The notes: generated by a model not told the origin, from the sequence alone. Positions 1-64,000 are shown, counted from the stretch's first letter. The stretch: DNA of 64,000 nucleotides from Haplodiscus bocki (GCA_965655095.1 OZ296650.1:14260001-14324000); one strand, 5' to 3'. A program made the numbers and translations.

Positions 1-1149
1 GACATACAATTCGCATAGAAAGCTTGTGGTAGGTTGTTATTGACGATCTTGGCAACCGCTACAAGAACTAAAATTTTGGAATTTTTGTCCCACCTACGAA
101 ACGGTTTTCAAAAATTGTCTAAGTGTCCCCACGGCTGCTTTATCCAGAAAAATATCCCGTACGCGGATAACAGTACAATGAACCCCACCAACACTTCCTG
201 GGAATCTGAGAAAGTAGAGGAACTGATCATTCGATGAGTCACTTCCAATTTTTGTGAAAGCAAAGCTGGAGCGAAACAGCTGTGAAATTGTGCCGTTAAA
301 CGAACTCGATACCACTTCAACAGACACAACAAGGCTGTAATGAAGTGGCAAGTGCAGTGTATACTAAGGGCAATATCGGGAATATAAAGGGATCTCTCGC
401 CAAGGTTCTTGAACGGAAAGAGGCTCGAGGTACTCCACAAAATAATAGACTCATGAATCGGGAACTTTCAATTCTCAAACTGAAAAGTGCATTGAGTTGA
501 CTGAAAACAAGAAAACAAGAAAACTGTGAACCGATTACCATCCTGAGTGAGTCATTACCACAAATAAACTTAGAAGGTAACAGTTTTGCACGCGTCAATG
601 CATAGCATGAATTCATGCACACGTCGTTGTCTGTCTGAAGAAGGCTGGAAAAATTAGGTGATCTTACTCTGTGCCACGTTTCAGCTCCTATGCTTCAGAT
701 GGTGGTGAACAACATGGTTCCACCCTGCTTGTGACATCAATTTCTCCCAGAGCAAGCTAGCTTCAGGTGAAGTCAATCCCTGGATGAACTTTTTTTGAGA
801 TTCACCGTTATTTTTCTAAGATCGCCGGTAATTCCGCTGATACCGCCGTTAATCTGTTAAGGCGCGCCCTTTTCGTAGAACTTCTGTTGAGAATTGAGGT
901 TGATCGACGCTATTTTCTAACGAAAAGCCGCTATTCCGGTCGATATCTTGCAAAAAAACGCCTGTATATTTTTTAGAACTGATGCATAAAAAGTGTACCT
1001 AATCGAAAAACCAGATTCCCGCAAAAAAAACAAAAGATCTTGAAATGTTTTTTGTTCTAAAACAGACGCTATCGTATACCAAAATCTTCGCCTAGAAAAG
1101 TCCGTGAAAATAATGGCAAGACCCAGTTTGATAGGGGAAAACAGACATT

Positions 1150-1900
1150 CGGTTTCATCATCTCCAACTGTATTTCTGGCAGTGAAGATTGGTCAACAAC
1201 TTAATCCCCGTTTTTTCCTTCTGAGAAGCTAAATTTGTCTTTTTAAATTCAAGAAGTTTTTTCTATTCAATCCGATTTTGCATTGTAGTTTGTTTAAAAA
1301 CCGAGCGATGTTGGTTTTGCGATATCTGTTTGCTATCGAGCAAATTTTGGGCTCCTGTGGATGGCATTACGCTAGTGCGATATCTTATATTGCGCTGTTT
1401 TCAGTTCAGTTTGATCTCTTTTTCTTGAAATCTCGATTCCGTTATGGGTTCTTGGTGTCGTGTCCTATCGAAGCCACGTTTTCGTCGTGGATTCTATCAA
1501 CTGGGCTATTCTGCAACCAGAACTTGAAAACTTCCAGTATCAATTATAAGGGCTCCTCTTTCCATAATCTAAAAAATTGTTTGTGGAAGAGAACATTGTC
1601 CGATATCTTTATTTACTTTTTGTATTCTTTTGATCAACACGTTTTGTCTTTTTAGATGTATTGAGTATTTTCCATCTTGTTCGATATCGGAATCCAGTTG
1701 TTTGATTTTCAATTGGGAGTCGTTTTCTTGATATCTCTATTCTATTTAGCAGTTTTGGGGTCCTCCGCAAGCCACGTTTTCGTCGAGGATCCTGTCAAGT
1801 GGGCTATTTTTGTGCCCACAAGATGACAGTCTCCAATTTGAAATATAAGGACTCCTGTTTCCATCATCTGCAAACTGCATTTACGTTTTTTATCCTTTTG
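1150..1900 (-). repeat. Degenerate tandem-repeat array, probably the same ~175-bp family as at 26-28 kb and 59-60 kb, in reverse orientation
   Basis: Diverged duplicated blocks (aagccacgttttcgtcgtggattctatcaactgggctatt at ~1471 and aagccacgttttcgtcgaggatcctgtcaagtgggctatt at ~1769). The reverse complement (tatggaaagagg...ttttcaagttctggttgcag) resembles the 59.5-kb units (tatggaaagaac...ttttcaagtcgagttggccag). Confidence 0.45.
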
Positions 1901-2927
1901 ACTACCTAGTTGAGCAAGTCCAAAATTGAAAAGTTTCGCTGTTAATGTTGAACGACAGCGGCGAAGAAAATATCAGCGAATTTCTGCTAAACTTGTGGCG
2001 ATTAGAAGTCCACCGTTATTTTTCTAAGATATAGGTGGTAATTTATGGGTGGAAATTTCCTAAAAAAGACTGTAGTGGCTGTTATTTTTCTGCAAAATAC
2101 CGGCGTTTTCGCGTTTTTTCGCGCCGATCCGTCATTATCGGAGAAAAATTTCAGCCAAGATTTCGACCCGGGCTGCACTTTCCACCTAGAATGTCGTTTG
2201 ACACAACTGCGCTCTATTGACACCATTTCAAGCCAATCAGTACTGTGAAGTTGTTTTCCTCGACGTGCGTGCCACCAAACGCAAAGTGTGACAGAAGGGG
2301 AAGGAATTGAAACTGAGCAGAAGAAGAGACTCTCTGATGAGCATGAACGCAAGTCGTGACTCCGTGCTTTGTTTAGCCAGCGAAGAAAGAAAAACCTTAT
2401 ATCTTTGAAACGATGTAGCACGAGCATCATCATGCTTGTTTTTAGTCTCTATACCCGCTGATCCCACTCCTCAACTACGTCAAACAGGTACGCTTACGCC
2501 TACGACCTGTCAGTTGGAACTTCTGGTAGAACTGAGACAGGAACGACAGGAACATTAAGGCAGGATTTGGGGAAAATACTCTCCTTTTTGCCCAGCTGCA
2601 GATTTAAAATGAACCAAGCGGAGACGCTGTGCACATCGAATTAAAGTTTGACAAGTCTTTGAAGTTCAGAGACCAGATGCAAAACCCTAAAAAACTGCAT
2701 GGCCATTACGACTTGATCTGTAATCTGTAGAAGAACTATCTGGTTGAGGCTCTGAAGGCAGAAGAAGAACTGGCTGGCGCCTTTATACTGCTGAGTTTTG
2801 ATCTTCTGTTTGAGCCACTGAACTATACTATGCTGCGAAACACTGAACATCGGATCACGTATGCCACCTACGTGTCTCCTAGTTTTCACTGTAACCTGTG
2901 TAAAGATCAAGAGCTACTTTTGACTGA

Positions 2928-2959
2928 GAAGAAGAAGAAGAAGAAGAAGAAGAAGAAGA
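2928..2959. repeat. (GAA)10 microsatellite, the likely 3' tail of the minus-strand LINE
   Basis: Directly visible and adjacent to the LINE 3' end. Confidence 0.9.
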
Positions 2960-4170
2960 TGTTTATTTATTGACGATAAATAAACCATATCTCAAAGAGA
3001 ATATAAAATAGAAATCGCCAAAAGTACGCAGAAAAAGCTTCTCGGCTCGACAAATAAAGTTTATTCGTCTTCTACGGGTGTTTATATCCGAGGGGCTGAA
3101 AATTCCGGTCACGAAATCGAATGGCGATTTACCTCTCAACTGTCGGATCAATTCACATAAGAGTTCGACAACATACATTTCATGTTTTGTCAAAATTTGA
3201 CGATTATCATACACATTCTGCAGCCAGTCCGTCTGTTTTCTTAAAGAAGACTGCTCTAAATGTTCGTCTTTGAAATTTTTCAGTTGGATCTCAATTCGTT
3301 GTTGCTGTAGCGCCATATTTCATTGAGCCATAGGTAATAATTGGTTTGGCAAGGATTTTATAGAACAAAAGAAGACATCTCATGGGGGTAAAAACGCCTC
3401 TCTTCATACATGAAACCACAAAATTAATTCAGTTTCTAGGTTACGTGACCAACATGATCCTTGAAAGCGAGTTTTCCATCAACTGTTACACCTATATATT
3501 CATAATGATTTCCAAGGGAAACTTTGTTGCCAAATGCTTCCCTGCCCAAAAGTTTAACACCTGCAACACAAATATACACGCATTTTCTTGTATTAAATAT
3601 TAATTTACTCAGATCAAACCATTTTCTCATACTTTGAATATCATTCAAAAATTCAATCGCCGCATTCAGGCCAATGTTGTCCACAGTTGTATCACCTGCG
3701 GAGAGTGATATCATGCTCTGATTGCATTGTTCAGAGAAAATGTTAAAATAAACCGGGAAAAGAAATGGTCTGAGAACAGATCTTTGTGGAACTCAAATTT
3801 TTAAAGGTAAAAATGGTTGATTTGTTTCTATTCTGCAATACATATTTTTTCCTATACGACAGATAAGTCTAAATGATGCTGAAGTTTGGTCCCTCAAAAC
3901 TGTGTCTGTAGAATTTCTCCAATAGGACTGCGTGATCTAATGTATCGAAGGCAATGTTTAAATTAGAAAAACACGTACTGTCAGATCGTCTTTTATTAAT
4001 TGCACTTCTTAGGTTTTCATCCATTTCAACTGTTGCATGATTACAACTCATTGTGCTTCGAAATCAAATTTGGGTTGTCGAATAAAGCTTTTGTTTGCTG
4101 AAAAATTGTACAATAGTTCCAGCTACGACACGCTTTTCAAATGTTTTGTTTAGGAGTTAGATAAAAACAA
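2928..4170 (-). mobile_element. 5'-truncated, degenerate CR1-group (L2/Crack/Daphne-like) LINE: RT C-terminal half with a (CTT)n tail
   Basis: Minus-strand RT motifs CFSNLNIAFDTLDHAVLLEKFY (3869-4051), GVPQRSVL (~3775-3795), SAGDTT (decayed YADD) and YEYIGVTVDGKLAFKDHV (3436-3714). The element ends in aataaa followed by (ctt)10. Confidence 0.8.
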
Positions 4171-4884
4171 GAAACCCTCTGGAAGACTTTCAGGAACACA
4201 TAGGAATCGATGAAAGTTTCATGATTTCTATCTCTAGCCGGTTCAGCCTTTGTGTTGAAAATTTATTGTCCTCCAAGTTTTCCTTCTCGTATAGTTAGCT
4301 ATTCTTCGATTAATAGAATTTTTATGGCTGACAGGTTGAATCTTTGAGCTTCTTGTAGCCCTCTGTTATCAATTTCGGCTTTAGTGTGCCTTTCTTGTCA
4401 CCCTCTTCCCCACCTGCAATTCGAGCTTGCTATATTCGTTTGACGACCAATCAAAAATGTGTGCGAAAACTGTCCACTGAATTTGGCGTCATAAAGCAAT
4501 CAGAGATGTAACGTTCCTTACTTCTAGATCGGCAAACATTGCACCTGGTCTGGAACCTGTATCAATACTTCCAAATTGGCAGCTGAGTCCGGCAGACATT
4601 GTGCTATCGTTTTGGTCTCGAGGAAAAACTGTCATTATTGATGTCAACGACGAAGCCATTTTCATGCCGCAATTTTCTAAAGAAGCTCAAAGGAATGTGA
4701 CCTTCAATCGAAACGTTCGAAGGAAAAAAGATCTTACCAATTGTACGAGTTTGTGAAACGGCCGGTTTGGTTCCCCAAACAGTTGCGCTTGAGACAAGTA
4801 ACGGAACTTTCGTTCTCCTTTGCGCTTCCGGCAGTCACTTTCGTTTAAACGTTTCAGTTAAAGTCTCCCCCCCCCCCGACCAGG

Positions 4885-5332
4885 AACCTCGGCCGTTGAC
4901 TTTGTGAGAATTTTTTGCTTTTTTGCGCTCGTATAAAATACACCGCATTACTGGATTGAATCGAGAAGGTTTAGGTAATATGTTTGAGCATAAAAGTTGG
5001 AGCTTTTTTGCTTTAAAGAAAATACCTGTATTGCACGGCCGTAATCGATCATATCACTTGTTTTTCACGTCTTGAAATACTTTGTTGAGAAATCATTAGC
5101 AAAAAGAACTTGAAAATGCCTAAGATTATTTTTGTCCAATCGTTGTGATTGGCTTACCATCACTGACATATGCATAAACATGATGGCTACTATAGTGAAA
5201 TTATTGCAATGTGACATTTTTCGCGGGATTCACAGCAGAAACTTTTTCCAAAAAAAACACGGCAAGTCACGTGCGCCGGAAATCTTTTCGCAATTAAGCA
5301 CTGCAAAAAACACCATGGCTCGATTGAGTCTC
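4885..5332 (+). repeat. Dispersed non-coding repeat (~440 bp), copy 1
   Basis: Colinear with 8676-9110: both start aacctc(g/a)gccgttga, share ggccgtaa..gatcatatcact.gttttt and aacttgaaaa, and end in ttgagtctc. Confidence 0.8.
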
Positions 5333-8284
5333 AGAAGACAGTCACAGTGCATTTATAGGATACCTTCCGACGACAAAGAGTTCAACGGCTCTCTTTTAGC
5401 GGAAATTTTGGTGAAGTAAGTTGAAAAGTTCATGTCAACTTGACAACACCCGGATGGTGTGACTGTAAAAGTCCGAACAAACAATTTTTTTGCCGCACTC
5501 AGTAAGAACACGAACAATCGACTACACCCGAGGAACCCGAACGTTGTATCTCACATATCAACCAATACGGAACAACTATAACCAATGCAGCAACCTTGCA
5601 GAACTAATGGAGGACAGAAAGTGATGTTGTCACATCCAGGAGCAAACAATTCGTTAGATCCGACATTTTCCGATGTCGGTAGCGACGAAGGCTGACAGGC
5701 CACCAGAGAAACCTGCCAACACACATAAACATAACTGGATCAAACGAAGAACAGCTATAGCCCCTCCCCCGAGCATGCAGCACCTCAGCCCAATGGGCCC
5801 GCACTTCCGCTTTTAAAGAAGCACCCATGGAGTGGCATGTTCACATGAGGGAAAAACTGAGTTGTCTAGATGTCTTTAAAACTACGTAATTACGTCTATG
5901 ATTTATATGTAGGAAGCAGCTATAGTATGAAAGGTCTTATCGCAAGTTCTGTAGCAGAAAAAAGCACAAAGGTATGAATGAAAGTTTGTCAAATTACTTT
6001 CCATCTTCTCCTCCGATAAGAATGCAACTATATTTTTTTATTACAAACTTTGTAGTATGAAAAACCGAAGTTTGCTGAATTTCTCATAAATTAGCAGCTA
6101 CATAACAACAAAATCAATGGTGTAGAAAAACGTGAAACACAAACATAACTGGTGCTAGATACTGACTGAAGCTCAAAGGTGGAAGCAGATATTAAGGGCC
6201 CAAAAAACACCGGTAAGGATCCACCAGAAACCTGCAATTTATACATGTTCCCTCTGTATTGCAGTAAGTCAGCTAAACAGACTGTAAATGTGCTGCATCT
6301 ACGTCACAACGGAAAACATTCACTCCCATGTTTTCAGTCCACCAAAAACTCTGCAGCAGGCAAACACAAAAACTCTCAACAGTGGAGAGACCAGGAGGGA
6401 TTAGCAGTAGATAAAACACAAGCAGATTGGAATCTGAAAAGATTAACTTTTCACATCGCTATCCATCCGTCGAGATGGAGAACAGTGAAAAATGCCCTGC
6501 GAATGGACCGCCGACAAAAACGGATGGATAAAACACGCATCAGTAAGAAAACAACATAACAAATCGATTTTAGTCAGAAGGCCAGGGCGCACTAGAACTC
6601 AGACATTTCCCGATGTCTGAGAAGGAAAAAGGACTCTTCATAATGCCACGGTGCACAATTTTTTATATACATGTAAACAGGCACTTTCCCTTGTATGAAC
6701 AGGAACCGCTCGGATGTATTAGCTTTAGGATATTTTCCGAGGTCCCAGATGGACAGTGACAGTAGCAGTACATAACCGAACTAGTTGATACAGAAAATAT
6801 CTGATGTGTCTGCGTTTATTTATATACCTCGAAGAACTAGCACACGGCCATTCTCCCATGGAAATCGCAGAATGCCCCACACGTCTTCCCGTGAGCTTTT
6901 CAACTCAATTATTTTTTCTATTTGCCATATTTGAAGCTTATTTTTATTGATTAACCAGATGTTGACGCCATATTCAACTAATGCAAAACTTGCGCTACAA
7001 TTTGTATATGTTTCATGCATTTGTCACTCTAGCGGCGGAATTGCGCGTCACTCACTAGTCATTCGATTAACAGTTAGGCTTGCGAACCAATAAGAGCTCG
7101 CCGATAGTAAAAATTGCGTCTTAGCATTGGTAACGTGGCCGCGTAAATCCGTCCGCGAAGAGACAAAACTTCAACACTTTATTAACTTGCGTTAACCAAA
7201 ACTAGAGACATGGCACTCAGAACCTAGACATACTCGTTTAACTTACTGCACCTTACTCTTGAAAAACTGTAAACGTTCGAGCATTTTAATTTCATTTTTC
7301 TTCTATACATCGCTTTACATCCGTTTTAGCTTTTCAGCTTCTAAAATAAATATAACACACAATTAAAGTAACGTATCGGTCGGAATACACTATTTTACTT
7401 TCCGTCGGTTAAATGAGCTGTCCCCTCGAGCATAGAACACTTAGAATTGGAAACTATTGCTATCTAAAACCAGTCCAAAAATGTCCGCGCGTGAAGAATA
7501 GCCAATGGAAGCATCCCAACCTCCCACGTCCGAGCAAGTCGACGAAGCCAGCAGGGCATTCTCCCCCAACTTGGTCAAAGATACGATAACAGCCAATTTG
7601 GAACCACTGCACGCCTAGATTAGTACTCTTACTCAAATGAATAAATAATGCTGGACAACTCGGCAAGGTTAAATCCAACGGCAGGTCACCGCGATCGTCG
7701 AATTCCGTCCGAATCCCGACTTACAGACGGGCCGGAAACTTCCAGATCCCAACCATTGGAGTCATTAGTGACCGCGCGATACTCACGCGACACCGATTTT
7801 CAGCAATAAAGTAGTGACTATTTTCGGTGTTATGAAATTTCAAAATAATATACTTGAGAAAAAAGAAACATTAATCCGTTCCGCGGGGCAAACGCTTCAA
7901 GAAATATTTAGAAAAGTGCTCAAACACAAAAGTTCTTCGCAGCCAATTTTAAATTGTTTTCTGACGCTTAGCCACAGTATCCGGCTAGTTAGTATGAAGT
8001 GGACAAGGGAGTCTGCGTAATAATGGCAAAGTCCAGAGAAAGAAAACGGCTCTGCGCTGCCACAGAATTGGATGAACGTTTGAAGTGCAAAGTTTTGGTC
8101 TAAATAATACGATAACGTTAATTTGCAACGTTTGTAGTAACATAATATGGAACGCATCTCAAGACTGAAGCAGCAATCGATCTTCTTCGTATACAAGTCA
8201 ATTATTATACCAGTTTTGATATATTCTTGACAGTGCAGGTCAAACAACCGTACAACAACACAAGTGTTAAAGTATCTAAGAACG

Positions 8285-8464
8285 AGTACTAAAATAGGGA
8301 GAAAATGGAAAAAAATTAGCTGTAGAGAACAAGCCATGAACAAAGGCAAGCTTCAACTAAATTTTCACCAGCAGCTGCTGGTAAAAATTTAGTTGAAGCT
8401 TGCCTTTGCTTATGGCTTGTTCTCTACAGCTAATTTTCTTCCATTTTCTCCCTATTTTAGTACT
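8285..8464. repeat. 180-bp spacerless, near-perfect palindrome
   Basis: agtactaaaatagggag...caccagcag|ctgctggta...ctccctattttagtact, centred at 8374/8375, with 4 mismatches across the 90-bp arms. Confidence 0.97.
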
Positions 8465-8675
8465 TAGTGGCTAGCCACTTAGCACCCGATGTCTTTCAAA
8501 AGTCACACATCTGAAGCAGCAAAGGAAACGAGATTTTTTATTTTCTACGGCAGCAAACAGACGCGATAAGATTTTTGAAATACTGACTTAGAAAAGAGCT
8601 AGATCCAGATTCTCGTTTCACTTCAAAACATCCAGAGTTGTTGCTTGAAAATTTCAGATGAATTAACCCATGAAA

Positions 8676-9110
8676 AACCTCAGCCGTTGATTCTGTGAGA
8701 AAAAATTGTTTTGTGCGCTGGTGTAAAATAGGCCGCCTTGCCGAGATGAATCAAGTGAATTTATGTTATACGTCAGAGCGTATTGGATTCAGCGTTTTTT
8801 TTTCAAAACGTGCACATAGTATGGCCGTAAAGGATCATATCACTAGTTTTTGCTTCTTAAAAGATTTCGCTGACAAATTATTAGCGGAAACAACTTGAAA
8901 AAGCCGAAACTTTTTTTGAGCCCAACGCTTTAATGGATTACCACCAGTGACATGTGCAAAAGATAGGTGCCTAATCTAGTAAAATTGATACGATATGACA
9001 TCGGCAAAGGAACAGCAGAAAAATTTAAAAAAAACCTCTGAAAGTCATGTTTGCCCAAAATTTTCTCACATTTATGGCCTACAAAAAACACTTTGGTTCA
9101 TTTGAGTCTC
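8676..9110 (+). repeat. Dispersed non-coding repeat (~440 bp), copy 2
   Basis: Diverged direct copy of 4885-5332. Confidence 0.8.
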
Positions 9111-9149
9111 TGTATTAACAAATTACAGAAGACAATCTGATGGCATTTT

Positions 9150-11467
9150 TTGAGATCAAACTCCACAGAGTGTGTCTGGCAATCTTGATAGGTATAGTGG
9201 TGACCTACACCTGGAATTCAGTGCTATGGGTCAGATTTGGTGACCCGCATCTAGAATTCAGTGTTATGGGTCGGATAGATGCCCCTGGGGCTGGTTTGTT
9301 TATTGTGCCACTTAAAGGCAGCTGTCATGTGCTCGCGGAGGCATTCAGCAGCTACTCGGGCAGTGGAGATCGGCAAACACTAATTGAGTACCCAATCCTC
9401 GACCTGCGCTTTTCAAGCGGTGTTTGCAGCGGACTACCCTGAGCGTTTTTGTTAGCTTAGATCCTTTTTCGACGAGAGATTTCATCATCAATCGGCTGAT
9501 AGGAGTTGAAACTATGCATTGGATGGCCTCTCGTTCCACCTTCAGGAGAGCCATCATCACACAGGATCTGACCATGCCACGTCTTGTAGACATTGCGACG
9601 AACTTCACTGGAGTGTGGCCATTAAAAGTCTCGTATCTCAAGCAGATGGGACGTGAAGATGACGGCGGCAGTCTTGTGGTAAGGTCTTCTTATGTGATTC
9701 GATTCGATAGTATCTTGGACTCGTGTGTATTATTTTTCTGGTATTTAGAATTAAGGAATGGCTGGTTATTTTTACTTCGACCAAATAGCCTGAAAGAAGT
9801 TACACTTTTTCCACATGCTGCTTGGACTCTGTAAATACCTTTTTGTGTATCCTCATGCTACATATATTTCGGTCATGTGGGTGTTCCGGATCGGCTTTAC
9901 TAAAGTTTTTATGAACACACTAGTATGGTTCCCCATTTGTTCCACTTTTGCCACTAACGGCGTCATAATGAAGTGTTGAGGGTTTTTGGTAATATCCACG
10001 TTCCTTCCATATCTGTTTCGTTTTCTTTTATTCAAGTCCCCAATACTTTCGTCCACATCCAGTCCGCAACTGACTAAGGATATCAAGCATTTGGTGACTT
10101 GGCATGTTTCCTGTACTGTCTACTGCAGAAACTAAACCGCAACGTTCATCGTCGCTTCTTGTGGAGCAATTGGAGAAATTTATCGATTCTAGTCCATCAA
10201 AAATTCCTGCCATAGAAGAAGAGAACTTTTTTCAGGAACCCAGGTCTTGGTAGCTCTTGACAAAGTTGGCGTCTACTATTTCAAGAATGAAATCCTGCTT
10301 GATGCCCGCGGTTTTCTGCAAGAAATCCTGAATTCCGTGCTTTCCATTGTGGCTGCGTGTCCAATCACTCGTGGTCCAGGGATTGAGTCGCTTCTGTTAG
10401 GTCATTTTGACTTGTGGCAAAAATTATGAAAGTCCTAAGATCTTCATTATGCACTTACACGGGCTTCAAGAAAAAGGGCGGATCAAGTGCAATGAGGAGG
10501 AAGCTTGCCGGGCCGTTTACCAGTCATTCGTACAAGAACAGCGACAGTTGGAGTGAATTCCGACGAAGAGCCGCCCTGACGTAAGGAGACTCCTCTCTTG
10601 CTGTTATTCGCAAGCTGGTATTCGTGCTCACAGTTACTTGTATGAAGTAAGTATTGTGTCCAATCAAGTGGGGTATGGCTTTGCCGTGTATTTGGGTAAT
10701 TCACTGGATCAACCGTGTTTTTCAGGTGTTTCAGTTAAAACCACATGCAGTTTTCGAGCCATTGACGTGCGACAAAATTTTTTTGGTTCGTCTGGATCGG
10801 TATCCGTTCCAGACAAGGATTTAGGAAGTGTCTTGCTTTGAGTACAAGATTTCGTGATGAGTCCGTAGTTCGCCCGCAGACACTTCCTTCTGAGTCTGAT
10901 CTTTTAATGATCTATGAAGCTGCGGCCATTGCTGATAGCGTCATCAAAAATGCCGTTTATGCTCCAAAGTGCCATGTGGAGACAGTATTTGCAGTTCAGA
11001 TATCAGTTGATGTTAGTGCTTGCTGGGATCAGATTAGTCTCTGTCGACTACCGCTAAATATATAAACGAGCGATGGTTCCATGGTGGGACTCCTGGAAGC
11101 GAAGCATCCTTGAGGAGACGGGTAGGGATCATTTTGAGGAGGGGCATCTCAAACATGGGCACGTTAGCGCATCTGCTCTTAGTCTTCCAGGACCCAGTAA
11201 GATTCGTGCTTCCCTTGGCAAACGGAAAAGGAAGATTACTCACAGCCCTTGGAAATTGACCCAGATATTTCAAGTTGTGATTCTTCCCGTGACGCTCCGA
11301 AAACAATCGTTGGTCGTTGACACCAGTTTTATTGACGCATAAGAATCCCAATTTCTCCATAGTGTATCACGGAGGAAAAGGCAAGATCGACGTGCCGTGC
11401 CAGATTTGCAGATGAGTTTTCCGTAAGAACAATATGCGTTGACATTGATTTGCCCTTTAATTGTCAT
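9150..11467 (-). pseudogene. Degenerate coding-like region immediately 3' of Gypsy pol (possible extra, env-position ORF)
   Basis: A chain of minus-strand ORF fragments (11467-11270, 11360-11034, 10704-10483, 10213-10028, 9641-9345) begins ~270 bp after the pol stop. GC content looks higher than in the flanks. No recognisable domain. Confidence 0.35.
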
Positions 11468-11739
11468 TCTATATATACATTTGCTAGTGAGTTTGAAGTG
11501 AGTTTGTAGAGTAATCTGAAGTCAGCTTCGTGAATATAATATATTCTGAACTCAGTAGTAGCAATCATGTTTTAAAGCAGTTAAGACTGAGTAGCAAGTG
11601 GGTTGCACACCAGGGAGTATCCACAAAAATCCAGAAAGAGATTTGGTAAGTGATACGTATCGATTCCTTAAAACGTTCCTATGTTTTTTAGAAACTGAAA
11701 GCATGCATTTCGTCGAGTATACTTGGACAGATCAGAAAC

Positions 11740-14700
11740 TCAATATCTGTAGTCGTCGTTGCCATTCGGTTTCGGATCATGGCTTGGATCATATTTTGCA
11801 CTGCGTAGATTACTATGGCTCAGGTTCAGTTGCTCTGAATTCGTATCCACATTAGTGCCAATGTAATGATTCATGTCCGTTCCGTCAGAAAATCCGCCTA
11901 TTTCAGGAAAAATTTCTCTGGAACTTTCTGGTGCTCCTCCTGGTGTTCTGCACCTTTCGACATTCGCGTCGTCACATTTTACTGTCTTTTCATCTGGGTT
12001 TTGTGGTCATGGTTCGCTTTGATTGTTGTCCATAACAGTCCTCCCGAAATCAAGCTCCCATTTTCTGGCGTCAAAACCATCTTGTTTAGTGATTACTTCA
12101 GAATCAAGTGTCCATTCTCGTTACGTGGTTTGCACAAGGGGTATGGGATCTCTAGGCGTGAACGGTCTTAATCGCATGCATGGAGCATTCGCGTTTTACT
12201 CGACCCGAATTTGGGTACCAAATAGTTCTTCTTTGGTAGAACTTTTTGATTGAAGTAGGGCCCAATCCAACGGAAGTCTGTAAAAAAATATACTGCCTTG
12301 ATGATCTGCTTGTGGTTACAGCGTATAAACGTAACCGCGCTCTTTAGGTTTAGGAGCGTTCGTTTTTCTCTTACTTTAGTTTCTGTAGTTGAAGTAAGCT
12401 TACATAGCGTTTTGGGATACATCTTGCAAAATTTTTTCTGTTTGCTCAAGGATTTCTTGGGCAATCTGGGAATTGTGTGTAGATTGTTCCTGTGGACAAA
12501 TGACTATTTTTAAGTCAAGGGCATTAGACAAAAGACGTCTGTGGAGTGCTTGACTCGGATCGCACCGAAAACCTGTGTAGTAGGACGTGTTGTAATCAAG
12601 AACTGCAAGGTTGACACACTTTTGCCACATTGACCTTCGTTCGCCTGTTTCATTTTTGAATGCTTTCCTTGAGGAAGCATGTGTACTTTCTAGCATCTCA
12701 ATTGTTTCCTCATGTTTCGTCGTGGCGTGTTCCAAAGTAATTCCGAGATCATCGGCTACTTCTTTGATTACTTGGGATACAAAGGCCGATCCCTTGTCAG
12801 AAATGATCGTTGTCGCCAAGTACGCATGCTTGGTCATGATGTTCAGTTGACTTTGCCAACTATTCTAGGGTCTTGGTTCATTGAAGGGTAGGCAACTAAG
12901 TATGTGGGAACCCCTCCGAGGCTGTCACTATGTTTTATTAGCTACAAGATGGAGGTGAATCTAGAACCAAACCAATTTACATGGCGTATTTTGGTCCTGT
13001 GTTAAACTCATGAGGGTTTTCCAGGGCAGGCGGTTGAGTCTGTTTCAGATTCGTGATTCCTTGGTGCCTTGCTCACACAACAAGACCCACTTCCTGATCA
13101 ATTCTACCATGCTATGGTAATGGTCATTGTGTCTGTGTGCAAATATTGTTTTGGCTTTTCCAGCATGTCTTCAAAATTCTCCGTCTAGGTTCCGGAGTAC
13201 TTCATTGATGCTTTGTTTTGGTATAAGGATTTTTATTTGTGACCTTAGCGGTTTCTGCGTAGCAGTTCCGGAAATTTAGGTCGTCTTATAGAAGTATGCG
13301 ATCCTCATCTGCTTTCTAGTGCTTGTATTGTCCATCTGTCATTATTCGCACTTTAGCAGAAGGTTGGCATAGTTTTTTGAGCTTAAAACACTTGATTACC
13401 AGATAGACATCTTGTTTTACTTTTCTTCGTGAATTTGTTTTGATTCCAATTATGGAAAACGATATAGTGTTTCCGTCAATCTTTCTGAGTTCCTTAATGC
13501 AAGTTCACAACAAGGAGGGTTCCCTATTTGCTGCCCAATCTTTCTCAGTTTGCCAGGACTGCTCTTTTTTGTACGGTTTAGTTTTCGTGACCCATTGTCG
13601 TTGTCTGCTTTTGTGAAAAAAATCTCTTCATCAGCGTCATCTGTGGAAGATGTGGTCTACTTGATTGTTGATGTGCGTATGTCTCCATCGATTTTGAAAC
13701 GGGTCTGCTCCAAAACTTTGAGTTCCGGCTGAGAAAGAAAGTAAGTTGCTGCGTTGACTGAGCCTAAATTGTGTGCTATTTTTAAGTTAGGTTGCAACAT
13801 GTAGTCACATGTGTCCCACATTTATGATAGAATTGTTTTTGTCTGGGAGAACCGCGTGACTGATTTGTTATCCAAAAATTGTTGGCTTTGTTGTTTCCTA
13901 ATAAATGTCTGCAAACTTGAGAAAAGCCATGAAAAATGAGAAAGTCTCTTTGGAGTAGGTTAACATTTTGAGTTGGGCTGGTGAGACGATTTTTGATCCA
14001 GGCGACACCGGGGAGTACTTTTTTCGCCTGGATTGGATTTCCTGGTCGATGTTATCCTCAATCATGACGGGCAAAACCAGCGAATCAGAAGATAGCATCA
14101 GTCATCCAAATAAAATGACTTCCTGGTTTGGGCTGTTTTAATGCAAGTTCACTAGCGCCTTTGAGCGCTTGATTGACTGAATCAAACGTTTCTTTGAGTT
14201 AGGAGTTTATGTTGATTGACGTTTCTGCTTTGATCAGATTCTAGAACCATGATCAGATTTTTCAACCATACTACAAGAAAAGTTCTGTAATTTTTCTTGA
14301 ACCCCAAATAGCGCAGCAAGTCGGTTTTTGATTTGGGGAAATTGATTCGCTAAGAAATTTTTGAATTTTCCGAGCTTGTGGTGAAATTCCTTTTGAAAAA
14401 ATGGTCCTGCCAAAAAAATCAAATTGTAAGACTCCAAAATGACACTTTTTTGTCAGTTTGACTTTGGTTTGGTGAATGCACTTGAAACGGCTAGAATGTT
14501 CTCGGTAAAATACGTAGTCCTAATTGCTGCAATCCGAATATCGTCCACGCTTCAAGCTCTTTGGTCAATTTTGAAAACTGGGTCCAAGGACTCGCGCATA
14601 AAACAAGGAAATGCAGACACAGATTGGCTTGGATCTTCTGCAAGTCTTTCGTAAGCAGAAGTTTTGCAAGCAAATTTGAATGCTAGCAGTTCCACTGACC

Positions 14701-17700
14701 GCTGGTCCGCCATTTGCCAACCATGATATGCTTAGGAGCAATCGAGCTTGCGGAAGAATTTTTTTTACCAAGTTTTGGGCCACGCCTGACAAAATGCTGA
14801 CTGGGTGATTATTGTTGGTGTAATTCTTTGCGGTCAAACTATTGATTTTCCTGGGACCCACAAGTAGATTTGGTTTCCCGTTGGGTTCTTCAGTGCAAGA
14901 ATTGGACTTGCGTACTTGGAAACATGCAGTACTGTATTGGGTCTACATGTTTGCATTGGAGCCAATTTAACAAACAGGTCTTGTTTCAGGTGAATTGGCA
15001 ATGGTAGGGTTTGACTTTAAACAACTTTTTGGTCCTTCGGTGTGAGGTTCACCTTGAACTGCGTTTTCATCCCAATGTCTATTCTGCGTCGGGCGAAAAT
15101 ATCATGGTACTTAACCAAAATGTCTTCCACTGCTTGTTTTTAGCTTCCGTAAGCAGTGTGTCAATCCAGTCAAATTGTTCAGGCACTTTCGTTTCAGGGT
15201 CTGTCTCACCTTGTGCGTTTAGATTTTTGTCCTTCAATTCGAGTAATTTTTTGAGGATTCGTGTTTATATTGGGTTTTGATCCTAATTTTGCCAAGACTT
15301 CCTAGCGTCGGAAACCATAATGTGTTTGTCTGATTTTCTGGTTTTTTTTCGCGCCAAGTAGCTCAATCAGGTAGGTAGTCTCATCCGGACAACCTTGCGG
15401 AATCACAGCGAGGATTGCCGTGACCACTGGTTTGATAAACTTGGATTGCTCCGGAGTAACTACGGAGAACTGGGCGAACTATGTATTCTTTATGATGAAG
15501 ATTGTAAGAAAGTTTGAGGAAAGTTGTGTTAGTTAGTGTTATTGCTACTTTCTTGTCAATTAATCTTGACGATGAATGGGAAATCAGCAGAATTGCTGTT
15601 TCAGTAAATTTCTCCAATGGGCTCACAGTACCTGTTATTTTCCAATCTGATGGTTGATCAACAAAGCCTGTGATTGTTTTCGTTCTCACGAGTTGTACTG
15701 TCAGGGTGTTACCAGTGAGGACAAATTGGGGTTTGGCATTTGTTTTGCTTGCTTCGAGTTTGACTTTCATTGTCAAAAAGCGAAAATGAATAAGACTTTG
15801 TGTAGTGTCAACGACTACACTTTTGTGTCCCATGAGGCGCAAACTTTTGAATGGGCCGGCCAAATTCTTCATTTCCATGAAATGTTCTGCAAAAATATGG
15901 TCTCCAGTATCAAATGTAAGTGTGGGTGTTTCTAAAACAGTTTTTTCTAACGGGCCATTTGATACTTGTTTTTGAAAAACCGGAGAATTGTTGATTTTGA
16001 AGAATTTAGAAGGGCTTGTTGTTTGAGCTTGTCCATTTCAATTTGGTCGGTTGCACTAAAATATGCTTGTGAATCCCATAGGGTTTTTATTGATAGGCCA
16101 TTCTTGAAACCCTGAAGCACATACAGCATATCTTTTTGTTTGACAATTACAGTGGAGAACAGTGGAAGATATAATTCAATGGTTTTTGCGTCTCTCACTA
16201 AACTTTCTTCGACCTGGGGGCTTGTTATTGTGTGAGAGAAAAATTGTAATCTCTTTCTACAACAGGTCCTGTGTGGTTATCGGTTTCTTGGGTTTCATTT
16301 GGGTAGTTCTTGGAACTGTTGTGAAACGGTACTAGTCTGATCCCACTCTGAATTTCTAGGAACCGTTCCCTTGCAATTCCGGAGTCTTGAGGTTGTAGTC
16401 TTTTTGGTGGCAACGTTTGATTTGCTACGTCAGATAGCTGCATGTTTTCAAGCTTTTGAGTCTTTTGAGTAGTTTGCAAAATCACTACGTCTATTATCTA
16501 ACGTGTGGTGGTTGACAGTCTTCTCTGCAGGTTCTTGTCAGGCAACCTCGGGAATCGGTGGAAGTTTCGTAGTTTTGGTCGTTTCCACTCTGTCAAGTGC
16601 AGTTCCGGAGTGACGACGTTGCGTTTGTAGTTTTTATTTCTGGCTGCAGTTTGGACAGGCACTCTCCCGTGCTTTTTGTGTGTTCTGTCGTTGAATCTGA
16701 CTTTGTCTTGTCAGTCTGTTTCTACCAAGGAGGTTGGTTGTTTGCTGCGTTGGCTCCAGAAGGACAGTTCTTTGTAAAATGGTTCACTTTGCCACATGTC
16801 TCACATGGTGTGTAGTCAGTTCTTGGTTTTCTGTTATTTCGGTTGTTTGTATTGTTATTGTTGCTTTTGGTGACGTTATTGTTGTTCAAGTGAGAGTTTG
16901 TTTGACCATTCTTATTATTGCGAGGACTATTTTTGGTGCCTATTATTGGTCTTCCTCTCCTGAAGTGACGGCATTGATTTCGATTGTGACTTAGCAATTT
17001 GTGGTAAACACATGTCGGCTTAGATTTTTCGGAGACTGGTTTTGTGGCATGTTGCGTCACAGTGTCCATTTGATGTTTGTCTGGGGCTTCTAAACCGTTC
17101 AGTTCTAGCTCCTTTTCAGGTTGTGAGACAAACTTTTTATAGGTGGCGTTCTTCATTTGGACCTGATATATGTACTTCCTCAGGAGTGGATGCATCTTGG
17201 CTTATATGAGCTGCTCAAAAAACGATTGGGTAGCAACTCCGAACGCGTCTTTTGCTGATTACAGGAAATCTTCCAGGAAACTAATTAACATCTCGTTCGC
17301 TGAAATGAAGACTATCGGTTGAAATTTGTAAATTGCCGTAGCCATTGACAGCGGTTTCACGTTTAATAGACAGAAAAACCTCAAGATTTCATCCCGAAGT
17401 CCCTACATTGGGGCTGTTGATGATTTTCAACGTCCGCATTGTATCACCGCGCATGAGAGAGTGAAAACAATTTGTTCTGTCTTCTTCTGTCTCCTGGATG
17501 TGGGTTCTGAAATTAGGTTGGAACAGATCTTCGAAGAAATCAATTTTTTCTGATTTTCCATCGCTGACTATTGTTGTGGTCAGGGTTTCAGGCAGTTCTG
17601 AAATTCTGTTGATGTTGTTGTTGATGTTGGTGGATTTTGTTAATGCTCGCCACTTGTTGAAAGGCCAACAAAATGTGATCTGCTTCGATTGGCGCCAGGG

Positions 17701-17940
17701 TGTTTTCACTGAGAAATTGTGGCTGACTTGTGGAGCTCGACTTCTTTTCTTTCCTTATAGAAGTCCATGGGAAGCAATAGGAAACATCTTTTTGATCTCC
17801 TGTTACCATGCGAGGGATGTTCTTTGGGTCTGAATCAATTGAATGAACGAACTAATGGACTGGGGATCCAACTTCTGGATGAGGATCATTCTGGGAGCGA
17901 TCCCCACTTCCTCGTTTTCTACTTCTGCGTGCGTCGTAGT
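11740..17940 (-). mobile_element. Degenerate Ty3/Gypsy LTR retrotransposon internal region (gag-PR-RT-RH-IN)
   Basis: Gag with Zn knuckles (CETCGKVNHFTKNC, 16722-17195), protease remnant TLWDSQAY (15947-16198), RT remnant NYTNNNHPVSIL (14565-14861), RNase H remnant SKIVSPAQLKMLTYSKE (13898-14098), integrase IISDKGSAFVSQVIKEVA..HATTKH..LAVLDYNTSY (12400-12837), and a pol end ..NDDYRY* at 11740. Many stops and frameshifts. No matching LTR pair found. Confidence 0.92.
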
Positions 17941-20704
17941 TTCCGGTAATGATCTGGATTGTGTCCGTACCTGTGGGTTCAAGTGAAATTCGTCTAGTTT
18001 AGACAGAGCACACGAAATGCGGAACTCTCTCCTGTTGAATTCCTAGGACAAATTTTAAATGACTCTGCCTTCAATTTATTGAAAAACTTGTGTTAAAGAT
18101 TACTCGTTCATTCTCGCAAAGTACTTGTTTCGTGACTGGCCCTTCCAAGGATATTCCTATGGTGTTTCTCTTGCAATGGCTGCCAACTTCCGTTTGTTTC
18201 TCAGTATTGCCATTTTTTGAAAGTAAAATGCTCATTAAGTATGAAGACTGAATTATGTCGGTTTTTTGAACAAACTGAAGGGTACAAGAAAATGTGACTC
18301 ACTTAAAATTTACCTACTTCCAATATTGACAGTCAATTGGTATCAAAACGTGCTAAAAGCATTCTTAAAATAAAGTACTCTCGTTTCCACTTTTTATACA
18401 CTTCACTGGTGGTAAATAAAAAACATTACACGCCAATTCAAGGTAAAAATAGAGAAAAGCATTTTACTCATAAAACCTATAAACAAAAGAAAACAATTTT
18501 GGCGCAAAAAAGCAAAAACAACTTCCATCAAGGTCTTCACTCATCAACCGCGTTTTTTCCATCCTTCGAGGGGAAAAGTTACGGCTAAGCTTTCAAAAAT
18601 GGACATCAAAGTGCTTTTTCCCGCGCCGCCAAAAAAATCTTAGTACAAAAGACAGATCAAAAAGATTTTCCACAATTGGAAAAAATTAAAAAATTCGTTT
18701 AACAATTTATTTAAAATTATAAAAACTCAAAACTTGATGCCTAAAAATTGCTTTGAGCTCAATCGCTTAATTTAAGGAGGATGCGGGCTGGAAATAGGAG
18801 TGCTCCCAGTCCGTTCCTCAATTCTGAGTCTCGGCTCCACGTTTCCACTAAGCGGTTCTGGTAGCAGCATGTAGTTTAATGAAAAAAATGAGTGAATTCG
18901 CAACTGTTTTGTATTTGTCCAAAAGGGCATTGCATCATAGCACGGCAATTTGGAATGATTTTTAGTGATATCATCAGATTGTTAGCGACGGAACACGTAC
19001 GGAACAATTATTGAATTTTGAAGTCACGTTTTCTACACTACAAACGCAAAAACAGAAGTGCATTGAGCGCGTCAATATAACTGAATTACTGTACACTAGC
19101 TCTTAATAAGGTGGATTTACATTGAATAAAATCATAAATTAATATAAATAGAGCACCTTTGAAAAAGTAAGTGAACAGTTAGCTGAAGATCCGTTTGTTT
19201 CTCAACGACTCCGTCCCTAGTTGGATCAGTAATCGGGGGTGATACGTATATAAAACGTGTCAGTCACATGAAATGGATTTATCATTTTTATAAAACATAT
19301 AGTTCCTTACTTTAACTAGTTTTACTTAGTCCCTTAACAATCCGGGAATGGTTTTTTTTTCGTTTAGCTGCACTTGACATCAGGCTTTGCAGATATGCCG
19401 CAACATTAAACATAAACAATACACTCAGAGTTTTGAGCTATTTCCGCGTCGTCGTGATGTTCTCTCGTTTCTTATCAGACTGTTCCCGGAAATACTCTCA
19501 AGAACCCCGTTCCACACGAGAAAAATGTTTCAAATGCCGCAGCCATGAAAACAACCTATCACCGCAGGAAACTATTCAGAGAGAATTGATCCCACCTAAA
19601 CACAATCTTAGAGGGCAAATGTGTGCTTTCTTTAACTTATGGCTTATCCAAACGCATTGCAGTATCAATTTGCCTTGTAGAATTGATAAAAAGTGCTTCT
19701 TGAACTACGCAGTGGCTGGCAGTTTGAAAGTACAACTGTACGTCTCAGTAGTATTTCGACCTCAATTGCCGCAGACCAGACTGCCGCCTGTGATGGCCTA
19801 ACTTACACAATCAACTCTGACAGTCAAAACGGCAAAATTAAAAAATACAGCTGCTGAAGCCTGACCACGTTTTGTTAAACGAGGATGCTACGTAAATTAT
19901 AAGCATACAACTTTTTATTACGCTACCTCAGGTTGTCCATTGAAAGTCCAGCGAAAGCATTATTTGGTCAATAGACGGTCATAGTGACCATCCTTTGACC
20001 ACTGAACGCTGAAATTAAATCAATCAGGTGCATGAAGTTTGACGATAACATTTGTGTCATGTTTATTACAATAATACTTAACGAAGTCTGAGAATATAAT
20101 ATTCAGGAACTCCCCCCACGCATGACCACAAACACCCCTAGTGGCCAATTACAACTCACAAGGAGTACTGAATCCCTTGACCCGAGAACTTTACATTATG
20201 GATCACATATGGGTTCGTGTTTTTATTAATTTCCAACTTCCATCTTTTTTACTTATATATTCTGCTGGTCATGATTGTTCGGCAGTTCCCTCTTTGACGT
20301 TTTACTCAGTTGCTAATTTTGTATTGAAGTCACAATGTTGCAATGTCATACGCGGAATAAGTCCTTCGATGTTTTATTATGGTTAGAGTTATAGTTATGA
20401 TTTCAGGAAATTGATCCTACCGATTAGCTGACGAACATGAGGTCAAAACGGGGAACTGAGTTTCGAACCTGACTTGAATTTGCAATCAGAGAGAAATCTA
20501 ACGCTTCTACGAAACAGTTGAGCAGAATTATCGATTGAAAACCTTCTGAACATTTTTGCAAGGCAATTGACCAAAGATTTCATCTAAATTGAAAACTTTC
20601 AATATAAAGTGGTCCTTTTGTTCATTTGTTCTCGTACTTGAATGATTCATCGTTTGTTTACTTTATTGTTGATATTTCAAGTGCAATTCATCTACTAAAA
20701 GAAT

Positions 20705-21270
20705 CTTGGTTTCCACTTGTAAAAAAGACAGTCAAATACAAGGCTTTTCAGCCAGTTAGACGACTTCAACCAAGATATGAATATCGGCCACACTTTGAGC
20801 GTTAGGCAAATATTGTTATAGTCAGTGAAAGTACCGTTGATCATGAATTTACCGTTAGTAATTGTGGCAGTAATTCAGCAGCCAATGAGAATTTGGTGAA
20901 TGTGAAAATCTTGGAACGATGCTTTAATGTAAGGATTGATATGAAAATGCTTAATTTTGTTGACACTGTCGAAGACGGGATCCAAAACGCAATTTTGACC
21001 ACAATTGATAGTAATATTACTCCCGAAAGCGAATTAGCAATTAGGTCAATGAACGCGTCCTCTGGACGAGATGCGACCGGTGTCACGGCAAATTCAGAAC
21101 GTGCGGAACACATAATGATTACTGTTTCTTTCGAAAACAACGTATCCGAAAGAAATACTACACTACATGTGTTTAAAACGAATGATGAGTCTCGAGATTA
21201 TATTCCAGACAAGATAAGTGAATTATCGGCCCCAGGAGCACATTTGACCGGCAACCACAGGTTCATCACA
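20705..21270 (+). pseudogene. Isolated decayed ORF, possibly the N-terminal part of an LTR-retrotransposon gag
   Basis: ORF 20893-21381 (LERCFNVRIDMKMLNFVDTVEDGIQNAILT...) is preceded by a basic KKRQSNTRLFSQLDD segment. No splice or gene context. The identity is inference only. Confidence 0.3.
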
Positions 21271-23039
21271 TCAATTCAGCTCCATCTGTTCCCGCCAATT
21301 AATCAGAGCTCACAGGAAGTCTTTTTCTCATTGAGATATTTTCTAAGAAAAGTTTATTGGAGAATAAAAACGAAAAGTTAGTTTCAATCAGTACTTTTCT
21401 TGTTTGTGCTAACTTTCAACTTTCATAAAGTCCTAAATTGTTTTTGTACGTTGTTCAATTGTACATAAAATTGTTGTTTTAGTCCGATCTCAAGCTTTAA
21501 CTGGTAGCATAAACGGTCCAACTGTTTTAGTGTTTTCGTTGCATTGAGAAAGTGACAAAAACTTTGATGATACCACGGCTTTTTTTCAGATTTACAACGG
21601 TTGTAATCGAGTGCTAAGCATTTTTCTTTGCTCATTGGATCTCCAATATGGTGGGTTTCATCATTTTAACGTATTAAGTAATAAGGGTGATCATTTGTAA
21701 TTTTTCTGGAAGTTTTCGGAAAACATTTACTGAAAACATTTATACAGGAAGTTAGGTACCATCTCGATTTCTTCCAACTTCTTTAAAATGGCAACAATGT
21801 TTTTGTCGAAATTGGTTGTAATTTTGCTACTGCAAATAAAAACTGATGGCATATTTGCTGTTTTATATTGAACTAACGAAGAGTTTTGGTGCAATAGTAC
21901 AGGTGGAATGGAAGAGAAAATGAACGTGCTTCCTGAGCACGGAGTTGCTAATGTGTCAATGACAAATCATAACATTTGAGCTTCCAATCAACACTATACC
22001 GCCATGATCTTCTCGCATGTTTCTTCATGTTCTGTTCATCCACCAAAAAATGATTCCTTTGGGCGTTCTAGAAGTTTCCTTGGAATTCTGATTGGTATAT
22101 ACTTTGAGCAGTGGTTTACAAGAACAAATGCGCTGTTTTCTCACGCAAACTCGCTAATCTAGTGACGGTAAATCATAGCATCTCATCTCCCAATCGACCC
22201 TTTCGTGACCTATTTCCACCGAAATCCGTACTCACCCCGCTACGCCTAAATGCGATGAGCGAAGTTCATAAAATCTTTCTTAGATATGATGGACTTCCCA
22301 TATGTATTGGTGTGGTAATTTCATAAGGAGAACAAGATATACTGAGCTTGTTTAACAAACAACGTGATATTTTCGTGGCGGTGTATCTTGACACCAGTTT
22401 TGTACAATTGACCTCCACTTTGTTTGAATAAAGGAAAAAAATATCTTTTGTTCTCGGATTGTTATGTCAGAATGAATTTGATGGAGATTGTTCGAAGGAA
22501 TGGTTTTTTTAAAAGTTTTTCCGCGTTTGCTGTCTATAACCGCGCATCGTCTCAATTCAGTTTTGATCTCGTATTTGGACGACACAATGCCTGGATTGTA
22601 AGCGCCGGAGGATATCGTAGATAGTCCAAGTGTCTTGGTTTGAATCAGTGTAAGAAAAAAGCAGCCGCGCGTATATTCTATCGCGTTACGCATAACGCTT
22701 AAACGTTAATTAATTAAAATATGAGTGATTAATTAAAGCTAACCTTGTGAGGGGCTGTCATCGGGTATAAAATTGCTGGATGAATAAAAAAGCTGAACAA
22801 ATAAACCAATGGAGTTGCATAAATAATTTTTACAAAAAAATCTAACGCGAGCTTTTTTTTATTGGCTCCCGCTGCCGATCCATGCTGATACAAGCTTTTT
22901 TCTTATTGGTTGCATGATATGGCAGCATGCTGTTATTTTGGAGTCGATCTGGGAAACGGACTTGAACATAACTCACTTTCCCGTTCAGCGGACGGGACGC
23001 CTTACTCCTCTTCTGACTTGCTTACTTTACTTCTCCCTT

Positions 23040-23445
23040 TTACTTGGACAAAATTATTCTAAGTCCAACTCCCTTTCTCCCTTTTACTTCTTTGGACAAA
23101 AATTTTCTAAGTCCAACTCCTCTTCTCTGTTGGAGAAAATTTTCTAAGTCCAATTCTCTCTCTTCCCCTCTTGGACAAAATTATTCTAAGTCCAAACTCC
23201 GATTTCGCTAAAATATTCTAAGACAAATTCAAACTTTGTCTTAGTCGCAATTTCTTTCCCACTTTGCAAAATTACTCTAAGACAAATTCAAACTTTGTCT
23301 TAACCGCAATTTCATTCCCACTTCGCAAAATTATTCTAAGACAATTCTAAAATCTCTCTTAGCCGCAATTTCATTTCAACACTACAAAAAATATTCTAAG
23401 TCCCATTTTCCTCTTGACTTAGAAAAATTCCCTTCCTTTCATTTA
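23040..23445. repeat. Tandem array of 8 units sharing the core aaaatt(a/t)ttctaag(t/a)c, each with an internal inverted repeat
   Basis: Four 35-47-bp units (ttggac..ttctaagtccaa) followed by ~59-bp units (ctaagacaaa-ttcaaac-tttgtcttag). Confidence 0.9.
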
Positions 23446-25589
23446 CCTTTTACATACTCTTGCCATTGGAGTCTAAACGATGTCCACTGACGCTAGCTTC
23501 GGCATTGGCGTGTGCGGGTTCCGTGGATGAACTTATGTTCTGAAGCTTGAGTGGATCTTAAATATGCACGACCCCCCACGAGGTTCTTAGGCAAAGAGAA
23601 TTGACATTACTCATAGATCATTCTCACCTCGTCTGCTTCCATGGTCTTTAGAATTTATTCTAAATTGCGAGTTATGGATTAAATACGCAGAAACCGTCCC
23701 TTCCTGATTCCCATAATTCCATTCTTTGAGTTGATTTGAAATCTCCTACCCAATTCTTTCGCAAGTCAGATTTACAAGAGGAGAGTCCCTGAGTTATCGG
23801 CAGATCACCCAGCTCCATCGACGGTAACCGTTAGTTAAACAGTTTCCTAGTTCAGACTGAGTGTATCTCTCTGATCAACTTTAATATTTCATAAATCCCT
23901 TCCGTAACACCCGGTAGACAAAGTTCTCGGTTGGAAAAAAAGGGAACTAAGAGAATATCACCAGGTTGCCGCTAAAAGCGAGTTTTCACCTGAGTAATAG
24001 ACAAAATTAAAACAAATCAAGCCCCGCCAATAAATCCGGTGATTTATTCACGGTTTGGACAATCGGGAAATTAGGAGCACAACCAGTTGCTGTGCTGAAG
24101 CCAGTACTGAGTGTAGACAAAAATTATAGAGGTTATATATGACATAACATTAACTAACAAACTAGAAATAACAAAAATTTAAGCCCGACCCCCGAAAAAC
24201 CAAAGCTAGAAAAGTAGAAGAACCAAACTCTTCTACCTAGCTCCAAACAACCAAAAAAATTATTACCTCTCTCTGTAATTGATTCCAACAACGGTTATTG
24301 GAAGTTTTATAGCTTATATCTTACATTTTTAGTCAATTTAATCTATGTCATTGGAATTTTGGTTAATCTTATTTATGCTGAAAATTTTGTAAGTTTTATC
24401 AGATCTCTTTTGTAAAATCAGTGTTCCTCATTTTTATTATTAATTTTTTTGAGGATTACGTTTAATAAATCTTCCGAGTTGATAAAGAATTTCGAACGGC
24501 GCTGTAATCTTCGGAGTTATGCTCAGTTGCGGGAATTTAAAGGAAAATTTTGTAGAAAGAATTTATAACTACAATCGTTTTCTTGCTAAATTTTGTTGCT
24601 AATTTTATGTAACTGTGTTATGCGCAAACACTGGAATAGATGACTACTCATTTCATCTCCCACTTTTATCGCTCATCTGAGGCTTTAATCATCATCCATT
24701 AGCGCAGTTTTTTCATTCCCCATTTGATTATATTTGTTCCCTCGGCTGACTGAATAATTGACTATTTCATTTTCTATTTTCCCTGCATCGCTCATAAAGT
24801 CCTTGCTTTGAACTTACGCAATTTTTGTTCGCGAGGCCTGCAAGGCACCTGAAAGTAGATCGATAAAGGCCCCTGAGACTTATTTTCATTAGACAAAAGA
24901 AAGGCCGCGGCGCCACCGCTGTATTGATTCAGACAACAAAAGGAAAGCTAAACATCTGCAGCACTAAGCGAGAAAGAAAATTAGAACCAGAAACAGAATT
25001 AAATTCAAGTATTAAATCTACTTTCCGCATGCTAGCAGTTATCTAGCATCCCCCTACTCGGCCTGCGACAATTCGCGACGTGGCAGCTAAGATATTAAAA
25101 CCTACTGATAAGACTGAAACTTTTACCGTCGCCAATGCACCAAAACTAACATGTTGTAGTTGTTTTTGTCGGAATCAACAATGGTTGATTCTAAATCAAG
25201 TTCACCCGTTTCTAGAATCAGCATACTAAGTATCAAGTACCCACCGGAAAAATTTCAAGAACTTCTTGACAAAACGCTTATGAATTATGAAACAGGGAAC
25301 AGAAATTCAGCACAGACTGACCACAACAAAATTTGATTCAGAAGGACTTCGCAACTAGAAACTCCACTACGGGCCTGAAAATGGAAGAAACTAAAAGAAT
25401 TGGACGTTGACGAACATCAATCGGGGAGCCACTGACCCAATCAAGTCTGGCCTAATCCCTGTGCCCCCCCCCCCCCCACTGAAGCACTACTAATTCTTAA
25501 TTTTAATCGTGTTTCCCTCTTTTTCACTAGAATTTATTCAAAATTTCGATGTGATAGAGGAGAAAGCAGAGAAAAGAGAGGAAGAACAA

Positions 25590-25657
25590 AAACAAGAAGA
25601 AGAAGAAAAATAGCAACGACAACAACAACAACATTAACAACAACAACAACAACAACA
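25590..25657. repeat. Compound (AAG)n/(AAC)n microsatellite
   Basis: Directly visible. Confidence 0.85.
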
Positions 25658-25969
25658 TGTAATTTTCTTCCTTTTGAAGCAGTGTATAACGTAAAATTTG
25701 GAAAAAGACGTTTGCTCAAAAATAAGGTGACACTATACATGGTTATGTAGAGAGGTGAGAAAGAACCTCAATTTGATCGTCAAAACGGGAAATCAAACTG
25801 TAGGTGTACAAAACAATAGAACAAACGAAAGGCGCAGTGAAACTGTGAGATTTTTCGTCAAAGGGTTGCAAAAAAACTGATCGAACATACAACAACTCAC
25901 CTTCACAAAGCATTCCAAAACAACTCCGGACGGAAGTTTTGTAGAAAGAATTCAGGCAGGTAGCTTCAG

Positions 25970-28150
25970 AAAGTTGTGCGATTGAAAATTTACATGAGAA
26001 AAAAAACAATTTTACCTCTTCACAGTTTCGACCAAACAAAATTTTAAAACCGAGGAATAACATGGGAGCTTGTTCAGAACAAAAATCAGGTAAAAGTTTA
26101 ACTCTGTCGATTCAGACTTTGTTAGAAGATTTGAAGCAGTAGTTTTTGAAAACAATCAGTTAAAGAATCAAAATATAACTATATTGATTACTCTTCAGAC
26201 ATTTTCCCCCAATCAGGATTCTAACTCAGTCGTTGAGAAAAACTGTCATGGTTTTTGGAAACAATTTTTTGCCTCATGTGAAAAGTTATCAGTTGAAACT
26301 TCGATGAGAAAATCAGGCGAGTAGTGCTGAACAAATATGCGTTGGAATATTTAGGCAAGTCAAGATTGATACCTTTTCTGGCAATTCTAGCCCATCAGGA
26401 TTCAACTGCAACGAAGAACAAATTTGATTGAAGGTTTGAAAAAAAAACAGAAAGTTTTAGATTTTGAAGCAAGCAGTTTAGTCAGTGGTTATCGAGAAGA
26501 ATGAACTGAAGCATCTAAAATAGGAAAGTATTAATGGTAGTTCTTTGTCAGCTGCAAACTAGGAACTTTTTAAAGTGAAAAACAATATCAAAAACGTTTC
26601 GAAAGCAAGACCCCTTTTGACCAAAATCTTGTCGGTTGAGACCTTGATAATGAAAATCTATTTCGGAGTTACGCAGAAGAATGATTTTAAGTTGTGAGAT
26701 GTACTGAAATCATTAGCAATTTTTGTTTTTCGGGCCGTCAACTTTCTCATATACGGACAAATTTTATCGGTTTTCTAATCAAACCTCTCTGGAAAAGTGT
26801 GAAGTTTTCGATTGAGACCCTGATTGAGTAAATCAAACAAATAGTTAGCAAAAAGGATTAGTTTTGTTAAAGAGATGAACCGTCAATTTGGTTTCCTTTG
26901 CAAGGATCAAAATGAAAGTTTCTGCACTGCCACTGCAAACGTCTTTTGCAAGTGTGAAACTATCGATTTGAACCTTGCTGAAGGATGTCTGACTTTTAGT
27001 TACGGAAAACTAGGAGTTTTGGTAGAGAGAAAATCAAAAATAGAAAGCTTCTGAGCATTTTCGGACTATTAGAATCCCGATGCAAACAAAGATTTGCAGG
27101 GATTTTCAATTTCGAAAAAAAATCTATTGCAGATAAAAACCTTCAGTTGCGAGCCCAATGGAGGTTTCTAAAACTGTAGTGACGCAGAGAAAAATTTGAA
27201 TTTCGCAAATAACCAAAATTAATCAATCGATTTGGATTTTTTGGACAATCACAATTCTGAACCAAAAATTTTCAAAAAAAATCCTCAATTGAAAACTCCT
27301 CTACAAAATAATTGGTGTCATTTGGGACTTCAACGGAAAAACTCAACCGTGTAGTAATGGAGAAAAATGTTTTCCGAAATCGAGGAAAATCTCGACTAAT
27401 AGTCCTTCTTTGGACTTCTCGGACTCGCAGTTTTGTAAAGTGATGATCGAATACTGAAACAAATTAGATAGGATTAGTTTTTTGTAGTGCAAAAATTGCG
27501 AATGGGACCTTGACGGAAGCAATCACACCTTCAATTACCGAGCATTATGAGTTTGAATAATAAGTTTAACCATTTCTAACTGCACCTTCTGGATTTTTCA
27601 CACTATCAGGACATTGATGCATTGATCAAAACAATTGATCTATCCGTCAAAGTTTCTTCAATTGTAAATATTTCAGTTGGGATCTTGCTGTAAATGTTCG
27701 AGCCTATAGTTACTGAGGAAACTGAGTTCAAACTCTGGCTTGAATAATTTCTAATGGCTCTTTTGCACTTTTTTGACAATCAAGTTTCCGAAACAGGGAA
27801 GAAAACGTTGGGTTCTCAATAGAATTATTTGCCACTAGTTGGGCAAATTGACTGACACCTTGCTGGAGGAAATCAAGCTAATTTTTGAGAATAAAAAAGT
27901 TTGAACTTCAAGTTTTTTAAAAACCATTGGAACTTTCTCCAGGTTAATGGTCTACCAAAGTTCTAACGCGAGGAACAGAATCAAGGAGTTTTCAAAGGAA
28001 AGCTCCAGTTGAAATAAAGAGTTGCTGGTGGAGATTACGATGAATGAATTGAACCTTGTATTTTTGGATGATCAAGAATTGCAACTTTAGACAAAATCCC
28101 AACCATTTGTGTTCTTTGGCCATCGCTGAATTTGTGGATCACAGAATGAT
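25970..28150 (+). repeat. Degenerate ~175-bp satellite-like tandem array (about 12 units)
   Basis: A motif of the type tcgattgagaccttgatggaggaaatc recurs at ~26107, 26288, 26631, 26807, 26963, 27143, 27318, 27498, 27672 and 27848. Confidence 0.75.
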
Positions 28151-28719
28151 TTGTTCCAGCAAAAAAAACTTTCGAAGCTTTGTTTTTTTTCGGACCACGA
28201 GGAAACTAAAAATGTGAAAAAAACTGCTGGGAAAAAACTGAAACGGAAAGCCGAACTCTAACATTCATTAGTACAAGTTTTCAGAGATTTTATCAACTTT
28301 TCGTTTTTTCCCTTGAAGGAAAATCAATTTTTTTCTCGAATTTTCCGAGAAAAAGGAACAATGATTTGTTTTAATTACGTCGCGCAACGGATGATTTCCG
28401 ATGAAACAATATTTAAAAGGCCGCAGCTTTTGTCGAAAAAACTTTTTTTTTGCTTAGGGATAACGAGAATGTGTTTACGAATTAACAAGTATTTAAGAAA
28501 ATTTTAAATGATGACCAACTATGGAATTTTAACCTGCTACCTGTAGGCTCTATATCCACTGATGTTGAATGATCAATTCTTGGTTGACTGTAGGTCCAAG
28601 CTAAGTGTAGATTTGTCAACTTCCCAATTACGCACTGTGCATTTTCAAATTGTGTGAGTAGCACCTTGTAATCAACTCTTCAGGAGTTCATTGATTTGGT
28701 ATTGGATAGAAACAACCTA

Positions 28720-29100
28720 ATGGTTGTAATATTGGCGCCAGTTCACTCAACTTCCACCAGAGACCAGACACTTCGAGAAATCCTAATCCCAGTTATTCTA
28801 CAGTTGAACCATTTAATCAGAACCGAGTTCAATTTACCCCATCATTAAGAACGGAGAAAACTTAATAAAGAAACCAAAACAATCGTATGGCACCGCTTTT
28901 CGAACGAAACATAAACAAATTGTCGACCGAACAGCGGAAGTTCCAAAAATTCAGAAAATAGAACGACACCGTGAATAAACTAATGTGATGAAGAACGGTG
29001 GTCTTGTATTGCCAACAAAAAGGAATGCTTAGATCTTCCAACCGCTTCTCTACTGGGACGTTTTGTCGCAACATAACAAAAACTCCATTTCCACCTCTAA
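28720..29100 (+). pseudogene. Cryptic SGNH-like ORF0 remnant
   Basis: ATG at 28720, GGC GCC AGT TCA CTC = GASSL (28734-28748), IVWH (28882-28893) and VVLYCQ (~28998-29015). The motif order matches ORF0 at 47517. Confidence 0.7.
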
Positions 29101-30342
29101 TATAAAAGGAGTTATAGTAGCATCTGAGCCTCAGGCACTTATACCACTGCACCAGTTTAGCTTGTAATGTAGACTCCAGCATTTTTTTTGGACAAGGCAA
29201 TAGAAAACTGTAGTTGCAGTAGACAGAAAACTATTGAACAACTGATTCTGCCAACTGCATTTTGGCATTACCTGTCTTCGAGTAGCGGAATCTGGTATTG
29301 CGATCAATGTGCAAGTGAAGTGAAGAACCTTTTGATAAATGCAGCTGCATTGAAGGTTAAGAAAAAAGTACCAGAAGAAAAAATGACATGGACACAGCAA
29401 TCAACTATGCAAAAACGCTCTTAGATGATCTTCGCTACTTAGGAATCGCAAAACAAATAAAAATGGGCATATAAGAGGAAGGAACTTGGAACTGAATCGA
29501 GGAAAAAAGGGATCGAACGTTGAAAAGTCGTTTAGGACTTTGATATTCGAACAGGGTGCGAGGTATAGATTTAACTACAGGACAAATTACACCGTAAAAA
29601 GATCAATGTGATTGAAAAAGGCCCAAGTAAAACCACTGAGTTGAAAAAATGAATCAAAGGGTGCAGTTACCAATCTATGTAGAATGTTTGAAGTAGGCGT
29701 TAAAAAGTCAAGAACAGCCCGGAGGTTGGCGAAAATCTGATGCAGAACAAAACACCAGATAAACAACAGAGAGTTCTACTGACAACATTGAACAACTTGA
29801 AAATGGCGGTGTCTTGGTGGAATGACTTTAAAGGCTTAAATACGCTGAATGAGCTGTGTGAAAGAGCTTGATTGAACAAAAAGTTGATCAATTTCGGGAA
29901 TAAGGAGCAAAGGTTTTGATGATTGAGGAAACCGGAGTTTTCAATCGAATTGTTTACGGCAACAGAATGATCAGAGTAGGCAGTCGGACTGAACCTTTTT
30001 CACATAACCTATCAGAAAACAATTCGAACTCCTGTTCAGAAACTTCGTTAAGAGGGCGGCAACAAAAGGTCCTCGACCTGTAGGTATAATTCGAACAGGA
30101 AATGTCTTAGAGCACTTAGTAACGTTGACCTGAGCGAAAACAAAAAAAAATCAGTAACCACTCGGAGCCAAATTTGGCAATACATTGATTGATTTGACAT
30201 GGAACATTAAAACGATGACACTGACGACAAAAATAAAAGAATGCTGTTAAACTATTCAGTTCATTCACAAAACCTGCGGTAGCGTAGAGACACAACAATC
30301 CAAACTGTTTTGGCCAGAATACAAGATTATGTTTTCATAATA

Positions 30343-31122
30343 CCCGGGTTGACCTGACAGGCAAATCATACTATGCACCATAAACTGCCATAAAAAAACA
30401 GCTTATGGTAATACCATTAGTTTCCCGTTTTTTTCTCCATGGCCATAGTATGGAAAGCCTGACAGCCATTAACTTGTATGGCCAGTTAATGACTTTAATG
30501 TTTTTTTTTTGTATGGTCATACAATGATTATCATGTTTTTCTTGAAATCCTGTTTCGAAAAAAGACCTCCAATTTCTAATTTACTTAGTTCCAAGTAATC
30601 CAAAGGTCTTAAAAACCTCAATACCCAAAGGGAACGCCCGTCAGCAACTTTCAGAGTTTAACTTTCCGCGTACTTGCTAGTAAAGAAGTTTATCGTAGTT
30701 TGTCCAACACTACATCACCGTTGACTATACTTTTCGAGAAGGGGATTCCACAAAAACTCAGTTTTAACTTCAGGCAATCAAAAATGAACGTGATGGCATT
30801 TATTATGTTCCTCAGTCTTTTTATTGTCAGAAGTTTTGAACTTCACACTTCAATGTAAAATTTTCCATGAGTATTTGAGTCAAATTTTTGTTCGCTAGAA
30901 TACGTTATCATAATCTGATAAAATTTTTGCATGCTCTTCCATACTATGGCCATACTATGGTAGAGTGAATGACAGGCATGGAATCATACATTAGTATGGT
31001 CTTTTTATGACTTGCATGTTACCATAAACTTCTATGGTATTTGTATGACTTTACTGTTTTCATAGATCACCATATATGACTTTCTATGATTTCCCTGTTT
31101 TTTCTACGGTGGTGAACCCGGG
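30343..31122. mobile_element. Non-autonomous DNA transposon (MITE) with CCCGGGTT(G/C)ACC TIRs and TA flanks
   Basis: ta|cccgggttgacc ... ggtgaacccggg|ta, with subterminal regions rich in ccata/tatgg motifs and no ORF. Confidence 0.85.
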
Positions 31123-33419
31123 TAGCTACAGAAGCCTAATTTTGACTGATGAAAGAACAGTGCATTGGACGACCTTCTCAGAAATAAACCACGAGAAAAA
31201 ATTCTGTTGTTTTTTCAGACAAATAATTATCGTGACATTGTTTGAATTGTAACACCAAGAACCACATCGAGACCAGAAAAACACACCAATTTTCAAAAGC
31301 ACCTAATACTCAAACTTGGACCAGCAGGTTGTTCAGCCGAAGACACATTGAACAAACTGCATATTTTTATTTCCAAATCTGCCACTTAATGTTAATTCTT
31401 GAGCCATCAGTAACCTTCTTCGCGTCATCTCCTGGGAAAAAACCACCACAGAGTACTCTCAATGACTTTGCCTATATAGGGAGTGAGTCGAACAAAGGTG
31501 CGATTAAAGTACCGCCGTGGAAACTACCCAGACCTTCATGCTCATAAATTTACATTGCGAAGGTTTTTTCATCAACTCTACGAAAGTAGAAGAAAACTTG
31601 AAAAACGAGGACTGCTAATTGCGACCAAAATTTTGTCCCTATCCTTCAGTTTTGCCTCAGCAACCACGATTCAAAACCACTGAGCCAAAATCTCACTCAA
31701 ACAATTAATAAAAAGAGTAGAAACTGGAAAATTTTCAGGAGAAACAAGTCCGTAGGCAACCATCAAAGAGTATACAGAGCTGAGATAAAGTAACGAAACT
31801 AAGACCAGGAACCACCATGAAGCAGAAAAAATGATCCTTTGATTTTTTTAGTCTGAAACCAGAAACGGCTTAGACACGCATCAAAAAAGAACTGAAAGGC
31901 AACGAGACAAACCCGGCAATTGACTTAGCAAGGTTGGACGCTCAACAACAGACAACAATAAACAAAAGCGACGGCAACTTTATCGAGCTTAGTCCTTACA
32001 AACGACACGCCGGCAATCAAATTGTCAATAATAATTTCGAACATTAGGTCACTGTTGAAAAAGCATCGCTGAACACATAGGCTTTAGAAAGATTTTACAG
32101 ATGGATGTTGCTAAGTTGATAATACCTCAGAATTTGCACCATCACATTTTATTGCAAACAAGAAATTTTTGCTCTCTACCGTGAAGCAGAATTAGTGATC
32201 AAACAGAGAAAATGATGAAATTCCTGACCATTGGAAACGTGCTTTCACAACAGAAATACTAGAGTGTTATGAAGAGATCGCATCAACTACAAATTTGTGA
32301 GCTTGGTATCAGTTTGTAGCAAACAAAGGCAGAATTTTTTTGGGGAACAATTTATTGACTTTCTCGATCAAAAAAATCAACCCAAACAGAAGACTGCTAA
32401 AAACTTTATCTACTTACGGGATTGAGGGTGAAACACTCGATTGGGTGACCGCATTCTTGCCCAAACAGAGACAAACGGTGGAAGAGATGAAAAGTTCTTC
32501 TTTGAAAGCGATCGTGAACTTATCGGTCATCATCACACTGCCACCAGGATCTTTTCTTGAATCGAAAACTCTCAGCTGAACATGCACAATTTTAAAAGAC
32601 GAGTTCAGACACAGAAGCAAGGAAAACGATTTGGAAGAACTCTCATCCAGGTCCCAAGAAAGTCCACACCAGTTCATTTCATGGGAAAATTGCACAGTTT
32701 ATTGATGGGAAGTATCATGGATTTGATCAAAAAAAATTCTTTCGATTTCCAAACCCCCATCACAAAAGTTCAAAACGAGAAAGTGTACTCGCCAAACGTA
32801 CTCGCTGTAGCTTCATAAGTGCTCTTCAGTACCTTTCGGTGGACCATTCTTGCTTATCTCACTAAATAAAGTATTTTCACCCGAAGATAATTGATAAATT
32901 AAAAACCATGTGAGAGTATTTCACATAAAACCGGGAAATCAGAACATTAGTACACGTTATCCAATAGGATTTGGAAGAACAAACTTAAAATGGAATTGAA
33001 CTTTGGACACTTCAGCTCAATCTGAACATACCGCCTACCTTGATTTGACAGACAAACTGTACAATCTCAACCTCTGAACTTTTAAATAAAACGAGTGTTC
33101 AATTTATGCAGGATCTTTTACATAGGACAATTATCCCATTTTGTGTACGGGGCGATTGTTTATCTCAGTAGGGGTTTTTTTCTTGACTACCCTCACAAAT
33201 TGATCAGGACCACTGCAGCCATTAATGAATTTAGCAAATGGCCTTTTTTAGTGGAGATACAATGTAATCAGACACATGAACGACATTCTCCAACCTTTGA
33301 AAGGGCTGTTTCTCGCTTCCATTCTGTAAGTTCCTGTATGGAAACTACATACTCTTGACCATCTTTTCCAAAAGTTGATTTTCAAAACCTGTATTTGGGA
33401 CCAATCCTTGGCTGAATAT

Positions 33420-36400
33420 GTATTTATTGTGTTGTTGTTGTTACTCTCTATTAGCAGCAGAGTTTGTAGTTTACCACCCAGTCAGAAGTGTGCTGGTTTT
33501 AATGTTTCTGAGTCGTTGGGGTCGTCTGAAATTTGACATGATGGACAAAAAATTGACAGCAATTCAAACTGGCAGAATAAAGTTGTTAACTCTTCAAAAG
33601 ACAAGACTTTGTTCCTCAATGTTTTTTTTTAAATGACGCCCGGTATTCTTTACGCTAGAATCCCATGATCCACATAAATGTAGTGTTAATGGTGGTATGA
33701 CATTCAAAATCATGTTGAGACCTGCTTTGAGTACTTTTTGTATTGCTAGAAGTAGACGTTTTGCACCATGAAAATTGCTGCCATTTTCTGTATTCAGATG
33801 CGTCGGACAGCATTGACGAGAAACAAACTCCATAGAGCAGCTATGGAAGCCGGTGTTGTCAAGATTTTTACTGCTCCAATGTCTACTGCTTTGCTCGAAA
33901 AGCGGACGAAGAGTGTCCGATAATATTTTTCTACAATTTGTGGCGCAATATAACAACGGAACGGTCCTGCAAAGTTTAGATTTACACGTTGAAACGCTTA
34001 TGATGGAGGGTAGAGTCATACTTTTCGGAAGGTTGCCCATCAGAGGGAAATTTGGTTTCACTGAGAATGTACTGCACTGCACACAATCTGAAATTGTTCT
34101 TCTCACTGAGTCTCGACAACTTGGAATCTAAAATCTCGTCTTATTGAATGCTACAACTTGACTGGTTCGTCCGCGAAACGTTAAAATCACTAATTTTGCG
34201 AGCCCACTGTGTTCCGATATACCTCGTTGATATTTTGTTTCATCGGAAAAACATGCTTGCACCAGCTTTCCGCCACCACAGAGAACGCCGTTATTTAACA
34301 AGGAAAAAAAGCAAAACAGTTTGTTTTCGGAAATGGTTTGTGTTGATGTTTGAAATTTTTTCGTTTCATCTACGAAGAACTCTTCTTGCTCCTATCTCAG
34401 AAGTGCCATCGCAATATCAGATATTTCGGAGCACGTTTTGTAATCGGAAAACTTTTTGTTTTGTTTCTAAAGTCGTGAAATAAGGTTTTTCACGTGAACA
34501 ATTGTGGGAAAAAGTGGAAATTGCATGTGGTGAGCTTAATTACATCTTGATCAGCTTTTGTGTTCAGGATTGTTTTGAATAAAATTTTTTGACTTCTCTT
34601 TGTTTCTTCGTTTGTATCACCTATCGGTTGTGGATCTGGGAAGTTTCCAGTGACTGACCATTTTGGCCGGTGTCACCAAATAATCACAAGATTTCATACG
34701 TTTTGTCTCTAAACCACGTGCAGCATTATCAGCGGTATTCCCTTCCAAAATCACGTGCTGCCAGTTCAATTCTAGCTCACTCAGCAACTCTGAAAATCTA
34801 TTAGCTACAAACGTGGACCGATTCTCGTGATAATTAACATATAACAAATGTTGAATCGGTCCATCCATGGATAGAATCAATTGTGTTGCCTAATTGTTCT
34901 AAAGAGTTTGAAACTTATTTCAATAGTCGAAAGTCAAGTGAAGCGGTGAAGATTTTTAGTCCTGGTACCCTCTACATTTTCAGTAGAGCAACTTTAGTTT
35001 TTGCTGCAAGCAATGAAAATTGCTGGCTGCTATTAGGTGTTACAGCAAGGTCACTGAAAGCAAGTAACTTTATTTTATCAGAAACACCTTTGAATGAAAA
35101 AAGTCTCTTCGATTTTATTTCTCCAAGGCTCACTACTTCAGACCACCAACTAATTTGCATTCAAACTAAATCATATGATAGTATGTCATCACAATCAATA
35201 TTGGCTTTCCAGGACTGCTGCATCACCTGTTTCAGGAAAATCTTCATTGATGATAGATAGCCCGGCGGATTGAAAATCTTCGATAAGTCATTGAGAATTC
35301 GTCGTTTTCTTATATGTTTGTCTGAGAAAGGTGGGTTATCAAGGTATAAAAATTTCGAAAGAATTGTGTCAGATAATGGGTTCCAAAACGTCCTTAGTGT
35401 TTTTATGGTCTGATCAATAGCAAAAACTTCAAAACTGTCATTAGATTCGCGGTACTTCCTTGGAAGATCAAGAATAACTGTAGGTGTGTTGTTCGAAGTC
35501 CACTTACCGAGATCAAACTGAGTTTGTTCTAAGGTGTCAATGAGACCCTTTTGCAATGTTTTAGCTTCAGAGGTAGAAAATGCGCTTGTATTCATTTCAG
35601 CGACGCAATAATGGCGTCAAATTGCTTGTTGTACCGGTAGCAGAACGTTGGAGCTGCACTTTTAGTCAAAGAGTGAATCGAATGATATGATGTGCTAGTT
35701 AAAATCTAAATACATAATGTCATTTGATAAGTGTCGGAAACTTGTGTGTCATCAATCTCCTCAAAAATTTAACAAAAGTTTCATCTTCTTTTGCCAAAGC
35801 TACATGTCTTTACTGTTTTGAAACGCTTGTGCACATTGCGATTTTGAGACACTTAAAGCGGATGAGGATGTCGCAATTGTCATCTTGGAAATTGGGCGCC
35901 AGCATTTCTTTTTGTTGTGGAGTCAAATTGTTGCTCGCGCATTTATCCTTCTTGTGATAAATATTTGAGTACTGGAAAGCTTTCGGTTTCCCAAAACTTG
36001 CAGGGTAAGTTTTCGGTGTCTTTAGAAGTCATGATGGTTGTGTAGCTAACGACCAAATCTTTGGTTTCTTCCACTACACGTCCCGATACAACCCAACCTG
36101 AAATTGAATCCCTCGGAAACAAAAATATTGTCTCTGAATTTCTTGTCAAAGGGGAGGTCTTACAAAATGTTGGCACCTAAAAGAAGGTCTATAATTTCAG
36201 GTGTTTCGATGTGGCGATGGGCAGGATCCAAATGGCGAACCCGTTTCGTATGACTAGTGTCAAATTTACCACTAGCATTGGCGTTGGTTAGACGAGAAAT
36301 GATTTTAGAATTTTTACAACGGAGTCATTCAGAGTTGTCGGTAGCAACAGTGTCAAAACCTAGTGTTTGGATAGTGGCTTGAGAGATTTTCGTTGGCAGC

Positions 36401-37960
36401 ATCAAGGCTTTAGCTTAGTCTGCCGTGATGAGGCGAACGTGAGGTCCAGTATAAAACATAGCACGCTGCTGCAACTGAGTGAGGCTAGGTTCGCGAATGA
36501 ATACTAGGGCCATTGACAACAGAACAGTGTCAACAGTACCTTGTTTACTGAAGTGTTTTGCGAAGTTGCGAGTAGGTTTTTCCATTTTTGAATACTTGCG
36601 TGAAATGTTTCGAGACGAAGAGTTTCCTTTTTAATTATCACAGGGTGTTGCATGTGTTTTTTTGTCAGGACGGTGTAGGAGTGTAAGATGTCCCAACCGA
36701 CTTCCTTTACAAGTGAATAGTTATTTGCATGTGTTGGACCAATGCCTTGTTTGAAAACAATCGAAACAAAGTTTTTGCCTTCGAATAGTTTGTGTCACTC
36801 TGTTAAGGTGAATCCTTTGAACTGTGGTCATGCTTAAAGTTTGTGAGATTCCTGGCAAAGTTAACATGATGATATGACAGCGGAGTATATTTGGATGGCT
36901 TGGTCCGTGCTCTGAGCAACAGTCGTCCCAGCGGATGGCACGTTTGCTTTAGCTTTGACCAATTTCAAGGCACAACTGAGAGTTTCCAAGACTCTGCCAA
37001 AATGTTTCCAAGACAGAAGATCTGTCCCCAAGTTGTCTAACTGGCATTGTTTGCGGGACTCTGGATCCATTTTTGGACAGAATCACCGAGTTTTTCAGAA
37101 GACTTTAAGTGCTCGTTTTATTCTCCCAAGGAGTTTACGCTGACCAATGCTGGGTTTTGTTTTCATTGAAGGCTGTGTCCAAATTTTCCGCAATTGAATT
37201 AGGACAACGCTGGTTTTGTTAGCGTTGCACCTAGTCAGCAATTCCTTGGCAAGGCAAGAATTTTGATCATTACTACTAATCGAAAAGGCCGAGTGGTTAG
37301 AGTCTCTTTCAACGCATGCCTTCAAGTAGTTTATTTTCTCACAATCTGTCAGGTTAGCGTTGCTGTCAACTGCTGCCTTGAAGAAATCCGAAAAATCATC
37401 CAATCAGTGTAGGAACCAGTCAAGTATGTGAGTTGTAATTTCGGTAGTCTGAGTTTGCTATGTGAGGAGTGCGAATCAACTGCGTGTAAATAAAAAAAAT
37501 AATGCGACGACAGTCAGTCAATATTTTGTATTTTTCATATATCGCTGATGATCTATCCATGGTGATACTTGCTGCGGTGTGAAAATCTGTTGATGAATCA
37601 AGTTCTGTGGAGAGATCATCCTGGTTTTCGAATGTCGATTTAATTTCGCCGTCAAGTTTTTGGATCATGTTAACTCCGTGTTGGAGGGCTTTAAGTAAGG
37701 CTTCTTCTTCAAAAGGTTTTGTTCGTCAGCAAAACTTCCTGAAAGAAAAGCATCATCTTTTTCTCCAAATTTTTCAATCGAGTTCTACGGTCACCACGGA
37801 CCATAGTGTTTCGCCCTTGATCAGTAATTGGCTGTATGGCTCCCAAGAAGTTTTCACCCTTGTGTAATTTATGATAGTGTGACGCAGATCTGTAAAAAAA
37901 CTTTTTCAGACTCCATTTGGTTGGGCCACCGATGAGCGAATCGTACAAAGACCATACCAA
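33420..37960 (-). mobile_element. Degenerate BEL/Pao LTR retrotransposon internal region
   Basis: Gag FKAAVDSNANLTDCEKINYLK and DPESRKQ, then GWVVSG / KFWETE, RT-Pao segment FDLGKWTSN..KRRILNDLSKIFNPPG, LLAFSD..LLAAKTKVA, FVANR..WQHV..NTADNAARG, and integrase CVQC..LMGNLP..ENGSNFHGA..GSWDSSVK. A tggtc PBS-like sequence lies at ~37950. Confidence 0.9.
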
Positions 37961-38899
37961 AGTTAAGAAGACTTGAAGAAAAAACTTTGTGTTACTCAAC
38001 TTTTAATAAAAATGTCAACACTTAACTTTCAGATTGGTGAACGATAAACGAATCGTCCGGCAACTAGTCTGAAAACAACTAAATTGGCAGAAAAAAGAGA
38101 ATTCACTCAGAAATTGTCCAAGGTAGCTTTTCTGTAAGAGCTCTTTTTATTTTGTTTCTTCTGTGGAGGCTTTATTGACTTCGTTCTGTTCTTCTGAGAG
38201 AGGGATGTCCTGGTATTTTAAAGATGGAGGACTATGAACAAAGAACTGATCTCGAAACAGGGGGGCTTATAGAGTTAGTTGTAATCAAAAGGCAAGGAAA
38301 TTCTTTTCGGTTTGCGTCTTCAAAGCGATTTCTCTGTTACACGCTTCACAACGAAATTGGCGTCTCGTAAATTGACAAATGCGTAGAGCGCGTTGCCTCT
38401 CTGACGTTATACAAGAGCTGCAATTCGATCTTTGTTTCTCAAACAAATGGTGGCAAGTTGCTTGGGGGTGGTGGAGTTGAAGTTATTGGACTGACTAGAG
38501 GTAAAGTAGGTTTTTATTTATGTGGTGCCAGATGATGATATTAGACATTTCTTTCAGCAAACTGCTTTCAAAACGATAGGATAGGCTAACAATGCTGTTT
38601 TAAGCAAAACAGTGAATGCATAGTGACTGAATTCCAAATACGGACACGTTGAAGGGCTGCCTGTCAGCGTTGTTAAGATTGTCAGCTGCTCTTCCGAGAG
38701 AACTGGCGCAAATAACAAATACAATTAGTGTGAAATGAACAACTGGGCACTTTTTGACAGAAAACTTTGGACATATTGATCATTTTTAGGTAGCAGACTG
38801 AACTAGGCAGAAGCCTATTTGACAGTTCCCACAAAAGTGACTCTAATTGTTTGCAGAGCTTTGTCAAGGTTCTGAAACTTATTTCCGCCATAACATCGC

Positions 38900-39700
38900 A
38901 TTGCTATCAATTTTCCGAGGTGTAGCAGGGGAGACAATCAACATTCCCCCTTCTCCAATACCTGCATATCGCACCAAAGGTTCCAGGCAAGTTCTGATTC
39001 GAGATGCTAATTTGGAGCCTTTCGTTTTTGGCAGCAGGAACTTTCGTAACCACTTTTGGTTGACTTGAGATTGAAAAGTATAAATTCATACTTTTTAATG
39101 AGCAGAAGTATGAGATAACAATTCACCAGGAAATTTGCCAGCATTCACGAATTAGTTTGTCCATGTAACAGATATAGCCTCTAAACAAACCAGTTAGCCT
39201 TGGATAACAAACAGAGTTTGAAATAGATCTCTCGTGAGAAAGTACAAAAAGGTCCTTTTATAAAAAGACCACAATTGGAGAGAAATCCAAAATTGAAAAA
39301 GACCTGAAAAACAAAATTCCAGACTGAAGAGCTGTAGGCATAAACATCTTCCAACGTAAAGCTGAGGGGAACGTTTTTTCGGTACAAAGAGCCTCTTTCC
39401 AGGCTTTGTTAGAAAGTCTCATCGAAATTTGGACTGTCCGAATCGGTGGAATGAAATTTACCCCCATTGCTTCGTAAGCGTTTTTTATTGCCTTTTGGTG
39501 GACCATTCCAGCCTGTCTCAGGAAACTTCGGTTCCTGTACCAGAAGGACACATTGATGAAGTAAAAATCATGTAAGGGTTAATTTTTCAATACCAGGAAA
39601 TCAGAACACTAGTATCCATTATCCAATAGGCTTCGAACTGGAATAATGAAATTTCCTTGGATTTGAATTGCTGACACGTCAACTTATTCTGATTAGGAAG
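38900..39700 (-). pseudogene. Possible highly decayed LINE RT 3' fragment
   Basis: Only a YSSSVWN-type motif (39181-39387) and weak upstream similarity. Confidence 0.3.
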
Positions 39701-41768
39701 ATATCAATTCAAAGTGTTGTTCCGTAATGATTCAGATCGAAGAACCATTATGGATTGATAATTAACTGAATTAGTCAATAAGTTTTTTGAAAGTACAAGT
39801 TCAACAAACTAATTGAAATAACCAGTTCAGCTGAACTCCGAGTGGACCACAGACCGAAACACGCCTACTGCTGCATCCCGAAACTATTGCATTGTAATTG
39901 CCTTCGAACTTATTGCAGCAGCGAAAGCTAAAAAGGCCTTGCGAAAGTTTGCATCGGTTTCGACATCTCAAAAGCTTTCGACACAGAGAAAAGGGAAAAA
40001 CTCCAGGAGCTGTTAACAGCCAGAGGTGTGGACACTGGTAACGTCACGCTCTTGAAACAATTACTGGAGAACACCGCGCTCAACGTTAAATCTGGAAAAA
40101 TCATCAGAAGTACTTTTCAAACAGAACATTTGCGTCCCCCATGGGAAGGGCCTGTCACCCAAACCCCAGACTTTATCTAGAGGAAGCGTAGAAAGAAATA
40201 GAAGATGAAATCTGTAGCGGGATGGACCATAATCAATCTGGATGAAACTCAGCTCCTCCTGGTCACGATCAGGATTACAGAAAATCAAACTCCGCCACTC
40301 CTATCCGATCTTGAATAAGCAGACGATGTAGATTCACTTTTGCAATGATGAGGCTGACGTCAAACTAACCACTAACACAGTCGAAAAGGTCCTCCTGAAG
40401 TTCAACTTGTTCTTCAGCCGAACGAAAGCCGAATTTATTATCCACGAAGGTAGATCTGAAAAAAGTCAAAACGTTGGGTACCATTTTTGACGAGCCGCAA
40501 GAATCCAGCCCAAGACGACAGCTGGCCTCAATGGTTATGATAAAATCTCTCAAAAAAGATATGGCGAAACAGATTTATCAGTTCCAAAAGGAAGAATATG
40601 ATTTATAACACTTATGTTTGAGCAATCCTCTCATATAACTGTTCAACATGGTGCCTGGATAAGACTTTGATTGATAAAAATTGACGTCTTTCACAGAAGC
40701 ACCCCCACCCGAGACATACTCCATCACCACCCATTTGAAACCCGGGAAATATGTCCGGGCCTACTATATCGGGTACTTACGGGAACTATCTGGGTAACAG
40801 TCTGTTCCAAAACGGGTTTACGAGGGCCACGGCCAGACGTTTGTGACTCCACAAACAGCTGCTTGCTCTGATCTTTGAACTGACTTCTAAGATATGCGTC
40901 AGTGTCCCTAGTAGGGTTAAGTCTTGGAATCTTTCATCAACCGTAGACTATGCTTGCTCAGTGATGTCAGAAAAGAAACATCGTTCAGGTCTTTGTTTTT
41001 TTTGTTAAGTACTTCGTAATTTAAAAAATGGCAGAGTATATTAATTTCTGCAAGATTTGAAATTTGAATGTTTCGAGTTGAGTCGATTGCCCCCTTTTTT
41101 TTGAAGTGTCACGGCCCAAAGGTTGAAAAACTGAAAATTGTTTCTGTGGCCAATGGCGCGTACGCTTATATACTACTTTTCAACGCAGTAAATCGGCAGG
41201 AGTGAGATTTGAACGCCAGTGCTCTAAAGAGGAAAAAACATGTTGAACAACTCTATCACGAAACTGTTAACAGTACAAATGTTGGAGAAGGTTATGACAA
41301 CAAACTTTTGCTGTTTGATCTGTCGGGATCGTGGTGGATAAAACAAGTGTTGTTTTTTTTATTTGATGCCATAAAACAGCTGACTGTAAAAATGGTTGGG
41401 ATGTGTGAGTACCTGTCCGCAGTTTTAGAGCTCAATTCTTGTTGCACATTGAAACCGAAAACAATCTGGAAGGACACATTCTAGGGAAGCTGAAATTGCG
41501 GGAAGATTTAGTTTCTTGCATTGTTCAGCTTAAACGGGATGATAATTCGGGAGGAAACACCAGAAATGCCATGTGTTGTTTGGTTTGAAAATATCGGCGT
41601 TGTTCGGATGGCTTTTGCACTTTTTCTGTCGATAAACCAAATACCTCATGAGTTATCTGATTAGAGTAGTCTACTGTTAGCCACTGTGGAGCAACTTATT
41701 AAATACTGTCTTTTCAGGAATATGATTAATTCCGTGGCGGCCCCCTAATCTTTTCCCCTCAACGACAA

Positions 41769-41981
41769 ATGGTCCATATTCTTGGCGCTTCATCACTCTC
41801 CCGAGTCATCGAAAAAATTGACTACAACTCCAAGCGAACCCTGAAGAAAACAATAACAGCAATCCCTGGTCTTTCGTTCAATCAGAACAACAAAAACGAC
41901 CTCAAGGTTATTCCCACCTTGCTGTCAAAAGGAAGATTGTCAAAGATTTCCAAGAAGGAAATCGTCCCGTTTTCCTCGTGA
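41769..41981 (+). pseudogene. ORF0, N-terminal third of an SGNH-hydrolase-like protein
   Basis: MVHILGASSL...AIPGLSFN...KEIV aligns with MVFTLIGASSL...AEGGLSFN...LVIWHD of ORF0 at 47517, and breaks off just before the WHD motif. Confidence 0.75.
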
Positions 41982-42102
41982 CTCCTGAGATTTAATTATC
42001 TCGGACGTTGCTTGGGACGCGAGAAACGTCTACAGCTTTCGAAACTTTGTTCTCCTGATTTCCTCGTGACTCCTGAGATTTAATTATCTCGGACGTTGCT
42101 TG
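41971..42102 (+). repeat. Two identical 44-bp hairpin-containing direct repeats between ORF0 and ORF1
   Basis: tttcctcgtgactcctgagatttaattatctcggacgttgcttg at 41971-42014 and 42059-42102. Confidence 0.95.
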
Positions 42103-42121
42103 ATGGCTGGGAGCTCAAAGA

Positions 42122-43034
42122 ATGAGTCCATCAGAACCCCGCAAACGTGGCACGACCACATGCAAAACTTGCGATGAGAAAGCATCTTCAACACAACGCT
42201 TTTGGTGCTTCTCGTGTGGTGTGGTACTCCACATGACGCCAGAATGTACTGGTTTCTCAGCTTCAGTTGTCAAAAGTTTTCAAGAAGTGACACGAAACGT
42301 GCTCCTGCTTTGCAATTTGTGCGCTGAAAATTAACGCGAAACGCTGATTCAAGACGTCTGCGCCTCGAGAATGAACCGCCTCGAAGAAGAAAACAACCAC
42401 AAACTGCAAGCAATACAGGACAAACTCGACGAGTACAAAATGAACATCAGCGACACGTACGCATCTGTTGTGGCTCTGAAAAAAAAAAGAAACTAAAAAC
42501 ATTGCCTTGAAGCTAGAACAGCCTGTTCAAGTGAAAGCATTTGAGTCAAAAGTTGCAGAACCCAGAGGCTTCCGACTACGAGGCATTCCTGAAATGTCTG
42601 GCATTCCTCCTGACAAAGCGTTCAAGAAAGACACGGAGAAAGTAGAATCTGTCTTCGAGTTCCTTGCCGGAAAGAAGTGCAATATCAAAAGCCTAAAAAG
42701 AGTTGGCCAATTCAAAGACCTCAGTCCCAAACCACGGACGCTGATAGTACAGGTCGATAACGAAGCGTGTCGTACACTTCTGTTGAAGGCCTCACGAGAA
42801 CTGAAGAATTAGCGAGAATTGTCGGGACCAGTGTTTCTCTCGAAGGAGCTTACAATCGAAGAACTAAAAACTGAAAACGAATCACTGCGAATGAGGAAAA
42901 TGAAAATCGATCATGGAGTTCCTAGGGAGCAGCTTCGTATCCGAAATTTCAAACTTGAGATGCAAAATGACCAAGGGATTTGGGAAGAGGTTTACGACAA
43001 CGTGGCGGACAGTGCTGAAGCACCGTCGGCCTGA
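42122..43034 (+). pseudogene. LINE ORF1 (PHD finger, coiled coil, RRM-like domain), disrupted
   Basis: CKTC..CFSC...H...C...CNLC PHD pattern, GFRLRGIPE and KRVGQF..KPRTLIV. In-frame stops at 42332 and 42810 and a frameshift at the A-run near 42480. Confidence 0.85.
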
Positions 43035-43055
43035 CTACCTAACCACAATCACGAA

Positions 43056-45916
43056 ATGCAAGTACACCTACTGATGTGGAATGTTAGAAGTATGCTCGAT
43101 TTGAATCGACGAACAGCTTTATCAAATGCACTTGCCTTGCAACAATTCCACATCATTAGCCTGTGCGAAACTTGGCTAGTAGACACAATACCGAACAGTG
43201 GCCTTTTTCTTGAAAACCGGTCAATATTCCGTCGTGATCGACAACCTAAGCGAACCGGGAAATCGAGTCACGGTGGCGTACTAATCGCCGTCGACAGCTC
43301 GATACCCTGCAAAAAAATTACCGAGTTCAACGTTTTTGAAGACGTTGTGGCATTGTCTGCCATTTTTGTTCAGGTCATCTTTTAGTTTTATCGGTTTACT
43401 GTCCCCCTGAAAATAGTCCTTATCGATGGGCTAGCAGTAAATTTACCCACTTACTGCAAGAAATTGACAAGGTTCAACAACAAGACTACATAACAGAAAC
43501 CATCGTCACTGGAGACATCAACTTCCCGTTAACTGATTGGAACAGTTTCTCAAGCACGAGTGACTACGAAGACTCCATTGCTGGAATGTTCGTGAACAGC
43601 GGCTTCGAACAAATTGTTAGGAAAACAACAAGCGGCTCACTTGATCTTTGCCTGCTGAATATTCCAGAAAAAGTAGTTCGATGGTTTAGCAATACCTTTT
43701 TAATCAAAAGTTCCTTTCTTAATGGACACTTTCGCTCTGATCATGACCCTTTCTGTTTTCTTCAATATGCAAACGCCTTCCGTTAAAACAACCCAGACTC
43801 ACGCCTTTTCCTACTCAAGAGTGGATTTCAACAAGGTCAACAATTACATCATTGAAAACCCTTCTCACCATACTGCTATAGTAATTGCGACAAACTTTTG
43901 GAAACGTGGTATGAGTGGCTTCATGAAATCATGCTTGCAACAATTCCCATTGCAACAATCATAGAAGCAATCTCCCAATCTGGGTCACATCGCCAACATC
44001 TTGCATCATCAGAAAACTGAAGTCTCTACAACGCAAATAGACTTCTGAACCATCGCCTGCACTACGAAACAAAGTTAGAAGTCTAGAAGACCTGGTGGCA
44101 TCAAAGATCAACGAAGATCTCATGCTATACGAAGAAAGTATTTTCAAATCTCGACAATTTAGCACGATCCAAAGATACCTACGCTATATTCGTCGGCCTG
44201 ATCCCATACCGACCGAAATTTGCCATGAAAACTCAACAGCTAACGCGGACGAAGAGAAGAGCGTTCTTTTTAATACTTTCTTCTGTAGTGTTTTTTTTCG
44301 AAATCTAACGACCATGAAGATGAATGTACTGCTGAAATCACCGAAATACTTGCGATATTGGAAGACCAATCGATAGAACCAAACTCCTCAAATGACAACA
44401 TTAAAAATCTACTTCAAAACCTCAACCCCCAAAAAACCTGTGGACCGGACAATCTGCCGAACATTATGCTCAACAAATGTTCTGAATCTCTAGCAAATTC
44501 TCTATCCGTTATCTTTAGAACTTTCTATGATAAACGATGCTTTCCCACCTTCTGGAAAAACTCCAATTTTTGAAGATACGGATCGATCACTGGTAAAGAA
44601 ATATAGACCAATATCACTCCTCTGTAACATATCCAAAGTTTGGGAGAAAATGATCGAGAAAACCATTGCTGAAATCTTTCTTCCGAAAGTTGACCCTTGT
44701 CAGTACGGTTTTGTTCCGAAGCGTTCCACCCTCTTGCAACTCCTAGCGTACCCAGATGAAATTTACAGAACCCTGGACTCTCAGGCAAAATTCCTTGCAA
44801 AGCTGTACATTGACTTTGCCAAAGCTTTTGACAAGCTGGACCATAAACGCATCCTGGAAGCTCTACACTCAACTGGAATTCCAAATAAGACAGTTGACAT
44901 TGTGAGAAGTTATCTGGACAATCGAATGCAACGTGTGAAAGTTGGAACAAAGAATCACCGGAATTACCAGTAACAAGTGGAGTCCCACAAGGATCAATTT
45001 TGGGCCCACTCCTCTTCCTTGTTTTCGTGAACAGTCTGCCAAAAGTCGTTACCACCAGTAGCATCTACATATTCGCCGATGACACCAAAATCATGTCTTC
45101 CAACCCGATGGAACTACAAGAAGATTTAGATCGATTTGTCCACTAGTGCGACCAGAACAAAATGGAAATCAATGTTGAAAAAACCCGTTTGATGATGTTC
45201 CGCGGCGATGACTCTCAAAAATTCAGAATGAAGAACGTAAACCTCCAAACATCTCCATTCGAGCGAGACCTCGGCGTCGTATTTTCGGAAGACCTATCGT
45301 GGGTTGAACAAACAACGATTAGATGCAACAAAACCTATCGAGCCTTTTTCAATCTAAAAAGGAACACCTCACCACTGAATTCGTTGTGTTCACGCCTAAA
45401 TATGTATTGTGGGTATGTCGTACCAATTTTGACCCACTGTTCTCCAGTCTGGCATACAAACAGGACATCCATGAAAGAACTGGTACAGAAGAGAGTAACG
45501 AGATGGATTTCCAGAACGTCTCAAGTAGACTACAAAACCCGCTTGATCCAACTGAAGCTGTTACCAAATAATTTATACATCGAAATGCACGATTTACTAA
45601 ATTCTGTAAAATAGTAGCTGATCAATACAACTTCGACTGGAAAAGGCACATCACCCCTATTGAAAAAAGCTGCCTGAGAACAACATCATCCCCGTTTTAT
45701 CTACCAAAAATAAGGAGGAGCAAAAGCAAAGACAATTTTTGGTACAGAACTCTTCAACTTCCCCGAAGACTATCGAGAACTGTAAATTTACAAGAACTGT
45801 GCTACCTGAAAGAAGGTATCCAAGATTATTACTGGAAGTTCTTCATCAACAACTTTTGTGAAGAAAACATGTGCTCATGGCGAATGAACTGTCAATGTCG
45901 AACCTGCTCGCCATGA
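43056..45916 (+). pseudogene. LINE ORF2 (apurinic endonuclease and reverse transcriptase), disrupted
   Basis: WNVRS, LCETWL, HGGVLIAV, TGDIN, SDH; [37 protein letters not shown]; C-terminal CSWRMNCQCRTC. Confidence 0.95.
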
Positions 45917-46129
45917 AGTAACTGGTATTTGCGTGGGCTCAATACCCTTCCGTTGGAGAAACCAATTATTATTATTATTATTATTCATTTACTTTCGCCA
46001 AAGCGGCAGCGTGTCAGCGACTGTCCGTTTGCCGAACCACGACTGTCAAGTTTCCGCCCACCACTAAGATTTAACGTCTGTGACTCTGATTTCAAGACAT
46101 GTTAGCAAATGAGAAAATAGACGGCGAGC

Positions 46130-46530
46130 AATCAGGCTATACTATGCCCTACCAAAGTGAAATACGTTGAGAGGTTTGATGCTCGCCAGTCTTGAGTACA
46201 AAAGTAATCAACATTTTACACAGATTATAAGTGCTAAGGAACTGATGGAATTTTCACAACATACCATTGAGAAATCAGTGGAAACTCATTTGAACCCAAA
46301 GCTACAATCTAGAACCCGTGTGAGATAAAAATCATCATCGCTGCTATAAACGCTTTACCTAAAGCTGTTTTGCATAGCGACAATGTCAACACATTTAAGA
46401 CGAGGCAAGATAAACCTGAGAAGAAAAAGATATACACTACAAACTATTCAGAATGATGTCGAAGTCCAGGAAGGCAGGAGTTGATTGACACAGGCGAGGC
46501 GGCCTGTAGACGGGGAATCGACTTGTGTAG
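46130..46530 (+). mobile_element. Short 3' fragment of a CR1-clade LINE
   Basis: Translates as INALPKAVLHSDNVNTFKTRQDK, matching the CR1 ORF2 end (WNNLP..VNTTTFKSRLDK in the 52.1-kb copy). Confidence 0.65.
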
Positions 46531-46599
46531 AATTTGAAAATTCGCAGAATTATTCGAAGTTCACGCCTTACAAAAAAATCGAATTAGTCGTATCAAAAT

Positions 46600-47367
46600 A
46601 AAAAAATTTCTGCTCCCCTGTTCGTTGGTCGCAATAATGTCTGGAGACATGATTGCCACCAAAAATCTGTCCAATAATTGAAAAACTGCAAATGGCATGG
46701 AAAAGCACTCTTCTTCCTCCAATGTGCTCCAACAAATCAAGGTCAAACTAACCGAGAAACTGGTTCAGATAGCCTTTAAAAAAGACCTCCGTAGCTCTGC
46801 ATCGGAATTGTTTATGAACAAAACTTGTTGTAAAATCCAAAAGTACCTTGCAATCATGACCAAAGGTAGTCATTTGCTACCTGAAAAAAAAAACAGAATG
46901 GGGTCCGAAAAAGCCGCCTCTTGAAGGAATACATCTATATTTTTTAATCAGTTCTTTGCTGGCGTCTATTGAGAGAAAACCTCTGACCCGTTAAAATTTG
47001 AGCGTATTGGGTCAACTCCAACATCACCTCCATTCGAAGCGCTGAAGAGAATCTTATTTAGCTGGAACTAAGTAACGCAAATAGTCTTGATCGACTTGGC
47101 AAAATTGTTCTCCGAAACTACGCGAAATCATTGACAAAGTCCATACAGCTCAAAATTAAACAGCGATAAGGAAAAGACCTATCCTCAGAGTTTACGAAAA
47201 CAGCAAGGTTACGCCCCTTCACAGAGAAGATAGAAGCAAGATAGACAGAAATCAGCAATGAAAACTTTTTGTTGCTTTTCAAACTGCTTGCCAAGCTACA
47301 AAGTCTTAAAAAGAACAGATCGGCAACTATACTGCTTTGACTCTACATCAACCAAATATGCCATAAG
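46600..47367 (+). pseudogene. Old LINE ORF2 fragment, left part (insertion target of LINE B)
   Basis: KIQKYL..IFFNQFFAGVY resembles LINE A IQRYL..LFNTFFCSVF. It ends KNRSATILL*LYINQICHK at 47367. Confidence 0.7.
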
Positions 47368-47516
47368 CCTAATTGTTGTGATAAACTTATTAAATAGATT
47401 TTTCCCTTCCTTTTTCACCGCGTTGTTTGTTTATAGATAAATTGCGCGCTAGAGCCTGGACTTATTCTTCTATCCCAAGTCCCGTCGCTCTAGCCGTAGA
47501 CGGGTGAAGTCTGCTT

Positions 47517-48129
47517 ATGGTGTTTACACTGATTGGTGCCAGCTCTTTGAGAAACTGCAAGACAGCTTTTCGATCAGAGACTCTTTTCAGTCGCATCGAC
47601 GCCGAGGGAGGCCTTTCCTTCAACCCTCGAAGCAAGTGCAAACTTGCCCAAGAGTGGCTCCAAGGAGAACTTACTGGAGCAAGTGGATTGGTTATCTGGC
47701 ACGACGCTGTCAATAATACAATCAACAGCCACGAAAAAAAACGACTTCCAACCGTGTCCCATTGTAGAGTTTATCCAAACCTTAGTATCGCTGAGATCAC
47801 GCATCACAGCAATAGTTTACATACAACGAAACGACACTGATAACGTGTTGACAGCACTCAAAGAAACCGGCATTGACATCATCGACATCGAATCGAAAGT
47901 TGACTTGACGGACAAAGAATTCGAATCTGACCTCCGAAAAGTCCATCCAAAAGTTACAACGGAATTGAAGGTATTGCAAGCCGTTACAGACCATATTAAA
48001 GAAGTGCTATCATCCAACATCACAGTTGCCCAACAGGTGAAGAAGAAAAAGAACAACCGGCCAAATCAGCGACAGCGACAACGCTTCCAGAAAAGAAACG
48101 CAGGTAGTCCTCTAATTCGAGGTCTCTGA
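47517..48129 (+). pseudogene. ORF0: SGNH/GDSL-hydrolase-like protein (~203 aa once a +1 in the A8 run at 47734-47741 is removed) with a basic C-terminal tail
   Basis: IGASSL (block I-like Ser), GGLSF (block II-like), IWHDAVNN (block III-like), KVHP (block V-like His) and tail KKKKNNRPNQRQRQRFQKR. The fold assignment is by motif order only. Confidence 0.7.
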
Positions 48130-48250
48130 TCTCCTCAGTGCCTCGAGAGAAGGATCTCTGTTGGCGCGAACTTGCTCAGTGCCTCGGGTCTGATCTCTGT
48201 TGGCACGCGCTTGCTCAGTGCCTCGGGTTCCTGATCTCTGTTGGCGCGAG
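48121..48250 (+). repeat. About 3 tandem 39-41-bp monomers between ORF0 and ORF1
   Basis: ctcagtgcctcg at 48134, 48175 and 48214; gatctctgttggc at 48153, 48192 and 48233. Confidence 0.95.
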
Positions 48251-48285
48251 AAGAATCTCCTAGCAATTCTGACCTCCGCCATAAT

Positions 48286-49316
48286 ATGCCGAACATCATG
48301 AGTCATAACCACAATACGAGATTGACTTCGACCAAGTACCCTTGTGGTGCATGCGCAGGTGAATGTAAAGACGGCTCGGTAGCATGTATTCTGTGCAATT
48401 CATGGTACGACGCAGGTAACTGCTCAGGATTACCATCAAGCATCTTGATGGCCATGTCAAAAACCTCTGGACTGGTGTGGCTGTGCAAATCTTGCGAAAC
48501 GAAGGGTATGGAACGGTTGTTGAAAGACGAGAAGCAAATTGACGCTAAGGCGCAGGAAACGATTGTTGCAAAGGTCATGGAAGACAAACTCGATGAGATT
48601 AGAGACACCAACACGAAGCTGATAAACTGTCACTTTTCCAACAAAACCTTGAAGCTAAACTTGAAAACTTACTTTCAGAAGACCGAAAAAGCGCACAGAG
48701 CTGGTCCGAAGTTACCCAACGGAATGCTCCCTTGGTGAAAGGTTTGGGAACCATCATGAAAGAGACGATTGAGAACGAAAGACTGGAACAAGCAGATCAA
48801 GAAAAACGGGAAAAAAACGTCATCCTTCATCGACAACCTGAGAGTGACAAATCGGAGGCCAGTGCGAGAGCTGGAGATGACATCAAGTTTTTCAAACAGC
48901 TCACCGAAGACGTACTAGGTATTGGTGACCTCAAACCAACAAAAGCAATCAGACTTGGAGCAAAGAAAACATCAAAGGACAGCGACGGTACTACTGCAGA
49001 ACGAGTGAGTTCAAGACCACTGAAGATTGTATTGCCTTCCAAGGAGGATCGGGACTTACTTTTCAGAAATTTGAGAAAGTTGAGAGCAGCAGACAAATCA
49101 TTCGCTTCAATCAGCGTTTCATACGACCTCTCGCAAGATCTGAGGAAGCAGATCAAGTTGAAAATTGAGGAGGCCATAAACAAAGATGGAGAAAATGCAA
49201 AAAACTACATGTACAGAATGAGAGGACCTCCGAACAGACTAGAGGTACAGAAACTGAAGCGGAAAGTGAAACTGTCAGCGAAGAGCCTAGACGATGCCTT
49301 CGTCGACAATCCTTGA
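48286..49316 (+). pseudogene. LINE ORF1 (PHD finger, coiled coil, RRM-like domain), one frameshift at ~48620
   Basis: CGAC..CILCNSWYD..C..WLCKSC (Asp at the PHD His position), REKNVIL, AIRLG..RPLKI and ISVSYDLS. Confidence 0.88.
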
Positions 49317-52175
49317 AGTTTCTTTTTTCCAATACTGATGCGATGACAAACAAAAAGGAGGAAATCAGTGCAAGGCTAGTAAGTGAGAAGCCGGATCTTT
49401 TCGGCCAGATGGAAATAAAACCAAAAAAGCATGGCTTTGTGTTGGAGGAAGCAGATATCGCTTTTGAAGGATATGACGCATTCTACAGCAAACAAATTAA
49501 CAACAAGGAACATCGAGGTACAATAGTATACGTTAGGCAGGATATTGGGCTTCAGTCTAGTCGAGTTGATATCAACGGATGCCCAGAAGACACTATTCTT
49601 GTTCAACTTTGTAACGGAAAAAAAGAAAAAATCTTGTTCGGGTGCGTCTATCGTCACTGGAATTCAGATACCCAAGAGCAACAGGCCTTAATGAACACTC
49701 TTAGAGCTGTATCACACATGAATTTCACGCACGAAGTTATTGTAGGAGATTTCAACCTCCCGAAAATTGATTGGTCCTTGAACTGGACACCGCTTAGTGA
49801 GAACAGTAACGAGCACTCATTCACTGAATTGGTAAGGGACTGCTTCTGGCACCAACACGTCCACTTTGCAACAAGAGGCAGAGGATCTGATGACCCTAGC
49901 ATTCTTGATCTTGTCTTCACGGATGCAGATACAGAGGTCGACGACATGCAGTGCCAAGCTCCTTTTGGAAAGAGTGAACATTCGGTGATTTCTTTAGAAC
50001 TCTCCCAGGTGGAAAGAACACGCTGCAAAAAAAGGAACAAGATGGAAGTATGCTAAGGGAGACTACGAAAGCATGCGCGAGGTACTGTCAAACAACCACT
50101 GGGTTGATGTACTCTCTACTGCCCCAAGTGTCAACGAAGCATGGAATCTTGTAAAAGGAAGAATCAGCGCAGCAGTAGAAAAGTTTGTGCCAAAAGCCAT
50201 TTCCGGATCCACAAAACAGTTTTCGGTTCCCTTGGATAAAGACCTCTTACAACAAATCCGAAAGAAGAACAGCCTCTGGAGAAAATACCTCAGAGTCAAA
50301 ACAAAAACAGCTTACAACGAGTTCTGCAGAGCGAGAAATTACATCCGGAGTCGAACATGGTCCAAAGCTAGAGAAATTGAAGACGAAATTGCCCGGGAAG
50401 CAAAACGAAACCCGAAGAGATTTTGGACCTTTGTGAACTCAAAAGTTAAAGCCAGAACTGGCATAAGTGACCTCGTCTTGGAAGACGGAGAGGTAGTATC
50501 CTCAGACACCAGAAAGGCTGAAGTCTTGAATACCTACTTCAGCAGTGTTTTTGTAGAAGACAAAACCCCTCCCCCGGAAATTGACGAATTTGTTGTCGAC
50601 TCATACATTGAGGAGACCCTCACAACTGAATCAGCCATCAGAAAGAAGTTGGCAGAACTAAACAGGACAAAGTCACCGGGCTTTGACGAAATCCATCCTC
50701 ATGTGCTTGCCGAACTGTCAAAAGTTTTGACTGAACCACTGCAGATCATTTTTTCAAGCACCATTGCTGAAAGCGAGCTACCCAAGGACTGGAAGGAGGC
50801 GAGGGTGACAGCACTCTTCAAGAAAGGTGACAAAAAGAAAGTGGAGAACTATCGACCGGTCAGCCTAACATGCATCGCATGTAAAGTACTAGAAAGCATT
50901 ATCAGAGATGATATCATTTCCCACATGACGTCGAACAACTTGATTTCAGATAGACAATATGGCTTCGTGAAAGGAAGATCGACGAGTCTACAATTGCTGA
51001 AAGTCTTAGAAGAGTGGACACAGATTCTTGATAGAGGAGGAGGCATTGACTGCGTTTATTGTGACTTCCAAAAAGCCTTTGATAAGGTTCCATAGAGGAG
51101 ACTGATGGCAAAGATCTTGTCATACGGAATTCGAGGAAAGTTATACCGATGGATAGAAACTTTCCTAACAAACAGGAAGCAACATGTCGCTGTCAACGGT
51201 CAAAAATCGTCCAAAAATCTAGTCTTGAGTGGAGTCCCGCAAGGAAGCGTTCTAGGGCCACTTCTTTTTGTGATCTTCATAAACGACCTACCTGCAGCTG
51301 TTGAGAATGAAGCATGGATGTTCGCAGATGATACAAAGATCTACCAAGAGGTGAACTGTAAGGAAGATGGTGAATCGCTTCAAAATGACCTCTACAGGCT
51401 TGAAGATTGGAGCAAAAAATGGCTACTGCCGTTTCATCCAAAAAGGGCAAAGATCCTAAAGTTTGGAAGAGCCAAGAAGCTTGAACGAGAGTACTACGCC
51501 GAGCGAGGGAAACTACTACCGATCTCAAGCGATAATACTGAGACGGACTTAGGAGTGACATTTGACTCAGACCTGAAATTCGAAAAACACATTGTGAATA
51601 AAGTCAATAAAGCCAATCGATTGGTTGGCCTCATCAAACGGACCTTTCAATTGGATATTTTGAAGTTCAGGTTCCTTTTCCGAGGCATTGTTAGACCGCA
51701 CCTAGAGTACGCCACTTCTGTATGGAACCCCACGTCAGTCAAACTCCAAAACCTCATCGAGAATGTGCAAAGAAGGGCTTCAAAACGTGTACATGAGTTA
51801 AAAGACCTATCTTACGAAGAGAGACTGAAAAAACTTGACATGCCAACCTTAGCATATAGACGCTTGAGAGGAGATATGATTGAAGTCTTCAAAATGCTTA
51901 CCAACAACTCTGGGTACGATCAATCTGTGACGACAAATCTGCTGACCCGTGAGGGGCACAATAGGACCAGAGGCCACGCATTGAAGCTGAAAATGAATAA
52001 AAGTCGAACTAGCCTTAGGAAGCATTTCTTCACACAGAGGGTGGTGAAAGAGTGGAACAACCTCCCTAGAGAGGTTATCGAATCAGTTAACACCACTACA
52101 TTCAAATCAAGGCTGGACAAGTGCTGGGAGAAAAGAAAATTTATGTTGAGACCAACTCAGATGACCTTGCAGTGA
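49313..52175 (+). pseudogene. CR1 ORF2 (APE endonuclease and RT), nearly intact
   Basis: VGDFN, ILDLVFT, SEH; NYRPVSLT, QYGF, DFQKAFDKVP, GVPQGSVLGP, FADDTK, RLRGDMIEVFK, TRGH, FKSRLDK. A +1 frameshift at the A-run 50027-50033 and a TAG at 51093. Confidence 0.97.
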
Positions 52176-52219
52176 GGTCCAGTAACACTTGCAGTGAAAG
52201 AAGTCACTAGCATTGGGAG

Positions 52220-52247
52220 CTGTGAATAGAGGACTACCTGCTCACAG
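52220..52247 (+). other. 3'-terminal stem-loop of LINE B
   Basis: ctgtga-atagaggactacctgc-tcacag, ending 13 nt before the element end. CR1/L2-group LINEs typically carry a 3' stem-loop recognised by ORF2p. Confidence 0.65.
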
Positions 52248-52260
52248 TACTGAACAGATG

Positions 52261-52800
52261 AAGTACGACAACTAGACTGCAAAAACTCTGGGCGTGCAGT
52301 ATCTTGACTTCCGAAAGCTTTCTAATAAATGCTTCATGATGTCTTTCTGTGAAAAAAGCGAGCATGCAGAAGGAGCAAAGGTTTTGAAGCTTATCAACTC
52401 ATAAGCAATTTGTCAAAATCAAAAACAACAAATAGATCTAACAGCATTGAAAGGAGTCGTGAATATCAACGATGTATCTTTTGCCCTCTTCCTTTTTTCG
52501 TCTACATGAAGCTTTTTTGTCTACTGTGTTTGATATCCCTCGCCGAATGCCAGTTTGACGTAGAAGTAAACTCACATCAAAGAAAAATCTGAAAGAAGCT
52601 TACGCCAACGGAATTGGCACGAACTTCTTGTAGAACAGAATTGGCACGAACTCCTTGTAGAATGGACAAAACCAGAAAGCGGACCAAAATTTCGTGGGCA
52701 GATCAAAGTCATCTGAATCCTCCCCAACTGCGGATCCAAGCTAGACAAAATGACATTTTTGAAACTGTGTTGGCACCACTTCGAAACAGTCTACTCTGAA
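52261..52800 (+). pseudogene. Old LINE ORF2 fragment, right part
   Basis: KYDN*TAKTLGVQYLDFRK (RT YLDF motif), then QRCIFCPLPFFVYM (decayed [10 protein letters not shown]). Confidence 0.7.
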
Positions 52801-54689
52801 AGCAGCACTTGGCGAATTATAGGCCAATATGCATACTGCAACAATATCGAAATATTGACCAACACTACACTTTGAAAAAGGTGATAAACCACAGGACTGG
52901 GTCCTAAATTCTGATCTACCAGTACATGCGTTTTGAGCCGGTTGAAAAAACTTCGAGACCGTGGCAATAATAAAATTCTTCGAGAGGATCCTTTTCATTC
53001 ATTGACAAAGATCTGGTTTTCCATGGTATGTTCATTTTGACTAAAGTGGTTTTCGGAGCTGGTTAACCATGTCGAGGTGGCTGTTCATCACGTCAAAAAT
53101 TAACAAATAGACCCTTTTCTGTTGCGAAAATTTCAACGCTTTGAATAATTTACAATTTTTCGATGCTTTGGATATTTGACGCGGTGAGAATTCTCGCCAT
53201 TATGCATGGGGATATTTGTCAGTATTCTTATTTATGACAATACCTTCATTCCCTGCTCCTGCAGCTTTACATTTTTTTGAGATGAGTATCAAATGCATGA
53301 GAAAATAGATGATTTTTTATGTGCAAGTTGTATAATTTTGTCCCACTGCCCTGATTTTTTTTCAGACATATTGGCGTAATTTACTCTTTCTCTGTATGTG
53401 CAAGTAGGACTATAAAATTTCTTTCTAGGTTGCAATGGGAATACCTTAAATGCCAATTTGGCAACGACGCTTCTTACTAACTGTGCAATTACATCAACAA
53501 AAGTTACGTCACCCGAATTTCAAAAAACGTGCTAGTACCACTAGAAGGTCATCAGCTAAAATGGTTAGTGGTAGCCAGTCTTGATTGAGGCAAATAAAGC
53601 TTCAAAGTTACCGAGTGTTCAATATGTAGTCAAATTCTAATTTGCTTCCAGGGAGATTCAGGAGACGCAGATGTGAAACATCCCCTCAGGGTTAGTCGTT
53701 TTTCAAAGTTTTCCGTAGTTTCTGTTAATAAAAAGATTACTGTTTTCCGTTCTCTTTTCATGCTCAACGTTTCATTTATTTTCATAAAAAAGTTCACTAT
53801 CGACAAATCAAACAGCTATGACTCGAAGGTTGTAAGTTTAGCAAAAGTAATTATTAGAAAAATAGCGAAGATCCGCGTGATTGACATACTGCGTGCAAAA
53901 TTTGAAATTTTTGTCACTTGAATCGTGTTCATTTCCCCCATTTCATTGGTGAAAAAAGAATATTTCAATTTTTGGCATGTGCAAGATCTGAAGAATGGAT
54001 CAAAATAGTGAACTTTTCATCTGAAACTCATTAACCCTAAATGAACGACGACGGTCAAGTAGAGATTTCATGGAATTTAGTCTTTATGCACACGCTATAA
54101 TTGTATAATTCCGGATTTCAAACTAAAAATTCGCAGTCTTCAACCAGCAATGTACCATAGGTTTGGGTCTTCATTGCACCACTCGAACCTTCGTGGAATA
54201 TTTTTTCTAAAAAAATGTTTCGCGTGAACCTATATTTCTACGCAGAGAGTTCCCAAACATTGCAGAAGGCTAATTTAGTTGTCATTTGATGCCAAAAATG
54301 TAGGAGATCAAAATAACAGAATGGGTCGAAAGCGTACCGGTCAGATCAATCATTGCATTCAATTCTTATTGAGTTCATAAATTGTGAAACAGAAAAGTAA
54401 TTTCGAGCTGTAATACAGAGATATACTTTTCATTTCATACAGTTATAGGTTTTGCATCACGTATGTGATTTTTAATCGTGGTTCTCAAGCATGAGGCCGG
54501 TCGCTACTCGAAAGCATCTTGCTTGAAGTCTTTTACTGCAATGTTCGTTTTCGGACCTCCTCACTTCCGATGAATTTTCAGTTAACTCTATTTTGGGTTT
54601 CGTTCTTCGTTTGTGCGTTGACGTCTCTATATGAACTTTGCAGGGCTCAGAGGCTAAGGAAGTTTTGTAATCGTCGAGTCAAAACGTTT

Positions 54690-56560
54690 TTCTCTACCTA
54701 GTGTTTATCTTGATAGTCTCTCCTGTGAATGATCCATACGCTGGCTGCTATTATGTTCAGAAAGTGGAACAATATTTTGATGCAGCCAAGCGCGCTGCAA
54801 TGAGTAGTCATACCAAATCGTCCCAAACAGGAATTGATTTCGCCAACGTATCCCGTATGGGTATTGTAGGTTTTGACAATGTTTAGAGAACTTTTCGCAA
54901 CTCTTGTATTTCTGAAGATCGATTCGCGGTTAGAACCCACAACACTGCTCAAAAGTGTCACCCCCTTGTTTTCAAGCTAGAGAAGAACGAAAATTTGAGA
55001 TTGTTGTGGATTTGGAAAAATGGGTTCCTCGTACAGCAAACACAAAGTTTATTTAAATCTAGACAGATTGCTTGGAAATCGGAGCTGCTGTGTAATGGTG
55101 AGCGCTTTGTCGCAACTTGGAAAAATAGGTTCGAATCCTTTCAGTTGTAATTCTTTGCTTGAGTGTTGTAACATTGCATGTTATGGTGAAACTACAACAG
55201 AAAAAACTTGTGCCCTTTTAAAACTAATCTTTAAAGGAAATATGAACAAAATTTGAACCTTGCACTTTCGGGAGTCTAAACGGCGCTATATTCAAGATAA
55301 ACTACTCTCTTATCTATAATCAAACATTATTTACTATAAATTTAGTATAAATATGAATTCGTCGTTTACGGGACACAACAAAATTGCAGATTCTAAATTA
55401 AAGTTGATTTAAACTAACGACATTTCTCAAATCTGAGACGAGCTGTTGAGATGCCACTGGTGGCAAGTCTAATCGCGGGACCTCGCATCCAATACTCTCA
55501 TCAACAATCTAAAAGAAGAATTGAACATTTAAAACCCGCTCCGGCTAAGAAGAAGATCTAGGAGCAGATGCACATTCATTAGAATTGTCTAGATAGTGTA
55601 GTGGTTGCTATACTCGGTTTTCTTTGCTTATTGAGATTCGGAAAAGTTAAACTTGTCACTCTGCCTAATCGGAGCGTACCGATTGCAAGTATTTCTTTTT
55701 CGCTAAGTAGACTTGTAATTAAGGGCCATTGTACTAGTTAGCGAGATGAAATCTTATGGTTTCTATTTTCAGCAATTGCATTTGGCAATCGAGCGACGAC
55801 CTGACCGGATTTACGACAGCTTCCAAAACCTTTGGGCTCCTGGAATTCTTCGTCGTAGAACTCAGTTTTGTGAGTAAACCTGATCGGCCATAAAAAATGA
55901 GAAGTTTGCATCCCGGTTTCTTGTGTTTTTTTTTGGGTTGTATTGACGCAGAACTGTTTTTTGCCAATGATCTGTTCGGCTTCGCTCATTTTTTCCTCCA
56001 ATGATAAATTTTCAGCGAAACTTGAATCTATGAACAACTTATTCAAATTTCGAGGGTTTTTTTATCGGTTATTGCGGCCAAATGTTAAATTTTGGTTATC
56101 ATCTCAAACTTGTCTCTTGAAAAAACATTGACGATGATCTCAATTCAAGGAACAATTGCTTCAATAACGGCGAATCGCTCCCAATATGATCAGGGTCATA
56201 TAAATAGCAATTCCCATATAATTTCTCAAGTATTTTCCATCAATTTTGACCGCGCTTTTTCGTGCTTTTGGGAACGCATACTCCGTTGAATTTTCAAACA
56301 TTTCCTCGAGTTAACAATTTGGAAAATAGTCAAGAACTGTAGAGGTGACCGCCTTTTATGAGACTGTTGACGAGTTCCCTTCCATATGCTCGGTTCAGGA
56401 TCTTTTGGGCGCCATCTGTTCTTCTTCGTGAAGTTTGCCAATGGTTCATCGTCAGATTTTTGGAAAAAATCAGCCTCTACCAAGTCTTCCTTCTCGATAT
56501 CGGAATCCGAATTTTTCATTCCAGCGTGAGTTCCCCTCATCGGTTTCTGAGGCTAAATAC
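54690..56560 (-). mobile_element. Degenerate piggyBac-family transposase, with a probable insertion at ~55.0-55.7 kb
   Basis: SDDEPL..W..SPLQF (56226-56540), ENLSLEEKM (decayed DEQM), PKKKHKKPGCKLLIFYGRSG (KPxKWGxK), TLLSSVVG and IVKTYNTHTGYVGE..KILFHFLNIIAASVWI (YNxxMGGVD..FFHFL..NAWI). Confidence 0.75.
55081..55148 (+). pseudogene. tRNA-like remnant (tRNA pseudogene or SINE head)
   Basis: A-box-like tgtgtaatggt, a perfect B-box ggttcgaatcc (55128-55138) and a partial acceptor pairing agctg/cagtt. No clean anticodon arm. Confidence 0.55.
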
Positions 56561-58229
56561 GAGCTTTCAGATGGTTTCTCTTTGGAGGAGTGCTTATGTG
56601 GGTCCTGAAGTTGGATGATCCGATAGGTCTCCGTTTGTCGCAATGCAGGCAGTCTCCATCGGAATGATCACAGCATAGAAGTATAAAGCATTTGTGACAG
56701 CTCATGGAGACGTCCTTTCAGCAACCAGGCCGATAACAGTTGCTAGAACAAGGGTTTACGGCACAGTCGTTGCACATCCATCGTTCGAAAAGACATAAGT
56801 GCTCTGTTCGCATACAAACTCTGGACCTTCTGTTTACAGTTGACGCAAATTGTTGGTTTCGAAAGTCTTTTCAGATAAACATGGCACTTATCGGCACAGA
56901 AAAATATCACTTTTTGTGTTTTTCTTTAGTTTATTTTCAGAAGCAATCGCATCTGAAGAATCAGCTTTGTCATTTATTTCAGCTGGCAGATAACTTTCAT
57001 TGGTAACTGGTTCATTTAGCAAATCTACAAGCGCTAAATACAGCTCAGTGTCGGAGAGGTCCACTGCATCGAGAAGTTCGCCGGTTGCTACTTCAATCTC
57101 CCACGTTCGTTTTATTGCCAGGATTTTGTGAGAGACCGGCCCCGTAATACATAATTCTATCAAATTCTTCAGGACTCAAAGCAACTCCGATCCATTTTTG
57201 TCCCATCTCCAGGCGACTTTTTGACCGTACCAATCTTGCAGAGAGAATTCTCAGATTTTTCGTGTGCACTTTGTCCTATCTACCATTTTCCTAAAGCACT
57301 TCTTTCACTCCACTTTCTTTCAGAAGCTCTGGACGTATCATTTTAGGGGGTTCCTCTAGTTTGAGAAGGGTATGAGGGTGACGCTTGCGTCGCTGTTTTA
57401 TTTCATTCAATACTTGATCAATTTTTCCGTTCCATTTTTTTTGGGTGAAAATTTCCAATGTACTTCCAAAAGTAATTGGGACTGCAAATTGCACGCGTTC
57501 ACACTATGTTCTTCCCATTTGACTTCACTATCAAAAATCATTTTGATCAGAAACGAATGAATTGATAGTAATTGATAATGACAGCTTAATGGATTTTGAA
57601 AAATCTGCGTTTATAATTTTGCGTCGTAATATATATTACGGAAGAAAAATAATTCCCTCAGTATTTAGACTTTTATCTTCATTATTTGCCAACTCGGAGT
57701 CAACGTGCGCACGTTTTTTAATGACCAAAATGATCCTCTGGACACGTAGAAAGCAGTTTTGACAACTCAGCCAGAAAGTTTCGACTCAAGGTCAAAATGT
57801 TTTTGCGCTAAGTCCGAAAAAGTTTGAAATTTGATATTTTTTAATTGTTACTGAATCCTAAATAAAAAGGAGCTAGTGAACTGTGTCTCGGCTTTTCAAA
57901 ACCATCACACTTTTTCTAACGTCATTGCCGAAAGATCGAAGCAAGCAAGTGAAATTAGCAAGCCAATAAAAAGCGAGTAATTAAAACTCAGTGATTCCAT
58001 TCCGGTTATGGCGTCATGATGATCGTGTCGAGTCGGGAAAGTGAGTGAGTTCATCAAATCGCCTGTTAAATTCGCCTGCCTGCTTTATGCATTCAGACGT
58101 GATCACAGTGACTTCGAAGCCCAAAAAACGCGAACGGATCTTTCAAATATTAAACTGTGGAAGTGAAGTGGCAGAGAAGGGGTTGCTAGTGTATATAATT
58201 AAACTTTGATTTTACTGAATGTTGAAACT

Positions 58230-58900
58230 CACTCTTCTCCATAACTACACTGTTCAATGACCATAGTCTGTTACGGTTTGTTTGCGATCACAAAAAAACA
58301 GAATTTTTCGATAGTTTTTACAGCGCGAGAAACTTGATAATCGAGCTGTTTTTGGTCATTTCAATTTTTCATCAGTGTTATTTTTCTGTCTTCAGAGATG
58401 AGCCTTAAAATGACCCAAATTCTCCACTGGCAAAGAAAGGAGACTCCAGTTTTTCATCTGCGAAATTGTGGTAGACATCAGAATTTTTTTCGGCTAGACA
58501 ATGTGATAATCGAGCCTCATTTGATATTTTGAACTGTTTTAGTGAAAGTTTTTTTTATTATGTTGGGGCAGTTACCCTAAAAACAATCCAAATTTTTGAA
58601 TAATGTTACATTGAAGCTCCAATTGTCTACCGTTCAGTTTTTGGGTCGTGATCACAAAGTTTTTCATTATTTTCAACGAAACAATGAACGGTTTTCAATG
58701 ACCATCTGATATTTTGTCTTCAGTCCTATATCTTGGAAGCAAGGACTGGAATTGAGGCCGATTTGATAATAACTATACCACTCGTTTGTATCACACATGA
58801 CGGTGCAGTCAGAATTTTTTGATAGGTTTTCTCCGAAAAAATTAAAGTTGATCTGTTTTGAATACTCCCTAAATGCTCAGATTTATGTCAAATCCGTGGA
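58230..58900 (-). repeat. Degenerate ~170-bp tandem array, probably related to the satellite family and inverted
   Basis: gataatcgagc at 58336 and 58505; cagaattttt at ~58299, 58478 and 58810. Confidence 0.5.
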
Positions 58901-59369
58901 GCAAGAAGGTTGCACTCAAAGAATGATTGCACGATATCTTTGTTTTTAGGGAACTCTTGTGCCGAGCTTAGCCCTGAGCCTCGGTGTTTATGTTTTTTCT
59001 CCTTTGCTTCGTTTCATGTCGAAGTTGGCAACATTTTGATCTAGATTTTCGAAATCATAATACTCCAACCCCGAGCTTGAAATGTTCCATCAGGGGCTCA
59101 AGGGACACCTCTCTACTTGAGGATAACTGTTCAATACAAAGATTATGGGTCTTGATCCTTGCGTCGGATGACGGCGCAGAAATCAAGGAATCTTGAGTGT
59201 CAAAAAATGCTAAAGATTGCTTTTAATCCTCAATTGCAAATGCTCTTTGATGGTGCAGAAATCAAAGAATCTTGATACTCCGAAAAGAATGATGTTAATT
59301 CCGATATTCGAATTAATATCATTCGCGCACAGAACATATTTCAACCGAGTACTCCTCTAATAGTATATA

Positions 59370-60150
59370 GCTATCGATCGAGACCTTGATCGAAAAAATC
59401 AAAGTTGTACTTACAGAGAAATATGAGTCTGAATATCAAGAAGAACCCACATTTTTTTGCATTTTAGTGTATTTTTCGGACTATCAAGATTTGTATGGAA
59501 AGAACAAGAAGAACCATTTTCAAGTCGAGTTGGCCAGCAAAAACAGAAAGCTTCCGATTCAGACCTTGATGGTGGCAATCAATGCTGTTGATACGGAGGA
59601 CAATGAGTTTGAATGTCGAGATGGATCATTTTAATAGCACATTGTGCTTTTTCGGGCTATCAAAATTTCTATGCAAGAATATAGATCATTCATTTTTAAA
59701 ACGATTTTTCCTGCAATAACAGCTTTTGATTGAGAAGTTGATGGATGAAATGAAGCCTGTAGTTACGGAGAAACATCAGTTTGAGTATCGAGATAAATAA
59801 AATATAATAACACTTTATGGAATTGTCGGACCATTACGATGCCGGGAACAAAATTGATTTATTTTCAATAAAAAAAGTTCACCACGAGTAGAAAGCTTTC
59901 TTTTGAAACTGAGATCAATCCTTTAAAACCTGTGCTTTTGCAGAAAAATTGAGCTTCGGCATCAAGAAAGTTCAATACTACTGGCCTTTTTTGTCATTCC
60001 CTCAATGTCAAGATCAAAAAACGTCATGTTGCTGGTGAGATTTTTTGGAAGACAATTTTTTGGCCTTGGAGAAACAAGAGTAGCTAAAAACTGTTGCCAA
60101 AAAACTGAACAAAATTGAAATTCTTACGTTTTCAATTGAATTTTTCAACG
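59370..60150 (+). repeat. Degenerate ~175-bp satellite-like array
   Basis: tcgatcgagaccttgat at ~59376, ccgattcagaccttgat at ~59554 and tgattgagaagttgat at ~59727; same motif as the 26-28 kb array. Confidence 0.75.
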
Positions 60151-63100
60151 GAGTTAGCTTTTATACGGCTTTTCTGGGCAAATTGATTATTCCCTGTTTT
60201 TGAAAAGCAGTGAGAATCAACTATTTGTTTTAAATACGCCGGAAAGTGGATAATTTTTCAGAAAGAGTGCCCATTTATTGAAAGAGCAGCAATGTTTCGA
60301 AAAAAAAAACGTTTTTTTTTGCAATTGAAATTAGATTGTGAAAACTTCAAAATTCGTGACCGTTAGAAAGATCGGAACCCGTTGTTTGGTCACCTGACTG
60401 CGGTGCCGTGGCATATTTGTAACATGCAAGCTGCCAACGATACTGCATACACGAAGTCTGTGCGTCTTGGGCACCTTCAGCAAGAGTAAACAAATCCAAG
60501 TACTGAATTGAATTTTTTCCGTGGAAAATAATTATTGGTTGTGGATCAATTAAAAAGGAAGACGATCACAAATTGTAAATGAAAAGTAAATTTGTAGATG
60601 AAATCCGTACGAACAGCACTTCGTCTGAATGTGCTTTTCCAAGTTGCTAATTCGGCATCGATGAATGCTATAGCCCTTGAAGAACTCAAATGTCAATATT
60701 GCTCCTTCTTTGATGGTAGAAAATAACTGGAACTTCATTAAATCATTGACCAAAAAGTTTATTTAAGTCTTTTCAATTATAGCTAACTTGCACGCAGGTT
60801 CTGATTTTTGTTCCAATCCATTCTCAACTCGCATTTGTGCCTACCTTTATTTTTTTCATGTACTCTGGTTTTCTTGCGAAAATTTGTTCGTGCGCTCTTG
60901 CAGTTGCACAAACTTGTTCGCGTGGCCTATTTTCCAGGGTTCGTGTTGGTTTCAAATATGTTCCAGCGTGCGTGCAGTTCGTATTTGATACACTTGTAGA
61001 TTAGATTTTAAGAAATAACTGAGTTAATCGGATTTTTCTTCAGTTGTTTAATCATTTGATTTTTGGTACCGTGGCGCCTTCTTGAATCAGTTTTTGGTCT
61101 TCGATTTGTTCACTAATGTTCCGTTGGCGCAAGTGCTGTTAAGCCCAACTTGACCTCTTTGTTGAAAAATCGGGACATAATTGCCTCTTCGCCATCCTTC
61201 GTCGACAATAGTCGACAGCTTTGACTCTGTTTTTTGGTAATCTTATAAAGTAGTAGCTTCTAAGGCAGTAAATACTGCTTCTCAGAAGCGTGAAACATTT
61301 TCGATTCAGATGTATGCTCTGACGCCTGAATATCCATTATTTTTCTTTTAACTGATCGGCATCGCTGGGTGTTTCATCACTTTTGTGGCTGACAGATCTG
61401 TTCCTCCTGTTAACAAGACCATGGGACAGATGTTACGGGGCGAGAAGGTAGAAATATGAAGCATCTTCTGAAAACGTGAACAATCCACTGCATCATCCGG
61501 ATGCATGAACTTTGAACAAGTTACGGTGCAAAAACACATTTCTAATGTTCTTCAGTCAGGATGTTTCCATGTTGACAAAATTGGGGTGAATTTGATCTGA
61601 TTTTTTGCTAAGTCATGGAAAAATTGGAGTCTCATACTCAGAAATTGTAAGTGTAGATATTATGAAGGAAATACTCGAATTAAGTTTCGAATGTCAGATG
61701 ATTTTTTGAATCAATTAGTTCGCCGGGTCTCAATAATCAGTAAATGATCACCTAATGGCACAGTAGTTGTATACGGTAATCGAAGTATCAATGAGGACAA
61801 GAATTAAACGGTGTTAACTGAAGCAAATTTTTGTCAGCATGGTACAGAACGCACTTTTCACTTGTCTTTTTTGTTACCTTGGTGGTTTGAGTACTTTGAC
61901 TGGAAAAATTACCCCAGTGGGGTTCCAGATACTGAAACATCCGTTGATATTTAACCGAAAATGGTCGTCCGGTTCAAGACCATTTTTTCTGTGCAATTGA
62001 TTTTGGTTGGGGTACAAGTTATACACCACTTCCGGGGACACAACCTTATCCGAGTTGTAAGAGTTCATAAAAGCTGTCAACAGTCGATTTGAACAATGCA
62101 AATGATCAGTCATTTCTACAACGTCTTGTCGAGGGATTCACTTGCGCTAAAAGTGACATCATCAAGAAAATTGCTGCACGGTATTATATCTACTGTTGTT
62201 TTGCAAGAGACGCATGTGCCAATTAAAGCTTGAAACTCAGATTTTACTCTAGTGAGGTTGCTAATGAGGATCATAGGAAATCGCAAGTTCAAACTGTTTT
62301 TTGATAACAAACAAAGTACTACAAAATATCTGAAAAATGTCGTACCGAGATGCTCAACACGGGCTCCTTTGCCTTTTGATGTTAATACCATCGATTTGCC
62401 TTCAAGCAACATGAAGAAAATGTGCCTACACCGACGATTTGACTCTTTTGAGCGTGTGGTTTAACCAAAGAAGCTAGTGGAACCCTAAGCCTAGATCTCG
62501 GAAAAATCTACCCTTACATCTAGAACTGGGGGCTGAAAATGAACTGAGGAAAGACTGTCAGTAATATTTTTTAGCTTTGAACAAATCGGCTGGCTTATGA
62601 GGAGCTCCAATTGGAATGCGAAAGCGAAGCACCCCGTGTACCTCAGAGTCATTGGACCAATTGAAGTTTTACGTAGAGTTGGGAAAACTACAGCACTGGC
62701 TGTGGTGTTTTCAACTGCGGAAGATTGTTTCCCTGTTGGGGCTCTCAATTGCCCCGTCACCAGTGTAGATCGAACTCTGAACAATATGCGGCTCATCAGT
62801 GGCTGCAGAAGGAGCACTCAAATCTCCCAGTTCTGTGTGACATTTTATCTCAAGATTTCCGGAGAGAAAAAGCTGCGCTTGACCTGGTAAAGAAGGTCGT
62901 AGAAAATCGTGAACACGCTTTGCATGATGTCGCGGTAGCCCTCAGCCCTCACAGAATTCCCACATGCCATTTTAAAACCTCTGTCAGTGATCTAGTCATA
63001 GGTAGCCACGGTTCACTAGAAAAATAGCGCTGGAGAAGTGAAGGAATCGATGGCAGCTTCGAGAGACCTTGTTGAGTCGTTTTCTACCGGTACCGTCGCT

Positions 63101-64000
63101 TGATATCGTTTTGGTGGAAGCCTTCAAAAACACTGCTGGTTGAGATTGAAATGCCTTAGAAGTGCATGCGGATTCGAAGACCAACATATTCTGGACGGGT
63201 GCTCCAAATAAACGCCATCTAACCTCAGTCTTTCTTCCTTGATGACAGTGCCCTGGACTGGTTGCACAACGGCCTGCTTGATTTCTGACATACGAAATCA
63301 ACATTGTCCTGCTGCGAACTTTCGTTGGTGTGTACCATCGAAGCGCACGGCTAATGAAGAAGCCACTTTGAATAAGGACAAAGGCGCTGGGCCAAGTGAA
63401 TAGTTCTCCCCTGAAAATATGAAGAATACTTCACCAAAGTAGATATGAAACGATTTGAACGGTCTTTCGAATAATGATACATGATCTCTGTAGACGGAGT
63501 TGGTCTCTAAGCAGCTTGAGCACCTAACATCGCTAGAATTACTTGAAGCGATTAGCATTAAATATGGATTCCCCGTGGAAGATGCTGTAAGTATATCCTG
63601 CATAAAAAGTTCGTCCGGAAATACTAACGCTGGTGCAGAAATTGTTTGAGACAACAGAAAATGATACAGAAAGGAACAGGAAAGCTGAACAAAATGTGCC
63701 CAATATTACCTTTGATCAGGAAAAGGGACCGAGAAAAGACCCTCTAAAACTACTCAAGCTTAGTGACAACGGCTTCAGAAATGGCAGGAAGAAGACTTCG
63801 GCAATGGAGTGAAAAATGCAAACTGACAGACGAAAAACAAGTGGGGTTCAGAGTTGGGATGTCAACTGTGGAATACCAAAAAGGAACCCGAAACCAACTG
63901 ATGCTGTTGCAAGACTTTTGAATGTCACAAGAGCCTACACATCTGCGTCAAATGTTGGAGGATAACGACCTGATAGAACTAATTCTGTGTAGTCTGGAGG

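What the first reader, a model, noticed from the sequence alone, without database searches (positions are those of the whole stretch)
47368..52260. Three-ORF LINE with a free-standing SGNH-esterase-like ORF0 upstream of a PHD-finger ORF1
Seen: a separate ~203-aa ORF (GASSL / GGLSF / IWHDAVNN / VHP, then a Lys/Arg-rich tail) with its own start and stop precedes a normal PHD-type ORF1 and APE-RT ORF2. Homologous ORF0s precede two other, clearly divergent LINEs in this window (41769 and 28720). Established: esterase (SGNH) and PHD domains are known as parts of ORF1 in CR1/L2-like elements such as zebrafish ZfL2-1, where lipid or membrane binding has been proposed. Inference: here the esterase is a separate first cistron with non-canonical motifs (GAS rather than GDS, WHD) and its own putative RNA-binding or NLS tail, shared across LINE subfamilies as a modular 5' cassette. 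I do not recognise this as a described architecture, but I cannot exclude it.
Basis: partly seen in the sequence, partly recalled or inferred. Interest (0 to 1): 0.88.

Follow-up and report, generated by a model that had tools for sequence, protein, structure and literature searches.

The report
LINE with separate esterase-like first gene
This jumping gene (a LINE) carries, ahead of its two usual genes, a small separate gene for a protein with an esterase (SGNH) fold; the gene contains almost no internal start codons, so ribosomes can probably slide past it to the next gene, a layout not found in the literature searched.

Summary
Window 47365-52262 (+) is one dead copy of a roughly 4.9-kb CR1-like LINE. 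It has a 152-nt leader, ORF0 (203 aa in intact copies), a 156-nt spacer, a PHD-type ORF1 and an APE-RT ORF2. In this copy all three ORFs are broken by private lesions.

- **ORF0 is part of the element.** A 97%-identical copy elsewhere, with unrelated flanks, has an intact ORF0 and the same ends.
- **ORF0 belongs to a large unnamed family.** It has 259 clusters at 50% identity, a median length of 200 aa, and no Pfam or sequence-level PDB hit.
- **The fold is SGNH.** The AlphaFold2 model (pLDDT 92.5) matches SGNH hydrolases only (Z up to 12.1). The Ser, Gly, Asn and His positions are conserved. The DxxH Asp is not.
- **It is always a separate cistron.** It lies upstream of different LINE ORF1 types and of BEL/Pao LTR elements.
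- **Likely translation route.** The stretch from the ORF0 AUG to the ORF1 AUG has no ATG in 766 nt (10 expected), and the same holds in diverged relatives. Together with a weak AUG context, this argues for leaky scanning.
- **Other copies in the window.** The 41769 copy is confirmed, the 28720 copy is only probable, and a fourth relic lies at 38.8 kb on the minus strand.

The scan had already noted this layout elsewhere in this genome.

The parts
47365..47397 (+). 33-nt 5'-terminal leader ending in AG, shared with diverged LINEs
   Evidence: L002 has the same 33-mer with 1 mismatch and L011 with 4 mismatches, each upstream of its ORF0, although their proteins are only 25-47% identical to this element's. 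In DNA run X1 this stretch has about 57 times the depth of the element body, and many contigs diverge after 47397.
47365..47516 (+). 5' UTR, free of ATG
   Evidence: The element's 5' end is defined by comparison with L001, whose flanks are unrelated. No ATG occurs before 47517.
47517..48129 (+). ORF0: SGNH-fold esterase-like protein with a C-terminal helix and basic tail; frameshifted at 47734 in this copy
   Evidence: Searches show the two pieces. The intact 203-aa form is P0003. The AF2 model has pLDDT 92.5. SGNH proteins are the only matches, up to Z 12.1. Residues S9, G32, N66/N67 and H143 are conserved.
48130..48285 (+). ORF0-ORF1 spacer, free of ATG, holding a 39-41-bp tandem repeat (48153-48249, 2.4 copies) and a second in-frame stop
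   Evidence: Its predicted fold is no more stable than shuffled sequence (z = -0.8).
48286..49316 (+). ORF1: PHD finger (about 48343-48495), helical region and RRM-like C-terminal part; frameshifted at 48620 in this copy
   Evidence: Pfam PHD scores E = 0.098 here, 0.0016 in L001 and 0.0045 in L003. It is 38-40% identical to the L003 ORF1. The indel is shown. The RRM-like reading rests on inspection only.
49294..52175 (+). ORF2: APE endonuclease plus reverse transcriptase; it overlaps the ORF1 end by 23 nt and is broken at 49322, 50027 and 51096 in this copy
   Evidence: Pfam Exo_endo_phos_2 scores 1.9e-11 and RVT_1 scores 1.5e-10 and 2.9e-12. The intact 959-aa form is in L001. Lesions are listed.
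52176..52262 (+). 3' UTR with a hairpin and a terminal CAGATGAA unit; no poly(A)
   Evidence: L001 ends with two CAGATGAA units. The hairpin loop 52227-52241 is complementary to 48100-48114.
41769..41978 (+). N-terminal fragment of an ORF0 homologue at the head of a second, divergent LINE (RT at 44494-45614)
   Evidence: The family profile scores E = 4e-18 over positions 1-59. It is followed by a PHD-like region, APE (43056-43385) and RVT_1 at 1.8e-15. The RT is 32-33% identical to the ORF2 of an intact copy of this LINE (L001).
28722..29050 (+). Probable decayed ORF0 relic at the head of a third, decayed LINE
   Evidence: Only a weak profile hit (E = 0.18) plus three collinear motifs. A PHD-like CxxC lies at 29200-29421 and an RT relic at 32211-32558 with E = 3e-6.
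38110..38779 (-). Decayed ORF0 relic upstream of a decayed BEL/Pao LTR retrotransposon on the minus strand
   Evidence: Three collinear profile fragments score E = 7e-4 to 8e-3. Downstream on the same strand are DUF1759 (37403-37095, 3e-5) and Peptidase_A17 (35595-35161, 1.7e-6).

Best explanation
Window 47365-52262 is a dead copy of a CR1-like LINE whose full-length RNA carries three cistrons.

The first cistron, ORF0, encodes a free-standing protein of about 200 aa. It has an SGNH-hydrolase fold (residues 1 to about 165) followed by a long helix and a Lys/Arg-rich tail. It is a conserved accessory gene of the element, not a fragment of ORF1. Relatives sit in the same first position in LINEs with different ORF1 types and in BEL/Pao LTR retrotransposons.

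Shown here:
- ORF0 lies inside the retrotransposed unit.
- It belongs to a large conserved family of constant length.
- It has the SGNH fold, with the Ser, Gly, Asn and His positions conserved.
- Stop codons always separate it from the next ORF.

Inferred here:
- ORF0 is translated from the first AUG of the RNA, which sits in a weak context.
- Because the roughly 770 nt from that AUG to the ORF1 AUG hold no other AUG in any frame, ribosomal subunits that skip the ORF0 AUG scan on and start at ORF1 (leaky scanning). This would give little ORF0 protein and more ORF1 protein.
- ORF2, whose AUG overlaps the ORF1 end, needs another mechanism, as in other LINEs.
- ORF0p most likely acts as a Ser-His esterase or deacylase, or as a lipid- or membrane-binding factor in RNP assembly or trafficking. 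This is by analogy with the ZfL2-1 ORF1p esterase. The basic tail may bind RNA or drive nuclear import.
For: **Inside the mobilised unit.** L001 is 97.1% identical over 4905 bp, exactly from 47365 to 52262, and its flanks are unrelated. Many contigs of a DNA run break at 47366.

**Family.** There are 259 clusters at 50% identity with E <= 1e-3, and 79 with E <= 1e-10. Median length is 200 aa.

**Fold.** The AF2 model has pLDDT 92.5 and pTM 0.80. All 50 best VIA matches are SGNH/GDSL proteins, with Z 8.3-12.1 and 142-166 residues aligned. They include PAF-AH and the Oskar OSK domain. Foldseek gives the same picture and lists ZfL2-1 esterase 4c1b at rank 49.

**Conserved residues.** S9 58/64, G32 60/64, N66 49/64, N67 62/64, H143 61/64, and family-specific W61, H62, D63, H72, Y101, E149.

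**Separate cistron.** One to ten in-frame stops separate ORF0 from the next ORF in 7 lineages.

**Contexts.**
- LINEs: L001, L002, L003-5, L011 (fully intact, 199/399/958 aa) and L013.
- BEL/Pao: L007, where ORF0 lies inside an LTR pair, and L006.

**ATG desert.**
- Window: 0 ATG in 766 nt, against 10.2 +/- 2.4 expected (0 of 1000 shuffles).
- L002: 0 in 758 nt. L003: 0 in 834 nt. L011: 1 in 677 nt.
- Out-of-frame ATGs are also avoided relative to synonymous-codon shuffles: pooled 2 observed against 17 expected.
- 47 of 64 family proteins have no internal Met.

**Weak start context.** Position -3 of the ORF0 AUG is a pyrimidine in 6 of 7 lineages.
Against: - No sequence-based method links ORF0 to SGNH. 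Pfam, PDB phmmer, a family profile against PDB and hhalign against E. coli TesA all gave nothing.
- The canonical Asp of block V (DxxH) is not conserved, and block I is GAS rather than GDS. Catalysis is therefore uncertain.
- Residue-level superposition on a solved SGNH active site could not be done.
- No RNA evidence was obtained. Three RNA-seq runs gave zero reads, which the tool marks as no test.
- ATG depletion is weaker in the LTR-linked copies (L006 P = 0.03, L007 P = 0.06).
- The next-ORF AUG context is not uniformly strong.
- pN/pS between the two copies is only mildly below 1 and rests on small counts: ORF0 0.58, ORF2 0.64.
Confidence: 0.72

Rival explanations
1. ORF0p has the SGNH fold but no enzymatic activity. 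It would act as an RNA-binding or scaffold protein of the LINE RNP, like the OSK domain of Oskar or insect PAF-AH homologues, using the basic C-terminal tail.
For: The block V Asp is missing and block I reads GAS, not GDS. The OSK domain 5a4a is among the structural matches at Z 9.2. A conserved Lys/Arg-rich tail follows the fold. Non-catalytic SGNH proteins are known (PMC3905857).
Against: The four name-giving SGNH positions (Ser, Gly, Asn, His) are kept in 49-62 of 64 diverged family members. That is not expected if catalysis had been lost. SGNH enzymes working with a Ser-His pair exist (own knowledge).
Confidence: 0.28
2. ORF1 is not reached by leaky scanning but by another route. Options are reinitiation after ORF0, an internal entry site or promoter in the repeat-bearing spacer, or trans-splicing of a leader to an internal acceptor that yields a separate ORF1-ORF2 mRNA.
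For: The spacer holds a 39-41-bp tandem repeat, as LINE promoters sometimes do. The element starts with a leader that earlier notes of the scan call a candidate spliced leader. The next-ORF AUG context is mixed. LINE ORF2s are known to use unconventional initiation (PMC3894237).
Against: None of these routes explains why ATG is avoided in all three frames inside ORF0, even at synonymous sites and by avoiding Met, in lineages only 35-40% identical. The spacer's predicted fold is no more stable than shuffles (z = -0.8).
Confidence: 0.22
3. ORF0 is really the N-terminal domain of ORF1, as in the known esterase-type ORF1. On this view it looks separate only because the copies are decayed, or because a stop is read through.
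For: ORF0 and the next ORF are in the same frame in 5 of 7 lineages (binomial P about 0.045, own calculation).
Against: There are 2 to 10 in-frame stops between them in every same-frame case. In the fully intact L011 the frames differ. The length-unrestricted search found no genuine member longer than 300 aa.
Confidence: 0.03
4. ORF0 is a chance ORF or a captured host fragment without function in the element.
For: No annotation, name or Pfam family exists for any member.
Against: The family is large and conserved, with constant length and near-invariant residues. The fold prediction is confident. ORF0 holds the same position in many element lineages. Its pN/pS matches that of ORF2.
Confidence: 0.02

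Closest known systems
Esterase-type ORF1p of CR1/L2/RTEX LINEs and Penelope-like elements (Kapitonov & Jurka 2003; ZfL2-1 ORF1p, PDB 4c1b, Schneider et al. 2013, PMC3905857)
   Same: Both are SGNH-fold proteins encoded upstream of the APE-RT gene of a CR1-group LINE. Ser, Gly, Asn and His are conserved in both. A conserved His (H62) sits four residues before the first block III Asn, the spacing reported for the transposon-specific H191 and N195 of ZfL2-1. Both carry an arginine-rich stretch.
   Different: Here the esterase is a separate first cistron in addition to a PHD-type ORF1, not the ORF1 itself. The fold is at the N-terminus, with the helix and basic tail after it, instead of coiled coil, then ARM, then esterase. 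The DxxH Asp is absent and block I is GAS. No sequence-level similarity to 4c1b or to the Pfam GDSL families is detectable. Foldseek places 4c1b only at rank 49.
GDSL esterase ORF3 of bdelloid rotifer Vesta LTR retrotransposons and Athena elements (Rodriguez & Arkhipova 2017, PMC5408684)
   Same: Both are stand-alone SGNH/GDSL ORFs carried as an extra gene by retroelements of different classes, read as a shared module.
   Different: Those ORFs lie downstream of pol (ORF3), not in first position. They were recognisable by HHpred as GDSL. The hosts are bdelloid rotifers. No link to LINE ORF1 or ORF2, or to leaky scanning, was described.
PHD-containing ORF1 types of CR1/L2 LINEs (Metcalfe & Casane 2014, PMC4120745)
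   Same: ORF1 here has an N-terminal PHD finger followed by a helical region and an RRM-like part. L011's ORF1 has PHD plus CCHC knuckles. Both match described ORF1 types.
   Different: That survey reports esterase ORF1s only in two vertebrate subgroups. It describes no element carrying both an esterase and a PHD-type ORF1 as separate ORFs.
Leaky-scanning polycistronic viral mRNAs (for example sobemovirus ORF1/ORF2a, avian reovirus S1; PMC3791421, PMC2978376; titles and abstracts as listed)
   Same: Both have a weak context at the first AUG and a downstream cistron reached by scanning.
   Different: This is a cellular retrotransposon, and the AUG-free stretch covers a whole 200-codon gene plus a spacer. 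No experiment has been done here.

Membership tests
SGNH/GDSL hydrolase superfamily | Three-layer alpha/beta/alpha flavodoxin-like fold with five parallel strands | tested here: met
   The AF2 model has pLDDT 92.5. The best 50 of 48,161 chains are all SGNH/GDSL proteins, with Z 8.3-12.1, rmsd 2.9-4.2 A and 142-166 residues aligned. Foldseek's top hits are of the same family.
SGNH/GDSL hydrolase superfamily | Block I nucleophile Ser in a GDS(L) motif after strand 1 | tested here: inconclusive
   The motif G-A-S-S-L lies at residues 7-11, directly after strand 3-7 and at the start of helix 9-17. S9 is present in 58/64 and A8 in 61/64, where Asp is expected. Its equivalence to the nucleophile is inferred from topology, not from a superposition.
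SGNH/GDSL hydrolase superfamily | Block II Gly and block III Asn (oxyanion hole) | tested here: inconclusive
   G32 (60/64) follows strand 2. N66 (49/64, Ser in 13) and N67 (62/64) follow strand 3 within the motif W-H-D-x-I-N-N. The positions fit, but which Asn is equivalent was not settled.
SGNH/GDSL hydrolase superfamily | Block V DxxH (catalytic His and Asp) | tested here: not met
   H143 is conserved (61/64), in the loop before the last helix. The residue three positions before it is variable (A/R/Q/K). E149 (58/64) and D63 (59/64) are candidate substitutes but were not tested.
SGNH/GDSL hydrolase superfamily | Match to the curated sequence models (Pfam Lipase_GDSL families) | tested here: not met
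   None of the 64 members hits a GDSL/SGNH family at E <= 0.1. The family profile finds no SGNH chain in the PDB.
SGNH/GDSL hydrolase superfamily | Ester hydrolysis | not testable with these tools
   Needs an enzyme assay.
Esterase-type LINE ORF1p (ZfL2-1 type) | The esterase is a domain of the single ORF1 protein directly upstream of ORF2 | tested here: not met
   ORF0 is followed by stops, a spacer and a separate PHD-type ORF1 in all LINE contexts.
Esterase-type LINE ORF1p (ZfL2-1 type) | Coiled coil N-terminal to the esterase domain | tested here: not met
   The fold starts at residue 1. The long helix (146-179) and basic tail follow it.
Esterase-type LINE ORF1p (ZfL2-1 type) | Transposon-specific His before block III (H191 of ZfL2-1) and its partner S228 | tested here: inconclusive
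   H62 (60/64) lies four residues before N66, as H191 does before N195. Y101 (62/64) sits in strand 4, where S228 would be expected. No alignment to ZfL2-1 could be made.
CR1-group LINE | APE plus RT ORF2 and a 3' end without poly(A) ending in a short direct repeat | tested here: met
   Pfam finds APE and RVT_1. The 3' end is ...ACAGATGAA, with a second CAGATGAA in L001. An octamer-repeat tail is known for CR1 (PMC2612034 abstract).
CR1-group LINE | Placement of the RT within the CR1 group in a phylogeny with reference elements | not tested
Leaky-scanning polycistronic mRNA | Weak context at AUG1 and no AUG between AUG1 and AUG2 | tested here: met
   Position -3 is a pyrimidine in 6 of 7 lineages. 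Between the two AUGs there are 0 ATG in 766, 758 and 834 nt, and 1 in 677 nt, where 8-12 are expected.
Leaky-scanning polycistronic mRNA | Both cistrons translated from one RNA | not testable with these tools
   The RNA runs gave no reads. Needs reporters or ribosome profiling.

The most novel reading that the evidence does not exclude
ORF0 defines a previously unnamed, deeply diverged branch of SGNH enzymes that exists only as a portable first cistron of retroelements (CR1-like LINEs with at least two ORF1 types, and BEL/Pao LTR elements). Its coding sequence has been purged of AUGs so that one leader-capped RNA feeds both ORF0 and ORF1 by leaky scanning. That would be a translation strategy not described for LINEs, and it would make the role of esterases in retrotransposition testable separately from ORF1.
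Probability: 0.4. Interest if true: 0.75.

Novelty: new variant of a known kind. Interest (0 to 1): 0.62.

Why it matters
Esterase domains in LINE ORF1 proteins have been known since 2003, and one is solved and active in vitro. Their role in retrotransposition is still open, partly because the esterase is fused to the rest of ORF1p.

Here the esterase-like protein is a separate gene next to a conventional PHD/RRM-type ORF1. The two functions could therefore be separated genetically. The same gene also heads BEL/Pao LTR elements, which points to a function useful to retroelements in general.

The AUG-free gene body is a clear, testable signature of leaky scanning. It would add a new answer to how multi-ORF LINE RNAs are translated.

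The family has no name, Pfam model or annotated member in the databases searched. A profile built from it would improve transposon annotation.

Tried and rejected
- **Sequence searches for ORF0.** Pfam on the pieces, on P0003 and on all 64 family members gave no SGNH hit. PDB phmmer and a family profile against PDB gave nothing either.
- **hhalign of the family against E. coli TesA.** Probability 0.14, uninformative.
- **Single-sequence AlphaFold2.** pLDDT 43.9, unusable. The model built with the 64-sequence alignment was used instead.
- **ESM Atlas.** The feature search gave no usable hit. The shape search gave only weak bacterial matches.
- **tblastn of the ORF0 pieces against the window.** It found no other copy. 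The family profile did.
- **RNA evidence.** Three RNA-seq runs with the same species label gave zero reads on the element. The tool marks this as no test.
- **Special RNA structure in the ORF0-ORF1 spacer.** z = -0.8 against shuffles, rejected for this element.
- **Readthrough fusion of ORF0 and ORF1.** Rejected because of multiple in-frame stops.
- **ORF0 tree to test exchange between LINE and BEL/Pao.** The tree is star-like. Only the LINE B + L002 pair is supported (98), and a single origin of each label is not excluded.
- **LTR search around the minus-strand BEL/Pao relic in the window.** No direct repeats found.
- **Naming the organism from accession numbers.** No paper holds them. No cluster member carries a name.
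- **P0061 (839 aa).** This was the only long hit. It is a repetitive sequence that does not match the family profile.
- **Codon counting.** The two copies were put in register by skipping the extra base in the window copy. No altered sequence was printed or stored.

Full report
**1. What is at the coordinates**

Three-frame translation of 47300-52400 shows, on the + strand:
- an ORF starting at 47517 (MVFTLIGASSL...) that leaves its frame near 47740 and continues in the next frame to a stop at 48127-48129;
- a PHD-like ORF1 (first ATG 48286), which also changes frame, ending at 49316;
- an ORF2 with APE (Exo_endo_phos_2, E = 1.9e-11) and RT (RVT_1, 1.5e-10 and 2.9e-12).

A database search with the C-terminal ORF0 piece found a 203-aa protein, P0003, that is 94% identical. 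Its contig, L001, carries ORF0 intact, ORF1 frameshifted and ORF2 intact at 959 aa.

L001 and the window are 97.1% identical over 4905 bp, exactly from window 47365 to 52262. The flanks are unrelated; L001 lies beside an aconitase gene. ORF0 therefore lies inside the retrotransposed unit, 152 nt from its 5' end. Because LINE copies are made from RNA, ORF0, ORF1 and ORF2 must sit on one full-length RNA. This follows from the established target-primed reverse transcription mechanism.

The 3' end has no poly(A). It ends in CAGATGAA, present twice in L001, as in CR1-type tails.

Comparing the two copies with a DNA run shows the window copy's private lesions:
- a one-base length difference at 47734 (ORF0);
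- a 7-bp difference at 48620 (ORF1);
- one-base differences at 49322 and 50027, and a stop at 51096 (ORF2).

The copy is dead. Substitution density is about the same in ORF0 (0.024), ORF1 (0.028) and ORF2 (0.027). pN/pS is 0.58 for ORF0 and 0.64 for ORF2, on small counts.

**2. ORF0 is a member of a large, unnamed family**

HMMER of P0003 against 1.84 billion cluster representatives gave 259 clusters with E <= 1e-3 and 79 with E <= 1e-10. Median length is 200 aa, and 93 of 149 fall between 180 and 235 aa. The only hit above 300 aa is a repetitive sequence that does not match the family profile.

An alignment of 64 full-length members (A1, 22-41% identical to P0003) gives the consensus MVxIxGASSL ... 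PGLSFNP ... IWHDxINNS ... H ... AIVYCxR ... HP ... E, followed by a Lys/Arg-rich tail. No member carries a name, an accession in a curated source or a precomputed Pfam domain. The sources are ENA and Logan assemblies, one NCBI assembly and one JGI sample.

**3. Fold**

Sequence methods gave no link to any known family. The single-sequence model was poor. With alignment A1 the AlphaFold2 model has mean pLDDT 92.5 and pTM 0.80.

An exhaustive structural comparison with 48,161 PDB representatives gave 50 best matches that are all SGNH/GDSL proteins. They have Z 8.3-12.1, 142-166 aligned residues and cover model residues 1 to about 165. Examples:
- OatA C-terminal domain 6vjp, Z 12.1;
- acetyl xylan esterases;
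- PAF-AH 1bwp, Z 10.5;
- Oskar OSK domain 5a4a, Z 9.2.

Foldseek agrees and lists the domain-swapped ZfL2-1 esterase 4c1b at rank 49.

The conserved residues sit where the SGNH blocks are expected in the model's topology:
- S9 (58/64) directly after strand 1;
- G32 (60/64) after strand 2;
- N66/N67 (49 and 62 of 64) after strand 3;
- H143 (61/64) in the loop before the last helix.

Two canonical features are missing. Block I reads GAS (A8 in 61/64), and the residue three positions before H143 is variable, so there is no DxxH Asp.

Family-specific near-invariant residues are W61, H62, D63, H72, Y101, R104 and E149. H62 lies four residues before N66. This is the spacing reported for the transposon-specific H191 and N195 of ZfL2-1 (PMC3905857). 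That hints at kinship with the known LINE esterases, but I could not align the two. I had no access to model coordinates, so active-site geometry is inferred from topology only.

**4. Always a separate first cistron, in several kinds of element**

Contexts of diverged homologues:

| Locus | What follows ORF0 |
|---|---|
| L002 (ORF0 about 40% identical) | ORF1, APE, RT |
| L003-L005 | PHD ORF1, APE |
| L011 (fully intact) | ORF0 199 aa; ORF1 399 aa with PHD and CCHC knuckles; ORF2 958 aa |
| L013 | decayed LINE |
| L007 | ORF0 is the first ORF inside an LTR pair (6137-6260 and 14480-14603) of a BEL/Pao element with DUF1759, Pao and integrase |
| L006 | next to a BEL/Pao polyprotein |

In all seven lineages, one to ten in-frame stops separate ORF0 from the next ORF, and spacers are 24-372 nt. 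That excludes a fusion or a simple readthrough.

ORF0 of L001 and L011 is 40% identical while their ORF2s are only 25% identical. ORF0 of L011 (LINE) and L007 (BEL/Pao) is 42% identical. The ORF0 tree is star-like. Only LINE B plus L002 pair with support, matching their 47% identical ORF2s. Presence in two retroelement classes therefore argues for module transfer, but the tree neither dates nor orients it.

**5. The other copies in the window**

The family profile against the six-frame translation of the window finds:
- 41730-41978 at E = 4e-18, profile positions 1-59 only. It heads a LINE with a PHD-like ORF1, APE and RT, whose RT is 32-33% identical to the ORF2 of L001, the intact copy of LINE B.
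- For 28720, a weak hit only (E = 0.18). Three collinear motifs, a downstream PHD-like CxxC (29200-29421) and an RT relic (32211-32558, E = 3e-6) make a decayed ORF0-bearing LINE probable.
This is a BEL/Pao element.

**6. How the cistrons are probably translated**

The 5' UTR has no ATG, so the ORF0 AUG is the first on the RNA.

Counts of ATG in any frame between the ORF0 AUG and the ORF1 AUG:

| Copy | ATG found | Stretch | Expected or P |
|---|---|---|---|
| Window | 0 | 766 nt | 10.2 +/- 2.4; 0 of 1000 dinucleotide shuffles as low |
| L002 | 0 | 758 nt | 9.5 expected |
| L003 | 0 | 834 nt | 11.9 expected |
| L011 | 1 | 677 nt | P = 0.001 |
| L013 | 0 inside ORF0 (4 in the spacer) | 819 nt in all | 11.1 expected, P = 0.002 |
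| L001 | 3, none present in the window copy | 765 nt | 11.6 expected |

Equal stretches downstream hold 7-18 ATGs, and the reverse-strand triplet CAT occurs 7-13 times in the LINE-linked copies.

The avoidance works at two levels:
- 47 of 64 family proteins have no internal Met (0.25% Met).
- Out-of-frame ATGs are rarer than in synonymous-codon shuffles: pooled 2 observed against 17.0 expected, with no shuffle as low.

Position -3 of the ORF0 AUG is a pyrimidine in 6 of 7 lineages.

This combination is the classical signature of leaky scanning. Some subunits start at ORF0 and the rest scan on to ORF1. Reinitiation, an internal entry site or a subgenomic RNA would not require an AUG-free ORF0. 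The spacer's predicted structure is also unremarkable (z = -0.8).

ORF1 is not ATG-poor. ORF2's AUG overlaps the ORF1 end (23 nt here, 41 nt in L011), so ORF2 must use another route. All of this is inference. RNA reads gave no test.

**7. Comparison with what is known**

- Esterase domains are known as parts of ORF1p of CR1, L2 and RTEX LINEs and of Penelope-like elements. There the order is coiled coil, arginine-rich motif, esterase. ZfL2-1 has a full Ser-Asp-His triad, weak activity and lipid binding (PMC3905857).
- A survey of Jockey-superfamily ORF1s found esterase ORF1s only in two vertebrate subgroups and PHD-type ORF1s in many others, never both in one element (PMC4120745).
- A 2026 survey of vertebrate CR1-group elements lists only one-ORF and two-ORF layouts (PMC13343379).
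- Stand-alone GDSL ORFs are known as ORF3 of bdelloid LTR elements and in Athena elements (PMC5408684).
- Searches for three-ORF or ORF0 esterase LINEs, and for leaky scanning in non-LTR elements, found nothing.

Repbase and Dfam could not be consulted. I therefore rate this a new variant of a known kind. The domain type and its link to retroelements are known. New are the separate first cistron beside a PHD-type ORF1, the permuted order with a C-terminal tail, the divergent motifs and the AUG-free design.

**8. Earlier notes of this scan**

The same layout was noted before on other DNA of this genome. Follow-ups reported leaky scanning and LTR-linked relatives. I reached the same two conclusions from my own tests on this family. 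One follow-up calls the host an acoel worm. I could not verify that.

**9. Verdict**

Enzyme activity, the role of the tail and the translation route remain inferences, with clear tests.

Noticed in passing
window 47365-47397; L002 69-101; L011 5751-5783: The first 33 nt of the element (ending in AG, no ATG) recur with 1 mismatch in L002 and 4 mismatches in L011, upstream of ORF0. Those elements' proteins are only 25-47% identical to this one's. In DNA run X1 this stretch has about 57 times the depth of the element body, and many contigs diverge right after 47397. It is either a strongly constrained 5'-terminal element or a retro-copied spliced leader, as other notes of the scan suggest.
   Followed up: partly
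window 48100-48114 and 52227-52241; L002 810-820 and 5134-5144: There is a 15-nt perfect complementarity between the end of ORF0 and the loop of the 3' UTR hairpin (about 0.01 such pairs expected by chance, own estimate). The 11-nt core GGTAGTCCTCT and its complement are also present in L002. There the first arm lies just after the ORF0 stop instead of inside the coding sequence. This suggests a conserved long-range RNA contact.
   Followed up: partly
window 48153-48249: A 39-41-bp tandem repeat (2.4 copies) fills the ORF0-ORF1 spacer. The predicted RNA fold of the spacer is no more stable than shuffles (z = -0.8).
   Followed up: partly
window 33594-38779, minus strand: A decayed BEL/Pao LTR retrotransposon (DUF1759, Pao peptidase) is preceded by a decayed ORF0 homologue. 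No LTR pair is detectable any more.
   Followed up: partly
L001, L003, L006, L007, L013 versus L002, L011: ORF0 and the next ORF share a reading frame in 5 of 7 lineages (about P = 0.045 by chance), although several stops lie between them. This is unexplained and may be chance.
   Followed up: no
L002 69-227 versus window 47365-47516: The whole 5' UTR of L002 is much more similar to that of this element than the coding regions are (ORF0 about 40% and ORF2 47% identical at protein level). Either the UTR is under strong constraint or the 5' end was recently exchanged.
   Followed up: no
L015 (JGI sample 3300018986), L009 (TARA metagenome scaffold): ORF0 homologues occur on short contigs from marine environmental samples. 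If the JGI sample is a metatranscriptome, that would be evidence of transcription. I could not check the sample type.
   Followed up: no
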